IMG/VR virus record: IMGVR_UViG_3300013383_000017
Coordinates: 77,887 to 141,886 of that record
Length of the DNA: 64,000 nt
Reading direction: 5' to 3' (one strand)
From: a virus
Lineage: Duplodnaviria; Caudoviricetes
The position numbers and the translations under genes are program-made. Under the pieces are notes generated by a model, which did not search any database, was not told the DNA's origin, and saw only the letters and a program-made list of their open reading frames with translations. Shown in pieces: positions 1 through 64,000 of the stretch (positions within the stretch are counted from its first letter, which is position 1; the number at the start of each line of letters is the position of its first letter).

Positions 1-636
1 TATATAGAGCCTATTCAGTTAAGGTATGTTGATTATAATCCAGTAGAATTTAATGAAGAAAAACAATATACAAAAGGCACTATTTTATTTTATGATAATA
101 AATTATGGAAATTATTACAAAATAAAGATATTGGAGAATGGGATAATACTATAGTAGAGGAAGCAGAAATAGATAATAAAGATGTAGTATATTATAGATA
201 TAGTACTGATACTTTCCACATGAGTACTAATAAAGTAAATAGTGTCCCATTTACTTATAAAATACAGGGAGAGTGCCTTATAACCACAGAACAAGATTGT
301 ATGGTAGAATTATCTTATTATGCTATTGAAGTTGATAAGTGTGGGTTACCTGTTATACCTGATAATTCTAAGTTTATTAGAGCATTAGAAAACTATATAA
401 AAGTACAATATTTTACAATACAGTTTGAATTAGGTAATTTACCACCTGCAGTTTTACAACACGCTGAACAGGAATATTGCTGGGCTGTAGGAGCTTGTGA
501 GAGTGATTTACATTCTATATCTTTAGATAAATTAGAAAGTATTGCTAATATGGCTAAATCCTTAATACCAAGAGATTTTGAACATCATTCTGGTTATGCA
601 AATGCTGGAAATAAAGAACTTTTAAAAATACAATAA
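1..636 (+). CDS. Tail tubular/ring protein of crAss-like phage, 5'-truncated by the window edge
   Basis: Frame is open from base 1 (YIEPIQLRY...) into the listed ORF 220..636. Lies directly upstream of the muzzle/stabilization gene; C-terminus (PVIPDN..FIRALENYIK..YCWAVGAC) resembles crAss ring proteins. Confidence 0.65.
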   Translation, partial: YIEPIQLRYVDYNPVEFNEEKQYTKGTILFYDNKLWKLLQNKDIGEWDNTIVEEAEIDNKDVVYYRYSTDTFHMSTNKVNSVPFTYKIQGECLITTEQDCMVELSYYAIEVDKCGLPVIPDNSKFIRALENYIKVQYFTIQFELGNLPPAVLQHAEQEYCWAVGACESDLHSISLDKLESIANMAKSLIPRDFEHHSGYANAGNKELLKIQ

Positions 637-637
637 T

Positions 638-3600
638 ATGAAGTTAGATGTAGTAGAATGCGGAAATTTAGGAATGTCCCAAGATTTATCTATTAGTAAA
701 GCAGATAATAAATTAGCTTTTGAGAATAGAAATATAAGAATAACAGCTGTAAATGATAATACTTTATTAAGTATTACAAATGAGAAAGGACCATCTGAAG
801 TAGAAGGTTCTACATCTATAGAAGGATGTTATAAAGCACATTGTATAATAGATGATACATTGGTACTATTTACATCTAAAACAGCTGTACCTCTATTAAA
901 GTTTTCTGATTATATATATGTAATAAAATTAAGTAAAACAGGGGATACAATGACTGTTAAATTATTGTATTCTGGCAATCTTAAGTTAGGGGATAATATT
1001 GATACAATAGGATATTATGAAGCTTATGATGTAAGAAAAGTATATTGGGTAGATGGTGTAAATTCTCCTAGAGTTATTAATATAGATAAGGAATATACTA
1101 ATAATGAATCATTAGATTTTATGCCTGTTCTACATAACTTTTCTACAATTAAAGTTGAAAAAGACTTTAATGGTGAGGGTATTTTTGAAGCAGGTACTAT
1201 TCAATATGCTATTACTTACTATAATAAATATGGGGCAGAAACTGCTATTTCTAATATAACACCTTTAATATATATTACAGAAGAAAATAATGGATTAGAT
1301 ATAAATAATAAAACTTCTTGTAATTTTAATATTACTATTACCAATATTGATACATCTTTTGAATATATGAGAGTATATTCAATAAAAAGGACAACTCTCA
1401 ATGGTCCATTTACTGTAAATATAGTTAAGGATGTACCAGTAGTATCTTCAACAATATCTATTATAGATAATAATACTAATCAAGAAAGTATTGACCCTAA
1501 TTTATTATATTATATAGGAGGTAATGATTTTATAGCTAAAACTATTAGTCATAAAGATAATACTCTTTTTGTGGGTAATATAACTACTAAGGGAACAATA
1601 GTAAATGATGATATTGAGGATGATATTAAAAATAATTGGTATACAGATATAAAAGATAAAGATGGTAATATAACATACAGAGAATGCAATGTTATATCAG
1701 AAATATACAAAACAGTTAATACTGGAAATTATAAAAATACTGATGCTTATTATGTAAAAGATACATCTTTTATAAATAACAATATAAAAGGTTTTAAAAG
1801 CTCTGAAATTTATAGATTTGCTATACAGTTTCAAAGTGAGAAAGGACAGTGGTCGGCTCCTATTTATATAGGAGATAAAAAACAAACTAAGTTCCCTAAA
1901 ACAAGTCTTGTAAACTATAATGTAGTAAACCATATTCCTGTCTTTGAGTTTAATAATTCTATATTTTTTGAAAATGTACTTACTAAGCAATTAAAAGATA
2001 TTTACAAAGATATTAGAGCTTTTAGAGTTTTAAGAGCAGAAACAACTTATGAAAATAGAAGTGTTTTAGCACAGGGAATAATTAGTCCTACTATATTTAA
2101 TTATAAGCAAAGATGTGATAATGCTCCTTATGTAATATCTTCTCCTATAATGAGAGATAATACTAATAGAAACTGGTGTAACTTAGCAAATGAAATAAGA
2201 GGCACTAAATATAATAGTATAGCACAAAATGAAACTAATACAGATATTAAAAAAGACTCATATGCTATAATTCTTATTTTTGAAGAATGTGTTGATTATA
2301 TCTGCAAAAAATTAAAATGTTCTATAAATGCTACAAAAACTAATAATACAGATTATGGTGTTATATTACATACTTTTGCTATAGATAATGATAAATATAA
2401 TAATACCGAGCTTGTAACAAATATAAATAATATATTAACTAGTTATAATTGTGCTAAAGTAATAACAGAAGCAGAGATAATAAATCTTATTAAATATTTA
2501 AATAATGAAATAGAAAGTGCACCTAGTGGTTGGATAAAGTATTCTAAATATTCATATTCTTGTGAGTATATTATTAATGATACAATACCAGAAAAATGTA
2601 TAGATAGCAGTAATTATCAAAATAAGCAAAGTGAATTTTTTGTAGATACTTCTATTATTACATTTCATTCTCCAGAATTAGATAAGGAAGAATTATCTAT
2701 AAATGATGATGTTAAATTTAGATTAGTAGGTATAGCTCCTATAACAGCAAATAAAGCAGATGTATCATTAAATGTAGAAAATCCAATGTCTTCTTTAGGT
2801 GGATTATTTAAGGATAATATATATAAATATAACTATCCTAATATCTCAAAAAATGTTAAACCACTAACAAAAGATAGATTGTATATTGATGCTTCTTGGA
2901 ATTATAGTAGTGACAAAAAAAGTTTTTATCCAGATAGCAGTATAACTAAAGCATATAATGTATTTATGTGGGATAAGACAGGTTCTCTTATAGGACAAAC
3001 AGATGGCACTATAAAAAATAGTAGTGGTGATAGCTGGGGAGAAGAAAAGAAATCTATTATAAAAAATAAAATATTTGCTAATAAAAGATTTTCTTTATAT
3101 ACTAAATATCTTAATATAAAAGAAGATATTAATATTACAAATGTACAAACATTTAATTCAGAAAGTATAGATGCTAAAAGACTTAATATACTAAATAAGG
3201 ATATTTATTATTATGGTAATTATGATTTTCTTAATACTTATTTAGATTCTTATTCTGTAGATGGCACATATACTAATGAAATAAAGAGTTATGCTCCTGT
3301 AAGAATTAAATATAAATCTACTCCACATGCTGTATTTGGGTTATTAAATAGTGATAAGACTAAGATGCTTAAACTTCCTTATATAATAGGAGAAGCACCT
3401 GCTTCTGAATACTCTGAGGTTAATAAAAAATATTTATGGCTCTCTAATATATTTGGTAGTCAAGATTTATATAGTACCGATTCTATAAATCAATCTAATA
3501 TAGAATATCCAGATAGTAATTATTTATTTATTGGAGAATTATATAGAGATATAAACTATAGTTCCTTATATGGTGGATTAGAGGATACTTCTTTGCAGAA

Positions 3601-4996
3601 ATTAAGATGGTTACCTGCTAGTGAGATTTATAATATTTATACACCTTATATATCTACAATCTATATATATGGTGATACTTTTTATGAAAGGTATGATTGT
3701 TTAAAGACTTATCCTTTTTCAGAAGAGGAACAAAACAGTGTAGTAGATGTTACATCTGTAATGCTAGAAACACATATAAATACTGCGGCAACCTATAATA
3801 CTGCAAAAGATAGTCTTACTAATATAAGACCTACATCATTAAAATTAAATACAATATATAATCAAGAAGATAATGTTTTTGTATATTCAATACTAGATAA
3901 TAAATATAAAAATATAAATTATCCTAATCAAATTATTTGGAGTTTACAAAAAACAACTAAAGAAAATATAGATAATTGGACTAATATTACTCTTACTTCT
4001 TCTTTAGATTTAGATGGTACAAAAGGTAATGTAACGAAACTAATAACATATCAAGATAAACTATTAGCCTTTCAGCCAAAAGCCATATCTTCTATAAACT
4101 ATAATAATAGAACAGCATTATCTACAGTAGAAGGTGTTCCTATTGAGATAGTTAATAGTGGTTTAGTTAATGGCTATACTATTATTTCTGATAGTATAGG
4201 ACTTTCTAATATAAAAGAAATAGTAAAAGCATCTTCTGGTATATATTTTATAGATATTATAAATAAGCAAGTTTATTGTTTAAACAATAATGGTTTAAGT
4301 ACTATTACCTCTAAAGGGTTGGAACAATGGTTTAAAGAGCAGTGCTCTTATAATAGTATAAAAGATACTAAAAAGAAAGCTTTTACTGTATGCTATGATT
4401 ACCTAACTAAAGATGTATACTTTATAAACTATAATCATTGTATAACTTATAATGAAGTATTACAACAGTTTACATCTTTTATGCCCTATTCAAATATTTC
4501 AGCATTATTTAATATATTAGGTTATTCCTATTTTATTAGTAATAATATATCTATTATGAAACTATTTAAAATGTTTGGTGGTGATTATAATAAAGATAAA
4601 AATGGTCAATTTATACCTTACTCCATTACATATAGGATAAATCCTAATAATATAGATAATGTATTTACTAATATAGAATTTACTGCTGATTTATTAAAGA
4701 GTGACTATACTATAGATTCTAAACCTAATAATAGTTTATTATCTAGTGTTCCTTTTGATAAACTTACTGTGTGGAATGAATATCAATATGGAGAATCTAA
4801 TATTACACCTAATTATGGTGTATCTAATATAAAACAAAAGTATAGAAGGTGGAGATTAGATATTCCTAGAGATAGTAATTCTAAATATAAAATAGATAGA
4901 ATTAGAAATCCTTGGTGTTATATTAAATTAGAGAAAACACCAACAGATTCTAATAAGTTAATTTTTCATAATTTATTAGTGAAATATTATAAATAA
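638..4996 (+). CDS. Tail stabilization (muzzle) protein, P22 gp10-like, crAss-type
   Basis: 1452 aa; GMSQDLS..FENRNIRI N-terminus, VYWVDGVNSPRVINI, YGDTFYERYDCLKTYP and RIRNPWCYIKL C-terminus are characteristic of crAss muzzle proteins. Confidence 0.8.
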   Translation: MKLDVVECGNLGMSQDLSISKADNKLAFENRNIRITAVNDNTLLSITNEKGPSEVEGSTSIEGCYKAHCIIDDTLVLFTSKTAVPLLKFSDYIYVIKLSKTGDTMTVKLLYSGNLKLGDNIDTIGYYEAYDVRKVYWVDGVNSPRVINIDKEYTNNESLDFMPVLHNFSTIKVEKDFNGEGIFEAGTIQYAITYYNKYGAETAISNITPLIYITEENNGLDINNKTSCNFNITITNIDTSFEYMRVYSIKRTTLNGPFTVNIVKDVPVVSSTISIIDNNTNQESIDPNLLYYIGGNDFIAKTISHKDNTLFVGNITTKGTIVNDDIEDDIKNNWYTDIKDKDGNITYRECNVISEIYKTVNTGNYKNTDAYYVKDTSFINNNIKGFKSSEIYRFAIQFQSEKGQWSAPIYIGDKKQTKFPKTSLVNYNVVNHIPVFEFNNSIFFENVLTKQLKDIYKDIRAFRVLRAETTYENRSVLAQGIISPTIFNYKQRCDNAPYVISSPIMRDNTNRNWCNLANEIRGTKYNSIAQNETNTDIKKDSYAIILIFEECVDYICKKLKCSINATKTNNTDYGVILHTFAIDNDKYNNTELVTNINNILTSYNCAKVITEAEIINLIKYLNNEIESAPSGWIKYSKYSYSCEYIINDTIPEKCIDSSNYQNKQSEFFVDTSIITFHSPELDKEELSINDDVKFRLVGIAPITANKADVSLNVENPMSSLGGLFKDNIYKYNYPNISKNVKPLTKDRLYIDASWNYSSDKKSFYPDSSITKAYNVFMWDKTGSLIGQTDGTIKNSSGDSWGEEKKSIIKNKIFANKRFSLYTKYLNIKEDINITNVQTFNSESIDAKRLNILNKDIYYYGNYDFLNTYLDSYSVDGTYTNEIKSYAPVRIKYKSTPHAVFGLLNSDKTKMLKLPYIIGEAPASEYSEVNKKYLWLSNIFGSQDLYSTDSINQSNIEYPDSNYLFIGELYRDINYSSLYGGLEDTSLQKLRWLPASEIYNIYTPYISTIYIYGDTFYERYDCLKTYPFSEEEQNSVVDVTSVMLETHINTAATYNTAKDSLTNIRPTSLKLNTIYNQEDNVFVYSILDNKYKNINYPNQIIWSLQKTTKENIDNWTNITLTSSLDLDGTKGNVTKLITYQDKLLAFQPKAISSINYNNRTALSTVEGVPIEIVNSGLVNGYTIISDSIGLSNIKEIVKASSGIYFIDIINKQVYCLNNNGLSTITSKGLEQWFKEQCSYNSIKDTKKKAFTVCYDYLTKDVYFINYNHCITYNEVLQQFTSFMPYSNISALFNILGYSYFISNNISIMKLFKMFGGDYNKDKNGQFIPYSITYRINPNNIDNVFTNIEFTADLLKSDYTIDSKPNNSLLSSVPFDKLTVWNEYQYGESNITPNYGVSNIKQKYRRWRLDIPRDSNSKYKIDRIRNPWCYIKLEKTPTDSNKLIFHNLLVKYYK

Positions 4997-5040
4997 AATT
5001 AAAGGGGAGTAAAAGCTAAATTTTACTTCCCTTAATTTTT
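4997..5040 (+). terminator. Rho-independent terminator after the muzzle gene
   Basis: AAGGGGAGTAAAA-gctaaa-TTTTACTTCCCTT hairpin followed by AATTTTT. Confidence 0.75.
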
Positions 5041-5051
5041 ACTTAAAAGTG

Positions 5052-5082
5052 TTGTGTAGTATAAATATTTTTACTATATTAG
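5052..5082 (+). promoter_or_regulatory. Putative promoter TTG-N20-TATATTAG for the + strand cargo operon
   Basis: Same motif and spacing recur on the - strand upstream of the RNAP gene (28020-28050); resembles the Bacteroidetes -33/-7 layout. Confidence 0.55.
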
Positions 5083-5108
5083 TAAATTGAATTATAAATA
5101 ATAATAAA

Positions 5109-6848
5109 ATGGACGCAAATACATTACAGGGAATAATAAATTTAGTAGGCATGTCTGCAGGTAATCTTGATTCTAGTGGGCTTACTAAAGATAAAACTAA
5201 ATATTCAAATGAGATACAATTAAATAATCATTTTTCTTCTACTAATGATTATGACTCACTTACTAATAATTTTAGTAATTTAAAATTAAATACTAATAAT
5301 TATACACAGTCAGATTTATGGAACTCAAATAATTGGAAATCTGCAGCTAATATGTTTAAAGATGCTACTACAGGAGCATTGTCAGGTGCTGCAGCTGGTC
5401 CAGTAGGTGCTATAGTTGGTGCTGTTGCTGGGTTAGGTACAGGTGCTTATAAATGGATAAAAGGAGCAACAGATGCTAAAAATAAAGCAGATGAACTAAA
5501 TAAAGAACAGAATGAAGCTAAAAATGCTGCATTGTATAGTGCACAAAATAATGCCTTCAATATATCTAATGATACTTTTAATAAAGCAGTTATGGGAATA
5601 AAGAAAAATGGAGGTAGTTTAAATACCTATGATTTATATAAATTAAGCACATTAACTCCCTATAAAATTAAAGATAAGAAACTACAATATAGAGGATATG
5701 GCAATATAAATGCTTTTGGGGGTGACCTTAATCAGTCTGGTGATTGGAGTAATAATGTAAAAATTATATCAGAAGGGGGTACTCACGAAGAAAATAAATA
5801 TGGAGGAGTACCACTAGGAGTTAGTATAGATGGTGTTCCTAATTTAGTAGAAGAGGGGGAAGTAGTCTTCAATGACTATGTATTTAGTAATAGGTTATTT
5901 CCATCAAAAGGACAGCTAGAAAGCATTAAACTTCCTAGAAAATACAATGGTAAAACTTATGCTGAGATAGCAAAAGATATGCAGAAAGAATCAGCAGAGA
6001 TGCCTAATGACCCGATTGCTAAAAATAGTTTATTAGATAATATGGGAAAACTGATGGCTATTCAAGAAGAAACAAGAGAACTAGAAAGTGCTAAAAATTT
6101 TAATAATGCTATTAATAAAGATATAAATGTTTTTAAGGGTGGTGGTAAAACTAATACTGATAAAACTAATACTGATAAAACTAATACTGATTGGCTGAGA
6201 TATGCAAGTGTTATAGGCTCTGCTGGTCAAGTATTATCAGATACTTTTAATCTTACTAATCAATATGATTATAGTAATGCTGATTATATAAAACAAGGTA
6301 TTAACAACATAAAAGATTACTCCTATACTCCTGTTAATGGACATATTGATTATACCCCAATAGACTTATCTTATTTGGATAGCAAGATATTAAATACTGG
6401 TTTAAGTAGTCAAAGAGCAGTACAAAATAGTTCTTCTAATAATGGGGCAGCTATTACTAATTTACTTGCTTTAAATAATAATATAACTCAACAAAGGGGT
6501 GATAATTATTTTAAGACAAGACAATACAATGAAGAATTAAGAAATAAATCTACTCAGTTTAATACTAATATACAACAAATAAATAGTCAATTACAAGCTC
6601 AAACAAATCAATTAAATGCTCAGTCTGCTGCTCAAAGATTGCAAGGATTAAGTAATTATGCACAATTTAGAGATAGCATTGATACTGCTGTTTCTTCGGC
6701 TCGTTCTGCTAACTGGAATAATCTAATACAGAATTTAAATAATATAGGAAGAGAAAAAGAAGAAGGTAATTTAATTATAGAGTTTTTAAAAAATAATGGT
6801 TTGTATGAGCAATATATGGATTATATAAATAATACAAAAAATAAATAA
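5109..6848 (+). CDS. Virion cargo/ejection protein 1
   Basis: 579 aa; Gly/Ala-rich hydrophobic stretch (GALSGAAAGPVGAIVGAVAGLG), GGTHEENKYGGV and VEEGEV..DYVFSNRL motifs; position right after the muzzle gene. Confidence 0.7.
   Translation: MDANTLQGIINLVGMSAGNLDSSGLTKDKTKYSNEIQLNNHFSSTNDYDSLTNNFSNLKLNTNNYTQSDLWNSNNWKSAANMFKDATTGALSGAAAGPVGAIVGAVAGLGTGAYKWIKGATDAKNKADELNKEQNEAKNAALYSAQNNAFNISNDTFNKAVMGIKKNGGSLNTYDLYKLSTLTPYKIKDKKLQYRGYGNINAFGGDLNQSGDWSNNVKIISEGGTHEENKYGGVPLGVSIDGVPNLVEEGEVVFNDYVFSNRLFPSKGQLESIKLPRKYNGKTYAEIAKDMQKESAEMPNDPIAKNSLLDNMGKLMAIQEETRELESAKNFNNAINKDINVFKGGGKTNTDKTNTDKTNTDWLRYASVIGSAGQVLSDTFNLTNQYDYSNADYIKQGINNIKDYSYTPVNGHIDYTPIDLSYLDSKILNTGLSSQRAVQNSSSNNGAAITNLLALNNNITQQRGDNYFKTRQYNEELRNKSTQFNTNIQQINSQLQAQTNQLNAQSAAQRLQGLSNYAQFRDSIDTAVSSARSANWNNLIQNLNNIGREKEEGNLIIEFLKNNGLYEQYMDYINNTKNK
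6147..6191 (+). repeat. Perfect 15-bp tandem repeat x3 (AAAACTAATACTGAT) encoding KTNTD x3
   Basis: Read directly from the sequence. Confidence 0.9.
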
Positions 6849-6855
6849 TATAAGT

Positions 6856-9036
6856 ATGCCAAGAATATCAATGAATACTACCGTGTTTAATCCTATTGAT
6901 TTTGAAAAGAGAATTAAACCAGTAGAAGCATATATAAATACATACAATAATGAATCTAAGACTTTAGATACATTAAGTATGGCTGGAGATAATATAGCTT
7001 CTTTAATAACAAATACTGAAGAAGATAAAGAACTCCAAAGTAAATATAATAATTATGATACTGGTCTAACTAATGCAGTTAAGCAATTAGAATCTGGAGA
7101 TATTAGTTCTGCTATGAATAGCATAAGAAGTTTATCACGGCAGTATTATAAAGATTTAGACCCAATAAAAACTGCTGCAGCTGCTAGATTACAAGATATA
7201 CAGAATTATCAAAAAGAAAAAGCAAAAGGTGATTATATAGGTAATGATCCGTCTCTAAGAGGTATATCTTCTTATATGAATGGTAATGCCCCTAATAATT
7301 TCTATATACATGGTAATGATTTATACAAAGCAGCAATGCAAGGTATGTCATCAGCATCTGCTAGAAACAAAACTATAAGTGATTGGGGGTTAGATGAAGA
7401 CCTTTTAAATCTGTATTTTATAAGGGGAGCAGCTACTGGTTTTTCTGATAAAGATGTTAATGATATATGGGATAGTATATCAGAAAATGTTAAACAAGGA
7501 AAAACAAAAAAAGATTTAAAAAAAGATCTCACTGCTTTAGAAGCTGATGTTTTAGATGTTGCTCATAGTGTATATGATAGGTATATTGGAAATGCTTTTA
7601 ATGATGATAAGTATTCTAGGGAGCAAGCGTATAATTATATATTATCAGGAGCTAAAGATGGTATAGGATTTGATTATAAAGAGGAACGGTTAAATAATAC
7701 ACTACTTACCGCAAAAACACCTAAAAAAGAAAATAAGAAAGATGATAGTGCAAAAATAACTAGTTATGCTTATGCTAATAGAGTACCAGATGATAAAGAA
7801 ATAAAAGAAGAACAGAGAATATTGGGCTATGCTTATACTGATAGTGATGGCAATGTAAAAATAGCAGATAAAAAAATACAAAAAGAAGTAGCAGAAAAAA
7901 ATAAAAAAATAGAAAAACTCTATAAGCAAGGTGTATATAATGATAAAGGAGAAAAAATAGACATACCGTTTGAAGACCTTGATTTTTCTACTTTTGAAGG
8001 TAATAAAAATCTAGATAATACTGCTGTACCTACAAATGCTGGGTATGCAAAAGGGGTTGCTTATAACTATACTATAAAAGATAAAAAAGGAAATAAATAT
8101 AAAATAGGAAATAGTAATAATATGCTTGATGCATTAACTCCTACAACAGAAGAAAAGATAGTAACTAAATATAAACCTATGGAAATAGATGGTGTTGATA
8201 AAGTTGATACATTTAAGTTAGGTGCTGCTATTGAACTTAATAAACATGTAATGAATAATAATATATTAGCATTTGATGATCTTAATAGTTCTGAAAGATC
8301 AACCTTAAAAAGCAAAACAGTAGAATATATTAATAATGTAGGACTACAAGAAAATAATCTTAATAATTCTATTATAGATGGTGATGGTGATAATAGTTAT
8401 GGTTTATTTGATTTTAAAACTGGTAAAAGATTAAATGAAAAAGAAACAGAAAATGTTAGAGCTATAAAACAAGAAGATATTATAAGTGTTGGTCTTGCTA
8501 TGCCTAATAATAATAGTGGTTTTAAAATGGTTGTATCTTATAAAGATAAAGATGGTAAAGCTAAAGATATTTATGTAAAACCTAATAATGTAGCATTCCA
8601 AAAGTATGTACATACAATGGATAGACTGTTAAAAAAGACATCTACATTTAATGACTTATCTATGGAAAGAGCAAAAACAAGTGTTGTTGATAATAAAGCT
8701 GATGTTTTAGAAATTGGTAAAGATATATTATTAGATGACCTTAATAATGGTACTTTTGATGATAATAATATTAGTGAAAATGGTGTAGAAATTGTAGACA
8801 CTACTGATGGTGTAATAAAAGCTATTGTCCCACAGAAAATAAAAATAGGTGAAGATTTTGATTATATTAAAACTTATTATAGTGTAATACCTGATCCAAA
8901 TGATGACACTAATTATATTATTATAGATAGCAAGCCTGTCTTTGGAAAAGACACTGCTTATAATGGGCAAACTTATAATAGTTTTGCTAAGCACTTAGGA
9001 GAAGGATTAATTAATCAGTTATTTAAAATGAAATAA
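6856..9036 (+). CDS. Virion cargo/ejection protein 2 (putative)
   Basis: 726 aa, helical N-terminus (FNPIDFEKRIKP), syntenic with crAss cargo genes. Confidence 0.55.
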   Translation: MPRISMNTTVFNPIDFEKRIKPVEAYINTYNNESKTLDTLSMAGDNIASLITNTEEDKELQSKYNNYDTGLTNAVKQLESGDISSAMNSIRSLSRQYYKDLDPIKTAAAARLQDIQNYQKEKAKGDYIGNDPSLRGISSYMNGNAPNNFYIHGNDLYKAAMQGMSSASARNKTISDWGLDEDLLNLYFIRGAATGFSDKDVNDIWDSISENVKQGKTKKDLKKDLTALEADVLDVAHSVYDRYIGNAFNDDKYSREQAYNYILSGAKDGIGFDYKEERLNNTLLTAKTPKKENKKDDSAKITSYAYANRVPDDKEIKEEQRILGYAYTDSDGNVKIADKKIQKEVAEKNKKIEKLYKQGVYNDKGEKIDIPFEDLDFSTFEGNKNLDNTAVPTNAGYAKGVAYNYTIKDKKGNKYKIGNSNNMLDALTPTTEEKIVTKYKPMEIDGVDKVDTFKLGAAIELNKHVMNNNILAFDDLNSSERSTLKSKTVEYINNVGLQENNLNNSIIDGDGDNSYGLFDFKTGKRLNEKETENVRAIKQEDIISVGLAMPNNNSGFKMVVSYKDKDGKAKDIYVKPNNVAFQKYVHTMDRLLKKTSTFNDLSMERAKTSVVDNKADVLEIGKDILLDDLNNGTFDDNNISENGVEIVDTTDGVIKAIVPQKIKIGEDFDYIKTYYSVIPDPNDDTNYIIIDSKPVFGKDTAYNGQTYNSFAKHLGEGLINQLFKMK

Positions 9037-9038
9037 TT

Positions 9039-12000
9039 ATGGCAAATGGAAATTATTACTTAAACCAGACTGCTGATAGTGACGGTCAGTTTGAAACTGA
9101 AAAATGGGCTACAACTAACACTGATAAAACCCAATCTAATGAAGGTGTGTTTTATATGAATACTGAAGATGTCCTTCCTACTTTTGTAGGAAGGCATTTT
9201 AATGGAACTACATCTGATTCTAATGCTGCTGGAAGAGTTATTAACTGGGATAAATATGAATCTGAAGGTTATACGGATTTAGAAATTTTAGCAGCTAATC
9301 AAAAAAATAAAGAAAGAATAGGTAGTGCATTAGTTAATAATGTTGTTACCTTTGGTAGTACTTTATTTAATAGTACTGCAGGTCTTGTTTGGGGATTACT
9401 AGACGCTGCTATTAATTGGGATATTACAAGATTAGCAGATAATGCTTTAACAAGAGAAGCTCATAAATGGATAGAGGATGCTAACTATAATAATCCTATA
9501 TATCAAAGAAAAGGATTTGAAGATTTAAATGCTTTACAGAGATTGGGTACTACAGAGTTTTGGGCACAAACTATACAAAGTTTAGGATTTACAGAGGGAG
9601 CAATAGTGGCTTCTTTATTGCCCGGTGGTATATTAGCTAGAGCACCTAGATTTATAGGTATGGGATTATCTTCATTAAGTAGTTCTACAGGTGAAGGTAC
9701 AGTAGAGGCTCTTTATGCTAAGGATGATAAAATAAAATTAGAAAAAACATTAGCTATAGATGCATATAATAGAGCTAGAAAAAATATACAATATTTACCA
9801 GAAGAAGATAGACAAGAAGCTTATAATAGTCTTGAAAATAAATTAAATATAGCTTTAAATGATATCCAAAATGATGGTGATAGAGTTGGTAATGCAGTGT
9901 TGGGATTAAATATTGCATTATTAACAATTACTGGTTTAGCAGAATTTGGTCCTTTAATAAAAAGAGGTATGAGTAAAGCTAGAGCTAGGTCTGCAAAAAA
10001 ATTATTAGAAGCAGGTAATATAGAACAGGCTATAAGTAGGGCAGGTAAACATGTTGAGGGTAACCCATTAACTGTTGTTAGAAGAGGAACTAATGGTGCA
10101 ATAGAGGAAATTGATAGGGTTGGTAAGGGAATATTTTATGCTAAAGAAGGAGCAAAGGTTATTGGGAGAGGTTTAGTAGAAGGATTTGAAGAAATCGGTC
10201 AAGGTATAATACCAAGTGCACTAGATAAATATAGTAAATTTAATAGCTTTAATGATAGTGAATTTAATCCTGAAAAAAGAGAAACTACTAATAATTTCTT
10301 AAATGCAATGTGGCAATCTACATTAGAAGCAATGCATGATCAAAATGTTTTATCCGAGGGATTAAGTGGCTTTGTTACAGGTGTAATAGGTGCACCTATG
10401 ATTAGAAGTTCTAGAAATAGTAAAGGTAATTTCCAGTCTCCTATATATTTACAAGGTGCTTTGCATGAATCTTTTGAAAACATTAGAGATTATAATAAGA
10501 TACAGGGTGATATAGATGTAATTAACAAGAGACTACAAGATCCTAATTTTCAAGAATTTTATAATCACCTAACAAGAAATATTGCTTTTAATGAAGAAAC
10601 TAATGAAGCTATAGCAGAAGATGATATAAAGAAATTAAAAGACAGTGAATTAAAAACAATTATATCAGACATTACTCTTTTTAATAATGTAGGTGCCTTA
10701 AATAATTATAGGCAAATGATAAGAGATATATCTACTCTTAATGATGAACAAATAGATGAATTAATAAAAGAAACAACAGATAAAGATGGTAATGGTCCTT
10801 TTAGTTCTAATGATAATAAAGATGACATTAATATAGTTAGAGATAAACTAAAATCAAATGCTGATTACATTGAGAGTCAAATAGATATGTATGAAAAGTA
10901 TAGTACTTTCTTAGACTCTGTTTTACCTAATCTAGATTCAAAAGTAAGAGAAAATATAATTGCAGCTCATATTACTAATGAAGACTGGTTGCAAAGAAGT
11001 TCTGAATTAAAAGATAAAATATATGATTATTATAAGCATTACCAAGAAAATATAGATTCTAGTAAATTAGAATCAAAAGAAGAATTCTACAAACATAGTA
11101 TTGAGGAACTAAATACTATATTTAAAGAAGTAATAAGAAGAGCTTCTGTATTAGAAAAGAAAGAAATAAATGATACTATTACAGATTTTAATAGAATTAA
11201 TAAGAATATTGAAGACTATAGTACTCAGCTTGAAAACTTTTATAAGGACCCATCTCAATATGTTAAACAGAGAGAGAGGAAAGTGGAAAGAAAAAAACAA
11301 GAAGTACAAAATAACAGTAAACAAGATAAATTAAGTAGAATTGATAATGCTACCTCTTTTGCTGATATATATAATATAGAACAAGAAGAAACAGAACCAG
11401 ATACTCCTTATGTTGATGCTCATAGTAGTAAAAGTAAAATAGCAAAAGAATATATTAAAACACGGTCTACTTTAAGTGTTATAAATAGAAAAAGTCAAGC
11501 ATTACTAAAAGATAAGTCTGTACCAGAACAGGTAAAAAAAGATATAAAAACTATTATAAATAGAGCTTTTGATTTTACTGATGATAAACAATCTATTAAA
11601 TCTTATAATGATTTAGTTAATATAGATAATTCTTTTTTTAATTCTCAGTTACTACAAGAAGATGGAAAAGATGTAAAACCAGAAGAGTTGCAGAAAAGAT
11701 TTGATGCTGCTATGTCTTTACTTACTCCTATTATTAAACAAGCAGATTCCGAAAATAAAAAAAGACAAAAATTTACTGATAAACAGGGTAATACTCTAGA
11801 ATTAGATGATACCTATACAGGAACAAAAGAGGAGGAAGAATTATTTGATTTTATGGAAAGAAAATCAAGGGAAAAAGCAGATGATTATAGTGATATTGAT
11901 GATTCCATTGCAGATGATGTCCCTAAACCTAAACCTGCGCAACCTAATAATGAAAAAAAGAGGAAGAATAAAAAAGAGGAGAGTGGAGAAGAAAATGGAG

Positions 12001-13559
12001 AAGGTAATGGATTTACTACATATACTGATGAAAATGGTGTTGTGCACTATGTTGACCCTAACAGTGCAGAGCGGAAACAAGATGATAATAGTAAAGAAAG
12101 TATAAAAGAAGGTTCTGGTCAGTTTTCTGGAGATGTAAATATAGATTTACCAGAAGGTTCTTTCTATCCTGCTATATATCAATATGATTTAAGTGAAGCT
12201 AATCCTTTAGATAAAAATGGTAATTATAAAGACATAAACTTTGTACAGCCTAAATATGAAAATTCAGACAAGGTATATACTTATTTAAAAACTAAAGGAC
12301 CAGAAGGCAATGCTTTTGAGTGGGTAAATAATGGAGGATTAAAAAAATATGTAGAAGAAGGTGGTAAAGTATATATTGGTATAGACCCTGAGTTTTCTGA
12401 AACACAACCTGTTTTCTTTGTAAAAATAGGAGATGAATATAAACCAATAAATCTATCTTATGAGAGTCAAGAACAGATAGATAAAAGGGGTCTTACTGAT
12501 ATACATAGAGTTGTAGTAGAGGAATATAATAAAAATAAAGGTAATCTTTATATTAGTCCTTATTTATTTACAGTTAGTAATATAGCAAGAGGTAGATTAC
12601 CTATCAAGGTAAATCAAAAGTTTAATTTAAAAGATGTTATAGGTACAACTACTGACCCTTTTTCTTTATCAATAGTTATTGATAAGTATGCTATGAATCC
12701 ATACTCAGGTAGGGCTTATATTAAAATAAAGACAGCTAATAGTAATATGCCTATTAGTGTTCCTATTATGCCTATTAGATATAAAGATAGGGATTTAAAT
12801 TCTAATAATAGTTATTTAGATAAAGTAGATACTGTAGTGCGTAATTTTGTTACTGAGGTTACTTCTTTTGCTGTAGGTTTAGGAAATATAGAAGATGTAT
12901 TAAAATTGTTAAATAAATTAAAACCATATATTCTTATAGAAGACTTAGAACTATTTGTATCTAATGATGTTTTATATTTTGCAAAAAAATTAAGAGATGA
13001 AAATGGTAATATTATTAAAAAAGCAAATGGATATGATGCCACAAAAATAATAGGTAGTACTGATGCTATTAATTCAAGAGATGCTGCTGTTGATTTAGTT
13101 AATGCTGTTTTAGGTGATTTTAAATTTGTAATTAATAAGGATTCTAATATCTTTAAATTAGAAGAAGCAGCAGAAGCAGGTATCTTATATTGTTTTACTC
13201 CTAGCTTGCAATCTCAAATGTCTTTTTATAGTCTTAAAGCAGAGAGTAGAATTGCAGAACAGAAACCAGTAGAAGGAAATAATGAGGATAGCACAAAAGC
13301 AGATGAACAAAAACCTAATAGTATTATACAAAGAAAAGAAAGAAAAGCAAGAGTACAACAAGAACATGAAGTTGAAGGAGAAATACATAAAGCATCAAAC
13401 TTAAATAATAATAATGATTCTAACGCTGTTATAAGTATGGATGAAGAAAGAAATAAAAGTATGGATAATCAACCAAGAGAAGCTCCTGTAGAGAGTAAAT
13501 CAGCTGCTTTAAGTAATAAAGAAGAGGAATACATAAATAATTGTGATTTTCCGTTTTAA
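9039..13559 (+). CDS. Large virion cargo/ejection protein with hydrophobic segments
   Basis: 1506 aa; N-terminal Gly-rich hydrophobic helices, EGFEEIGQG motif, coiled-coil and acidic linkers; synteny. Confidence 0.6.
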   Translation: MANGNYYLNQTADSDGQFETEKWATTNTDKTQSNEGVFYMNTEDVLPTFVGRHFNGTTSDSNAAGRVINWDKYESEGYTDLEILAANQKNKERIGSALVNNVVTFGSTLFNSTAGLVWGLLDAAINWDITRLADNALTREAHKWIEDANYNNPIYQRKGFEDLNALQRLGTTEFWAQTIQSLGFTEGAIVASLLPGGILARAPRFIGMGLSSLSSSTGEGTVEALYAKDDKIKLEKTLAIDAYNRARKNIQYLPEEDRQEAYNSLENKLNIALNDIQNDGDRVGNAVLGLNIALLTITGLAEFGPLIKRGMSKARARSAKKLLEAGNIEQAISRAGKHVEGNPLTVVRRGTNGAIEEIDRVGKGIFYAKEGAKVIGRGLVEGFEEIGQGIIPSALDKYSKFNSFNDSEFNPEKRETTNNFLNAMWQSTLEAMHDQNVLSEGLSGFVTGVIGAPMIRSSRNSKGNFQSPIYLQGALHESFENIRDYNKIQGDIDVINKRLQDPNFQEFYNHLTRNIAFNEETNEAIAEDDIKKLKDSELKTIISDITLFNNVGALNNYRQMIRDISTLNDEQIDELIKETTDKDGNGPFSSNDNKDDINIVRDKLKSNADYIESQIDMYEKYSTFLDSVLPNLDSKVRENIIAAHITNEDWLQRSSELKDKIYDYYKHYQENIDSSKLESKEEFYKHSIEELNTIFKEVIRRASVLEKKEINDTITDFNRINKNIEDYSTQLENFYKDPSQYVKQRERKVERKKQEVQNNSKQDKLSRIDNATSFADIYNIEQEETEPDTPYVDAHSSKSKIAKEYIKTRSTLSVINRKSQALLKDKSVPEQVKKDIKTIINRAFDFTDDKQSIKSYNDLVNIDNSFFNSQLLQEDGKDVKPEELQKRFDAAMSLLTPIIKQADSENKKRQKFTDKQGNTLELDDTYTGTKEEEELFDFMERKSREKADDYSDIDDSIADDVPKPKPAQPNNEKKRKNKKEESGEENGEGNGFTTYTDENGVVHYVDPNSAERKQDDNSKESIKEGSGQFSGDVNIDLPEGSFYPAIYQYDLSEANPLDKNGNYKDINFVQPKYENSDKVYTYLKTKGPEGNAFEWVNNGGLKKYVEEGGKVYIGIDPEFSETQPVFFVKIGDEYKPINLSYESQEQIDKRGLTDIHRVVVEEYNKNKGNLYISPYLFTVSNIARGRLPIKVNQKFNLKDVIGTTTDPFSLSIVIDKYAMNPYSGRAYIKIKTANSNMPISVPIMPIRYKDRDLNSNNSYLDKVDTVVRNFVTEVTSFAVGLGNIEDVLKLLNKLKPYILIEDLELFVSNDVLYFAKKLRDENGNIIKKANGYDATKIIGSTDAINSRDAAVDLVNAVLGDFKFVINKDSNIFKLEEAAEAGILYCFTPSLQSQMSFYSLKAESRIAEQKPVEGNNEDSTKADEQKPNSIIQRKERKARVQQEHEVEGEIHKASNLNNNNDSNAVISMDEERNKSMDNQPREAPVESKSAALSNKEEEYINNCDFPF

Positions 13560-13570
13560 ATACTATATAT

Positions 13571-13612
13571 AAAAATAAAGGTGAGGATTTATATAATCCC
13601 CACCTTTTTTGT
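13571..13612. terminator. Bidirectional intrinsic terminator between convergent operons
   Basis: AAAAATAAAGGTGAGGATT-tatat-AATCCCCACCTTTTTT with an A tract before and a T tract after. Confidence 0.85.
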
Positions 13613-13627
13613 TTATAGTCATATTTT

Positions 13628-16600
13628 TTATTTATTAAAGTATCTTTCTGCTATTTCTGGATGTAATAATCTATATATTGTTTTATTCATAGGTACAAAG
13701 GGACTATTCATTAATGCTCTATAACCTTTTGATTTTCCTTTAAATCTTCCAGATTCTATCTTTTCTCCAAACCAATTAGGTAAATATAATGCTTCTTTTA
13801 TCGATCCTATACTTTCTAATGTTCTAGTTGCTGCCATAGGAGAAGCAATGATATCTCCTAATTCTCTTGTAACACCAAAAGGAGTAAATGCTTTTATTTC
13901 AGTTTTTAATCTCCTACTCATATATATAAGTAATCTTTCTCCCCAAGGATTATCTTTTTTATCTTTATCACCCGTTAATGCAGCAGTAACACCTGTTAAT
14001 ACTATTACTGTTATTAATTCATTTAAAGCTCTTGCTATATTAGATTTTTGAAAATCTTCCATCTGATCCCAATGAAGACTTATTTGTAGTCCCATATCTT
14101 TGGAATCTTTAATAGTACTATATATAAACTTCCACAAAGATACATAATAACCTTCATGTTCTTCTGCAGTATCAAAATTATATAGTGTTTCTTTTGATGT
14201 TATACCTCCATATTTTCTATTTAGAGCTGGTACAATATACTTTCTAAACATCATTATTAAAGCACCTATTGCTGTTTTTTGTAAAGCATTTTTATCTGCT
14301 TTATTATAAATACCATATAAATCATGGTTTACTCCCCACACTCTTTTTTTGAAGTTATTTTCTTCTTCTCTTGTTAACTCTACACCATCTATTGTACCTA
14401 AATATTTCTCACCATTCTCATCAGTTTTAACTTCTAATGCATCCCATAAAGATATCTCTTTACCATCATTTGTTTTTACTTTAGTATACATTGCTTGTGC
14501 TAATGCTGTCCTACTTTCGCCCCAATGCGCACCTGCAGACATTAAAAAATAAAGACTATTTTCTGATAATAATTTTCTTACCTTTGGTGTTTTAAATTTA
14601 TAATTAAATATATCATTTTCATAATTATGAAGAACATCAAATTTTTCAAGGAATAATCCAAGTTTATTTGTTTTATTTATTTCCCCAAATTCTCCTATAA
14701 CTTTTAATATATTTTTTCTATAGTACTTATCTGCTGAATATAAAGATTTTGCATCAAAATAAGCCTTTCCTCCCTTTACCATACTAGCAGCAACTTCAGA
14801 ATTTACTTGAATAATATCATTACCAACAGCTGCAATAGCAGCTAATGCATTTAATGCTAAAGAGTTAAGAGCAGTTAATTTATTTAATAGTCCTGCAACT
14901 TTAGATAAGTTTATATTAGTATTCTTAATTTGTACACTTGCATCACTTAAATATCTTCCGTAGAGTTGTGTTTCTAATAGTTCGTTATATTTAGCTACAA
15001 AATTATTATTTTCAGTTTTAAATATTTTCTGTACTAATTTTATACCTTTTGTTTTTATAGTTTCATTTCCTTTTTCTTCTGCAACTCTTTCATTCATAGG
15101 TGTTCTACCTAATTCTAATATATCAACTATATCAGACATTTCTTCATAATTTATAGCCATATCAGCAAAAGCAAGCATTGTAGATACCGTATCTCTATTT
15201 AAATTACTTTCATCTATAGCAGATGTAAAAAATATAGGAAGAGTGTATTTTTCAGAACCATCAAAATTTTTATATTTACCACCACTACCAAAATTTGTAT
15301 CAGATAAATGAGATGTTACAGATTGCTTTGCGGCTTCTCTTATTTTTCCCCACCACTCTTTAGGGTTTGTTTCTTTTAATCTCAAATATAAATCTTTTTG
15401 CATTTGTACAGCTAGCATTGGATCATTACTTAGTATTTGAGGAGGTAGTTTGCTTAACATATTCACTCTTATTTGCATAAAAGTATTATAGTAATCTAAC
15501 TGTTCATCTGATAAATTGTAATCTTTTTGTATATCTACACTATATTTAAGTGGGGATGGATCCCCCTCATAAGTAGTATTATCTCTATACCAAGCATTTA
15601 AATCTTGATTATAATCTTTCCAATCTCCTTTTTCTATATCTCTTTTATACTTTTCATATAGTTCTTTCTTAAAAGAATTTAAAGTATCATAATATAAAGT
15701 CCAGTTGGTATTAGATATATATCTACCACTCATACTACCATCTTTATGTCTTTCAAACATAAAAGAATCATCTAATCCTTTTTCTTTTAATTTATTATAT
15801 TTTGCTACAAGTACTCTTTTTAGTTCCTGTACTTTAGTTCTTGTATTGTCTTTCTTTTCTTTTATAGCAGCATCTACTATTTGTATTAATAAGTCATTAG
15901 TATTAGCTGCAGATTGTATATATCTATCAATAATAGTTATATCCTGTTTAGCTGTTTCTAATAAGCTATCTATTATATCTTTTGTTAGTACTTTTTTCCC
16001 TTCTTTAGTTGATACTTTTATTCCTTCTTCTGGGAAATACTCTTTTAAAAAAGTAGAAAAAGCACTAAAAGCAGCTTTTTTATATTCTGATTCTAGGATA
16101 CCTAAATCTTCATTCAAACTATGTAAATAAGAAGAAATTTGAGGTTCTAATTTTAAATCACCATCAAATGTTTCTTTGGCTATTAAATCTCTTACTGTAG
16201 GATATATAGAATCTATAAATATTTTTATAGTATTTAATTGATAAGCAGCTTCTTTTATATTTAAATCAGAATTAATAATTCCTTTCATTTTATCTGTATA
16301 AGTAGATAGATTCTCAAAAGATTTTTGTATAAAAGATACTATACCAATATCAAACTCTTCTTTTGCTAGATTTTCTTTTTCTTCTAAAATAAAAGATTCA
16401 ACATCAAATATATAATCTGCTAATTTATCATTTAGTTCCTCTTTTTCTTTTTCTGTTTTTGCTTTTAGCATTTTATCTTGAAGACTCTTTCTATAGAAGT
16501 CATATTTCTTTATTTCATTACTTAAAATTCTTGTTAGTATTTCTTTTTTGGATGTTGTTTTACTTTGTAAGTTATATAAAGAATCTAGTTTTTTTAGGTT

Positions 16601-17668
16601 GTTTAATTGTTCTTTTTTTACATCTATATCTTCTGTTATAAATTTACCTATATCACTAGCTATACTTTGTGCTTCTGTTAATGCATCTATAAAATCTTCT
16701 TTTTTAAATGTTTTTCTAATAAACTCTTTAATTGAATTTATTACTCTACTAATTATACCTTGATAGTTAGTGTTTTGTTTTTTGTCTAAAAACCAAGATT
16801 GATATATTAATTTACCTGCTACTTCTCTTATTAATGTTTCCTCATTATTAGAATACTTTTTAGTATATTCTTCATATTCTTCTCCTAATACCTCTCTAAT
16901 TAATGTTGGGTTTTTAGATAATAAGGTAAATAATCTTCGTACCAGAGGATTATCACTATTTATATCTACAGCAAAGTGAGCAAACTCTTCTGGAAGAGCA
17001 TTTACACCTGTTTCATTGTTAGCTAATTTAATTAGTCCTATTAAACCTTCTGCTGTATATTCTGCTGTCTTATAATCTACTTTACCACCTATACCAATGC
17101 TTTCTTCTAGTTTTGTTAATCTGTTTATAGTTATTCCTTTATTAGCTAATAGTGTTTCTATACTTTTATTAAGAGTATAATTTATTTTAATATTTTTAGC
17201 TTTAGCTTCATTTATTTTATTTTTTCTTTCTACTTCTACATATAAACCACTATTATCTTGCTTTATAGTAGCTATAAAATCCTTATATGTATTTTCTTCA
17301 TTAAATTTATTAACTTTTTCATATAAAGTCATTACTCCTTTATATGTATTTTCTTCATATTTAAAAGAACCATCTTTGTTAATAGCATCTATCTTTTTAT
17401 TTAATGCTGTAGTAATAACAGCATCATTCAATATTGTATTTACTTCTTTATTTTTTAAAAGACTTTCTATTTTTGGTTCTCCTAATTCGTCTTTTTCTAT
17501 TTTTTGATATTCCCTTGTAAAAGAGGGAGAAGTTACTTTAAAGTAAAGACTTTTAGTAGCTTCTCTACTGTTAGTCAAAGAGAGTAAATCTTTAAATAGT
17601 TTACTCTCTTTTAACTCTCCAGTATTTACATCTTTTTTAAAGGGAAACAAAGTACAATAATTTCCCAT
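13628..17668 (-). CDS. Large virion cargo protein, RNAP-associated, with degenerate zincin-like motif
   Basis: 1346 aa directly downstream of the vRNAP gene; LPEEFAH motif; C-terminal hydrophobic helix. Confidence 0.6.
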   Translation of the reverse strand: MGNYCTLFPFKKDVNTGELKESKLFKDLLSLTNSREATKSLYFKVTSPSFTREYQKIEKDELGEPKIESLLKNKEVNTILNDAVITTALNKKIDAINKDGSFKYEENTYKGVMTLYEKVNKFNEENTYKDFIATIKQDNSGLYVEVERKNKINEAKAKNIKINYTLNKSIETLLANKGITINRLTKLEESIGIGGKVDYKTAEYTAEGLIGLIKLANNETGVNALPEEFAHFAVDINSDNPLVRRLFTLLSKNPTLIREVLGEEYEEYTKKYSNNEETLIREVAGKLIYQSWFLDKKQNTNYQGIISRVINSIKEFIRKTFKKEDFIDALTEAQSIASDIGKFITEDIDVKKEQLNNLKKLDSLYNLQSKTTSKKEILTRILSNEIKKYDFYRKSLQDKMLKAKTEKEKEELNDKLADYIFDVESFILEEKENLAKEEFDIGIVSFIQKSFENLSTYTDKMKGIINSDLNIKEAAYQLNTIKIFIDSIYPTVRDLIAKETFDGDLKLEPQISSYLHSLNEDLGILESEYKKAAFSAFSTFLKEYFPEEGIKVSTKEGKKVLTKDIIDSLLETAKQDITIIDRYIQSAANTNDLLIQIVDAAIKEKKDNTRTKVQELKRVLVAKYNKLKEKGLDDSFMFERHKDGSMSGRYISNTNWTLYYDTLNSFKKELYEKYKRDIEKGDWKDYNQDLNAWYRDNTTYEGDPSPLKYSVDIQKDYNLSDEQLDYYNTFMQIRVNMLSKLPPQILSNDPMLAVQMQKDLYLRLKETNPKEWWGKIREAAKQSVTSHLSDTNFGSGGKYKNFDGSEKYTLPIFFTSAIDESNLNRDTVSTMLAFADMAINYEEMSDIVDILELGRTPMNERVAEEKGNETIKTKGIKLVQKIFKTENNNFVAKYNELLETQLYGRYLSDASVQIKNTNINLSKVAGLLNKLTALNSLALNALAAIAAVGNDIIQVNSEVAASMVKGGKAYFDAKSLYSADKYYRKNILKVIGEFGEINKTNKLGLFLEKFDVLHNYENDIFNYKFKTPKVRKLLSENSLYFLMSAGAHWGESRTALAQAMYTKVKTNDGKEISLWDALEVKTDENGEKYLGTIDGVELTREEENNFKKRVWGVNHDLYGIYNKADKNALQKTAIGALIMMFRKYIVPALNRKYGGITSKETLYNFDTAEEHEGYYVSLWKFIYSTIKDSKDMGLQISLHWDQMEDFQKSNIARALNELITVIVLTGVTAALTGDKDKKDNPWGERLLIYMSRRLKTEIKAFTPFGVTRELGDIIASPMAATRTLESIGSIKEALYLPNWFGEKIESGRFKGKSKGYRALMNSPFVPMNKTIYRLLHPEIAERYFNK

Positions 17669-17681
17669 TTTTATAATCTAA

Positions 17682-20600
17682 TTAACACATTTCTACAAAT
17701 TCACCATTTTCATCAAGCACTGTATTTTCTTGATTCTCCCTAGCACTCACTTTATCTGCACTACTAAGGAGCATGTCAATAATAGGATTATCACCTTCCA
17801 TTACAAAGTCATCTGATTCATTATCATTAACATCATTAGTTTCATCAGCTAATTTTTCAATGTCACTTGTACTTGCATCTCCTATAAATTCACCATTCTC
17901 AGATTCTTCTTGTGACACTGCCTGTTCATTTGTATTAGAATTATTATCTTGTAATAAAGTGTCTCTTATCGTTTTTTCTACAACTTCTTGACAATAGTAC
18001 TCTCTTAATTTACTATCACCCATCTTTTGTATTCTTTCATAAGTACACACAACTTTATCTCCTTTCTTCTCTTCACTTACCTTTTTATAATAAACAGTAA
18101 CTGTTTCTCCTATTTCAAAAGCAGGTGCTTTTAGTTTTACATAAGTTTTACTTTGTCCTTCTTCAAAAGTAGCTGTTATGGTTTTATATCCATCTATAAG
18201 AGTAACATCATTTTTCTTTTTTCCTATTACACTAAATAAGAAATTATCATACAAATGATTAGCCATAAATTGTTTATTAAAAGAACTGACTAATGCTTCA
18301 TTTTGTTGTGCATTTAAGTCTTTATTCATAGTAGCACTATATTCCTCTACCTTACTCTTTACTATAGCAGAAATATAAGGCATCAAAGAATTTGGTAAAT
18401 AATTAAATCCATATGTTGTTGCATATAATAATAAGGAAACTCCTAATCTATGTAAGTCTTTATTATTAGAAGTGAGTAATTTATACCAAGCATCTTTAAT
18501 ATTTTCAATTTGGGTTCTATTAACACCATAGTCTTTACTAAACCCAATTCTTTGACCTATCACAGAATTATTATAAATATAAACTTTTATATTATTTAAT
18601 AAAGCATTTGTTCTAAATTCTTCTGGGTATTTCTCTTGCATCTCTGCTAATACATTAGGAACTTTCTGCAATAATTCTATATAATCATATGAAAATGATG
18701 GAGTTCCTCTTAAAAGGAATAGATAGTAATCATTTATATATTGATCTATAAATTTAGCTAATTCATCTGTACTTGTATATGTAATATCTGTTTCTGCTAA
18801 TAAATCAAGAGCATTTTGTAGTACTGCTTTAATCTTTACATGTTTTAATAATTGATTATTTCCCATTACTAAACCACATTTAGTAGCTGCATAAACAAAA
18901 GGAATAGGTTGTTCCATAATCTCTTTAATTAAATCATCTATACTGTTTGGATTTTGTTCTAACATGGAGTCTATATTAACCATGTTAGTAACAATATTAC
19001 CTTTTTTATCTGCACTATCCAAACTATTTTTAAGTTTTAAAAGAGTAGCTACAGTTTGTCCTAATGTAGGTCCAGCTTCATTAGATTGGGCATCCCCTCT
19101 TGCTGCTAATGTATAACTATTTAATGTTCCACCATAGCTCTGAATTACCTCATTTAATACATGTATTGTCTTTGCTAGAGATGCATTACTATCTATTTCT
19201 AAATAACCCGGTGTTTCTACCATTTTACTTAATATAATAATATCCTCTAGTTTTACACTATTAATAGCACGATATAAACTCTTCCTTTCATCATCACTAA
19301 TTTCAAGTTTTTTATATTCACTATTTTTTTCTAGTGTAGACATTGCCTTAACATATTTCAAAACTACTTTAAGTGGTATACCTGCTCTTAATAAGAAGTT
19401 AGTTACATTTCCTGTATTAGGATTGTGACCCAAAGAATATAAGGTAGGATTAGATGCATTATCTACTGAAGCACCAATACCTTCTGCTATATTACTACTA
19501 ATTAGAGTACCTTCCTTATCATATATATCATCAATTTTACTAATTGTATATCCTAAGAATGTAAAAGGTTTTTTTGTTTTAGTAGTGGTTAATTCTCCTA
19601 TATTATGTCCTGCTGCAGCTACAGCATTAATACCAATCATCTTATCTCCTAAATTAAATTGTTCAAAGGTAAATAATTGAGTATTGAAAGATACTAAACT
19701 TTGATTTCTAGAAAGTGCCTGCTCTTTGAGTTTTCTCAGCTCAGATGAAGACATGTTATTTATTTCATTATAAAATTTTGCAACTATCTTTTTTATTTCT
19801 TTAGTATCTGTAATATCTTCTTGCTTAATATTGTAGTATTCTAATATCTGAGGTATACTCATATTATCCATAATATCAGCAATTGTAGCTTCTCTTACAT
19901 AGTCTGAAAAATTACCAACTCTTAAGTTTAAATCTGCAGTATCTTTATTTGTTAAAAACTCAAAAATTAAATCTTTTAACAAAGTATTTCTTTGTGTTTG
20001 AGTAGTTTCTTTATATATTTTTGCATAATCAATACTCCCATCTTCATTAATATAATCTTCTAAATTAACTGTGTCTGCTACTAATTTTTTAGTTTCTTTA
20101 TCATATTTTACTTCTGGTAGTAGCATGAAAACTTTATCAATGTCGAAATCTGAACCTACTATTTTAGTAATCTCAGCTGGTAGCATTATAGAAGAACCCA
20201 TTGTTGCTGGTAGAAAATCTTTAATATAGATAGGTTGCATAGAGTATGCTGCTTCTGTAGGTATTCTATAGCCAACAACCTTTCTTAATTCTTTTGGTAG
20301 TTTATTTACATCTACTTTACCATCTTTAAAGTACTTTCTAAAAAATTTCTTTGCATATACTGGCATGTAGCATTCATAGTATGCTACAGATAGTCCTTCT
20401 ATGCTATTTATATAATTTTCCCAATCTTTTTCTGTTTTATCTTTATTGTTTTTCAACCATTGTTTTTTAGTTGGTAATAATTTACCGTCTTTATCTTTAA
20501 ATCTAATGCTTAAATCATCAGTTTTACCTACTGCAGAAATTTGAACACAAGAAGCCCCAGCCATTTGTTGTCTAGTTACTTTCTTTGAAACAATAGAACT

Positions 20601-23600
20601 AAGAAGTTTCTCTATCCTATTTCTATTAGCAGGCTCTGTAAGAGGTACATTAAATTCCCCATCTTCATTTAGGGATACTGCATATCTATCATCATCTGTA
20701 TATTGGTCACTTCCTGCCATTTGAGATAGTAAGAAAGTAGATAGAGATATATTATCTCTGCATATTTTTTGTATTCCCTCAAAGCCTTTAATGTATCCAG
20801 CAGTTAACATAAATTGTACAAGATTAACAAATGGTTTCTTTCCTATTTTTATTTCTTTTCCATTGTGTTTATAGGTGAAACTAAATGAATCTGGGATATT
20901 TGCAGTAGTAATCTTTTTAGCTTGAGAACCAATAATACTTAATGCATCTCTAGCATGTTCTGGTGTTTCAGTAATTAATCCCCAATCTTCTCTGTTATGT
21001 TCTTTTATAACATTAGGAATTTTAGATACTTCTTCTAAATAATCAAGTATTTGTTCTTCACTCCAATTCTCTTCTATTGCTTGGTTAAGATCAATAGGTG
21101 CTATATTACCAATCTTTATACCACTTGAAAATTGAGCTAATTCTACATTTTCCTTTTCACAAAATCTATTTAAAGCCTTTAAAAAAGGAGAATTACCTAA
21201 TTCACCAGCAATTTCTTGATATATAGCCATCATTACAGCTTCGGAGTTTTTAATAATCATTGGTACTTTTAGTTTACCATAGTTTTCTCCTTCACTATTT
21301 GTTACACCACTTTCAACATCAATATTAGTAAATACATAGGGTTTAAGAACAGTAACCATTGTTTGTATATCATTAAATGTAAATCTACCTGTCTTAATAT
21401 GCATGTAGGCTTCTTGCATTGTGTCATTCCACAATCCTAAGCCAAGTAGAGTATCTTTTAAGGAGGTAAGAGTTACAAAACCCTGTCCATCAGTAACATT
21501 TACATTTGATTTCCAATTAGATATCATGAAGTCATACTCTTGTTTATTCATTCTGCCTTCTTTTACTGCTTTTTTAAATATTGCATCAACTTCAGTTAGT
21601 ATTTTAGATTTATATTGAATATCTGAAAGACTTATAAATCTCCTTTTTTTCCTATTAAAGTTTCTACTTTCAAGTTGTGCTCTTCTTTCCATAGCTGGAG
21701 TATAAAGTCTTTTTGTTGCCGATATAACACCTTTACATCTCTTAAAGAAGTCTGTAATAGATTTGAAATAAGCAGGGTCAACCATTAATAGTTGCATCAT
21801 TTGTGAATTCCAAAAAGTATAATTTAAATAATAGTCTTGTAAGTCTTTTAGTTTTTCTTCTGTTGCATCTTTTACATACTTAGAAGCAAAAGTATTAAAC
21901 TCCCTATTTAAACCGTCTTTAAGTTCTTCTTCTATTATTTCTCTTCTTTCTGTTTCACTACCTGCTTTTACTATAGCATTAAAAGTTTCAGGGTTATTTA
22001 AGAACTCAAAATAGCAGAATTGTTTACCTCTCTTACCATCAAAGTTAGCAATAGGGGCCATGTCATTCTTTTCTCTTGCAAGAACTAAATTAATTCTCTC
22101 CCACTCCTGCATACATAGATCTACTAAATCTTCTAATACTTTATCTCTTCTCATATGTGGAACTTTATAGAATTCATAGCTAGAACTATCAGAAAGTATG
22201 AACATTGGCATCCATATTTCACCTTTTTTATTATCATTATTACTATATTCAGCATAACAAGCTGCAAAATATTCTGCAGCATTCATTTCTTCTATTTCTT
22301 TTTTATCTTTAGATAATAGAACTTTCCTTTGTAATGTTTTTTTAAAGCTAGAATCAGTGTCTAATAATCTTAAGAATTCATTTTTATAACCATTTTTATC
22401 TTTGAATTGTTTATATTTACCAAAGTTTTCTTGTAAATAATCCTTAAATTGATCATAATTAAGTGTGTATACAGCATTAAGAAGTCTACCCCAGAAAGAA
22501 GGTTTAGTATAAGCATATCTTGATTTACCATCTTCTGTAAATGAAGCCATAGATACATTCTCTGGTATTACCCCTATTACCTGTGCTAATTCTCTCCACC
22601 TTCTATTATTATCATTTCCCGGTTGAAATTTAATATCTGTAAATATATTAGTACCTTGAGGTAATAAAGTGCTTTTTCCTTCTTTATCAAGATTTTTATT
22701 GTAGAGAGAATCTAGTATTGTACTTATACTACTTTTAATGGTAACAAAAGCTTGTAATGTATTTTTTTCTTTTTCTCCTTCTTCTGAATTTTCTGATATA
22801 TAATCAGTACTAGCTAGTAATTCTTCTTTTGTAGTATTTACACCTATCATTCTTAGAAGTTCTACTATACCTAAAATATTATCTTTATATATTTGTATTC
22901 TCTGTTCATCAGAAAGGTATGGAACTATTACTTTTTCATTTATACTATTTAATAAAGCTTCTGCTCTTTTTATATTCTGTAAATTAAATGTTTGATTACT
23001 ATTATATACAGGATATTTACTATAAGCAGTACCAGTAGAATAAACTCTTGCCCATTCTTTAACTAAATATTCTTCAGCATTTGATTTGTTTACTCTTTTA
23101 GTTTTGTTTTCAATTTGTATCCAATAATTAAGATATTCAGAATAAAGATCTGTGTATAAAGCTGCATCTATATTTGCTACATGAGATAAATCTCTACTCA
23201 TTGATTCTTTCATAATATCATCTTGTATCATCTTATAGAGTTCTTTAGCCCAGCCATATTTTATACCTAATTTCTGTATAGCAGGTAAAAATTCTTCTGG
23301 TGAGTTTAGCTTACTAACTACTTCTAATAAAACAGTATGTACTCTATCTGCATCTTCATATTGTGCAAAACCTAAATCATCTGTAATTTTTTTACCATTA
23401 AGGTCAACTTTATGAAGATTACTAAGTACTCTTCTTGAAGTAGCAGAAAGTGTTGTTCTTGGGTCTACTTCTCTTATTTTTACTGAAAAACCTTGCTTTA
23501 TATCTTGTTTTTCTTCCTCATTAACTTCTTCTGCTTCTACTGTTTCTGTTTCTGTATCATTATCTTCTATATTATTATCTTCTTCTTTTTCTGTTTTTTC

Positions 23601-26600
23601 AGAAGTTTCATGATTCATAATATAATCATAATCTTCATCAGTAAATTCACCTATCTTCGCATCTTCTTGACTCACAATATCTATTTTTACATCCTCTCTC
23701 TTATATAAAAGATTAGCAGCTTCAGCAAATAGTTGTTCAAAATTATCATATATCTTTTTAAACTCTCCTTCTATATATTGCCAATCTTCTTCTGTGTATT
23801 TATCTTTACGAAAAGATTGATCTGGGCGTAAAAAGACATCTTTAAACTCTCTTAATAAAACATCTGTATATTTGGTAAGAAGATATTTCTTTGTCTTTTT
23901 ATATTTTTTACCTTTACTTTCTGCATCTGCTTTTAAATCTTCTATATAGTAATCTAATACTTCTTCTATTTTTAGAACTATAAGGTTTACTCTATTAAGT
24001 TTAGCAGCAGCAGAACCAAAAACATTATTTAAATTTTTACTTGTAACTCTTTCTTTTTCTTTGATTTTATCTATTCTTTTTTGTTCTTCAACAGTAGGTT
24101 TTGGGTCAAATGTAGTACCTATACCTTCTCTTCCTAGAAGAGGAGTGGTTGTTTTTTTATCTTCTGTTTGCACGGATTGTTTTTTAAGATTATCTTTATC
24201 CCATTGTTCTGCAGCCTGTTTTGTGGCTTCAAATCTTTCTGTTTCTTTTACTTCTTCTGGGTATCTTGCTGCTGCTTCACAGATTGCAAGTGCTTTGGAG
24301 CAGGCATTATACAGGCTCCTGTCTTGTGTATTAGATTTGGTTTTAAGCCATGTTTTATACAAATTTCTTCTGGACTCATTGTCCAAGTATCTACTGTTTT
24401 GAAAACTGTATCCTTTGTACTCATATTTATCTTTTAATTTATTAAAAATATTATCAACTTCTTCTTGACTGAAGCAAGTAATAGCTAGTTCATTAGTATC
24501 AAAATGAAAACTACTACCATCTATACCTACTTCTTGTAATGTTTTTTCAATTTGCTCTATTGTAGTACCTTCTGGTGTTGTAAACACTACTTCCAAAGCT
24601 GTTGCTTCTTCTTCAGTATTAACATAATTAGCAGCTATTACAGCATCTTGATATTCATTGCTTAAATCACCCATTAAAGATGCAAATAAATCTATTTTTT
24701 CTTGATCTGCATTTTTAAGTGTATAAAACCAACTTATCTCACTACTACCTAAATATGTACCACCTAAAGGTTCTACTTTTACTATTTCTAATCCTAATTT
24801 TTTTGCTAATTTATTAGCTTTTTCTTGTATATCCTTAGTTGCTTGTATCATCTCTTCTTTATTAGAAGATGTTAATTTACTTCTAAAATATGGAGCTACA
24901 GTAACAAACTGATAGTCTTTATTGTTATTTTCTTGCTGTTCTTTTTTATTCTTTTTACCTTCAAATATTTTATTTGCTATAGCAATAATGTTTTCTCTAC
25001 CTTTGGAGCCACTAAGTATAGCATCAATAGCCTTTTTACCATTATCTTGCAGTTCTCTTGACCCTATAACAGCTGCATTTTTTGTAATAGTTGGTTGTGG
25101 TATTTCTTTAAAATTTCCATCATCCCATATTTTCCAAGAGTTGCTATTTTGATCAAATAAATACACAGGTATACCTCTTTGTATACCTCTTATCACAGCA
25201 TATGCTGTTCCACCTTTAACAAATCCATCATTATCTAAAGTACTTATTGCAAATATTGCATCTGCATCATCTGCCTGCATCATACTTCTTCTAACAAGTT
25301 TACCAACATAGGTATTTTCATTCAGTACTTTTCTACCAAGTATTTTTACAACTTCTAGATATTCTTTTTCAAATTTTTCTTTCAATTCTTTTGGTAGATT
25401 ATCCCAGTCTGATGTAGTATAATGCACTACCTTAATACCAGCTTTATTAGCCACTTCTCCCCAATAAGTATCTGCACCTTTTGCTCCCCCAGAATAAAAG
25501 GTTGCTTCTTTTGGATTAAAAGGTAGTTTATACCCTTCAGTCTTAGAAGATTGAGCAGTTTCAGGTTGTAAAGGAGTACCTTCTTTCTTGGTATTTTTAC
25601 TTATAATAGAAACAGTATCTGTAGCTCTTGATACAGCTACATACTCTAATTGTTTAAGTATAGTGTTTTCTATACCTTTACCTAAAAAGTCACTCCATTC
25701 ATCTAATTCAGAAGTATTCTGTACTTTTGCTATATCATCATCATCTATAAGAACATTATCAAAAGTAGAACCTTGCGATTTATGTACAGTCATAGCATAA
25801 CCATAGTCTATAACTTTATTTTGCAAAGTATTACCTTTATCATCTATTATATCATCATTTACAAATAAAAAACTATCTAAATACTGGATTTTTGCTAGTA
25901 TTGCATTTGCTAATTTTTTATTTCCTCTATTTTCTCTCCATTTTTTCCATAATTTCTTTTTTTCTTCAGCTACGGTAATAGCCGCTAATTTATTTTTTTG
26001 ATTTGTTTTTATATCTATAAAATTAAAAGTATTTGCTTTTTTAGATGAATTAATTAGTGTAATAGGGACTGCACTAAATTCAACAGTAGTGTCTGATAAT
26101 TGTACAGAAATAGATTTTTGTTCCTTTACATCAGTAACAGTATAAGCTTCTGAATTTACTAATGCATAGCTGCCAGTTCTCCAATCATATCCCATATTTG
26201 TATAACCCATCATAGGTTCTCCAACTCTAGGTATCATTGTTTTGTATCCTAGTACACTCCTTGTGAGGTCATTGTAATAAGCAACCATCTTATTAGTGTA
26301 GGCTAATATTCTAAAATAATTTGGATTATCTTTTATTTTAGTAGCAAAATGTTGTATAATCTTTTTTATAGAATCATGATTATTACTTTTAATATATGCC
26401 ACACCTTTTCCTTCTTTATTAAAAGAAGATTCTTCTGACAATCCTTTATTATTACGAAGAGCTGTAGCTTCTTTAAGTATAGCATTATCCCCAGTTCTTT
26501 CTACCTGAGTTAATGTTACTACCTTACCATTATTATTTGTAAAGACTTTAGAAATATTATTCTCTTTGACAGGATTTAACTGAGCACTATCACCTACATA

Positions 26601-27971
26601 TATAATTTTTAAATTAAAATCTTTTGCTATTTGATTTATAGTATTGTAATTATTAGTATTAATCATTGATGCTTCATCTATGACTACTACAGTACCCGGA
26701 TAAATGCCATTTTTTGCTAAATTGCTAAGATCTAATTTGTTTACTAGATTTTTAACATTATAATCTTCTTTTGAAGAATCTAGCTCAACCATTATTCCAA
26801 ATGCTTTATTCAAAGTGATAGCTTTAAATCCTGTTTTTTTTACTTTCTCAGAAAGAACAGCTGCTGCTTTGTTAGTTGATGCACTAAAAACTATATTTAC
26901 ACCATCTTGTGTACATTTGTCAGCAACCATTTGCATTAATGATGTTTTTCCAGTACCAGCATAACCACTAAGAGTCATTGTTGTTGCATCTGATTTAATA
27001 AAGTCACTTATAGTGTTTAATGCTTCTTCCTGCTGTTTATTAGGTTTAAATGAAGCATCTACTTTAATACCATCATTAAATGTAAAATATGTAGGAGTAT
27101 TGCTTAAAATAGTTTCTTTTTCTTCTGTTTTGTCTTCTAATCTTTGCCCTGTTTCTGCATCTATAATATCTCCTCTTGTATTTACAATATAATTTTTATT
27201 TTTATATTCTACAACTACTGCTTTATTTAGTAATACATCAAGATTAAAAAGTATTTTATTTCTATCAGGACCTTCTTCTGCAAATACTTCTCTACCTTCT
27301 GTATTATATATTTTAGTTCCTTTTACAATATATTCTTGTTGTATTTCCCCTTTTGGAGTATATTTGATTTTATATCCCTCTTTATCTTGAGACTCCTCTG
27401 CATTTTCTATAGGAGAAAAACTATTAGGCTGTACTGTTTTTTTACTTTTTTTTGCTATAGCTTCATTTAACTTTTCACTAAATTCAGATATTTGATCATC
27501 AGTAAAATCCCTTAAAAATATTTTTTTTCTGGTGTATACATCTATTATAGTACCTTTATCATCAATAACATATTTTTGGTTATTATATTCTACTATCCAA
27601 GCTTCTCCTTTTGAAATTTTATAATTCATTAATATAAAATCTCTTTCAGGATTGCCTTTTTTAAATACTTCATTACCCTCCTCATCTGTAATGATGTACT
27701 CACCAGAAGTATTCTGCATTATTAAAAATTTTTTCTCTTCTCCTCCATATTTAAATGGTACTACTCTAGCATCTTTAAATCTTGAATCTATGTCTTCAAT
27801 TTGTTTAGCCATATAATCATCTAATTCTTTTTGTGAAGGCATAGTATCTTTTATAAATACACCTAGTTTTGCTCTAATAAATCTTTCTGTAACATATTTT
27901 TTATCTTTATATTTAGATAAAAAATCTTCAATTACTCCTTGTGGGATTACCTTACATTCTATTTTACTCAT
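17682..27971 (-). CDS. Virion-packaged RNA polymerase (crAss-type) with N-terminal RecD/Dda-like SF1B helicase and SLOG-like domains
   Basis: 3429 aa. RNAP motifs TDGQG, GYRIPT, GSDFDID, VDNA. Helicase motifs GYAGTGKT, IDEASM, VGDSAQL, YAMTVHKSQGSTF, YVAVSRA. SLOG-like SGGAKGAD...GGTAYAV. Confidence 0.9.
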   Translation of the reverse strand: MSKIECKVIPQGVIEDFLSKYKDKKYVTERFIRAKLGVFIKDTMPSQKELDDYMAKQIEDIDSRFKDARVVPFKYGGEEKKFLIMQNTSGEYIITDEEGNEVFKKGNPERDFILMNYKISKGEAWIVEYNNQKYVIDDKGTIIDVYTRKKIFLRDFTDDQISEFSEKLNEAIAKKSKKTVQPNSFSPIENAEESQDKEGYKIKYTPKGEIQQEYIVKGTKIYNTEGREVFAEEGPDRNKILFNLDVLLNKAVVVEYKNKNYIVNTRGDIIDAETGQRLEDKTEEKETILSNTPTYFTFNDGIKVDASFKPNKQQEEALNTISDFIKSDATTMTLSGYAGTGKTSLMQMVADKCTQDGVNIVFSASTNKAAAVLSEKVKKTGFKAITLNKAFGIMVELDSSKEDYNVKNLVNKLDLSNLAKNGIYPGTVVVIDEASMINTNNYNTINQIAKDFNLKIIYVGDSAQLNPVKENNISKVFTNNNGKVVTLTQVERTGDNAILKEATALRNNKGLSEESSFNKEGKGVAYIKSNNHDSIKKIIQHFATKIKDNPNYFRILAYTNKMVAYYNDLTRSVLGYKTMIPRVGEPMMGYTNMGYDWRTGSYALVNSEAYTVTDVKEQKSISVQLSDTTVEFSAVPITLINSSKKANTFNFIDIKTNQKNKLAAITVAEEKKKLWKKWRENRGNKKLANAILAKIQYLDSFLFVNDDIIDDKGNTLQNKVIDYGYAMTVHKSQGSTFDNVLIDDDDIAKVQNTSELDEWSDFLGKGIENTILKQLEYVAVSRATDTVSIISKNTKKEGTPLQPETAQSSKTEGYKLPFNPKEATFYSGGAKGADTYWGEVANKAGIKVVHYTTSDWDNLPKELKEKFEKEYLEVVKILGRKVLNENTYVGKLVRRSMMQADDADAIFAISTLDNDGFVKGGTAYAVIRGIQRGIPVYLFDQNSNSWKIWDDGNFKEIPQPTITKNAAVIGSRELQDNGKKAIDAILSGSKGRENIIAIANKIFEGKKNKKEQQENNNKDYQFVTVAPYFRSKLTSSNKEEMIQATKDIQEKANKLAKKLGLEIVKVEPLGGTYLGSSEISWFYTLKNADQEKIDLFASLMGDLSNEYQDAVIAANYVNTEEEATALEVVFTTPEGTTIEQIEKTLQEVGIDGSSFHFDTNELAITCFSQEEVDNIFNKLKDKYEYKGYSFQNSRYLDNESRRNLYKTWLKTKSNTQDRSLYNACSKALAICEAAARYPEEVKETERFEATKQAAEQWDKDNLKKQSVQTEDKKTTTPLLGREGIGTTFDPKPTVEEQKRIDKIKEKERVTSKNLNNVFGSAAAKLNRVNLIVLKIEEVLDYYIEDLKADAESKGKKYKKTKKYLLTKYTDVLLREFKDVFLRPDQSFRKDKYTEEDWQYIEGEFKKIYDNFEQLFAEAANLLYKREDVKIDIVSQEDAKIGEFTDEDYDYIMNHETSEKTEKEEDNNIEDNDTETETVEAEEVNEEEKQDIKQGFSVKIREVDPRTTLSATSRRVLSNLHKVDLNGKKITDDLGFAQYEDADRVHTVLLEVVSKLNSPEEFLPAIQKLGIKYGWAKELYKMIQDDIMKESMSRDLSHVANIDAALYTDLYSEYLNYWIQIENKTKRVNKSNAEEYLVKEWARVYSTGTAYSKYPVYNSNQTFNLQNIKRAEALLNSINEKVIVPYLSDEQRIQIYKDNILGIVELLRMIGVNTTKEELLASTDYISENSEEGEKEKNTLQAFVTIKSSISTILDSLYNKNLDKEGKSTLLPQGTNIFTDIKFQPGNDNNRRWRELAQVIGVIPENVSMASFTEDGKSRYAYTKPSFWGRLLNAVYTLNYDQFKDYLQENFGKYKQFKDKNGYKNEFLRLLDTDSSFKKTLQRKVLLSKDKKEIEEMNAAEYFAACYAEYSNNDNKKGEIWMPMFILSDSSSYEFYKVPHMRRDKVLEDLVDLCMQEWERINLVLAREKNDMAPIANFDGKRGKQFCYFEFLNNPETFNAIVKAGSETERREIIEEELKDGLNREFNTFASKYVKDATEEKLKDLQDYYLNYTFWNSQMMQLLMVDPAYFKSITDFFKRCKGVISATKRLYTPAMERRAQLESRNFNRKKRRFISLSDIQYKSKILTEVDAIFKKAVKEGRMNKQEYDFMISNWKSNVNVTDGQGFVTLTSLKDTLLGLGLWNDTMQEAYMHIKTGRFTFNDIQTMVTVLKPYVFTNIDVESGVTNSEGENYGKLKVPMIIKNSEAVMMAIYQEIAGELGNSPFLKALNRFCEKENVELAQFSSGIKIGNIAPIDLNQAIEENWSEEQILDYLEEVSKIPNVIKEHNREDWGLITETPEHARDALSIIGSQAKKITTANIPDSFSFTYKHNGKEIKIGKKPFVNLVQFMLTAGYIKGFEGIQKICRDNISLSTFLLSQMAGSDQYTDDDRYAVSLNEDGEFNVPLTEPANRNRIEKLLSSIVSKKVTRQQMAGASCVQISAVGKTDDLSIRFKDKDGKLLPTKKQWLKNNKDKTEKDWENYINSIEGLSVAYYECYMPVYAKKFFRKYFKDGKVDVNKLPKELRKVVGYRIPTEAAYSMQPIYIKDFLPATMGSSIMLPAEITKIVGSDFDIDKVFMLLPEVKYDKETKKLVADTVNLEDYINEDGSIDYAKIYKETTQTQRNTLLKDLIFEFLTNKDTADLNLRVGNFSDYVREATIADIMDNMSIPQILEYYNIKQEDITDTKEIKKIVAKFYNEINNMSSSELRKLKEQALSRNQSLVSFNTQLFTFEQFNLGDKMIGINAVAAAGHNIGELTTTKTKKPFTFLGYTISKIDDIYDKEGTLISSNIAEGIGASVDNASNPTLYSLGHNPNTGNVTNFLLRAGIPLKVVLKYVKAMSTLEKNSEYKKLEISDDERKSLYRAINSVKLEDIIILSKMVETPGYLEIDSNASLAKTIHVLNEVIQSYGGTLNSYTLAARGDAQSNEAGPTLGQTVATLLKLKNSLDSADKKGNIVTNMVNIDSMLEQNPNSIDDLIKEIMEQPIPFVYAATKCGLVMGNNQLLKHVKIKAVLQNALDLLAETDITYTSTDELAKFIDQYINDYYLFLLRGTPSFSYDYIELLQKVPNVLAEMQEKYPEEFRTNALLNNIKVYIYNNSVIGQRIGFSKDYGVNRTQIENIKDAWYKLLTSNNKDLHRLGVSLLLYATTYGFNYLPNSLMPYISAIVKSKVEEYSATMNKDLNAQQNEALVSSFNKQFMANHLYDNFLFSVIGKKKNDVTLIDGYKTITATFEEGQSKTYVKLKAPAFEIGETVTVYYKKVSEEKKGDKVVCTYERIQKMGDSKLREYYCQEVVEKTIRDTLLQDNNSNTNEQAVSQEESENGEFIGDASTSDIEKLADETNDVNDNESDDFVMEGDNPIIDMLLSSADKVSARENQENTVLDENGEFVEMC

Positions 27972-28019
27972 ATTAATATATATTAATTATTAATTAAATA
28001 TCAAATATAAATTTTAGTG

Positions 28020-28050
28020 CTAATATAGTAAAAAGAAATAAATTATACAA
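28020..28050 (-). promoter_or_regulatory. Putative promoter TTG-N20-TATATTAG for the RNAP operon
   Basis: TTGTATAATTTATTTCTTTTTACTATATTAG on the - strand, matching 5052-5082. Confidence 0.55.
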
Positions 28051-28060
28051 TAGTTTTAAT

Positions 28061-28100
28061 AAAAAAGTAGGGCAGTAATAATTAAATATTACTACCCCAT
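28061..28100 (-). terminator. Rho-independent terminator after thyX
   Basis: GGGGTAGTAATA-tttaat-TATTACTGCCCT followed by ACTTTTTT on the - strand. Confidence 0.8.
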
Positions 28101-28160
28101 AAATAAAAAATTAAATAGGTTTTAAATATAAAATAATCATTAATATATAATTAATAAGTA

Positions 28161-28955
28161 CTAAAGATAATAATTATCTTTGAAATATTTATATAGAGAA
28201 TCTAATAATCTGTGCATTTCAGGATGTGCTTTTCCTGTTTTATCTAGTACTCTTAAATCAAATAAATGTTTCCAATCTTCTATAAAACCAGTTACTACTA
28301 TCTCTGTTTTAGTACAAAGAGGTAATATATCTCTACATTCTTGTGCTTTAAAATCTTTAGATAACTTCATATAGTTATTTTCTACTGTTGCTAAGTAATT
28401 ATAAAACTCTTTTTTGGTTTTAGTATCAGCATTTTTAACCCAAAGGGGTTCTATAAAAGATAACTCATTACCAAATTTATCTTTAGAATAATTACAATAT
28501 CTTGATGATTCTTGAGCAAAACTCATAGTTCTATGTCTAACTAGTTCATTAGCAATGGCTCTATCAGTTATAAATCTAACTGTTGGTCTAATTTTATCTA
28601 TATTAGGTGTAGGATTATATAACTTTAAATCATCTAATCTACCTAGCTCTTGTAATACTCTTAAATTTGATATAACTGTATAGTTACCATTTATATCTAA
28701 TCTGCATATAGAATAGTGATTACAACCATAATCTGCTTCATAAGAATAGGGAAACTTTAATGATACTGTTCCAAATTCTAGCATAGCATAGTGTTTATGT
28801 TTTATAAGATTATCTACAAATCTTTTATAGGAATCTTCAGTTATACAATCAGAGGATTTATAGCATGTTCTTCCTACTTTTTCTATTTGTTTATAGATAC
28901 CTTCTACTCCTTTTTCTTGTTTAATTATTTCCCATGATGGCTCTAAAAGTTTCAT
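28161..28955 (-). CDS. thyX: FAD-dependent thymidylate synthase
   Basis: ThyX motif ELVRHRTMSFAQESSRY; GRTCYKS; HYAMLE. Confidence 0.93.
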   Translation of the reverse strand: MKLLEPSWEIIKQEKGVEGIYKQIEKVGRTCYKSSDCITEDSYKRFVDNLIKHKHYAMLEFGTVSLKFPYSYEADYGCNHYSICRLDINGNYTVISNLRVLQELGRLDDLKLYNPTPNIDKIRPTVRFITDRAIANELVRHRTMSFAQESSRYCNYSKDKFGNELSFIEPLWVKNADTKTKKEFYNYLATVENNYMKLSKDFKAQECRDILPLCTKTEIVVTGFIEDWKHLFDLRVLDKTGKAHPEMHRLLDSLYKYFKDNYYL

Positions 28956-29212
28956 ATTTTCTTTAGTATAAATGTATAATCATTGTTGATTTTTTCAATA
29001 ACAGTATCCTTGTCTATTGTAAAACCGACACTTAGAAAAGGACCCCCTTCTGGATCTACTGCTAATATACCTTTATTATCTTCTGTATATATATGTCGGG
29101 TATAATTAGAATTTCCAGCATCTAGAGCATATTCATTGTTATTTATCTGTATTAATCTTACTTTATAATTATATCTATTATATAAAGTATATTCTTTTTT
29201 AAATTTACTCAT
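28952..29212 (-). CDS. Hypothetical protein
   Basis: 86 aa, coupled stop/start with neighbours; VDPEGGPFL motif seen in phage proteins. Confidence 0.6.
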   Translation of the reverse strand: MSKFKKEYTLYNRYNYKVRLIQINNNEYALDAGNSNYTRHIYTEDNKGILAVDPEGGPFLSVGFTIDKDTVIEKINNDYTFILKKI

Positions 29213-29354
29213 ATGGTTCTAATGTGTAGTGTTTTACTTGTATATTAGGTAATTTAGTAATTAAAGTATTATAAGCATTACTATAAGAAGTTCCTAATAC
29301 TGTTACTTCTGTTGTTAAATTAAACACATTAATTGTAAAAATAAACTTATTCAT
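29205..29354 (-). CDS. Small hypothetical protein (probable start MNKFIF)
   Basis: ATG at 29354 overlaps the stop of the upstream gene, as elsewhere in this operon. Confidence 0.45.
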   Translation of the reverse strand: MNKFIFTINVFNLTTEVTVLGTSYSNAYNTLITKLPNIQVKHYTLEPYE

Positions 29355-29538
29355 CTTTAATATATAATTTACAATGGCATATATTCCTTTCCCTAAAATC
29401 AGTACAAGGACAATGGGGGTCTTTTGATTTATTATCACAGATACACTTATTCCCATTTTTCTCTATTAATCTTGTAATATTATCTACTATTTTTTCATTA
29501 GGATTTAGGTGGAATCCTTCTTTTTCTACATAATACAT
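29347..29538 (-). CDS. Ferredoxin:thioredoxin reductase catalytic-subunit-like protein
   Basis: 63 aa; GFHLNPN, then CIC...CPC...CHC, matching the FTR CPC/CPC/CHC [4Fe-4S] plus disulfide pattern. Confidence 0.8.
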   Translation of the reverse strand: MYYVEKEGFHLNPNEKIVDNITRLIEKNGNKCICDNKSKDPHCPCTDFRERNICHCKLYIKDE

Positions 29539-31040
29539 TACATACCTCCTACTTCTAATATAGCTCCTCCAATAGATAGCAAAGATAATGCTGTGGATGC
29601 TGCATTTTGTACAGAATTAAGTATTACTAATTTAGGGTCTATAATATAAGAATTTATTAAGTTACATTTCTTCATATTTTTAAAATCAAAGCCTTGCATT
29701 TCTTTAATATTATCATATGAAATTTCAGCATTTTGACATTGTTTGATTAAAGGCTCATAAAGAACAGTATAAAAAGGATTATTTTTAATTTTATTAGCAA
29801 TATCTCTATATGCAAAACCTCCACCTTTTACTACACCTCCATTTAAAGCAGCTTTAACAGCACAAACAGCATCTTCTACTCTATCATACTTTTCTTTTAT
29901 TTCTGACTCTGTTAATCCGCCTACTTTAATTACTGCTAATTTACCTAATAACTTTGCCTTTCTTCTTTCTAAAGATACTAAAATTGGATCATTATTTTCT
30001 TTGGCTAATTTGATTTGTTGTGTTAATTCTTCCTCTCTTTCTTTAAGACTTTCTATATTATTATCTATATATATTACAGTATCAGAAAAAGAAGATATTA
30101 CTTTTTCACAATGACCTAATTCATTAGGGCTAAACATTCTTATATTATTAAGAAGTTTAGCACCTGTAACAGCACAATAGTCTCTTAAAGTATCTTCTTT
30201 ATTACCTACCCAACCTTGGTTTTTAATAAGCAGTACTGAAGAATTACCTTGATAATTATTCCTAATTACTCCTCTTATTACTTCTTCTCCAAAATCATTA
30301 GCTATAAGTAATAATGGTTTTTTCTGCTCTATTGCATGCTTCATAATAGGCATAATGTCTTTAAAATAAGGAATAGTATTATTTACAACTACTACTAAAG
30401 CATCAGTATATTTACATTCTTTTCTGACTTTATCAGTAAAGAAATCTGATGATATAAGTCCTGTATTAAATAAAGCACCTTCTATACAATCTACAGTATC
30501 TTTTTGATGGTCAGTTAATTCAAATAGCACAACTCCACTACTTCCTGCTTTTATAAAAGCATCTTTTACTATTTCTCCTATATAATCATCATTATTTGCA
30601 GATATAGTAGCAATACCTTTTATATAGTCAATATCTTTATATGTTATTACTTTGCTATCTTTTTCTAATATTTTTGCAGTACTATCTACTAAATCCCCTA
30701 ATAATTCTTTTACTTCCAATAGTGTATTAGTTTTAAGCATTTCTACTCCTTTTTTATAAAACCCACTAGTCAATATAGTAGTAGTTGTAGTACCATCACC
30801 TGCTTCTTTTGCAGTTTTTTCTGCTGCTTCTCTTACTATAGATATAATAGCATTAATAATAGGGTCTTCATCCTGCAATTTTTTAGCTACTGATACACCA
30901 TCTTTTGTAATAAATGGTTTACCCATATTATCAGTAAGCATTATAGTCCTTCCTCTTGGACCCAAAGTTAATGAAACATAACCATTTATCTCATCTACTC
31001 CTTTTCCTATTAATTGTTTTATCTCTTTAGTTTTAATCAT
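29538..31040 (-). CDS. groEL: Phage chaperonin, GroEL/Cpn60-like
   Basis: TLGPRGR, ITKDGVSVAK, AGDGTTT, IATISAN, AVIKVGG, DRVEDAVCAVKAA, GVVKGGG, IIDP; ends in GGM. Confidence 0.93.
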   Translation of the reverse strand: MIKTKEIKQLIGKGVDEINGYVSLTLGPRGRTIMLTDNMGKPFITKDGVSVAKKLQDEDPIINAIISIVREAAEKTAKEAGDGTTTTTILTSGFYKKGVEMLKTNTLLEVKELLGDLVDSTAKILEKDSKVITYKDIDYIKGIATISANNDDYIGEIVKDAFIKAGSSGVVLFELTDHQKDTVDCIEGALFNTGLISSDFFTDKVRKECKYTDALVVVVNNTIPYFKDIMPIMKHAIEQKKPLLLIANDFGEEVIRGVIRNNYQGNSSVLLIKNQGWVGNKEDTLRDYCAVTGAKLLNNIRMFSPNELGHCEKVISSFSDTVIYIDNNIESLKEREEELTQQIKLAKENNDPILVSLERRKAKLLGKLAVIKVGGLTESEIKEKYDRVEDAVCAVKAALNGGVVKGGGFAYRDIANKIKNNPFYTVLYEPLIKQCQNAEISYDNIKEMQGFDFKNMKKCNLINSYIIDPKLVILNSVQNAASTALSLLSIGGAILEVGGM

Positions 31041-31260
31041 TTTGTTCTAACATATTTATTTTTTCATTTATATAGAAAATAGCTTTCTTTAAATCTTCTA
31101 TTTCTTTTTCTCTATCTTCTAGACCCTCTTCTCTTTTTAATCCTGCTCTCCAAAGATATTTTATAGCATTACCTATACAAAAGTCTCTATATTTTACAAT
31201 TTCTATACACTCTACCCCACTAAGGTCTTTATAATAATTAGGGTGATTAACTCTTTCCAT
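31033..31260 (-). CDS. DUF3310 family protein
   Basis: VNHPNYY..ECIE..FCIGNAIKYLWRAGLK..EDLKKAIFY signature. Confidence 0.85.
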   Translation of the reverse strand: MERVNHPNYYKDLSGVECIEIVKYRDFCIGNAIKYLWRAGLKREEGLEDREKEIEDLKKAIFYINEKINMLEQND

Positions 31261-31501
31261 TTTCTATTGTTTTTAGTATATCTTCTTTAGTCATTAAGCC
31301 TTTATGTGTAGCATAAGGTATAGTATCATTATCTTTATAGAATTCAAGATATGGGATATTAACTATTCCTTTTTCTTCTATAACATCTTCATTTTTATCT
31401 ATATCAATCTCTTCAAATTCTACACCACTATCTTTTAAATTTATAGTAGTGGCTTTACAAGGAGCACACCATTCTGCTCCATATTTTTTTACTTTTACCA
31501 T
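31247..31501 (-). CDS. Thioredoxin (probable start MVKVKKY)
   Basis: AEWCAPCK active site; IVNIP cis-Pro loop. Confidence 0.85.
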   Translation of the reverse strand: MVKVKKYGAEWCAPCKATTINLKDSGVEFEEIDIDKNEDVIEEKGIVNIPYLEFYKDNDTIPYATHKGLMTKEDILKTIENGKS

Positions 31502-31502
31502 A

Positions 31503-32084
31503 TTATTTATTTTTTCTTTTATTAATAATATCTTTAAGTTCATAATAAGATATAGGGTAATAATTATTATTATCTACTCCTACATCATACTGCTCTGGAT
31601 AGCACAATTTTAATCTATCTAAATCTAAACTTGTAGACTTAGGACCAGAATGCACATGTCCATATAACTGAATAAAGTGTCTATAATCATAACATAAAAA
31701 AGGAAAATGATTAAGATAAATACCTGTATTATCTATATTTATTTTTAATTGATTAGTTCTATAATAAAGTAAATTATCATAATCCTTTCTTAAATTTCTG
31801 GCATCATGATTACCCATAATTAACACTATATTACCATTTAGTTTAGAAAATATTTCATACCATAATTTTGAACCACCAAATATGAAATCTCCTAAATGAT
31901 ATACTATATCATCTTTTTTTACTTTACTATTCCAATTATCTATTAAAACTTGATTCATTTCTTCTACTGATTTATAAGGTCTGCTGCAATATTGAATTAT
32001 TGCAGCATGACCAAAATGAGTATCAGAAGTGAAAAATGTTTTATTAGGTGAAGGACTTAATATTTTTTCTATATTATCTACCAT
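31503..32084 (-). CDS. Calcineurin-like metallophosphoesterase
   Basis: SDTHFGH, HLGD, MGNHD, HFP, YGHVH motifs. Confidence 0.9.
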   Translation of the reverse strand: MVDNIEKILSPSPNKTFFTSDTHFGHAAIIQYCSRPYKSVEEMNQVLIDNWNSKVKKDDIVYHLGDFIFGGSKLWYEIFSKLNGNIVLIMGNHDARNLRKDYDNLLYYRTNQLKINIDNTGIYLNHFPFLCYDYRHFIQLYGHVHSGPKSTSLDLDRLKLCYPEQYDVGVDNNNYYPISYYELKDIINKRKNK

Positions 32085-32088
32085 AATG

Positions 32089-32120
32089 CAAATATAATAA
32101 AAAATAATAAAAGAAACAAA
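32089..32120 (-). promoter_or_regulatory. Bacteroidetes housekeeping-sigma promoter
   Basis: TTTG-N20-TATATTTG, matching the TTTG(-33)/TAnnTTTG(-7) consensus. Confidence 0.7.
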
Positions 32121-32736
32121 TTAATGTATCCAATGATCTCCTATAGCTGCTTCTGCTGGGATAGGTAAAGATTTACAAAATATAGTAGCTGCTTGTTCCA
32201 TAATAGTTTCAAGAGTTTTTGGAAATTGTTCTATTTCTTTAGGATATTCACAGCATATTTCATCATGGACTACTGCACATATTTTAACTTTATTAAATAA
32301 ATTATTATTTATAATCCAATTAAATAAATTTATAGTCGCTAGTTTAATTATACAAGAACCAGTACCTTGTGTTACATAGTTTAAAGCATGTCTTTCCCAT
32401 TCTGAACCTGCTTTAAAATGTATTTTTACTTCTTGTTCTATTATATCACCAGTTCCCTTATGATTTAATTTATAATCACTCCAACTCCAAGATGATGATC
32501 TATATTTATCCTCTATTTCTTTCCATTTCTTCCAATCCCACCAATAAGTTTTATGTTTTGTTATAGGATTAATCAATATATAACCATGTTCTTTTACAAA
32601 TTTAGAACCTTTATTTTTAAAAGCTGTAACACCAGTAAAACCTTTATCATAATAGTCAGAAAATTTCTGAGCTTCTTCTAAAGAACAACCTAAAGAACCA
32701 GCAATAGCATGTGCTGAACCTCCAAATTGCTTTGCG
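32121..32736 (-). CDS. polA: Family A DNA polymerase, exon 2
   Basis: AKQFGG (end of motif B), ALNYVTQGTG, VVHDE (motif C); joins exon 1 in frame to give 684 aa. Confidence 0.9.
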
Positions 32737-33619
32737 CTTTTATTAATTATTAAACTTTTTCTCAATGTCTTTTATTATTTGCTCTTTTGTTTCTATATTT
32801 AGATTATTAATCATTTCTTCAGTAAACTGAGTTAATGGTTCTGTTCTAAATTTCTGTTCTAATATAAATCTAGCAAAAGTAGCTTCTTCTTTTGTTTTAT
32901 AACAAGGAGAATGATATTGTTTGTTATCTACCCTAAAGTAAGCAGAAAATTTACCATTTTTATGTTCTTCTACACCCTTAATATTTAATTTATTATAAGG
33001 ATGTCTATTAGAAGAATTTAAAGAATTATCACAAATTCTTAGGTTACTTTTTCTGTTATCTTTAATATCTAAATTAATATGGTCAACTTGTTGTCCTAGT
33101 TTAGCATTAGTGATTAACCTATGTAATAATATACTAGTTTCTTTTGTTCTTGCATAGCCATATTTATTAGAAGACCAATGGTATTTACTTACTAATGGGT
33201 AATCTTCAGCATCTATAATATAAGTTGCATCTTTATAGTAAGATGGTGCTTTATAAGTATCAAATTCTACTGTATCATTACCAATAAATCTAAACTCATT
33301 AGTATCAAATTTATTTCTTGGATTGGTGTCAAGAAAATAACCATATTTTTCCAGTTGACATTGATGTTTTCTGCAGTATTTAGATGAGTGATTACCATTA
33401 TGCTTTCTCCCACATACTGCACAATAATATTCTTTCATAATTTTAATAATTTAAAATAAAATGGACTATTCCTTTATCATATAATAGTGTTTACTATTAC
33501 TTAGATAGGCATTAGTAGTCTCTAGGGTGGTATAATACCGCCACGGTGTTAGGGTTTAATCTTTCGCCGTAATTTGCCTTTTGTTTATAAAAATTTCTTT
33601 TTATAGGAGTCCGCAGTTG
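32737..33619 (-). mobile_element. Group I intron in polA motif B (883 nt)
   Basis: P1 GGAGUU/GACUCC with U.G at the 5' splice site; P10 UGCG/CGCA; P AAAUUACGGCGAA, R CUAGAGACUAC, S AAGGAAUAGUCC; terminal G. Splicing gives KSVEF|AKQFGG. Confidence 0.92.
32743..33438 (-). CDS. Intron-encoded HNH homing endonuclease with N-terminal Zn finger and AP2-like C-terminus (intact)
   Basis: CAVC..CRKH; LHRLI..VDHINLDIKDNRKSNLR; GV...F.AY...EEA..AR. Confidence 0.88.
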   Translation of the reverse strand: MKEYYCAVCGRKHNGNHSSKYCRKHQCQLEKYGYFLDTNPRNKFDTNEFRFIGNDTVEFDTYKAPSYYKDATYIIDAEDYPLVSKYHWSSNKYGYARTKETSILLHRLITNAKLGQQVDHINLDIKDNRKSNLRICDNSLNSSNRHPYNKLNIKGVEEHKNGKFSAYFRVDNKQYHSPCYKTKEEATFARFILEQKFRTEPLTQFTEEMINNLNIETKEQIIKDIEKKFNN

Positions 33620-35058
33620 AACTCCACTGATTTTACTTTTTTTCTTAAATCTGGTCTTACTTTTTTAATATCTTTTATTTCTACATCTTTTAATTCTTCA
33701 GCAAAAACCATTTTTGCACAAAGAGAATGCATATCACCACTTCCCTCTAAGAATTCTTTTAGCATTGTAGGTTCTTGGTATATATCAGCCCCCAAACGAC
33801 TTTCTAGAGCACTGAAATCGCAACTTACAAACTTATTATTTTCTTCTGAAGTAAAAGCTCCTCTTGTAGCATCATCTGCAGGTAATTGTTGCATATTAGG
33901 ATAAGCACAATTTTTAGGATTAATCTTTTTTAGTTTTGCTAAATCAATATTTGATTGTCTAGAACCACTAGACATTCTACCAGTAACTGTTCCTAATTGT
34001 TTATATATTGTATGCATTCTATTAGTGTTAGGATTAATAGCATTAAGATGCCCTTGACCAAAAGAAGATACTACTTTAGAATATTCTTTATAACTAAAAT
34101 ATAATTTAAGAAATTCATCATTTATACCTTTTTGTGTAGATAATGATTTTTCAAGAACACTGTCTTTATCTTCTCCTGTCTTTTTATCTTGAACTGTTGT
34201 ATTAAATCCTAATTTTTTAGCTACTTTTATTACTTGTTCTGGACTATCCCAATTAATAGTACATTTAGGAGATGTATCAAAACCAGTAAATAAATCACCT
34301 TGTAGGTTAATATATGTAAATTCTTTTAATAATTCACTATTAATAACAAAATTATTTAATAATTCCTGTGCTTCTTTTAATTGAATACTGTCATTATACA
34401 TTTTTTCTTTCCATTTAGTTTGGTCTAAATGTATACCACACCATTCAAGATAAGCTATAGCAGGTACAAAGTTATTTTCTAGTTCTGCAGCTTTTAAAAG
34501 CTCTTGATTTTGTAAATCAATTATTTGACTTTCCATTATTTTCTCTAGATAAGTAACATCTCCAGCTGAATATTGAATTACATTACTATCTAATCCTCTC
34601 CATATAATTTCACCTCTAATTGTTTTATCTATATTAACATGTAATCTTCTATCTGCTATACTTTTTAAAGAATAAGATATTATACCTTGGGGATATCCAA
34701 GGTATAATAACTGTTCTGCTATCATAGTATCATATACTTTAATAGGAATGATACCATAATTATATAAAAATTGTAAATCAAATTTAAGATTTTGCCCTAT
34801 AATAAGATGCGTTTCTAGTATTTCTTTATATTCTTTAATATCAATAGTTGTTGTATCTATTACTATTCTAATATCTTTAGCATCATTACCAAACTGGATA
34901 CATAAAACATCATTAATATGAGCATCTCTACCATTAGTTTCACTATCATATTGTAATCTACCACATGAATTCAATAATTCTTTTGATTTTTCTACAGATA
35001 TTATAGTATAATAATCAGATTTAAACAGCTCTTGATTATTAGTAACTAAATAAATCAT
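33620..35058 (-). CDS. polA: Family A DNA polymerase, exon 1 (3'-5' exonuclease plus motifs A and B)
   Basis: YDSET, GQNLKFD, TVTGRMSS, PNMQQLP, SCDFSALESR, DMHS, RKKVKSVEF. Confidence 0.92.
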
Positions 35059-35534
35059 GGTTTATAAATTTTAAAATCATTAAAATCTAAAGTAAATCCA
35101 AAGTGTGCTAAAAAATCAGTGCCTATTACTCCTACTACTGGATTATTATTTATCTTTATAGTACTTAAAGCATCCTTTATATCTAAAATCCAAAAGTCAA
35201 ATTCAAAAGATTCTTTATTAAAAGTAAAAGGTATTTTTGAATATTTAGCTGATAAATTACCTGTTGCAGTAGCAATAGTAGCAGTTGATTTTGTTGTCTT
35301 TTTTCCTTTTAATTCTGTTAATACTTCTGGTGTAATATAAGAAGAATTGGCACCTGTATCTATCAGAAAATAATATTCTTTATTATTATTAATTAACTTT
35401 AAATGGGCAACACCATCACTACTCTTAAATGTGTCTATAAAAGACTCTGAGTTTCTCCTTTTTTTGAAGAGATCATAAAGCAATACAATGCTTAAGGAAG
35501 TAAAAAATATTAAACATAATGTTAATGTAACCAT
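35055..35534 (-). CDS. Retropepsin-like aspartic protease with N-terminal membrane anchor
   Basis: FLIDTGA catalytic motif, GVIGTDFL, hydrophobic N-terminus. Confidence 0.82.
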   Translation of the reverse strand: MVTLTLCLIFFTSLSIVLLYDLFKKRRNSESFIDTFKSSDGVAHLKLINNNKEYYFLIDTGANSSYITPEVLTELKGKKTTKSTATIATATGNLSAKYSKIPFTFNKESFEFDFWILDIKDALSTIKINNNPVVGVIGTDFLAHFGFTLDFNDFKIYKP

Positions 35535-35539
35535 ATAAA

Positions 35540-36061
35540 TTATTTCTTTCCAGTACTACCAAATCCACCACGATTCTTGCCATTTAAAGAATCTACATAT
35601 ACTATCTTAATACCATTAGAGAATAACCATTTAATCTTTTGCCATACAGTTGCTTTTTGTGATAGCATTATTCTAAATTGTGCTATTCTAGTATTATTTT
35701 CTATATTTCCATCTACCATACATCTAGCAGAGAATTTCCAAATATCATCATTACCACAATAGGAATTATCTATAATACCCATAGAATTTCTAAGTTCTAT
35801 TCCTAATTTAGGTGTAGAGCTTCTTGGTAATACCCAAGCTTCATAACCCTTAGGTAGTTCTATTGCAACACCTAAATCTAACATTTTGTTTTCAAATGTT
35901 ACAATCTTTTTACTTTTCTTTGTTTCTATTACTTTAGAAGTAATAGTAGGAGCAGTAAGAGTAATGTCTTTTTGCATATATAAATCAATCCAATCTCCTT
36001 TAGGATTTATTATAATTTTCTTTGCTCCTTCACTTGTTTTTACTTTTATTTTAATTTTCAT
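35540..36061 (-). CDS. dut: Trimeric dUTPase
   Basis: DWIDL, LPRSS, GIIDNSYCG, RIAQ, RGGFGSTG. Confidence 0.93.
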   Translation of the reverse strand: MKIKIKVKTSEGAKKIIINPKGDWIDLYMQKDITLTAPTITSKVIETKKSKKIVTFENKMLDLGVAIELPKGYEAWVLPRSSTPKLGIELRNSMGIIDNSYCGNDDIWKFSARCMVDGNIENNTRIAQFRIMLSQKATVWQKIKWLFSNGIKIVYVDSLNGKNRGGFGSTGKK

Positions 36062-36518
36062 ATTTTTTATATAAATAAATTGGTTTAAGTTTATTATTCT
36101 CTATTTTAAATAATTGTTGATTCGTTGTTTCTTTATCAAGTCCTCCTAGTTCTTTTATATAAGGACCTGTTTTAATATAATCTAATATATCTATAAAAAT
36201 AGAAGGTATATTGGGGAGTATTTCCCCAGTATACCATGCTAATTTTATATCTGGATAAGCTTCTTTTAGTTGTATAAATAAATTATAAAGAGAATCTAAA
36301 TCAGAATTACCACCCATCATACAGATACAAGTAATTAATTTATTTTTCTTTAATTCTTCAGTAATACATTTTAAAGTTAGCTCTTTTCCTATATCTTTCC
36401 ATAAGAATTTAGAGTGACATCCTTTACAGTGTATTTTACAATTAGTTATATTTATAGCTAATGTTATTTCTTCAGGTATCTCTCTAAATACCATGTCCAT
36501 TGTAAGATACTTAAGCAT
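36051..36518 (-). CDS. nrdG: Anaerobic ribonucleotide reductase activase (radical SAM)
   Basis: CKIHCKGCH (CxxxCxxC), MGG, WYTG, DYIKTGPY, TTNQ; lies downstream of nrdD. Confidence 0.9.
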   Translation of the reverse strand: MLKYLTMDMVFREIPEEITLAINITNCKIHCKGCHSKFLWKDIGKELTLKCITEELKKNKLITCICMMGGNSDLDSLYNLFIQLKEAYPDIKLAWYTGEILPNIPSIFIDILDYIKTGPYIKELGGLDKETTNQQLFKIENNKLKPIYLYKKYEN

Positions 36519-36696
36519 CTTTATTAGGCATAAGATATAACATTAATACACCAAGTACTTGAAGAAATACACCTGAAAGTATACCTAGTAAAGCATCCTT
36601 TTTACTACTGTCAGTTATTTTTTTCTTCATTGCTACATTCCTACCCCAATATCCAAATAGGGCAGCTATACATAAATAAAATAAACAAAATAACAT
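36511..36696 (-). CDS. Small membrane protein with two TM helices
   Basis: 61 aa with two hydrophobic segments; overlaps the nrdG start. Confidence 0.55.
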   Translation of the reverse strand: MLFCLFYLCIAALFGYWGRNVAMKKKITDSSKKDALLGILSGVFLQVLGVLMLYLMPNKDA

Positions 36697-36715
36697 AATT
36701 TATACTATTTAATAA

Positions 36716-36797
36716 TTATTTACCATGGAATACTCTAGTTTTCCATTCTTCTAATCTACCTTTACTATAACTCTTTATAGGCACTAAGTATCCAATA
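36716..36797 (-). CDS. nrdD: Class III ribonucleotide reductase, exon 2 (glycyl-radical loop); absent from the ORF track
   Basis: Encodes (V)IGYLVPIKSYSKGRLEEWKTRVFHGK*; completes YDRVIGYL after splicing. Confidence 0.9.
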
Positions 36798-37748
36798 CTT
36801 TTATACTCAATGTTTCCATTTATTTAATAAACATTTACTTATAATATCTTTTTGATCCTGAGTTAAAGAATCTATTACTTGTTATCTTACACTGGTATTT
36901 TGATATATTTCCACATTAAATCTTTGCTCCATTATATATCTTGCAAAGATTGCTTCTGCTTCAGTTTTATACCAACTAGAGTAATATCTTTTACCATTTA
37001 ATTGTAATTCCGCATGCCAACATGAAGGGTTTCTTTTTTCATTTTTATATACACCTTTATAAAGAGAGAGACTCTCTCTTTTTCTAGTATTATATAGTTG
37101 TTGCTTTCTATTTGATATGCGTAAATTAAATTTTCTATTATCAGTAGAATCAATATTAATATGATCAATTTCACCAATAGGATTTCCTAAAACTAATCTG
37201 TGAAAATAGATATGTTGTTTATGTTTTGTAGTGACTAAATAATATGATTTAATATTTTTACCTTTTATAATGCACTGCCATTTATATGCATATATTATAG
37301 GCAAATCTTCTTTATCAAATTTAAATGTTTTTAGCACATTACCAAATTGATTATAGGTATCTATTTCACAATAATGCTCTAAAACACGGACTTCATTTTT
37401 ATCAAATACAGTTCTAGAATTAGAGCACATAATTTTTCCATATTTTTTAACCTATAAGTAATGCTTAAAACACATATTACTATGTGAATTAGTGTGCATT
37501 TTTCCACACACTGGGCATATTTTTTCTTTCATATGTTAATATAAGTAATGTTTGAGAATAGACCATACCATCATCATTTTCAGATGCCTCTTGGTGGTCG
37601 TTGAGGGCTTCTATTTCTAGCTATCCCTGCTGATTATCCATTGTTGCATTCTTAAAATTTTTACACTTTGGTATTTAAGACTTTAGGAACTTCCAGCATA
37701 TTCGAGGTTTGCATTATATATTTCTATATATGGGGCTATTGTTAACTA
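36798..37748 (-). mobile_element. Group I intron in nrdD, just before the radical glycine (951 nt)
   Basis: P1 GGGU/GCCC with U.G; P10 CAAUA/UAUUG; P GAAUAUGCUGGAA, Q AAUCAGCAGG; P7 GACCA/UGGUC (compensated variant of GACUA/UAGUC); terminal G. Confidence 0.92.
36807..37532 (-). pseudogene. Intron-encoded HNH/AP2 homing endonuclease with two in-frame stops
   Basis: Frame runs MKEKICPVCG..KHYL*(TAG 37452-37454)VKKYG..VR*(TAA 36882-36884)QVIDSL..KWKH*; collinear with the intact polA-intron HNH. Confidence 0.8.
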
Positions 37749-40700
37749 ACCCTGTCATAAAGAGTTACTTTATCACTATTACATTTAGGGCATCTAGCAA
37801 ATGGTTTTTTTGCTATAAAACCACAATCATCACACTCACAATTTGGAACATTAAATGTAAAATAGTTACAGCCTACTTCTGCTGCAAATTGTAGTATTTT
37901 TTCATATTGTTCTTTATCTAAATGTTCAGATAAATTAATATGGCATGCTGATCCACCATCTAATTGATTGTTAGCAAATTGTGTACTATGTAATATTATT
38001 TTATCTGTTATACTAATTTCTGTATCATTAGGTTTAAATATATAAGAAGCATAAAGATTAGTATCTGTAGGTACCCAATATCCATCTTCTTTATCTCTAT
38101 TATATAGTTTAATAGCAGCAGATTCTGCAGGTACTAGTTCTGTATTAAACATAGTATTCTCTGTTTTGTGCTTAGTATTTTCTTCTTTAATAGTAGAGAA
38201 TATAAAAGAACAAAACTCTTTATAGTCTTTATTATTATTACACTGAATTCCAATAAATTCTGCAGCTTGATTTAAACCATTTATACCAATAGTTAAATAC
38301 TGTTTATCTAAGTTTATAAAACCTGCTTTATATGCATTAAGAAGATTATTATTATATGCCCAATGTAACATATCATTATAAGCAGTATGATAAAGATATA
38401 CTCTATTAAGAATATTAATAATACTATCTTTTATATTCTTCTTGAGTGTTTCTTTATTTTCATTTACCCATTCTGATGTTGGTTTTTCTCCTTTATTTTT
38501 ACCAGTAGAGTTTAAATAACAATCTTGAATTATCCTATTTAAATTTAATGTTATTACATTTTTACTTCCAGTCATTATACCAATCTGACCATTAGTAGTT
38601 GTAAACTGATTAGATGTAATAGAGTTTCTTAATCTACAATTATGTGTATTTAAACCATTAGCTAAAGTAAAATAAGGCATATTTTGATTACTACATTGAA
38701 AGCAATAAATATCTTTATTATAATCTATTTTTTCAATAGACTCAACCTTCCAATAAGCGGCACAGTCTGTATTTTTTAAATAAAATGTATCTTTAGTTAC
38801 TATTTCTAGACATTGAATTGGGGTGTTTTTATAATCTACAAAATCATAACTAACAGTCTGAATACCTAAAGAAACACATAAAGCTTCTACTTTAGTAAAC
38901 AAATCTTTATTTTTAGTAGAAAAGAAAGGATGATTATCATCTGTAACAGCAGTAAATAATCCTTCTATAATACCTCTTCTAAACTTTTCTTGTTGATAAA
39001 GACATTCTATTTTAAGAGAGTAGTTATTAACAAGAGTATCACTTGGTTCATACTTAATCCATCTTGAGATAAATTTATATATAGGGTTATCTTTGCATTC
39101 TACTATACATCCTCCCTTTGTTGGTTGTTTATATATAAAATTACCTAAAGTAGATAGAGTTTCTTTATATTTATTCCAAGTAACAACATCAAGATTAAAT
39201 GCTATTTCTTTATAAGCACTTTTATCTATTAATAGTGGTTTATCAAAAGTATCTCTTGTTAAACATAATCCTAACAATAAACCAAAAGCATATGATAAAT
39301 GATTATCTTCTGTTCCAAGTAATACCTTGTTATTAAACTCCAAATAATCAGTTGTTGTTAAGTCTTTTGTTTCTTTTTCTCCATCTAATGTAAGATTTAT
39401 ATGATTGTCGCTCATAATAAATTCTCTATTATTAGCAGTAACAACTTTATACATTTTTCTATTAGGTAATTTAATAACTTTACCTTTTATCCATTCTCCA
39501 TTATAAAGAGTTTCAATTTCATCTTTAATATCAAATTCCCATAGTTTCTTAAAAGGTGTTATATTTACTTTATTTTTGTATCTCCATATTATCTTAGTAT
39601 CACCATTAAAACAACAAGAACTAAGACTATCTACACTATTAGAATTATATATAAAGAATGAATTACCTTCAGCTAACTCTTTACATATAAAATCTTTAGT
39701 TTGTTTATCTTTAAAATCATTATTTTCAGTAAGACAAGCATAACTAACTACTGGGAAAGTAAGCATACATTTTAATCTTTCCTGATTGAACCAGTGGAGA
39801 AAATGTTGCTGTAGCCAATTAAAAGATTCCCAATGAGGTGCTGTTCCATCTGGAAAATAGAAACTACTAAACATACCCTCAAAGAAATACTTATCAAATA
39901 AAGAGAAGTTAGTAAAAGGACACTGAGCACCTCTACTACTTGCTACTTGATTAATAGAATAAACTATTTGTTGAAGGTATTGGTCTATTTGTTGTTCTAT
40001 TGTTTTCTTATTTTTTACAATATCAGAAGAGATAAGCTTATCAACATTAAGATAATAATCCTCTCCCCATTCTATTTCACAGAATCTATTAAAATACAAT
40101 AATACTTCTGGTGTAGCTACAGCACCTTTAACCTCTGAAGCCAATGCAAATATAAGATTAATATATATACCACAGAATGATTCAAGAGATTTAGGAACAG
40201 CTGATTTACCACCTAAATCTTTTAATCCATTTAATAGAAATGGATACATTGATACTGCCATACAGTATGGCATCATTACTTGTGAAGAAGAATCATGAGC
40301 ATAAAGAATTGATTTAAAGTCCTTTTCCATTTGTTTAATATCAAATGTTTCATCAATATTTCTTACCCATTTTTCCCAAATATACATATTAGTAATTTGA
40401 TTATCTTGCTTATGTATTTCTGAGTTTAATACTGCAACATTATGATTATTAACATTAGCATTATCATCTATTGTAGCATTAGCAGTATTATTTGAATTTA
40501 CAAAATTATTTATAAAATCTAATTTTTGTTTTGCAAATTCTCTATTAGTTTTATGATTATAATTATATATAATGTAAGCCTTTGCTACATCAGCATAATT
40601 AAAATGTATAATAGCTCTAATTACAGCATCTTGAATTTCTTCAGTTGTTTTACATCCTTCTGATAAAAATTCAGCATAAACTAATACATTTTTAGGACAC

Positions 40701-40801
40701 TCAATTCCCATTACTGCTATAAATGCAGAATTAAGTGCTTTTTTAATTTTATTAAAGTTATAATCTACTCTATTTCCAAATTTATTTTTTATTTTCCTCA
40801 T
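37749..40801 (-). CDS. nrdD: Class III anaerobic ribonucleotide reductase, exon 1 (ATP cone, intein-containing)
   Basis: N-terminal ATP cone, PYCMAV, SSC|intein|CRL, TIGING, ELVPAE, CDDC..CPKC Zn site, YDRV. Confidence 0.93.
38639..39613 (-). mobile_element. Intein (325 aa) in NrdD with a degenerate LAGLIDADG domain
   Basis: Begins CFNGDTKI; block B SDNHINLT; ends IYCFQC..FTLANGLNTHN followed by Cys+1. Removal restores SSCCRL. Confidence 0.93.
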
Positions 40802-41834
40802 TTTTTAACCACTCCTCAATATTATTTGGTTTTGTAGTAAATATTCCTTTAGGAACTGTAGGAGATTGATTTAAATAATAGTGTAAATCAGTTACTATTT
40901 CTCTCCAATTTTTAATAGTATAATCTCCACATTTAAAAGTAACTTCTGTTTTTGTAAATGGGCATTCCCAAACAAGTGGTACTCTTGTTTTATTATTTAT
41001 AACAATGAATCTATAGTTCTCTAAAGTAAAGTCTTTAAAATAGTCATCTTTTAAGAGATTTTGTCTAATTATGTACCAATATAATTGCGCCTGTATGAAG
41101 TAAGACCATTGAATGAATGATTTAGGAAAATCATATTCAAAATGTGATGATGTTTTCAAATCACAAGGTGTAATAGTCTTATTTTCATAATCTACAACTA
41201 TTAAATCAGCCATACATCTTAAAGGTATATTGTTATACTCTCCTTTAAATTTTAATTGATAATATCTTTTTATAGGTTCAAAAGGATTATCTTGGGCAAA
41301 GTAAAAAGAAGTTGCTGGGTTGTTTTTTAGTATATCTACACATTCTTTTACTTCATTACTTATAGTATTTGACAATAATTCTTTTCCTTCAGATAAAGAT
41401 AAAAGATTGTATAACTGACTACCTTTTTCTATTATATCTTTAACTCTTGTTTCTGGCTTCCATCTTAATTGGTACTTTAAAATTTCTGTATAGTTAATTA
41501 AATCATTTGTAGGTATAGAAGAGAGTGAGTCATATTTATCTTTATTTTCATTGTATATTACACTTACTATATTAAATACAGTATCTGATACTTCTGGAAA
41601 ATCTGCAATAAAGAATCTTTCTTTAAATGCTTCTTCTCCATCAGTTAATAATGTATCAACTGCACTTCCAAAAGTTAAAGAGGGTGAAGAAACTTTATCA
41701 AATAACTTTGAAAGCTCTGAAAATCCACCCCTATAAAACTTAGCTAATGTTGAATAACTATAAGCCTTATCTTCTCTATAAGTTGATTCTGGTACTTCCC
41801 AACTTATTGTATTTAATTGCTTTTCAATATTCAT
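40782..41834 (-). CDS. PD-(D/E)XK exonuclease-like protein
   Basis: SYSTL, FGSAVD, CMADLIVVD..PCDLKTS..YFIQAQLY. Confidence 0.8.
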   Translation of the reverse strand: MNIEKQLNTISWEVPESTYREDKAYSYSTLAKFYRGGFSELSKLFDKVSSPSLTFGSAVDTLLTDGEEAFKERFFIADFPEVSDTVFNIVSVIYNENKDKYDSLSSIPTNDLINYTEILKYQLRWKPETRVKDIIEKGSQLYNLLSLSEGKELLSNTISNEVKECVDILKNNPATSFYFAQDNPFEPIKRYYQLKFKGEYNNIPLRCMADLIVVDYENKTITPCDLKTSSHFEYDFPKSFIQWSYFIQAQLYWYIIRQNLLKDDYFKDFTLENYRFIVINNKTRVPLVWECPFTKTEVTFKCGDYTIKNWREIVTDLHYYLNQSPTVPKGIFTTKPNNIEEWLKNEENKK

Positions 41835-42102
41835 CTTCTATTTGTTCTTCAAAATCCCCTATTAATAATAAATAATCAACAATAATACCTGCCAATTCAT
41901 AGATTTTATCCAAATCTAAAGATGCAAATTTATTTATATATTCTTCTGTATTTGTGGTTTTTTCTATCTTTTTTATACAAGAATCTACTAATTCTTTTAG
42001 TGAATTAAAATCTCTTTTGGCTATTAATTTTAATGCTATGTTTTTATCTTTTTCTGGTAGATATTGTACTAACTCATTTATTTTTTTATTTGGTGATTTC
42101 AT
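41824..42102 (-). CDS. Hypothetical protein
   Basis: 92 aa, overlaps both neighbours in the operon. Confidence 0.6.
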   Translation of the reverse strand: MKSPNKKINELVQYLPEKDKNIALKLIAKRDFNSLKELVDSCIKKIEKTTNTEEYINKFASLDLDKIYELAGIIVDYLLLIGDFEEQIEDEY

Positions 42103-42499
42103 TTTTAATTAATAATAAACTTTTTTCTAAATCTTTTAAAGAATGTGTTTCTATAAATATTATATTTTTATTAATAATGCTATTAAGAAATAATTTTCTT
42201 TTATAAGGATATACATCATTATAGAAACCTTTTACTTCTATGTATATATTAATATTATTTATAGTAATTTTAAAATCTGGTGTATATGTCATTTTTAAAA
42301 TTTTCCTTTTTACTTTTTCACCATCTTTGTAATAATTATGAGAATAAAAAGATTCAGAAAGGACAAAAGCATCTGGTTCATAAGATGCTTTGTATCCTTC
42401 CTTTTTTAAATATTTATATACAGAACACTCTAAAATACTTTTAAATTTAATATTATCATATGATTTAGATGTTGTATTTATAATCTTTTTGTTCGGCAT
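42086..42499 (-). CDS. PD-(D/E)XK endonuclease (T7 endonuclease I / DUF1064-like)
   Basis: FKSILE..YTPDF..YIEVKG motif. Confidence 0.8.
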   Translation of the reverse strand: MPNKKIINTTSKSYDNIKFKSILECSVYKYLKKEGYKASYEPDAFVLSESFYSHNYYKDGEKVKRKILKMTYTPDFKITINNINIYIEVKGFYNDVYPYKRKLFLNSIINKNIIFIETHSLKDLEKSLLLIKNEITK

Positions 42500-42926
42500 G
42501 TAAAAGAGGTTTTATAATATCTAATACTAAAAGAGCATCTTCATACTTTCTAAAAAATGGTGCTATTTTAGTATCTATATTTTCTGTGGCTACACTACAG
42601 ATTCTTTCTCTTACTATATCTATATAATATAAGATGTCAACATCTTTAATATGCCCTTCAAAACTACAATCTAAAGATTTAGCCATAAACATTATAATTT
42701 CTGAAAAGAAAGCATCTTTAGCAGCAGAGTAAAGCTTTTTATATTTAGATACTAGGTCATCACCCATAATATCTTTTAGAGAAGTAAAGAAGAAATCTAG
42801 TAAATCACTCTTTTCTAATACACCTGTTTTACATAGTGCTTCAAGTGTTTCTTCTGATACATTTTTGAGATTTATATTATCTCCTACTTTTACTTTTGTG
42901 TTTGTTTGTTTGTTAATGTAATACAT
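42465..42926 (-). CDS. Hypothetical protein
   Basis: 153 aa ORF within the operon. Confidence 0.6.
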   Translation of the reverse strand: MYYINKQTNTKVKVGDNINLKNVSEETLEALCKTGVLEKSDLLDFFFTSLKDIMGDDLVSKYKKLYSAAKDAFFSEIIMFMAKSLDCSFEGHIKDVDILYYIDIVRERICSVATENIDTKIAPFFRKYEDALLVLDIIKPLLHAEQKDYKYNI

Positions 42927-42927
42927 A

Positions 42928-43578
42928 TTATTTCCAATAAATTAATGGTTTATTATATTTAATATTAATACCATCTATCTGTTTAAATATATTAGGTAGC
43001 AATATATTATTTCTGGCACAATAAGATGGATGGGGTGAAAGTATTGTAAATTCTTTATCTATAATAGTAGAATATCTTTTACACCATTCTCCAAATAATA
43101 CAAATATAGTATGCGGATATTCACTTTTTATATTTATAATTAATTGTTTTGTAAATAAGTCCCAAATTTCTAAATTAGATGCTGGGTTATTTTCTATTAC
43201 TGTAAGTGCAGAGTTTAAAAGAAGGACCCCTTGTTTAGCTAAATAATGTAAATCTTTTTTACCTCCTATAGGAACATCATCATAGTATTTATCTATAGAA
43301 TCAAGTAAAACTTTTAACGATGGTGAAGTATATAATGATTCACTATTATTAGCAAAACAAAGTCCTGTAGCAATATCTTTTTGTGAATATGGGTCTTGCC
43401 CTAAAAAAACTATATTTAGTTTATCAATAGGACAATCAAAAAAGGCTTTAAATATATATTTTTTATTTGGTAAAATATTATATTTAAAAGATAAAGAATT
43501 AATATTATTTAAAGCCTTTTCTAATTCTTTTTTAGGTATTAAAGGTTCCCATTTTTCAAAAAATTGAGAGTAATTCAT
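42928..43578 (-). CDS. ung: Uracil-DNA glycosylase, family 1
   Basis: LGQDPY, ATGLCF, SPSL, QGVLLLNSALT, HPS motifs. Confidence 0.92.
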   Translation of the reverse strand: MNYSQFFEKWEPLIPKKELEKALNNINSLSFKYNILPNKKYIFKAFFDCPIDKLNIVFLGQDPYSQKDIATGLCFANNSESLYTSPSLKVLLDSIDKYYDDVPIGGKKDLHYLAKQGVLLLNSALTVIENNPASNLEIWDLFTKQLIINIKSEYPHTIFVLFGEWCKRYSTIIDKEFTILSPHPSYCARNNILLPNIFKQIDGINIKYNKPLIYWK

Positions 43579-44116
43579 CTATAACTTCATTAGGAGCTGT
43601 TTTTAATTTTAATTTTGCATATTCTGTTACATTTTCATTACTATCACATTCTGCTGGTATCATTTTTTCAAAGACACACTTAGAAAAATCATAAAAGAGT
43701 AGAGATAATCCATTGATTTCAATATCTTTTATATGTTGTACTAACCATTTTTCTAAAGGGTCATTAGAAGTTAAACATTCTTTATTTAATAAAAAAATAC
43801 CATGTGATGATATAAAAACAGGAATATTTTTATTATTATAAATAATACCATTATATGTGTAATATATAGTATCTTTTAATTTTGCTTTGCATTTATTAGT
43901 ATTTCTTGCTAATAATAACAGTAGACTTGATACATTTTTAACTACAATAGTTATACTGTGCCTATAATTAACTGTATAAATACATGGCATAGAAATAGGT
44001 AATGTATATTTATAATTACTAGTGTCTCTATTAATAATTATATAATAAGAATCAATATCAGCAGGTATTCTATTAATAGGATAGTTTAAGTATTTCCAAG
44101 TTTTAATTGATATCAT
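43556..44116 (-). CDS. Hypothetical protein directly downstream of the E1/ThiF gene
   Basis: 186 aa, starts 3 nt after the E1 stop; no recognisable motif. Confidence 0.6.
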   Translation of the reverse strand: MISIKTWKYLNYPINRIPADIDSYYIIINRDTSNYKYTLPISMPCIYTVNYRHSITIVVKNVSSLLLLLARNTNKCKAKLKDTIYYTYNGIIYNNKNIPVFISSHGIFLLNKECLTSNDPLEKWLVQHIKDIEINGLSLLFYDFSKCVFEKMIPAECDSNENVTEYAKLKLKTAPNEVIDELLSIF

Positions 44117-44119
44117 TAT

Positions 44120-44965
44120 TTATTTTTGTTTTAAAAACATTAATTCTGCATTATATTCTGTATAGAAAGGTAAGTCCCTTTCCATTAAAGGATTACAGTC
44201 AAGATTAGTAACATAATTTATAAAAAGATTAGTCATTAAGGAACCTATTAAAGTAGCAGTATAAGTTGTTTGTTTGTAACTACATATTGATTGTTCCGCT
44301 TCTGCATCATCAAATAACCACTTTTCCTTATACTCTTCTATTCTTTTTTCATCATGTGCAGGAATACAGAATATCTGTAGCTGCTCTGCTGCTAACCTTC
44401 CATCTATAAAAACACCACTAGTATTAGTAGTATCCCGTAACCAACTATGAAATGCTATTTTTCTAGTTTGCATATTATCTACACAACAAAATGTTATAGG
44501 ACATAACTTATAAATATCTGAAAATCTTTCACTATAACAATATAAGTCTACATTATCACTAAATAATACAATATTTAAGCGTAAAGCATCTACTTTATAT
44601 TTTCCTATATCATTTATTGTATACATTTGTCCAGATATATTTTCTTCTCCTACTTTATCTGGATCAAAACACCTTATTTTAGCTAGATTTAATCTACTTA
44701 GATTATAAACTAAATTACTACCTATTCCTCCACAACCAATAACAGCTACTTCCTTAGTTTTTACTGCTTCAAACCATATTGCTGAAGAAAATCTAGAGGT
44801 CTTTAAATCTATTTTTTCTTCATCAGTTTTTATTATTGGTAGTATTTTATTTTCTTCAGTTACTGTAATCTCTTCTTCTGTCACTGTTGGTGTGGTTGTT
44901 TGAAATAATTCACTATATTCTTCTGGTGATAGTATTTGTCTAAAAGTGTTTTCTATATTTTCCAT
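44120..44965 (-). CDS. E1-like ThiF/MoeB family adenylating enzyme
   Basis: VIGCGGIGS nucleotide-binding loop, FDPDKV..NISGQ, GKYKV, VDNMQTR, IDGR; candidate catalytic Cys in SICSYKQ. Confidence 0.9.
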   Translation of the reverse strand: MENIENTFRQILSPEEYSELFQTTTPTVTEEEITVTEENKILPIIKTDEEKIDLKTSRFSSAIWFEAVKTKEVAVIGCGGIGSNLVYNLSRLNLAKIRCFDPDKVGEENISGQMYTINDIGKYKVDALRLNIVLFSDNVDLYCYSERFSDIYKLCPITFCCVDNMQTRKIAFHSWLRDTTNTSGVFIDGRLAAEQLQIFCIPAHDEKRIEEYKEKWLFDDAEAEQSICSYKQTTYTATLIGSLMTNLFINYVTNLDCNPLMERDLPFYTEYNAELMFLKQK

Positions 44966-44981
44966 TTTATAAAATTATTAT

Positions 44982-46127
44982 TTAAAATTCATTTGAAAAC
45001 ATATAAGTATTCAGTATATCTAATATGTTATCAATATAATCATTAGATTTCATTGTTCTTAATAGTTTAGCTATATTATAAGCATATATACACATTATTG
45101 ATACTGTAATATCTTCATCTGAATTATCATAATTTATATACCTTTCTAGTTTATCATCTTCTATATGACTTAATATATAATCACAAAGTCTTTCTATGTA
45201 ATCAGTATAGGTAAAAATATCAGAAAAATAGTTATCAAGAGTTTTTACCATATCTTTTTCTACATATTTTCTAATATCATCAATATTATTGCACTGAGAA
45301 CATACATTTGCTGATACTAATTTATAAGTTACATCATATAAAGTATGTAAATCTATAGGAGCTTTACTATAAAAAGTACCTACATCTTTTAGCTCTACTT
45401 CTTCATCTTTCTCTTTTGAAAAATTTAATGATATAAATCCTTTATTGTCAGTGTCATGGTTATCAAACAAAGAAGGGTATATAGATTTATAATTTGTTAC
45501 TTTTTTAGCTGTTAGTTCCTTATATCTATCTAGAATATCTTTATTGATCGAATCATTCTTTCCTTCAATTACTATTTCTAGAGGAAACCACTCTATACCT
45601 GTTACTTTAGAGCAATTTATATTTTTAGTATCACTAAAATTATCATCAAAACACTTTGTAGTTACTGTTGATACTCCTGTAATAGTCGTTATTACTTGTC
45701 TTGTAATTCTTGCAGTATATTGTTCTGCATTATTTACAATCAAAGAAAGAAAATTACAAGTTTCTTTTCCTTCTTTTTCTAGTGTATCTTCATCTGTACC
45801 ACTAAAGAAAGTCTGCATCTGTTGATGTGAGTGAATTAATCCTATTTTACAGTCTAATAAATCTGAAAGTAACATATATTGTGTTATTTCAGCATCTACT
45901 TTGAATTCAGTAAAAGTAGCATTTCCAACATCAGATACTAGAAAATCTTCTACTGTTAATTTAATACCATTTTCAAAATTCTCTTTATAATTATAAAATA
46001 AATATCCAGACCATTCTGTTGTTGGGGATACTTTACACCATTGTTGTATCTTCTCAAAGACTTTTTTAGGTATAAATAATTGTTGCTTTACAGCACTTTT
46101 TGTTTTAAATAATATACTCTGTTCCAT
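44982..46127 (-). CDS. JAB/JAMM (MPN+) metalloprotease
   Basis: EWSGYL plus HSH-QQMQTFF-S-GT-D gives an exact E..HxHx7Sx2D motif. Confidence 0.88.
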   Translation of the reverse strand: MEQSILFKTKSAVKQQLFIPKKVFEKIQQWCKVSPTTEWSGYLFYNYKENFENGIKLTVEDFLVSDVGNATFTEFKVDAEITQYMLLSDLLDCKIGLIHSHQQMQTFFSGTDEDTLEKEGKETCNFLSLIVNNAEQYTARITRQVITTITGVSTVTTKCFDDNFSDTKNINCSKVTGIEWFPLEIVIEGKNDSINKDILDRYKELTAKKVTNYKSIYPSLFDNHDTDNKGFISLNFSKEKDEEVELKDVGTFYSKAPIDLHTLYDVTYKLVSANVCSQCNNIDDIRKYVEKDMVKTLDNYFSDIFTYTDYIERLCDYILSHIEDDKLERYINYDNSDEDITVSIMCIYAYNIAKLLRTMKSNDYIDNILDILNTYMFSNEF

Positions 46128-47151
46128 TGCTACTTATTGTTGCATTTAATAATTTTATTATACATACTACTATATAATTAAAAGCACTTTCTCCTAATCC
46201 ATATACTTTATTATATTCTTGATAACCATTATTTTTTATTTTAATGTGTACTGGTTCTCCTTTAAAATTAAAATAACTAATAGTTGGATATCTAGATATA
46301 ACATCTTCTAAACTAGAAAAAGGATAATAACTCACATTATTAGTTTCTGTTTTCCATAAAGTATTGTTTTTAAAAACTCTTATCGCCAAAAAACTTCTTT
46401 TTGTACTTAGAGGAATACTGGTAACTAAATTACACCATTCAATATAACTATTTGAAATGTCTATATAACAATCTGAAATAGATTTATTGAACCAAAATAT
46501 GCTACCATTATAAGAAAATGGGGTATCTTCTTTTTTAATATAATACCTAATAAAAGAATTTAATATTGATTTATCATTAGATGGTATATTATTTATTATA
46601 TTTGTTCTTAAGTTACTAAATAATATTGGTGTTAAGTGTTCTTTTTTATTTACATTACTTAAATATCTATAGGGTACACCTCGTAGACTTTCTGTTTTTA
46701 CATATAAAGATAACTCAAAACAAAATAGTTCCCATTTATCTAAATTATTATTTATCAACAATTCATATTGAGTTCTTTTTATAGGTCCTGTTCCTAGACA
46801 TGGTGTTTTCCATTCATACTTATATGGTATACCTTGTATGTGAGAATGACAATAGCTATGTTCTAATTGAGCTATAGTAAATGTAGTACCAGTCATAGTA
46901 AATAAATTAAATAATTTACCTTCTTTAGTAAGGGGTACTTGCACCCAAAGATCTTCCACATCTAGACTTTCATTATTTTCATTAGATATAGTTACTTTTG
47001 GAAAATGTACTATGATATTACAAAATTCAGTATTATCTGTATTTGTATCTTCTCTATTAGTAATATTTAAATCAGTATTTTCTTCTCCAAAAAAGTCTTT
47101 AAACACATTATAAACCTCGTTTACTTGTGTTGTGTTTTCATTGCTACTCAT
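46105..47151 (-). CDS. Prokaryotic E2-like (Ubl-conjugating) protein
   Basis: Beta-rich N-terminal domain with HSHI-x-PCLGTG, resembling the E2 HPN/HPH...C active site; sits between the Ubl and JAB genes. Confidence 0.65.
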   Translation of the reverse strand: MSSNENTTQVNEVYNVFKDFFGEENTDLNITNREDTNTDNTEFCNIIVHFPKVTISNENNESLDVEDLWVQVPLTKEGKLFNLFTMTGTTFTIAQLEHSYCHSHIQGIPYKYEWKTPCLGTGPIKRTQYELLINNNLDKWELFCFELSLYVKTESLRGVPYRYLSNVNKKEHLTPILFSNLRTNIINNIPSNDKSILNSFIRYYIKKEDTPFSYNGSIFWFNKSISDCYIDISNSYIEWCNLVTSIPLSTKRSFLAIRVFKNNTLWKTETNNVSYYPFSSLEDVISRYPTISYFNFKGEPVHIKIKNNGYQEYNKVYGLGESAFNYIVVCIIKLLNATISSNGTEYII

Positions 47152-47162
47152 TTTAATTAATT

Positions 47163-47189
47163 TATCCCCAAGAATATATCTTGGGGATA
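47163..47189. promoter_or_regulatory. Perfect 11-bp hairpin between the Ubl and E2 genes
   Basis: TATCCCCAAGA-atata-TCTTGGGGATA; no U tract in the sense (-) direction. Confidence 0.7.
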
Positions 47190-47199
47190 TTAAATAATA

Positions 47200-47784
47200 T
47201 TAAATTAAACCATTAAATAAAGCTAATAGGTCTTCTTCTTTATTAGATTCTTTTAGATACTCATTTAATGCATAGAATATAAATTGTTTTTCTCTCTCTG
47301 AGAATTCTTTATTATTCTTTACCCATGTCATAAATGAATTTATTGATGAATCTTCACTATTATGGCTACTTGCTATTTGTGTAGTTTTCCAACTATCTAT
47401 ATAACTTTCTAGAGTTTGAGTAGGAAGGTTAGTAAAGGAATAACCATAAATATCTTTAATAGGCTTATTTAAATTATTTGTAGTAATAAAATCATAACAT
47501 TCTGCCCTAGTAAGTCCAGAAGCAATCTTTTTCTGTGCTGTAGTTATTAGGAATACTAATTCATTAGTAGGATTACCATTCTTATCAGGTACATTTGTAG
47601 GAAGTATAGCATCATCTACAAATAGTTCTGTCTTTGATCTTCCTTCAAGAAATGCCATACCAGTACTTTCAATTCCTACATTTAAAAGTTCTGCTCTTAA
47701 TTCACCAAGTGTTGTAGCATTTGACATAAGTTCTTTTCTTGACTGTGTTGTGGATGAGATAACTGTAATTTTTCTTGTTTCCAT
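47200..47784 (-). CDS. Ubiquitin-like (beta-grasp) precursor protein with C-terminal extension
   Basis: Residues 1-90 follow a beta-grasp pattern (RKITVI..ELMSNATTLGELRAEL..MAFLEG..TEL..DAILP..LVFLI) and end in KKIASG; a 104-aa helical tail follows. First gene of the Ubl-E2-JAB-E1 run. Confidence 0.65.
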   Translation of the reverse strand: METRKITVISSTTQSRKELMSNATTLGELRAELLNVGIESTGMAFLEGRSKTELFVDDAILPTNVPDKNGNPTNELVFLITTAQKKIASGLTRAECYDFITTNNLNKPIKDIYGYSFTNLPTQTLESYIDSWKTTQIASSHNSEDSSINSFMTWVKNNKEFSEREKQFIFYALNEYLKESNKEEDLLALFNGLI

Positions 47785-47824
47785 AATATAATAAATTAAA
47801 ATAATAAATAAATTGTTAATAAAA

Positions 47825-48823
47825 TTAAAATGGTGTTGCCACCAATGTTGAAATAACTTCTTTTACTTTTTGTCTGTTAAAGTTTTTACATAAATCTGAT
47901 GGGTCTTTAGATTGATATTCTGTAGGTATTTCTATTTGATATAAATCAAATAAACTTGCTAACTTATTACCAAAGATATGACCATGATTTTCTGTAGATT
48001 TAAAATCATTATCATATAAAATAAAGACTTTATCAAATCTATTTTTTAACTGATTTATAACTTCTTTTTTTGGTATATAACCTTCTCCTTGTAAACTAAC
48101 TGATGGAATTAATGTATTTTCCCATATACATAGGGCATCTTTTCTTGAAGATGTTATAATTAGATTCTCCCCTTTTTCTGGTAGTTTAGTCCATAAATCC
48201 CATACTGAAGCATTATGTTTATTTAACCATTTTTGTTTAATATTAAACGGTTGATATATTTTGTAAGATAGTATATTATCTTTATTCTCTACATAAACAT
48301 AAGCATATTTATCAGCAGGGAAAATTAATTCTTTATTATTCTTATATAAAAATATATGAGATATAGGATATATATCTCCAAACTTTAACCAAGAAAGAGA
48401 AATACCATAACTTTCCCAGTAATCTAAATCATACTGTTTCCATTCTCTTGTTTTTACTTTTATAGAAGAAGATGTTATAATATGTTTTTTATTATAATAA
48501 GTTTCTTTTTTATATATAGTAGCATTATTATTTATTTTATATAAATCTTTATTTATTCTATTTAATACTTCAAAATAATTACAATTCCAAGTTAATTTAA
48601 ATAATTCTATTATATTACCATGATTATATGTTGCAAAATCTTTAAAAAGAATAGAATTATTACTATAAAAAATCCCTACAGAGGGTTTCTTATCTTCTCT
48701 GTAGGGAGCATTTATTAAACATGGAATAGTAGTTATATTAAAATAATAATGTAATAATGCTTCTTCTGAAACACTATCTAGAATGTCTATATATGAAACA
48801 CTACTATTTCCTTTACTTATCAT
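47825..48823 (-). CDS. DNA primase (crAss-type, TOPRIM)
   Basis: APYREDKKPS, FKDF, YKIYQP, IITSSRKD, QGEG, LYDND, KDPSD. Confidence 0.85.
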   Translation of the reverse strand: MISKGNSSVSYIDILDSVSEEALLHYYFNITTIPCLINAPYREDKKPSVGIFYSNNSILFKDFATYNHGNIIELFKLTWNCNYFEVLNRINKDLYKINNNATIYKKETYYNKKHIITSSSIKVKTREWKQYDLDYWESYGISLSWLKFGDIYPISHIFLYKNNKELIFPADKYAYVYVENKDNILSYKIYQPFNIKQKWLNKHNASVWDLWTKLPEKGENLIITSSRKDALCIWENTLIPSVSLQGEGYIPKKEVINQLKNRFDKVFILYDNDFKSTENHGHIFGNKLASLFDLYQIEIPTEYQSKDPSDLCKNFNRQKVKEVISTLVATPF

Positions 48824-49734
48824 TACTTAACTAACCAACTACTAGGTACTTCTTGTGTTGTAGGTTCTACTTTGGTAGGGGTATTTACATATTCTTGAAG
48901 ATTAGTAAGTGTGCCATCTACAAAGAATTGTGTATTCTTTATATTACTGCTTTCAGAAGCTCTTTCTTGAGCATCTTTGATATCATCATAGAGTTTTGTA
49001 TATTTAGAAACACCACATCTAAGTACTTTATTAGTATATACTGTTTGATATTGGTCATTATCTTCAGTAGTCCTAACACCAAATGCTACTTTCATTTTAT
49101 TAGTAGGTTGATATGAAAGTACTTCTTGTAGTTCTGAGAAATCCCCCTTAAAATAATCTGCTACTTTCTCTAATCTAGCTGTACAATCTTCTGGATGTGC
49201 AGTCATTACCCACTCTCCATTTTTATAATCCATTACATTAGGAATATTAAGATATACTTTCAATGCTTCTGTAAGGGCTTCTTCACCTACATAAGCAGCT
49301 CTATAATCATTAGTAATGTTAAATGGATGCTCTATTCCATCTTTAGTATAGGTAGGAATTTCTTTATTAGCAAACTGTTCTGTAGTAACCCAAGCAAATC
49401 TACCATACTGATCAACTACTTGTAGTTTAGTTCCATCTGCATTCTTTCTAGGCTGATTTCTAAGAATAAAAGAAGCTCTAACTGTCTTTTCTATATCATT
49501 ATTTCTAGTAGGATCAGTTTGTAATACCCATTCTATTCTAGCCATCTCTACAGATTCCCCATTAACATCTATTGTTGAAACATAAGATGGCTCTTCTGTA
49601 ACTACATCTCTATCATAGATAGAATTAAGAGTTTTCATATCTGGGCAAATTGCCTTTACAAATACTGAACCAACACCTACATAATACTTTTGACTAGCTG
49701 TTTCTACTGAAACTTTTCCTTTTGATATTGCCAT
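48823..49734 (-). CDS. Putative single-stranded DNA-binding protein (crAss-type)
   Basis: YVGVGSVFVKAICP, VVDQYGR, RAAYVGEE; position upstream of primase; flexible C-terminus. Confidence 0.55.
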   Translation of the reverse strand: MAISKGKVSVETASQKYYVGVGSVFVKAICPDMKTLNSIYDRDVVTEEPSYVSTIDVNGESVEMARIEWVLQTDPTRNNDIEKTVRASFILRNQPRKNADGTKLQVVDQYGRFAWVTTEQFANKEIPTYTKDGIEHPFNITNDYRAAYVGEEALTEALKVYLNIPNVMDYKNGEWVMTAHPEDCTARLEKVADYFKGDFSELQEVLSYQPTNKMKVAFGVRTTEDNDQYQTVYTNKVLRCGVSKYTKLYDDIKDAQERASESSNIKNTQFFVDGTLTNLQEYVNTPTKVEPTTQEVPSSWLVK

Positions 49735-49759
49735 AATTTAATTTAATTTAATTGTTATT

Positions 49760-50113
49760 TTATTCATTAGTTGTTTCTTCACTTACTTCTACTTCTTCTG
49801 GTACTTCTGGTAGTTTTTCTACGATTATACTCCAAGTTCCATCTTCATTTTTCCTAAGAGTATCTAGATTTGGTTCATAACTAAATCCATTTGAAGCACC
49901 TTGAACTCTATTTATTAAATCTATAGAATTAAATCCACCAGTTATTAGTCTAGACCCTGTTTCTATAGCTTGAATTTCTTCTTCAAGATTCTTAATTTTA
50001 GTTTCTAGTTCTTCTTTTTGTGCTTTTAATGTTATGTACCTACTTACTCTTGGATACACATTTTGTGCATTTCTTTTTAGAAATGCTAAATCTCTTACTG
50101 TTAATGTTTTCAT
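49760..50113 (-). CDS. Hypothetical coiled-coil protein
   Basis: 117 aa with a coiled coil and acidic tail. Confidence 0.6.
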   Translation of the reverse strand: MKTLTVRDLAFLKRNAQNVYPRVSRYITLKAQKEELETKIKNLEEEIQAIETGSRLITGGFNSIDLINRVQGASNGFSYEPNLDTLRKNEDGTWSIIVEKLPEVPEEVEVSEETTNE

Positions 50114-50117
50114 AAAA

Positions 50118-50828
50118 TTAATTATTATATTCTTTTACTTTTTCTATTACTTCTCCTAAATCATTTTTCATATAAAGTGGTAACATACCAAATGGTGATT
50201 TTGCAGGATAAACCCCATCATCATTTGTTACAAATTCTCTAATAGCTCTTTTTTCTTTTTCATCATAAGATGATCTACCATAAAGAACTATTTCAAATTT
50301 ACCTTCTGGTACAATATAGGAATCTACCATATTACCTGTTGATTTATATCTATATGATATAGAATCTCCATTTTTATCTTTATATTCTTCATAATGTGCC
50401 AAACATATTATATTTTTAGATTCTGGTACATTATTTATAGCATCAAAGATAAGTCCCATATTATATCCAATAACTTTAGGTGTATCCCAGCCTCCTTTAA
50501 GAGCATTTTTCATATAGTAATCTTGTGATATATAATTCATATCATCCAACACTATATTCTTATAAGGACACTGTTCTGATGCTAATATATTAATTATATT
50601 TGCTATTTCTTTAGCATCGTTAGTAATAATTCTATTTCCCTCATTTATTTTTGAGGGTGTAGTAATTTTATAGCTAGAAACAGCACCCCTAAAAGGTAGT
50701 GGCTTATTAACTGCACTAATTAAATAGGTTTCTTTTGGGTTTAAACCTTTAATACCCAATTCATCTATTTTTCCTAGTGAAGTGCTTTTTCCAAAACCAC
50801 TTTTTGCAAGAATTAATATTTTTGCCAT
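50118..50828 (-). CDS. AAA/P-loop ATPase (Sak4-like)
   Basis: AKSGFGKS Walker A, IVLDD Walker B, CLAH, PAKSPFGM. Confidence 0.8.
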   Translation of the reverse strand: MAKILILAKSGFGKSTSLGKIDELGIKGLNPKETYLISAVNKPLPFRGAVSSYKITTPSKINEGNRIITNDAKEIANIINILASEQCPYKNIVLDDMNYISQDYYMKNALKGGWDTPKVIGYNMGLIFDAINNVPESKNIICLAHYEEYKDKNGDSISYRYKSTGNMVDSYIVPEGKFEIVLYGRSSYDEKEKRAIREFVTNDDGVYPAKSPFGMLPLYMKNDLGEVIEKVKEYNN

Positions 50829-51123
50829 ATTTTTTTGTTTTATTAAATAATAAATATAAATTGTTTTTCTTTTTATTTTCTAACTCCTCTATATACTTAT
50901 AGACTTGTTCTAGTTGTACTTTATCAGTAGGTAGAGGTAACTCTTCAAATTGAGATACAGCACCATTAAAGAATAATGGGCATATATTACCGTTTGCTCC
51001 ATAATCTCTATCTTCTAGTACTTCCATAAATCTACAATAGTTTTTTAGTTTTGTTATATCATAACCACTGAACTCTTTTTTACCATATTTAAAGGGACTA
51101 TATAATCCTATTGTGATATTGGC
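50761..51123 (-). CDS. crAss DnaB-like replicative helicase, exon 2
   Basis: ANITIGLYSP..EDRDYG..PLFFNGA; joins exon 1 in frame to give 407 aa. Confidence 0.85.
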   Translation of the reverse strand, partial: ANITIGLYSPFKYGKKEFSGYDITKLKNYCRFMEVLEDRDYGANGNICPLFFNGAVSQFEELPLPTDKVQLEQVYKYIEELENKKKNNLYLLFNKTKKYGKNINSCKKWFWKKHFTRKNR

Positions 51124-51339
51124 CACATTGTTATCTTAGTAGTTCTTTATCTACTAATTCTACAGTTTCAATTTATTATATCTGTAGGTCGGACTATCTC
51201 TTTATATTCCACTAACTGTTGGTACAGATAGGAATATATCATGCACTCTTGGTACTTCATCTTCTTCAACACCACTTGGTAAGAAGGTATGTACTAGTCT
51301 CTGTTCCTTCATAATATTTCTATTATGCTTGGATAAGGG

Positions 51340-52246
51340 TTATCTGTTTCCAGATTTTCCCAGATTCACATGATTAAGAGACAATTTATATAATAATTCT
51401 TGTTTCATATATGGTAAAACTAAATTTTTAAAATGTTCAAAATCTTTTTTAAGAAGATATATACTATGATTAGAATTAATATGAAAAGTTAAATTAAATT
51501 TAATTTTAAAAAATTCTGTTAATAGTAATAGATCTTCTTTATCAAAACAATTAGTAGCAATACTTATAGAAGAACCACTATAGTAACCATCATTCATAAA
51601 TAGTATGGCTAAAGAAAGTGTATCGAAATCCTTCAAATAATCAGAAGTTATAGTTTTCTTTTTATTCTTGTATAAATTATTATAAAGAAACAAAAATTCA
51701 GGATTTGAAGGCAACTTGCATATAGCAGATTCATAATATAACCCAGTTCTTTTATCTATAGTTTTTCTTTTAGATATAACAAACTTTGCTCCTATTGATG
51801 CCAATTCTTCCGCTTTCCATTTACAATATTCTAATTGTTTTATTCCGTGCTCACAACTAAAAAATGGATTAATGTTTGTTTTTATTAAAGAAGCATCTCC
51901 CAATAAAGAACCTATTATAATAAACTTCTGTCTTTTTGTCATTTTTATAGCTTTATTTATGAGTAAATTATCTCTTTTTATATTGTTTCTTTTTCTGAAA
52001 GAATATATAGAGCTTTCTCCTACTCCAAGTATTTTAGCCACTTCTTTATCAGTTTTATTCTCTAAAATTAACTTTTCTGCTTTCTCATAATCTATTTTTT
52101 TTAAAAGGTTTATATGAGAAATTAGATTTTAATCCCATTTTTGTTCTGTGAAATTGTATTAATTGTCTTGAAACATTCATTATAGATGCTATTTCTACAT
52201 CTGTTTTACCTTTTTTATATAATTCTATTAATCTTTGTTTATCCAT
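51340..52246 (-). pseudogene. Intron-encoded LAGLIDADG endonuclease with two N-terminal HTH repeats, frameshifted in an A8 run
   Basis: IIGSLLGDAS and LAILFMNDG motifs. The frame from ATG 52246 (MDKQRLIELY..) joins the downstream frame if one A is removed at 52095-52102. Confidence 0.8.
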
Positions 52247-52273
52247 ATTTTATGATATTTTAAAACTACAGTA

Positions 52274-52305
52274 CAAAGATAAATAAAATATATAATATAT
52301 ACAAG
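52274..52305 (-). promoter_or_regulatory. Bacteroidetes-type promoter inside the intron, upstream of the endonuclease ORF
   Basis: CTTG-N20-TATCTTTG, about 28 nt upstream of ATG 52246. Confidence 0.7.
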
Positions 52306-52326
52306 TTTTATTGTGTGCTTAAAAAA

Positions 52327-53187
52327 ATCTCTACTTGTGGTTTTTGCGTCCGCTAAACCATCTGAAGAAGGCTTTATTTTATCTAGTTTTTGATTTTCTA
52401 TTCCTTCTTGACTTTGTGCTTGATGCTGTACCATTACTACAATATAATTAAGTTGTTTCTTTAAAGTTATATTGTATTTGGACATTTTATTTATAGTACC
52501 TTTAAGGTCCAATCCACTCTCTAATGATAAATTAGCAGCATTATCTTCTATTATAATCCTATATTCATCTGGATCATCTTGCTCATATGGATTAATAGGA
52601 TCTAACATTTTTTTCTTTATTAATTTACCAAATTCATCTTTTGTTTCATATTCTACATAATTAAAATGTCCATGTTTTTCTGCATATTCTCTGCATACCT
52701 TATTAATGCCTGTTGGGTTTTTTATGTCCTCAAAGCACAAAACTACATTTTCATATAACTCTATATATTCTTGATATAAAGGAGATTTTAGTAAATCTAT
52801 AATGCTTTGATCTAGTGGATGTTCTTTATTAGTACTTTTAAGGTCAGTAGTTGATACATATAATCCTGATAATCTAAACAAAAGATGAGATAAAAACTCA
52901 CAATACTTCTCTTTTTTACTCATTTCAAGAGTGAAATAAAGAATTTTTGCTTTAAATTCTGGATGTTCTTTCATAAAGAAAATAGAATCATATACAAACA
53001 TTTTATCTGCAAATTTTGATTTACCTATTTTTTGATTAGCAGTTATTATTATATATTTACCTTGTTCTACACCCGGAAAAGTATTCCTAAATCTAGGAAA
53101 AGGCAATGGTATACAATTATATTTTCCTTGTAATATTCTATCCCTTCTTTGCTCTAAATCCTTTATTACAATATCAAAATCTTTCAT
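52327..53187 (-). CDS. crAss DnaB-like replicative helicase, exon 1
   Basis: ANQKIGKS Walker A variant, YFTLEMS, IIEDN, VQHQ, GLADAKTTSRD. Confidence 0.85.
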
Positions 53188-53738
53188 ATTAAAGTAGTAG
53201 TAAAATCTGTAGAAGTTGTATCAATTTCTTTATTTTCTAACACTTCTGCTAAGTCTGATCTATTATCTTTTAAAATAAAATATTTTAAAATTCTCATATA
53301 CTGATTACCAGTATTGTTTTTAACATAAGTTTCAGTAGCCTTAGCAATATCATCTGCTGTCCATTTATTACCATAAATAGCATAGAATTTTCTTAATTTA
53401 TCTACTATTTCTTTTTGAGAACTCTTCCAGTAGTAATCACCTTTTTTACCATCTGGATATAGACTTCTTAATCTAGTAGCTAATTCATCTAATTCTTTAC
53501 TTTTTGGTAATATAGTCATAGAATCCATAATAACATTATTTAAAATTTCTATAGCTAATGATGATACTGATAACCCTTCATATTTACCATATTTTGATAG
53601 TAAACTTCTAGTTGTTAGTTTATTAATTGCACCATCAATATTTAAAGGACCACAAGAATAAGCAAGAAGTAATAAAGTTTCTTGTATTGACAAACCATTC
53701 TTTAGACAAGCATCTTCTGTAATACTAACTTTCTTCAT
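53184..53738 (-). CDS. Hypothetical replication-associated protein
   Basis: 184 aa, coupled to the helicase start; LYP.G..YMRILKYFI C-terminal domain. Confidence 0.55.
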   Translation of the reverse strand: MKKVSITEDACLKNGLSIQETLLLLAYSCGPLNIDGAINKLTTRSLLSKYGKYEGLSVSSLAIEILNNVIMDSMTILPKSKELDELATRLRSLYPDGKKGDYYWKSSQKEIVDKLRKFYAIYGNKWTADDIAKATETYVKNNTGNQYMRILKYFILKDNRSDLAEVLENKEIDTTSTDFTTTLI

Positions 53739-54924
53739 ATTGTTTTATAAATCTGTTGTCTATATTTTCAGTAACATTTTTCAGATACTCTTCATCTTTA
53801 GTTCCTCTATAATAAAAGATATATTGTACAGGATTAGTAGACCTTAATACTCTTCCTAATTTTTGAATAAACTGTCTTTCTTTTCCATCTAATTGTACTA
53901 TTATTCCAATTTCAATATTAGAAAGATTTTGTCCTTCTTGTAACATTCCTATAGCAAATAGTTTATTATTAGTACCACTATTAAAATTATCTATTAGTTT
54001 TTGATTCTCTGTTTTACTATTTTTAGAGTTTATTACATAGTTGGCTCCTAATAACTGTGCTTGTTCTATAGATGTACAGAAGCAAATTAGTCTTTTATCT
54101 TTAAGTCTATTTAATAAAGATTTAACTTCTTTAGTTTTAAGTTCTCCTAAATATCTTTTTCTTATAGTTCCTAATTGTAACCATTTATTTTTTACAACTT
54201 CTCTTCCACATGCAAAATATCTATTTTTCCAATATTCTATTTTATCAGTTAAATAGTTATATTTCTGTAATGCAGTACAAGAAATATGAAGTTCTACATT
54301 AGGGTATCTTGTTTTTGCAAATAAGTATTTAAATCTATCTTTATATTCACATTTAAATATTTTTCTCAATGTTGTTTTACCCCAAGTTTCTACTATTTCT
54401 TCTGTAGGAGATATACCATTTAATGTTAAAGGTATTAAATAAATAATTGGTTGAGGAATATAATTATTATCTATAGCTTTTTGTATTTCTATATTAAAAT
54501 GATAAAAATTACCAAATATTCTAGATAAAGTATCTATAATATCTGTATTTAATGTTGCTGATAATGCTAATATTTTATTTGTTTTTAATGTTTCTAATAT
54601 TGCTATTCTTTTTTCTGAGTTTAAATGATGTGCTTCATCAAAAACTATTAAATCCCAATTAGTATTCTTATATTTTTTAAGAGAAGCATAACATTCTATA
54701 ATTATATTATTAAAGGGAACATTTAAATTTTTAAATTCATTTTCCCAATTCTTTTTATGGGCACTTTCCGCTACAAAGATAATAGTTTTAGTTGGTTTTA
54801 AGGTATCTATTGCTTTTACTGTAGTATATCCTTTACCAACTCCAGTTGCCCATGTTAATATAACTCTATTTAATTCTTTTAATTTTAAGATAGCAGTATT
54901 TTGAATTGTTTCTTTTTCCATCAA
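53725..54924 (-). CDS. Superfamily 2 (DEAH) helicase
   Basis: ATGVGKG, FDEAHH, LSAT, MLQEGQN, QKLGRVLR. Confidence 0.9.
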   Translation of the reverse strand: MMEKETIQNTAILKLKELNRVILTWATGVGKGYTTVKAIDTLKPTKTIIFVAESAHKKNWENEFKNLNVPFNNIIIECYASLKKYKNTNWDLIVFDEAHHLNSEKRIAILETLKTNKILALSATLNTDIIDTLSRIFGNFYHFNIEIQKAIDNNYIPQPIIYLIPLTLNGISPTEEIVETWGKTTLRKIFKCEYKDRFKYLFAKTRYPNVELHISCTALQKYNYLTDKIEYWKNRYFACGREVVKNKWLQLGTIRKRYLGELKTKEVKSLLNRLKDKRLICFCTSIEQAQLLGANYVINSKNSKTENQKLIDNFNSGTNNKLFAIGMLQEGQNLSNIEIGIIVQLDGKERQFIQKLGRVLRSTNPVQYIFYYRGTKDEEYLKNVTENIDNRFIKQYEES

Positions 54925-55307
54925 TCTTCTAACACAGTATAATTATAACTTTTAGCCCCTCTAGCACTAGCATATGAAGAAATATGCCATTCTAGTCTTT
55001 CTTCTGGGGTTAAGTTTTTCCATTTTTTTCCTTGTGTTTTCTCATTATAACCTTCTGGAATTGTAGTGGAGATAAAATAATTATATGCCATTCTAGTCAT
55101 ATTAATATGTATAGAAGCATCTTCCCAAACATAATCTTTTACTTTTTGTACTCCCTTTTTTACTACTTTATCTCTTTCTTTTTTTGTTAATTTGATAGGT
55201 GTAAGATCTTTTTTAGTTAGGACAAAAGGTATTTCTTTTGTCCCAACTAAATGTCTAGTACCACCATTAATTATTAAATTAACAGATATTTTAGTATCAT
55301 TATTCAT
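54921..55307 (-). CDS. Hypothetical protein
   Basis: 128 aa, coupled ORF. Confidence 0.6.
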   Translation of the reverse strand: MNNDTKISVNLIINGGTRHLVGTKEIPFVLTKKDLTPIKLTKKERDKVVKKGVQKVKDYVWEDASIHINMTRMAYNYFISTTIPEGYNEKTQGKKWKNLTPEERLEWHISSYASARGAKSYNYTVLED

Positions 55308-55668
55308 TACTTCTTAGTTTATCTTTGATTTTTGTAATTACCTCTTCGATATTATCACAATCAATAGTTGCTAGTATAATATCATTCTCTATGAGTGTAG
55401 CAGACCAAAACTTATTAAAGTTTTTATTATGTCTTTTTTCTATACAACTCTTAACAGCTCCTTCTATTGCTGATATATGATAACTAGGTTGTGTAGATCC
55501 AAGTAGATTTTGTAGTTTTGAGATACATTCTTTAAGAGTTTTTAAATCTTTAGCATCTTCTTTTGAAAGATTATTATAGAATTCTTTTTTTTCTTCTGCC
55601 AATTCTTTTTGCAGATCAGATTGTACTCTTTGAGCCAATGCTGAAATTTGTTTACTTGTTAATTTCAT
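55300..55668 (-). CDS. Hypothetical protein
   Basis: 122 aa, coupled ORF. Confidence 0.6.
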   Translation of the reverse strand: MKLTSKQISALAQRVQSDLQKELAEEKKEFYNNLSKEDAKDLKTLKECISKLQNLLGSTQPSYHISAIEGAVKSCIEKRHNKNFNKFWSATLIENDIILATIDCDNIEEVITKIKDKLRSNE

Positions 55669-55927
55669 TTTTTTTTATTACTAAATATAAATGTTTTGTA
55701 TTTGTAAAATAACAATGTTTTTCCTTATAAATATCAAATAAAAAAGCACACACTTTAGATGTATTACCAGATTCAGTAAGTTGAGATAACCAATAACATT
55801 TATCCCAAGAAGCATTATATACTAATACCATATTATCATCATTTCTTATAGCATTAGTATAATCTGGATTTTTCCAATCTATTCTTTTTGTTGTATAATT
55901 AGTGCCTTTATATACCCATGTTCTCAT
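55652..55927 (-). CDS. Hypothetical protein
   Basis: 91 aa, coupled ORF. Confidence 0.55.
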   Translation of the reverse strand: MRTWVYKGTNYTTKRIDWKNPDYTNAIRNDDNMVLVYNASWDKCYWLSQLTESGNTSKVCAFLFDIYKEKHCYFTNTKHLYLVIKKNEINK

Positions 55928-55929
55928 AA

Positions 55930-56085
55930 TTATTTTATTTCTGAGATTGCAATAATATCTTTAATATCCCAATATTCACTATTTGCTTCTATCTTTGCTT
56001 CTTCTTTAGTATTGGCTTCTACCCATACTTTTGAAACATCTTCTTCATCCCATTTTGGGATATATACTACTTTCCATTTTTTCAT
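55930..56085 (-). CDS. Small hypothetical protein (51 aa), below the ORF-track cutoff
   Basis: MKKWKVVYIPKWDEEDVSKVWVEANTKEEAKIEANSEYWDIKDIIAISEIK*; fills the gap between neighbours exactly. Confidence 0.65.
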   Translation of the reverse strand: MKKWKVVYIPKWDEEDVSKVWVEANTKEEAKIEANSEYWDIKDIIAISEIK

Positions 56086-56087
56086 AT

Positions 56088-56549
56088 TTATTTACATATA
56101 AGATTTATATAATTATAAAAATTTTCTTTAAATAATGGTATATCTTTTATAAAAGAAGTTGCTAATACCATAAATCTAGGGTGATTAAACCCTATAATTA
56201 TATTACCATCTTCATTTACTGCAAAATCATCACCATTCCAGCCTCCCCCTTTATAACCTATTGTATTACAGAAATTAGATATTGATGGTTCTATAAATCC
56301 AAATTTATGAGATATAGCATTAGAAATAAAAGAGTTTGTTTCTATTTTGTATTTTGTGTCTATATCATTTAAAGGTAATTTGTTTTGATCACAAACTGCT
56401 TTTATTTCTAATAATTCTTTTATTGTTGGTTGAAATTTATGAATAGAAAGAACTAATTGTTGCTTTTTTTGTATTTTAGCAAGTCTTTCTTTTTCTTCTT
56501 CTTCTGCTTTGGCTTTTCCAAAAGCGTTTATTTTATCTATTATATCCAT
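56088..56549 (-). CDS. Hypothetical protein
   Basis: 153 aa ORF. Confidence 0.6.
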   Translation of the reverse strand: MDIIDKINAFGKAKAEEEEKERLAKIQKKQQLVLSIHKFQPTIKELLEIKAVCDQNKLPLNDIDTKYKIETNSFISNAISHKFGFIEPSISNFCNTIGYKGGGWNGDDFAVNEDGNIIIGFNHPRFMVLATSFIKDIPLFKENFYNYINLICK

Positions 56550-56551
56550 AA

Positions 56552-57931
56552 TTAATTTTGAGTGTAGTTTTCCAACATTTCACTATCTATTTCACCATTA
56601 TCAATTTGTTTTGCTTCTGCATTTAAGAAGTTATAACATTTTAACTTCCATGCTTCTGATATAGGGTCATTTGCTTTTCTAATAACAATACCTTCTCTTG
56701 GTACTTTGTTATTACATAAAGATTCATTCTTTTCCATTAGAAATGTCTTTTCATTTTTTAATAATTCAAGGACATTTTCATGCCAGTGTTTAGTAATCTG
56801 TAAATTAGGATATAAATCTTTTAGTGTTCCATCATATAAAAGAGGAAACTTCATAATACAATCTCCTAATTTTTCTCTAAGCAATAATCCAAAATTAATT
56901 ACATCTGCAATATCTAAATCTGTGCCTTTATATGTTATTCTATATACCATTAATTTTGATTTTTCTTCATCTTTAGAGTTACAGCCATAATCATAGTTTT
57001 TCTGTATTGCTGTACCATTAGGAGTAAAACCTACAATCTCTACATATATTTCATAATCTTTTTTAATAAGACCATCAAGTTTCTTTGCCCAATATCCCCA
57101 GATATCATCAGAATAATAACCACCTATTTTTTGTTTTTTATTAATATATTCATTTTTAATAACAGTTCTTGAAGAATATACTAGATTATATTTTTGGTCA
57201 TATTCATTTGTATGTTTCACATATTTTCTCCAAAACCTTTTATACCAAGGAGTTGGTATATTAGTAAGAATATTAGCAAAACATGCTGATGTTCCATGAA
57301 TCTTAGTACTTATATAAACTCTATCATTAGGATTTATTTCATTTATATATTTCTGTAATGTTTTTGTATCATAATGAAATTTAAAAGTACCATCTATAAG
57401 TAATTTAAACTTATTAAGAATCTTTTGTTTTTTATTTGATTTGGATATATTTTTATTATTATTAGGAATATAGACTTGTATAAATTTTTTATCATTAATT
57501 TCATCAAAGTCTTTTCCTACATTATTTTCAAGAAAACTAATTACTTCTTTTTCTGTAATATTAAGAAAAGTAGCAATACTTTTAGAATTAAGTAGTAATC
57601 CATATGAAGGTGTACCACCTAATTTAATAATTCTAATTCTTCCATACTTATTAATATATCCCTTTTTAGTGTTATCTTTATTTAAAGTAGAATCATCATA
57701 TAAAGAGTTAAGATAAAGAAATTCAGTACATAGCATTGTTTCATTTGCACAATAAACCGCAACATCACCAGTTTTGAACTCATCCTTTCCTATCACAATG
57801 GAAAGACCATTCACCATTGTCTTAACAATTCTATCCTTACCTTCAATAGTAAAAATTTCTCCTATTCTCACACAAGTTGCACAATATTCATCCTTGAACC
57901 CCTTGCTTTTGCTTATTTTGATATTAGTCAT
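56552..57931 (-). CDS. RNA ligase (Rnl2 / DRB0094-like) with N-terminal OB-like domain
   Basis: TKIHGTS (motif I), YVEIVG, REGIVIR, WKLK; N-terminal IEGKDRI..PSYGLLL. Confidence 0.85.
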   Translation of the reverse strand: MTNIKISKSKGFKDEYCATCVRIGEIFTIEGKDRIVKTMVNGLSIVIGKDEFKTGDVAVYCANETMLCTEFLYLNSLYDDSTLNKDNTKKGYINKYGRIRIIKLGGTPSYGLLLNSKSIATFLNITEKEVISFLENNVGKDFDEINDKKFIQVYIPNNNKNISKSNKKQKILNKFKLLIDGTFKFHYDTKTLQKYINEINPNDRVYISTKIHGTSACFANILTNIPTPWYKRFWRKYVKHTNEYDQKYNLVYSSRTVIKNEYINKKQKIGGYYSDDIWGYWAKKLDGLIKKDYEIYVEIVGFTPNGTAIQKNYDYGCNSKDEEKSKLMVYRITYKGTDLDIADVINFGLLLREKLGDCIMKFPLLYDGTLKDLYPNLQITKHWHENVLELLKNEKTFLMEKNESLCNNKVPREGIVIRKANDPISEAWKLKCYNFLNAEAKQIDNGEIDSEMLENYTQN

Positions 57932-58026
57932 TTTTTACAATTTGTATGATTTTTTGTAATCTTATTTTTGTGTATCTTTAGTTATATCTTTTACTTTACA
58001 TTTATTTACTTTCATTTATAATTTTT

Positions 58027-58293
58027 CTAATGAATAACTATTTTTCTAACTAACTCATAAATAACTCCTAGAATTAAAAAGAGTAAAAATAAAGGCCAAA
58101 TAAATGTACATGTAACTACCATATAGTAATTTGTATGAACACTTGAATTGATATAATCATACATTAAAAATAAAGTAGGTATATCTGGTTTATCAATGAA
58201 TTTGCGATCAACCTTTTCCCATACAATTGCTATAATTATACCTATTATAAAATATGATAAAATAATAATTAATACAAATAACCAAGTTGCCAT
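58027..58293 (-). CDS. Small membrane protein
   Basis: Two hydrophobic helices; WPLFL motif. Confidence 0.6.
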   Translation of the reverse strand: MATWLFVLIIILSYFIIGIIIAIVWEKVDRKFIDKPDIPTLFLMYDYINSSVHTNYYMVVTCTFIWPLFLLFLILGVIYELVRKIVIH

Positions 58294-58313
58294 AAAATTT
58301 ATAATTTTAATTA

Positions 58314-58507
58314 TTACACCCTAAACCAATTTGCTAAATCAGTATACCTCAGCACTCTTACTATATTCTGCGATTCATGTACTGCAGAAAATCTAGCAAA
58401 ATAGTTATATCTTCATAACTATTGAAAACATACCAAATAGAAATAGATAATTAGATGTCATTGTTTCAAATTTCACCCAATCTCCAATCAAATTCATTTA
58501 CTTTCAT
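58314..58507 (-). pseudogene. Frameshifted remnant of a Bacteroidetes phage gene
   Basis: Pieces MKVNE / IGDWVK / VHESQNIVRV..DLANWFRV* lie across broken frames; they resemble the ELMIGDWV...VHELQ family as I recall it. Confidence 0.4.
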
Positions 58508-58604
58508 CTGTTATTAAATCTATTATCTTCTGTATTTCCTGTTCTACATAGCACCAATCTTGCAGTGTGCCAACCATTAACCCACCTTGCCTTATTTTCA
58601 TTTC

Positions 58605-58874
58605 TTAACCCTCCGAATTCGGTGTGTTTAACCTCTCATATTTTAGTTCATCTATCTCTCCATCCCAAACCTTTCCATCTTTTGTTTCAATATTATCATC
58701 TTCGTTGTAATGCCAACAATTGGGGCAATACCACTTACCACCTCTTTCTGTCCAATCAGAGTTCTCTGCATTAAACTTTGCTCCATCTTTATCCGAAGTC
58801 CAATACTCATCGTTAAGTATTTCTCCACAACAATCACATCTCATATTGAAGAAGTATTCTCTTATTATTCCCAT
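58605..58874 (-). CDS. Zn-finger hypothetical protein
   Basis: CDCC...CPNC. Confidence 0.6.
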   Translation of the reverse strand: MGIIREYFFNMRCDCCGEILNDEYWTSDKDGAKFNAENSDWTERGGKWYCPNCWHYNEDDNIETKDGKVWDGEIDELKYERLNTPNSEG

Positions 58875-58939
58875 ATCCCTATTTCTTTAATTCTTCGATA
58901 AGTGCATCGGCTAATTTTATAGCACCTCTTGCAGTAGTG

Positions 58940-59158
58940 TTATAATTTTAATTCTATATATGGTAAGCCATCCAAACCCTTATATTCTTTTGCATCTTCA
59001 GACCAGTCTACTTCTTCCTTTATCATATCAATTAGATAATCCTTGTCATATCTTGCTATAAGTTGCATTATTACATCTCGTAATTCTGCATTGGTTAAAT
59101 CTTGTGCTCGGACATGGTCAATGATAAGAGTACCATTTATAATGCTTGTTATTTTCAT
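58940..59158 (-). CDS. Hypothetical protein (probable start MKITSI)
   Basis: ORF starts 2 nt after the upstream stop. Confidence 0.5.
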   Translation of the reverse strand: MKITSIINGTLIIDHVRAQDLTNAELRDVIMQLIARYDKDYLIDMIKEEVDWSEDAKEYKGLDGLPYIELKL

Positions 59159-59160
59159 AA

Positions 59161-59538
59161 TTATTCCTCCCATTCGATTTTAATCGTTCTAATATAAAGT
59201 TCGTTACTGGTTCGCCCTGCCCCAATTGCATCTTCTTCGGTTTTATAAATCACACACCCTAAATTTAGTTCCCTGCAATTTAATTTATACATATTCACCC
59301 ACCCCTCATGCTTTTCGGGTGCAAAGAAAAGGTCAAATATATTTTCCATACCTTCGCTATATTCTCCGCTTAAAGTATAAGTCTGAAAATCTTCTGTACC
59401 ATTATCATTCCTGATTAAGGCTATGATTGGATAATCGAACATCCTATCTGTGCATATTATCCTTGCGCTCCTGCCATCTCTCGTCACAACCTTGCGTGAC
59501 GGATTGGCTAAATACTCTTTTAAATTAAATTGTTTCAT
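59161..59538 (-). CDS. Conserved Bacteroidetes phage hypothetical protein
   Basis: MKQFNLKEYLANPSRKVVTRDGRSARIICTDR..DLFFAPEKHEGWVN family pattern. Confidence 0.65.
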   Translation of the reverse strand: MKQFNLKEYLANPSRKVVTRDGRSARIICTDRMFDYPIIALIRNDNGTEDFQTYTLSGEYSEGMENIFDLFFAPEKHEGWVNMYKLNCRELNLGCVIYKTEEDAIGAGRTSNELYIRTIKIEWEE

Positions 59539-59954
59539 ATCTTATATATTTCTCTGTTATTCAATCTGTTCTGTTCCCTCTTGTAGGCTTTAATTACATA
59601 GTCGGGAACACTATTCATAATTAATTCTGACTTGATTGGATGCGCTTCCTTTGCTGCTTGTAGCCACTCGTTGAAATTAAAGGATATTTTCAGTTTAAGT
59701 TTGGTGAGTTGCATAGATGCCTCCTCGTATGCCAATCTCGCATTTTCCTCGAATACAAGCACTTGCGCAGAATTGTATCTTATGCGGTCTTCTTTCTCGC
59801 TTTCTGACATCTCCTGCCAATAATCATATCCTACAAAATAAGCATACTTATCTCGTAGTTCGTTATATAACCCAAGTCGCATCCCCAACTCGGTCATAGC
59901 ATCGCCCACTGCCTTGCAGTCGACTACTATCAATCTTTGTTCTTCTGCTGTCAT
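59535..59954 (-). CDS. Hypothetical protein
   Basis: 139 aa, ATGA-coupled at both ends. Confidence 0.6.
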   Translation of the reverse strand: MTAEEQRLIVVDCKAVGDAMTELGMRLGLYNELRDKYAYFVGYDYWQEMSESEKEDRIRYNSAQVLVFEENARLAYEEASMQLTKLKLKISFNFNEWLQAAKEAHPIKSELIMNSVPDYVIKAYKREQNRLNNREIYKI

Positions 59955-60232
59955 CGTTCATTGCATATATTATCCATCATCTTCTCCCCCTCTTTTTCGC
60001 CAAGTAGCATAAAAAACTCTACATCCTTTGTGTTTGTCCTTATGCGTATTGAACGAGAATGCGTCCCTCCAATAACCTCTAACTGCCCCACTCCGAACTC
60101 ATGCGCCATATCTACAAGTCCACAAGAGTACACATACCAGTGTCGGCTACACTCATCTTCCGTGTCATGCACACCATTACATACTAATTCAGTGTGCCCT
60201 TTTTCTTCTTTAAAAATCCAATAATGTTTCAT
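59951..60232 (-). CDS. Hypothetical protein (probable start MKHYWIF)
   Basis: ATG follows an A-rich leader; the longer listed ORF overlaps another gene. Confidence 0.5.
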   Translation of the reverse strand: MKHYWIFKEEKGHTELVCNGVHDTEDECSRHWYVYSCGLVDMAHEFGVGQLEVIGGTHSRSIRIRTNTKDVEFFMLLGEKEGEKMMDNICNER

Positions 60233-60309
60233 TTTTTTCTTTTTTTGAGTTGTCAAAGGTTTTTTGACAACTGGTTTTCTGTCGCTTTTGTTCGTGCTTT
60301 GCAGAGCCT

Positions 60310-60483
60310 TTATTCTTCGAACCAACACAAATCCTGCAAGTATTCCAAATACTCTGGGTTGTGCTCCCATACTACACCCGTTCCACCGCAGAGGGTGCAT
60401 TCTATATATTTGCCGTCCTCATCCTGCCCCTTATATCCCGTGCCCTTACAGATAGGGCAATCAATATATAAATCCTCTTCCAT
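60310..60483 (-). CDS. Small protein with DnaJ-type Zn-finger repeats
   Basis: CPICKGTG...CTLCGGTG. Confidence 0.6.
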   Translation of the reverse strand: MEEDLYIDCPICKGTGYKGQDEDGKYIECTLCGGTGVVWEHNPEYLEYLQDLCWFEE

Positions 60484-60683
60484 TATTTTTTCCCAATTAA
60501 TTTCCAACTCTCTTCGTCGAGTGGGATGCAACATCCGTCGAAACAGATAGTATTATCTATATCCCCTATCCGCCTTACTTCGTGGTAGATTGTCCCATTG
60601 CAATTCATCCTCTCGACATATATACCCGTTCCCCACATATCGTAGGTAGTGTTACGGCATACTACTATATCTCCTGCTTGCAT
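60483..60683 (-). CDS. Hypothetical protein
   Basis: 66 aa, coupled ORF. Confidence 0.5.
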   Translation of the reverse strand: MQAGDIVVCRNTTYDMWGTGIYVERMNCNGTIYHEVRRIGDIDNTICFDGCCIPLDEESWKLIGKK

Positions 60684-60904
60684 CTCTTAATCCTTTGTGC
60701 GACCTCCCAAGTGCCGCAGATTATATAATATACTACCATCGGTATCAATACGCAGATACCGAACATACGCAAATAGGACACGGGCACATCACACACAAAT
60801 ATGTGACATACTCCGCATCCTACTATTCCTAATACTCCTATTCCTCCGAGTACTACCATACTCCAGAATAGAACATTTAATAGAATTTCTTTAATCTTTT
60901 TCAT
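60665..60904 (-). CDS. Small membrane protein
   Basis: Two hydrophobic helices; directly downstream of a promoter. Confidence 0.55.
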   Translation of the reverse strand: MKKIKEILLNVLFWSMVVLGGIGVLGIVGCGVCHIFVCDVPVSYLRMFGICVLIPMVVYYIICGTWEVAQRIKRCKQEI

Positions 60905-60926
60905 ACCTTTTATGTTTTTGTTTCTG

Positions 60927-60958
60927 CAAAGGTAGAAATAAAATTTGAATTGTGCAAA
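60927..60958 (-). promoter_or_regulatory. Bacteroidetes housekeeping-sigma promoter
   Basis: TTTG-N20-TACCTTTG, exact consensus. Confidence 0.75.
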
Positions 60959-60964
60959 TATTTT

Positions 60965-61450
60965 TTACCAATTTTTTAATCTTGCATATTCTGCAATAAG
61001 CAAACTATCTCTGTCTGAATGGTTTACATCGTTAAAAATCGGATACAATCTATTGCCAATTTGTAGGCTCATTGACTTCAATTCGTCCTTTTCAGTCCCT
61101 CTGGGCAGAATTTCCTTCTGCCATTCCTTGCTATCGATATAGCGCAAAGGCAATCCCAATTCCTCTATCAATATCAGTTCCGCTTCGTGGCATCGCAATG
61201 CCACCGCACTCGCTATAAACCTCGTAGGATTGACCATTGGACGCTCCATAACCACTAACACCTCCGCGCCTTTATAAGGCTCTAAAATCGCCTTTAAAGT
61301 GCCATAATCGAGCCGTGTTATCATCTTCTTTGCTTTCGTGTAGTCCTGCTCTTTTTTTACGGGTATCTTGCCAAAGGCTTTCTCCTGCTCGGATAGGATT
61401 GTATAAGTCCCCGTAACTCCGTTATCAATCCCGATGTAAGTCTTACTCAT
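60965..61450 (-). CDS. RuvC-like Holliday junction resolvase
   Basis: YIGIDNGVTG, VMERP, KEWQK, DRDSLLIA. Confidence 0.75.
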   Translation of the reverse strand: MSKTYIGIDNGVTGTYTILSEQEKAFGKIPVKKEQDYTKAKKMITRLDYGTLKAILEPYKGAEVLVVMERPMVNPTRFIASAVALRCHEAELILIEELGLPLRYIDSKEWQKEILPRGTEKDELKSMSLQIGNRLYPIFNDVNHSDRDSLLIAEYARLKNW

Positions 61451-62072
61451 CTTCTTCTCTATTTAGATATGTTACCACCTTGTTTGCAAGCGCAAAACAA
61501 GTATTTTTAAGTTTTTCCGCGTTATTGAGGTTACAGACAAAATCCACATTCAAGTCCCTTTCATAACTATTCGCCATCTTAATCAAGCACTTACGCATAT
61601 ATTTGAGGTGCATATTCGTTTCCCCCTTTCTGTTAGGCAAATAGACATAGAGGTTAGTCCACAACAACCCTGCAATCTGACATAGCAAGTCACATAGTAA
61701 GATGGATGCAAGCACATCCCTTGCGCTTTCTCCATAGGCATCTAATGCCGTGTAGAGTTCCATTTTGCACATCTCGATATAGTTATGCAATTCAGTCCCA
61801 AGATTGTCCATCTCGTCCATCATAAAATCCGCTTCGTCCATTGTAAGCGTGCGGAACAAGTCCGAATTAAACGCTTTATACTCTTTTGCAAAGTCGGTAA
61901 GATACTTCCGCGCTTCGTGCTTAAACTCCCTGTTTTTTATCTCCTTACAATAGATTTGATATGCTATATCCATAAGGTAGTAAGGCGCAAGTAATGCAGT
62001 TGCATCCCCCTTTACTTCCATCTGCTTGTACTGTCGGAAGTACTTAATCGCTATATCCTTGTATTGTTTCAT
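61443..62072 (-). CDS. Hypothetical protein
   Basis: 209 aa, coupled ORF. Confidence 0.6.
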   Translation of the reverse strand: MKQYKDIAIKYFRQYKQMEVKGDATALLAPYYLMDIAYQIYCKEIKNREFKHEARKYLTDFAKEYKAFNSDLFRTLTMDEADFMMDEMDNLGTELHNYIEMCKMELYTALDAYGESARDVLASILLCDLLCQIAGLLWTNLYVYLPNRKGETNMHLKYMRKCLIKMANSYERDLNVDFVCNLNNAEKLKNTCFALANKVVTYLNREEDE

Positions 62073-63358
62073 ATTTCAACAAAATGTGTATAGTTTTCAT
62101 TTCCCCTGCAAGCAATTTTCAGTCCTCCACCTGCTCCTGCTCTATTCTTCTGCAAGTACATATTAACCTCGTTAGTATTCTCGCCGAACTCATTGCGTAC
62201 CCTTTCAAGCATTATTACGATATCTGCATCCTGCTCGATTGAGCCACTATCCCGCAAGTCTTGTAGTTGTGGTGTTCTGTTAGCCGCATCGCGGTTCAAC
62301 TGGCATAGTAACACGATAGGTATTTTTAAACTTTTGGCAAGTTTCTTCAATCGCTTCGTCATCTCCGTCACCTGCCTATATAGGTTCTTGTCGCTATCGC
62401 TTGTGCTCATCAGTTGCAGATAATCGATATAGACGATATCGCACCTCCCTTTGAGGGCGTTGAGCGTTATTGCAGTGCAGACATCATCCGCAGTTGCTTG
62501 CGCATCGTCAAACCACATCTTGCCGTTGTTGAGCATTTGCTTCGCCTTGTCGAAATTCTCCCAATCTACTTTGCCTGCTGCTATATCTCTTTTGTCAAGC
62601 AATCCCGTACTCGATAGCAACCTTTCTCCAAGTTCGATATTGGTCATCTCCAAAGACAAGATTAAAGCATTATAGCCGGCTATTGTCGCCGCTCTTGCCA
62701 TCTGCATCATAAACATCGATTTTCCGACCGATGGGCGTGCCGCCAAGACTACCAAGTTGCCTGCCGTAAATCCGCCGTAGGTAAACCAATTTAAAGTGCT
62801 AAAACCTGTTGTTATATGGGTTTCTGTTCCCTTGCTGACTTTCTCTGCTATCTCGTTAATCACCTCGCCTACACTTCGGGTTGTTTCGGAGTTCATATCT
62901 TGTTCGAGTGTGCGTGTCAGCGCAGTGGGTGCATCCATTACCTCCGATAGTTGCGTGGCTTCATTGCTTGCTATTTGGAGGTTTCGTATGGCTTCAAAAT
63001 ATAACCTACGGCGTTGCATCACTACTTGCAGTGTGGTTATATGGCTTCGCACTTGCATATCTGTGCCATATCCGATTTGAGATGCAATTTGATTAAGGAA
63101 ATAGGTCTTATCTACCCTTGCACATACGGATACCATATCGATAGTTTCGCGGGCATCGTACATTGCTCGTAATACTTTGTAGACTTCTTTCGCATCTCTG
63201 TCGTAGAATAGTCCCTCACATAGGATATTTAGGTTTTCGGGTATTAATTCGGGACTTGTGATTAACTCGAATAATAGTTTCCTTTCGAGGTTCTCCTCGT
63301 AGGGAATAGGGAACTCTGCAAGTTGCAGAGGCTCTCTAAAATCTGTGTTTCTTTTCAT
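62069..63358 (-). CDS. dnaB: Canonical replicative DNA helicase
   Basis: AARPSVGKS, SLEM, IDYLQL, LCQLNR, DLRDSGSIEQDAD, QKNR. Confidence 0.93.
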   Translation of the reverse strand: MKRNTDFREPLQLAEFPIPYEENLERKLLFELITSPELIPENLNILCEGLFYDRDAKEVYKVLRAMYDARETIDMVSVCARVDKTYFLNQIASQIGYGTDMQVRSHITTLQVVMQRRRLYFEAIRNLQIASNEATQLSEVMDAPTALTRTLEQDMNSETTRSVGEVINEIAEKVSKGTETHITTGFSTLNWFTYGGFTAGNLVVLAARPSVGKSMFMMQMARAATIAGYNALILSLEMTNIELGERLLSSTGLLDKRDIAAGKVDWENFDKAKQMLNNGKMWFDDAQATADDVCTAITLNALKGRCDIVYIDYLQLMSTSDSDKNLYRQVTEMTKRLKKLAKSLKIPIVLLCQLNRDAANRTPQLQDLRDSGSIEQDADIVIMLERVRNEFGENTNEVNMYLQKNRAGAGGGLKIACRGNENYTHFVEI

Positions 63359-64000
63359 ATTCTTCTATGTATTTTTTCGCATCCATTGTAGGCACTTCTG
63401 AATATTGCGCCTGTGGTTGTGTTTGGGGTTGTCTTGTATATCTTGCCTTACGTTCTTCATCGTTGCGCTTCCAAGTTTGCAGTCTTCTTTTTAGTTCCCA
63501 TGTTTTTTCTTTCTCAAACCGCATTTTTTTACCGCCGAACTCTGTCCAGTAATCGCAGAATGCTCGTATCATTCTTTCTCCATATTCGGCTTCGTACATT
63601 TCGGCTTCCGCTCGGAACTTATCTTCGCGTTCTTCCCTTGTGAGAGAGGGGGGTGCTGGCGTTGTATGGGGGGAGAGAGTCACTTCGTGACTATTTTTGT
63701 TTTTAAGGTTGATACCTTCGGTTTTAGTACTACCCTTTACTACATTGGTAGGATTGGTCAGTGGGTAGTTTGAACTTTTTTCTTTGCTAAAACTATTTAT
63801 AGTTTTAGTTTCTTTATTATATATATTATTATTATATATATTATTATCTTTTGTTGGTTGTTTTAACCAATCGTCAGTTGAATTAACCACTGGACAGTTA
63901 TTTTCACCAAAGAGGGATAGTGTTTTTTCGGTTAGGGCATACCAATTTGTTTTTAGCATTTTGTTATTGCTATAATTCCCCTTAATTATATAATTACCCT
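63336..64000 (-). CDS. Phage replication initiator-like protein, 5'-truncated by the window edge
   Basis: Frame is open to the window end (GNYIIKGNYSNNKMLKTNWYALT); C-terminal FCDYWTE..KMRFEKEKTW..RRLQTW domain; directly upstream of dnaB. Confidence 0.65.
   Translation of the reverse strand, partial: GNYIIKGNYSNNKMLKTNWYALTEKTLSLFGENNCPVVNSTDDWLKQPTKDNNIYNNNIYNKETKTINSFSKEKSSNYPLTNPTNVVKGSTKTEGINLKNKNSHEVTLSPHTTPAPPSLTREEREDKFRAEAEMYEAEYGERMIRAFCDYWTEFGGKKMRFEKEKTWELKRRLQTWKRNDEERKARYTRQPQTQPQAQYSEVPTMDAKKYIEEYEKKHRF

Follow-up and report, generated by a model that had tools for sequence, protein, structure and literature searches.

Type I Bub (formerly 6E.1) operons encode BubAB, BubCD and BubE: the precursor of the ubiquitin-like protein (Ubl) is cut by a JAB domain behind a conserved Gly, and the Ubl then goes from a minimal E1, a homodimer, to an E2 that has diverged (Ye et al. 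2024, bioRxiv 10.1101/2024.11.21.623953). Bil (BilA-BilB-BilC-BilD) defends bacteria against phages and reportedly tags phage structural proteins (Chambers et al., PMC10557695). Type II CBASS (Cap2/Cap3) also combines E1 and E2 chemistry with a JAB deconjugase, Cap2 being an E2-E1 fusion that acts on a CD-NTase instead of a Ubl. SAMP-UbaA-JAMM1 systems operate without an E2, and UBA5-UFM1 relies on UFC1 together with an E3; both are non-viral. ThiF-ThiS, CysO-Mec+ and QbsE-QbsD each pair a carrier of beta-grasp fold with a ThiF-like adenylase, and some add a JAMM enzyme for trimming: the triad of Ubl, JAMM and ThiF is the layout of known sulfur-carrier systems as well.

We analysed a window of 64,000 nucleotides (the whole stretch of DNA under study, from IMG/VR record IMGVR_UViG_3300013383_000017) of a crAss-like gut phage, in which five packed minus-strand genes lie between the genes for a primase and a uracil-DNA glycosylase (ung), with intergenic gaps of -23 to +48 nt (Table 1). 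We favour, with some reserve, reading this cassette as a pathway by which the phage, with genes of its own, would conjugate a ubiquitin-like protein. The initial annotation had described a cassette of four genes, Ubl, E2, JAB and E1; the features it described are present where it placed them, but its gene count falls short, as a 186-aa gene within its own coordinates was left out of its text. Bil likewise carries Ubl, E2, JAB peptidase and E1 as four separate genes, whereas Bub fuses Ubl-E2 and JAB-E1. The cassette sits amid nucleotide-metabolism genes.

Synteny, to which the initial annotation had pointed, is kept: the gene order is identical in crAss001 (gp79-gp75), eight IMG/VR contigs, Flavobacterium phage FpV4 and bajarodcaudo virus 1, with protein identities of only 21-47% across these, and also in DAC15; the primase is the same neighbour in all related loci. 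Such a recurrent arrangement is far beyond chance. The fifth slot is always filled (crAss001 gp75, bajarodcaudo XHH63413, ORFs of 232-270 aa in the IMG/VR loci), and the proteins of the relatives are mutually related, with E-values down to 1e-33. The 186-aa protein has a tentative match to the profile of this slot, in the core motif YYxxxGII only (hhalign E 0.035, probability 1.5%), and searches of Pfam, NCBIfam and PHROG returned no match. Bub operons, too, have no E3 and one further attached gene of unclear role; no match to DUF6527 (BubE) was found for the phage cassette. Unlike type II CBASS, it has no CD-NTase.

Table 1 Features of the cassette and its flanking genes, in window coordinates.
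Feature	Position	Strand	Basis
DnaG-type primase, upstream neighbour (context only)	47825..48823	-	PHROG 12622 DNA primase, 3.5e-50
Ubl precursor, 194 aa, whole gene	47200..47784	-	
Ubl domain, residues 1-90, beta-grasp and tail KKIASG	47515..47784	-	AlphaFold, Foldseek, VIA, alignment
KKIASG, residues 85-90	47515-47532	-	
C-terminal extension of Ubl precursor, residues 91-194 plus stop	47200..47514	-	Helical domain, variable linker, acidic end
E2-like protein, 348 aa	46105..47151	-	N-terminal UBC/UEV/RWD-like model and conserved residues
E2-like N-terminal UBC/UEV/RWD-like domain, residues ~1-170	46642-47151	-	Predicted fold
E2-like YCHSH	46840-46854	-	
E2-like PCLGTGP	46783-46803	-	
E2-like Cys118	46798-46800	-	
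JAB/JAMM (MPN+) metallopeptidase, 381 aa	44982..46127	-	Motif, Prok-JAB, PDB profile
JAMM Glu38, in EWSG upstream of motif	46014-46016	-	
JAMM motif HSHQQMQTFFSGTD, HxHx7SxxD	45792-45833	-	
Minimal single-domain E1, ThiF family, 281 aa	44120..44965	-	Pfam ThiF
E1 GCGGIG	44720-44737	-	
E1 DNMQTR	44462-44479	-	
E1 crossover-loop Tyr212	44330-44332	-	
E1 Cys228	44282-44284	-	
Fifth cassette gene, 186 aa	43556..44116	-	23-nt overlap with ung; start 3 nt past E1 stop
Uracil-DNA glycosylase (UDG/ung), downstream neighbour (context only)	42928..43578	-	UDG models of NCBIfam (best E 5e-37, under curated cut-offs); Pfam UDG (42.4 bits, cut-off 24.3)

AlphaFold models residues 1-82 of the Ubl precursor as a confident beta-grasp with strand-strand-helix-strand-strand topology (pLDDT >90 over residues 1-80), with a flexible tail at residues 85-89. 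Foldseek matches in the PDB are exclusively ubiquitin-like (UBX, SUMO1, ubiquitin and the bacterial Ubl 8tyx), and a VIA search gave Z scores up to 9.0, an rmsd of 2.1 Å across 72 residues and ubiquitin-like proteins in 50 of 50 rows. All three methods back the beta-grasp that had been proposed from weaker patterns plus context. The domain ends in KKIASG, after which 104 residues remain. I87, S89 and G90 are invariant among the 27 homologues, Gly90 being the residue after which the cut had been predicted, and the position that follows it is variable; such conservation in a flexible, low-pLDDT linker next to a variable residue is as expected of a processing and activation site. Gly90 is presumably the C-terminus of the mature Ubl, and the extension is presumably released by the JAB peptidase. 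The tail ends in Ser-Gly, not Gly-Gly, which counts against conjugation and against a sulfur-carrier role. The extension is modelled as helices (residues 93-190; pLDDT 91-95 at residues 91-130), and across its family the first part is conserved and the middle varies, before a conserved C-terminal motif, whose consensus YSxxEIxxMF the acidic end EEDLLALFNGLI fits only loosely; family and solved-structure searches with it gave no relative. Bub, like the phage, has a Ubl pre-protein with a conserved Gly, where a JAB/JAMM enzyme cuts in Bub and would cut in the phage; what follows this Gly is an E2 in Bub and a helical domain in the phage.

The JAB/JAMM protein consists of a catalytic domain (residues ~15-150) and a conserved C-terminal domain without assigned function. 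Its motif (HSHx7SGTD) is the exact HxHx7SxxD that had been read from the sequence, and is conserved family-wide, with E38, H99, S100, H101, S109 and D112 invariant among 10 sequences including FpV4. The match to Pfam Prok-JAB (E 1.8e-4, 21.8 bits) is under the cut-off of 25. The top five results of a PDB profile search are JAMM enzymes (PfJAMM1, E 0.039; Rpn11-like; CSN5) with the motif aligned; among solved structures, those nearest in sequence are JAMM enzymes that process Ubls, PfJAMM1 of the SAMP system being the closest.

The 348-aa protein is probably a transfer enzyme. Its predicted structure (pLDDT 85.5) runs from one helix through four strands to a long loop that holds HSH and C118, and on to two helices. 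A wide VIA search with the N-terminal domain returned the Tsg101 UEV (Z 5.8), Ubc9 (5.2), the Cap2 E2 domain (4.9) and BubB (4.2), with E2, UEV or RWD proteins in ~36 of 50 rows by hand count; these scores of 4-5.8 are modest, since a Z under 8 can reflect a common arrangement. Foldseek with this model matched nothing, and searches of Pfam, NCBIfam, PDB sequences and the Prok-E2_D HMM gave no match; neither this protein nor the Ubl resembles a described family in sequence. The E2-like protein's own family counts 3098 representatives. Across 196 sequences, N57, E58, Y100, H102, S103, H104, C118, G120, G122, P123, T127, E146, E154, S155, G158 and P160 are 98-100% conserved, and YxHSH and PCxG (Cys118) are 100% conserved and also present in FpV4. 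The E2 call of the initial annotation gains from the UBC-like predicted fold, the conserved HSH and the invariant Cys, but the low Z scores and the silence of Foldseek and the profiles speak against it. Cys118 is most likely the candidate catalytic residue, the other candidate being Ser103/His104 as in Bub, where a diverged UBC fold also has an invariant Ser and His in proximity. Residues 176-348 form an additional C-terminal domain without a recognised fold.

The invariant N57, E58, H102, S103, H104, E146, E154 and S155 are more than a plain E2 would have, and the protein may therefore be another enzyme; its conserved residues suggest that it could bind metal, or be Ser/His-based like BubB. 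In an unlikely alternative, conjugation needs no E2: processing and activation of the Ubl would fall to JAB and E1, in the manner of the archaeal SAMP/UbaA/JAMM1 or TtuB systems, and the 348-aa protein would serve as a target or adaptor, or else be an independent Zn or Ser/His enzyme on a UBC-like scaffold. The calls of Ubl, JAB and E1 are strong, whereas that of the E2 comes from the VIA Z scores only; PfJAMM1 belongs to an E2-less archaeal system; and the invariant His, Ser, Cys and Glu are unusually rich and could bind metal. However, a protein with conservation of this active-site-like degree always sits between the genes for Ubl and JAB, in all genomes examined, its four strands and loop with a Cys after strand 4 have the look of an E2, and its structural matches include the E2 domains of Cap2 and BubB.

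The E1 matches Pfam ThiF at 2.1e-16 (60.2 bits, cut-off 28.1), and UBA5 is its closest solved sequence relative (6.5e-16). Across 29 sequences, R58 (the Arg finger), G77, G79, G82, D101, D103, K124, D163, N164, R168, D188, R190, Y212, D220, C228, K231 and T233 are invariant; the adenylation site is intact, including every ATP and Mg residue. A ThiF/E1 protein with a candidate catalytic Cys had been proposed, and Cys228 fits this description. The catalytic Cys of UBA5 lies where its crossover loop ends. Bub also has a single adenylation domain of UBA5/ThiF type with an invariant crossover-loop Tyr, and as Tyr212 is shared with BubCD, thioester chemistry is uncertain. The phage E1 and E2-like protein keep an invariant Cys (C228 and C118), while the Bub enzymes lack one and use oxyesters. 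Cys-based chemistry is also expected for Bil, which has no E3 and an E2 thought to choose the target; the phage E1 differs as one 281-aa adenylation domain.

Several of these features would also suit a sulfur carrier, in which a ThiS/MoaD/CysO-like Ubl, JAMM-trimmed (cf. CysO/Mec+, QbsE/QbsD) and adenylated by the ThiF-like protein, would give sulfur as a thiocarboxylate to a nucleotide, tRNA, DNA or cofactor made in infection. The E1 is labelled 'thiamine biosynthesis protein' in GenBank, its top NCBIfam match is a ThiF model (3.4e-18), the triad layout is shared, and nucleotide-metabolism genes surround the cassette. Cys228 falls in the alignment column of E. coli ThiF Cys184, which reportedly bonds covalently to ThiS. 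We nevertheless find this quite improbable: the E1 scores under all NCBIfam ThiF, MoeB, MoeZ and PRTRC cut-offs (far under for the first three, e.g. 66 vs 159) and has neither a rhodanese domain nor the Zn cysteines of ThiF, the Ubl has no match to the ThiS family and its tail is Ser-Gly, and an always-linked UBC-like protein has no part in such pathways. The claim that thiamine, Moco and sulfur-relay genes are missing nearby extends to the whole 141.9-kb phage record, in which ThiS, ThiG, MoaE and rhodanese profiles found zero matches.

A primarily counter-defence role is very improbable. Here the JAMM enzyme would remove host Ubl (Bil-type) or CD-NTase (type II CBASS) conjugates from phage or host proteins, with the phage Ubl, E1 and E2 as decoys or competitors, not a tagging pathway for targets of their own. 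A deconjugase would benefit a phage, and Bil reportedly tags phage structural proteins, with JAB enzymes undoing such tags; a lone deconjugase, however, would have no need of a pro-Ubl that is strictly co-inherited and invariant at its activation site, of an E1 with an intact adenylation site or of an E2-like protein, and no result of the analysis ties the JAB enzyme to host Ubls. That the E1 converts the C-terminus of the small protein to a product linked to a nucleotide or cyclised, instead of activating it for conjugation, as MccB and PaaA (~1e-12 among its solved relatives) might suggest, is highly implausible, since UBA5 and canonical E1s score better, the substrate is a folded beta-grasp rather than a short peptide, and JAB and UBC-like partners suit Ubl systems.

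For the favoured conjugation pathway, processing and activation are well supported, and we infer the E2 step and the targets. From the computed folds, motifs, conservation and linkage, the course of cleavage, adenylation, thioester formation, transfer and targeting might be as follows. The cassette would be expressed along with the replication genes, and the JAMM enzyme would cut the 194-aa pro-Ubl after the invariant Ser89-Gly90, yielding a 90-residue beta-grasp Ubl and a helical fragment of ~100 residues. The minimal, probably homodimeric ThiF/UBA5-like E1 would bind the Ubl and adenylate Gly90 with ATP and Mg, and crossover-loop Cys228 would accept the activated Ubl as a thioester. The Ubl would then move to the UBC-fold protein, most likely to Cys118, with YxHSH replacing the E2 HPN motif. 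Because no E3 is present, the extra C-terminal domain of the E2-like protein would select the target, on a lysine of which the Ubl would finish; the JAMM enzyme may additionally strip conjugates. Host defence proteins and the phage replisome, which the initial annotation named as targets, would be purely speculative candidates.

The initial annotation knew of no characterised complete version from a gut phage, and our literature search likewise found no paper describing the phage cassette. Bub operons lie in a bacterial defence island and Bil belongs to the bacterium as a defence, whereas here a lytic-type phage would own the system. Ubl-tagging kits of such make-up are on record so far only from cells; this one would be encoded by a phage.

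The cassette consists of five consecutive genes on the minus strand, separated by gaps of -23 to +48 nt, in a window of about 26% G+C that comes from a virus record of 141.9 kb. The initial annotation had spoken of four genes, although its own coordinates span five; all of the motifs it quoted were found at the positions it gave.

The cassette and its flanking genes, with positions in the window
Feature	Position	Strand	Remark
DnaG-type primase	47825-48823	-	upstream flank of cassette
Ubl precursor ORF, 194 aa	47200-47784	-	
E2-like ORF, 348 aa	46105-47151	-	
JAB/JAMM ORF, 381 aa	44982-46127	-	
ThiF/E1 ORF, 281 aa	44120-44965	-	
Fifth-gene ORF, 186 aa	43556-44116	-	
Uracil-DNA glycosylase (UDG)	42928-43578	-	downstream flank of cassette

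The phage has relatives among Crassvirales of the crAss001 type (about 44% identity in E1), and crAss001 has the same order of genes, primase - Ubl - E2-like - JAB - E1 - fifth gene - UDG (gp80 to gp74), as do bajarodcaudo virus 1 and eight IMG/VR contigs. FpV4, a Flavobacterium phage, carries the cassette as gp53-gp50, with the UDG gene on the opposite side. The cassette is conserved from human-gut phages to Flavobacterium phages of fish pathogens, and crAss001, DAC15 and FpV4 are all cultured. Searches of the GenBank phage collection returned 80 records with E1, 73 with the E2-like gene, 52 with JAB and 45 with Ubl, including cultured crAss001, DAC15, Kehishuvirus, Kolpuevirus and PhiCrAssBcn isolates and the FpV4 group; p-crAssphage was absent among the matches listed. 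In every match listed, the Ubl and E2-like genes are either labeled "hypothetical protein" or lack annotation. The fifth genes of the related loci form one family (mutual E down to 1e-33), which the 186-aa protein of the window and FpV4 gp49 match over a short motif only (core motif, hhalign E 0.035, and E 0.14, respectively, both with probability <2%). A search of the ESM Atlas with the fifth gene gave nothing usable, the UDG-named clusters at 0.85 being below the trust level.

Several features of the record and of the genes around the cassette were also observed. The record is long compared with the complete phage records and contigs of relatives in this analysis, most of which measure roughly 90-102 kb. 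G+C, about 0.25 elsewhere, reaches 0.34-0.42 toward the window's right end (58000-64000). A 1019-aa ribonucleotide reductase ORF (37742-40801, minus strand) contains an intein-like insert (...SSC/CFNGDTKIIW... and then ...NTHN/CRLRNS...). The UDG gene of the window is uninterrupted, unlike that of five IMG/VR contigs, L003 (7688-8621), L005, L008, L010 and L011, where some 930 nt of inserted sequence interrupt it. This insert contains a LAGLIDADG homing endonuclease (Pfam 3e-33) as well as a group I intron (Rfam RF00028, 83 bits, E 2e-21).

The first gene of the cassette encodes a precursor with 93 homologs. No member scanned matched a Pfam or ThiS family, and the family profile found no meaningful match in the PDB. 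The fold was instead apparent from the AlphaFold model, which shows a strand-strand-helix-strand-strand β-grasp (pLDDT >90 at residues 1-80), a low-confidence tail at residues 85-89 and helices from residue 93 on. Foldseek matched the model to UBX, SUMO1, ubiquitin and one bacterial Ubl, and in VIA, a fold search independent of Foldseek, all 50 of the 50 best rows were ubiquitin-like (Z up to 9.0, 2.1 Å RMSD over 72 residues). In an alignment of 27 homologs, conservation covers residues 1-90, which end in the consensus KKIxSG, with I87, S89 and G90 invariant and the following residue variable. Both the β-grasp call and the conservation of Gly90 that had been proposed at first are borne out by these results. 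The modeled fold, together with a flexible tail ending in Gly, would make the protein a ubiquitin-like β-grasp modifier; the invariant Ser-Gly sits within a flexible linker and so looks as expected of a site of processing and activation, and we infer that Gly90 becomes the mature C-terminus. Beyond Gly90, the 27 homologs share a helical region, a variable linker and a conserved acidic end. This acidic-hydrophobic terminus, YSxxEIxxMF (residues about 182-194; window 47200-47240, minus strand), is reminiscent of the C-terminal tips through which replication proteins of the SSB type bind other proteins, and the fragment predicted to be freed from the precursor may itself be functional.

The JAB protein scores slightly below the Pfam Prok-JAB cut-off (21.8 bits versus 25), and the five best matches of its family profile in the PDB are all JAMM enzymes (PfJAMM1, Rpn11-like and CSN5 among them) with the motif aligned. 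The catalytic Glu and the HxHx7SxxD zinc motif of JAB/JAMM (MPN+) peptidases are both present (E38 and H99-S-H101-x7-S109-x2-D112), invariant in ten sequences of 21-32% identity that include FpV4, and place the protein in this class. The C-terminal 230 residues are also conserved.

E1 contains one ThiF domain (residues 66-262; PF00899, 60.2 bits, cut-off 28.1) with no inserted domain, and belongs to a family of 1026 clusters at E <= 1e-10. Its best solved relative is UBA5, a minimal homodimeric E1 (6.5e-16), followed by canonical E1s, MccB/PaaA, ThiF, Cap2 and BubCD. Across 29 sequences, R58 (the Arg finger), G77xG79xxG82, D101, D103, K124, D163-N-M-x-x-R168, D188 and R190 are invariant, so that the protein has the Rossmann-type adenylation domain, GxGxxG motif, Arg finger and Mg-binding Asp of the ThiF/E1 superfamily. 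Invariance extends to Y212 and C228 of the crossover region. In a single MAFFT L-INS-i alignment C228 shares a column with C184 of E. coli ThiF, the residue of the covalent ThiF-ThiS intermediate; the hhalign and HMMER alignments to ThiF and UBA5 end before the crossover loop. The zinc cysteines of ThiF are missing from the phage protein in the alignment. In UBA5, too, the catalytic Cys is located at this end of the loop (Ye et al. 2024, 10.1101/2024.11.21.623953). An E1 with both a Bub-type Tyr and a UBA5/ThiF-type Cys bears on the evolution of minimal E1-E2 systems.

The E2-like family is large, with 3098 representatives at E <= 0.001 (50%-identity clusters), and 16 positions are 98-100% conserved in 196 sequences: N57, E58, Y100, H102, S103, H104, C118, G120, G122, P123, T127, E146, E154, S155, G158 and P160. 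The FpV4 homolog retains YxHSH, the Cys and ESxxGxPY, in agreement with the Cys conservation first proposed. The structural model (pLDDT 85.5) has an N-terminal helix, four strands, a long loop (residues 98-122), two helices and a second domain (residues 176-348); the loop carries YCHSH and PC118LG, with YxHSH 14 residues ahead of PC118xG. Among the 50 best VIA rows we counted about 36 E2, UEV or RWD proteins, each aligned over residues 1 to about 170, among them the Tsg101 UEV (Z 5.8), a ubiquitin-conjugating enzyme (5.3), Ubc9 (5.2), the Cap2 E2 domain (4.9) and BubB (4.2). We regard a UBC-like fold as probable rather than proven, because these Z scores of 4-5.8 lie in the range that the tool terms "middling". 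Foldseek against the PDB gave no match at E <= 0.001 (best 0.15), and by sequence the protein matched no family in Pfam or NCBIfam and nothing meaningful in a PDB profile search. Searched with the Prok-E2_D HMM (PF14460), the complete phage record yielded nothing up to E 10, nor was this domain matched in 32 members of the family, which share no common family in a Pfam scan; sub-threshold leads in the ESM Atlas point weakly but consistently to viral Prok-E2_D clusters (score 0.77, TM 0.45). A complex prediction of E1(50-281), Ubl(1-90) and E2-like(1-175), for which controls were not run, scored 0.00 and speaks neither for nor against the pathway. The initial E2 call, the weakest of the set, gains a fitting predicted topology and mostly E2/UEV/RWD fold matches, at modest Z and with Foldseek and sequence methods silent.

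Canonical E2s have a Y-H-P-N ... C-L-D arrangement, which the Y-x-H-S-H ... P-C-L-G of the phage protein resembles, and for this reason we favor Cys118 as the putative acceptor residue. The E2 of Bub has an invariant Ser and a nearby His, and no Cys (Ye et al. 2024, 10.1101/2024.11.21.623953). Since Ser103-His104 and Cys118 are all invariant here, either Ser/His or Cys chemistry could be used.

Because the evidence for the E2 is structural and modest, a module that activates Ubl independently of an E2, in the style of archaeal SAMPs, is a serious rival to conjugation through the E2-like protein. A counter-defense role of the JAB enzyme is compatible with the conjugation reading rather than opposed to it. 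MccB-like chemistry by E1 is unlikely, as its substrate is a folded β-grasp. A sulfur-carrier pathway, implied by the public annotation "thiamine biosynthesis protein", is argued against by the best score of E1 with the NCBIfam ThiF/MoeB/MoeZ equivalogs (66.1 bits versus a cut-off of 159), by the presence of a UBC-like partner as an obligatory part of the cassette, and by the lack of any ThiS, ThiG, MoaE or rhodanese match anywhere in the phage record, which extends the early remark that sulfur genes were missing nearby. That annotation of the phage E1 genes is misleading.

Among described systems, of which Bub (Ye et al. 2024, 10.1101/2024.11.21.623953) and Bil (Chambers et al., PMC10557695) are treated as bacterial pathways, Type I Bub is the closest in working. 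Like the predicted cassette pathway, it starts from a pre-Ubl that a JAB cleaves behind a Gly; its minimal E1 has a Tyr in the crossover loop, its E2 is diverged and contains Ser/His, an extra gene is present and an E3 is lacking. However, Type I Bub has BubAB (Ubl-E2) and BubCD (JAB-E1) fusions, whereas the cassette has four separate ORFs, a split kept in all relatives; and the Bub E1 and E2 use Tyr and Ser-x-His in place of a catalytic Cys, whereas the cassette has invariant C228 and C118. With Y212 and S103-H104 also invariant, the cassette enzymes could still use oxyester chemistry. The serine protease BubE (DUF6527) of Type I/II Bub matched none of the cassette proteins in a search up to E 0.1, which a very divergent relative could escape. 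The absence of fusions and of DUF6527 and the Cys in both enzymes set the cassette apart from Bub.

Bil has a similar layout of four separate genes; its E1 is described as having tandem domains plus a Cys domain (Chambers et al., PMC10557695), and the phage E1, with its single adenylation domain, is therefore not of that type. E1 falls below every curated NCBIfam ThiF, MoeB, MoeZ and PRTRC cut-off: it scores 49.7 bits with TIGR03736 (PRTRC_ThiF; cut-off 144.75), and no other PRTRC model matched a cassette protein. The "6A-MBL cap2_3" model of type II CBASS (Cap2/Cap3) matches only the Rossmann part of E1 (32 bits, cut-off 320), and type II CBASS uses an E2-E1 fusion acting on a CD-NTase, whereas the E2-like protein and E1 are separate here. 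Because these curated scores are below cut-off, the cassette is not assigned to PRTRC, CBASS or ThiF/MoeB. Judged from its sequences, it is a virus-carried system of the ubiquitin-like type that belongs to none of Bub, Bil, PRTRC, CBASS or ThiF/MoeB.

Two more distant loci carry related genes. In a 44.8-kb IMG/VR phage contig (L012:5070-8259), a Prok-JAB-like gene overlaps a ThiF/E1 gene, and a PcfJ-like protein comes next; the 558-aa and 161-aa proteins encoded upstream showed no recognizable kinship with the Ubl or E2-like families. In the jumbo Xanthomonas phage PhiXhv-12 (L016:1265-5515), a related E1 (28% identity) is flanked by an 892-aa hypothetical protein on one side and small ORFs of 70 and 243 aa on the other, with topoisomerase genes adjoining. 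This locus may encode a further viral module of the Ubl type.

Ubl, the JAMM peptidase and E1 very probably act together as a module for processing and activation. The conjugation pathway that was originally claimed is partly supported, and well so for these three components; its E2 step is reasonably likely, and conjugation of Ubl to targets somewhat more probable than its absence. We consider evenly balanced the fuller proposal that crAss-like and related Bacteroidota phages own a complete cascade (pro-Ubl, JAMM maturase, minimal Cys-E1 and a Cys-E2 of a novel family) that would covalently tag host or phage proteins during replication, for takeover or to blunt Ubl-based host defense. No published description of crAss-like phages with ThiF was found in the literature searched, papers on crAss-like phages and ubiquitin-like proteins looked unrelated as judged by titles alone, and the top-ranked literature made no mention of crAss001 or Kehishuvirus.

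Descriptions of Ubl conjugation in prokaryotes have until now concerned cellular systems, mostly with an anti-phage function, as in Bil and type II CBASS, or with no assigned role, as in Bub. If the proposal is true, this would be the first Ubl conjugation system owned by a prokaryotic virus, built from two protein families, Ubl and E2, that no database recognizes, the E2-like family alone exceeding 3000 50%-identity clusters. Should conjugation occur, phages would employ ubiquitin-like tagging as a tool of infection, and virus-owned Ubl logic would be present in a phage group that ranks among the most abundant in the human gut.
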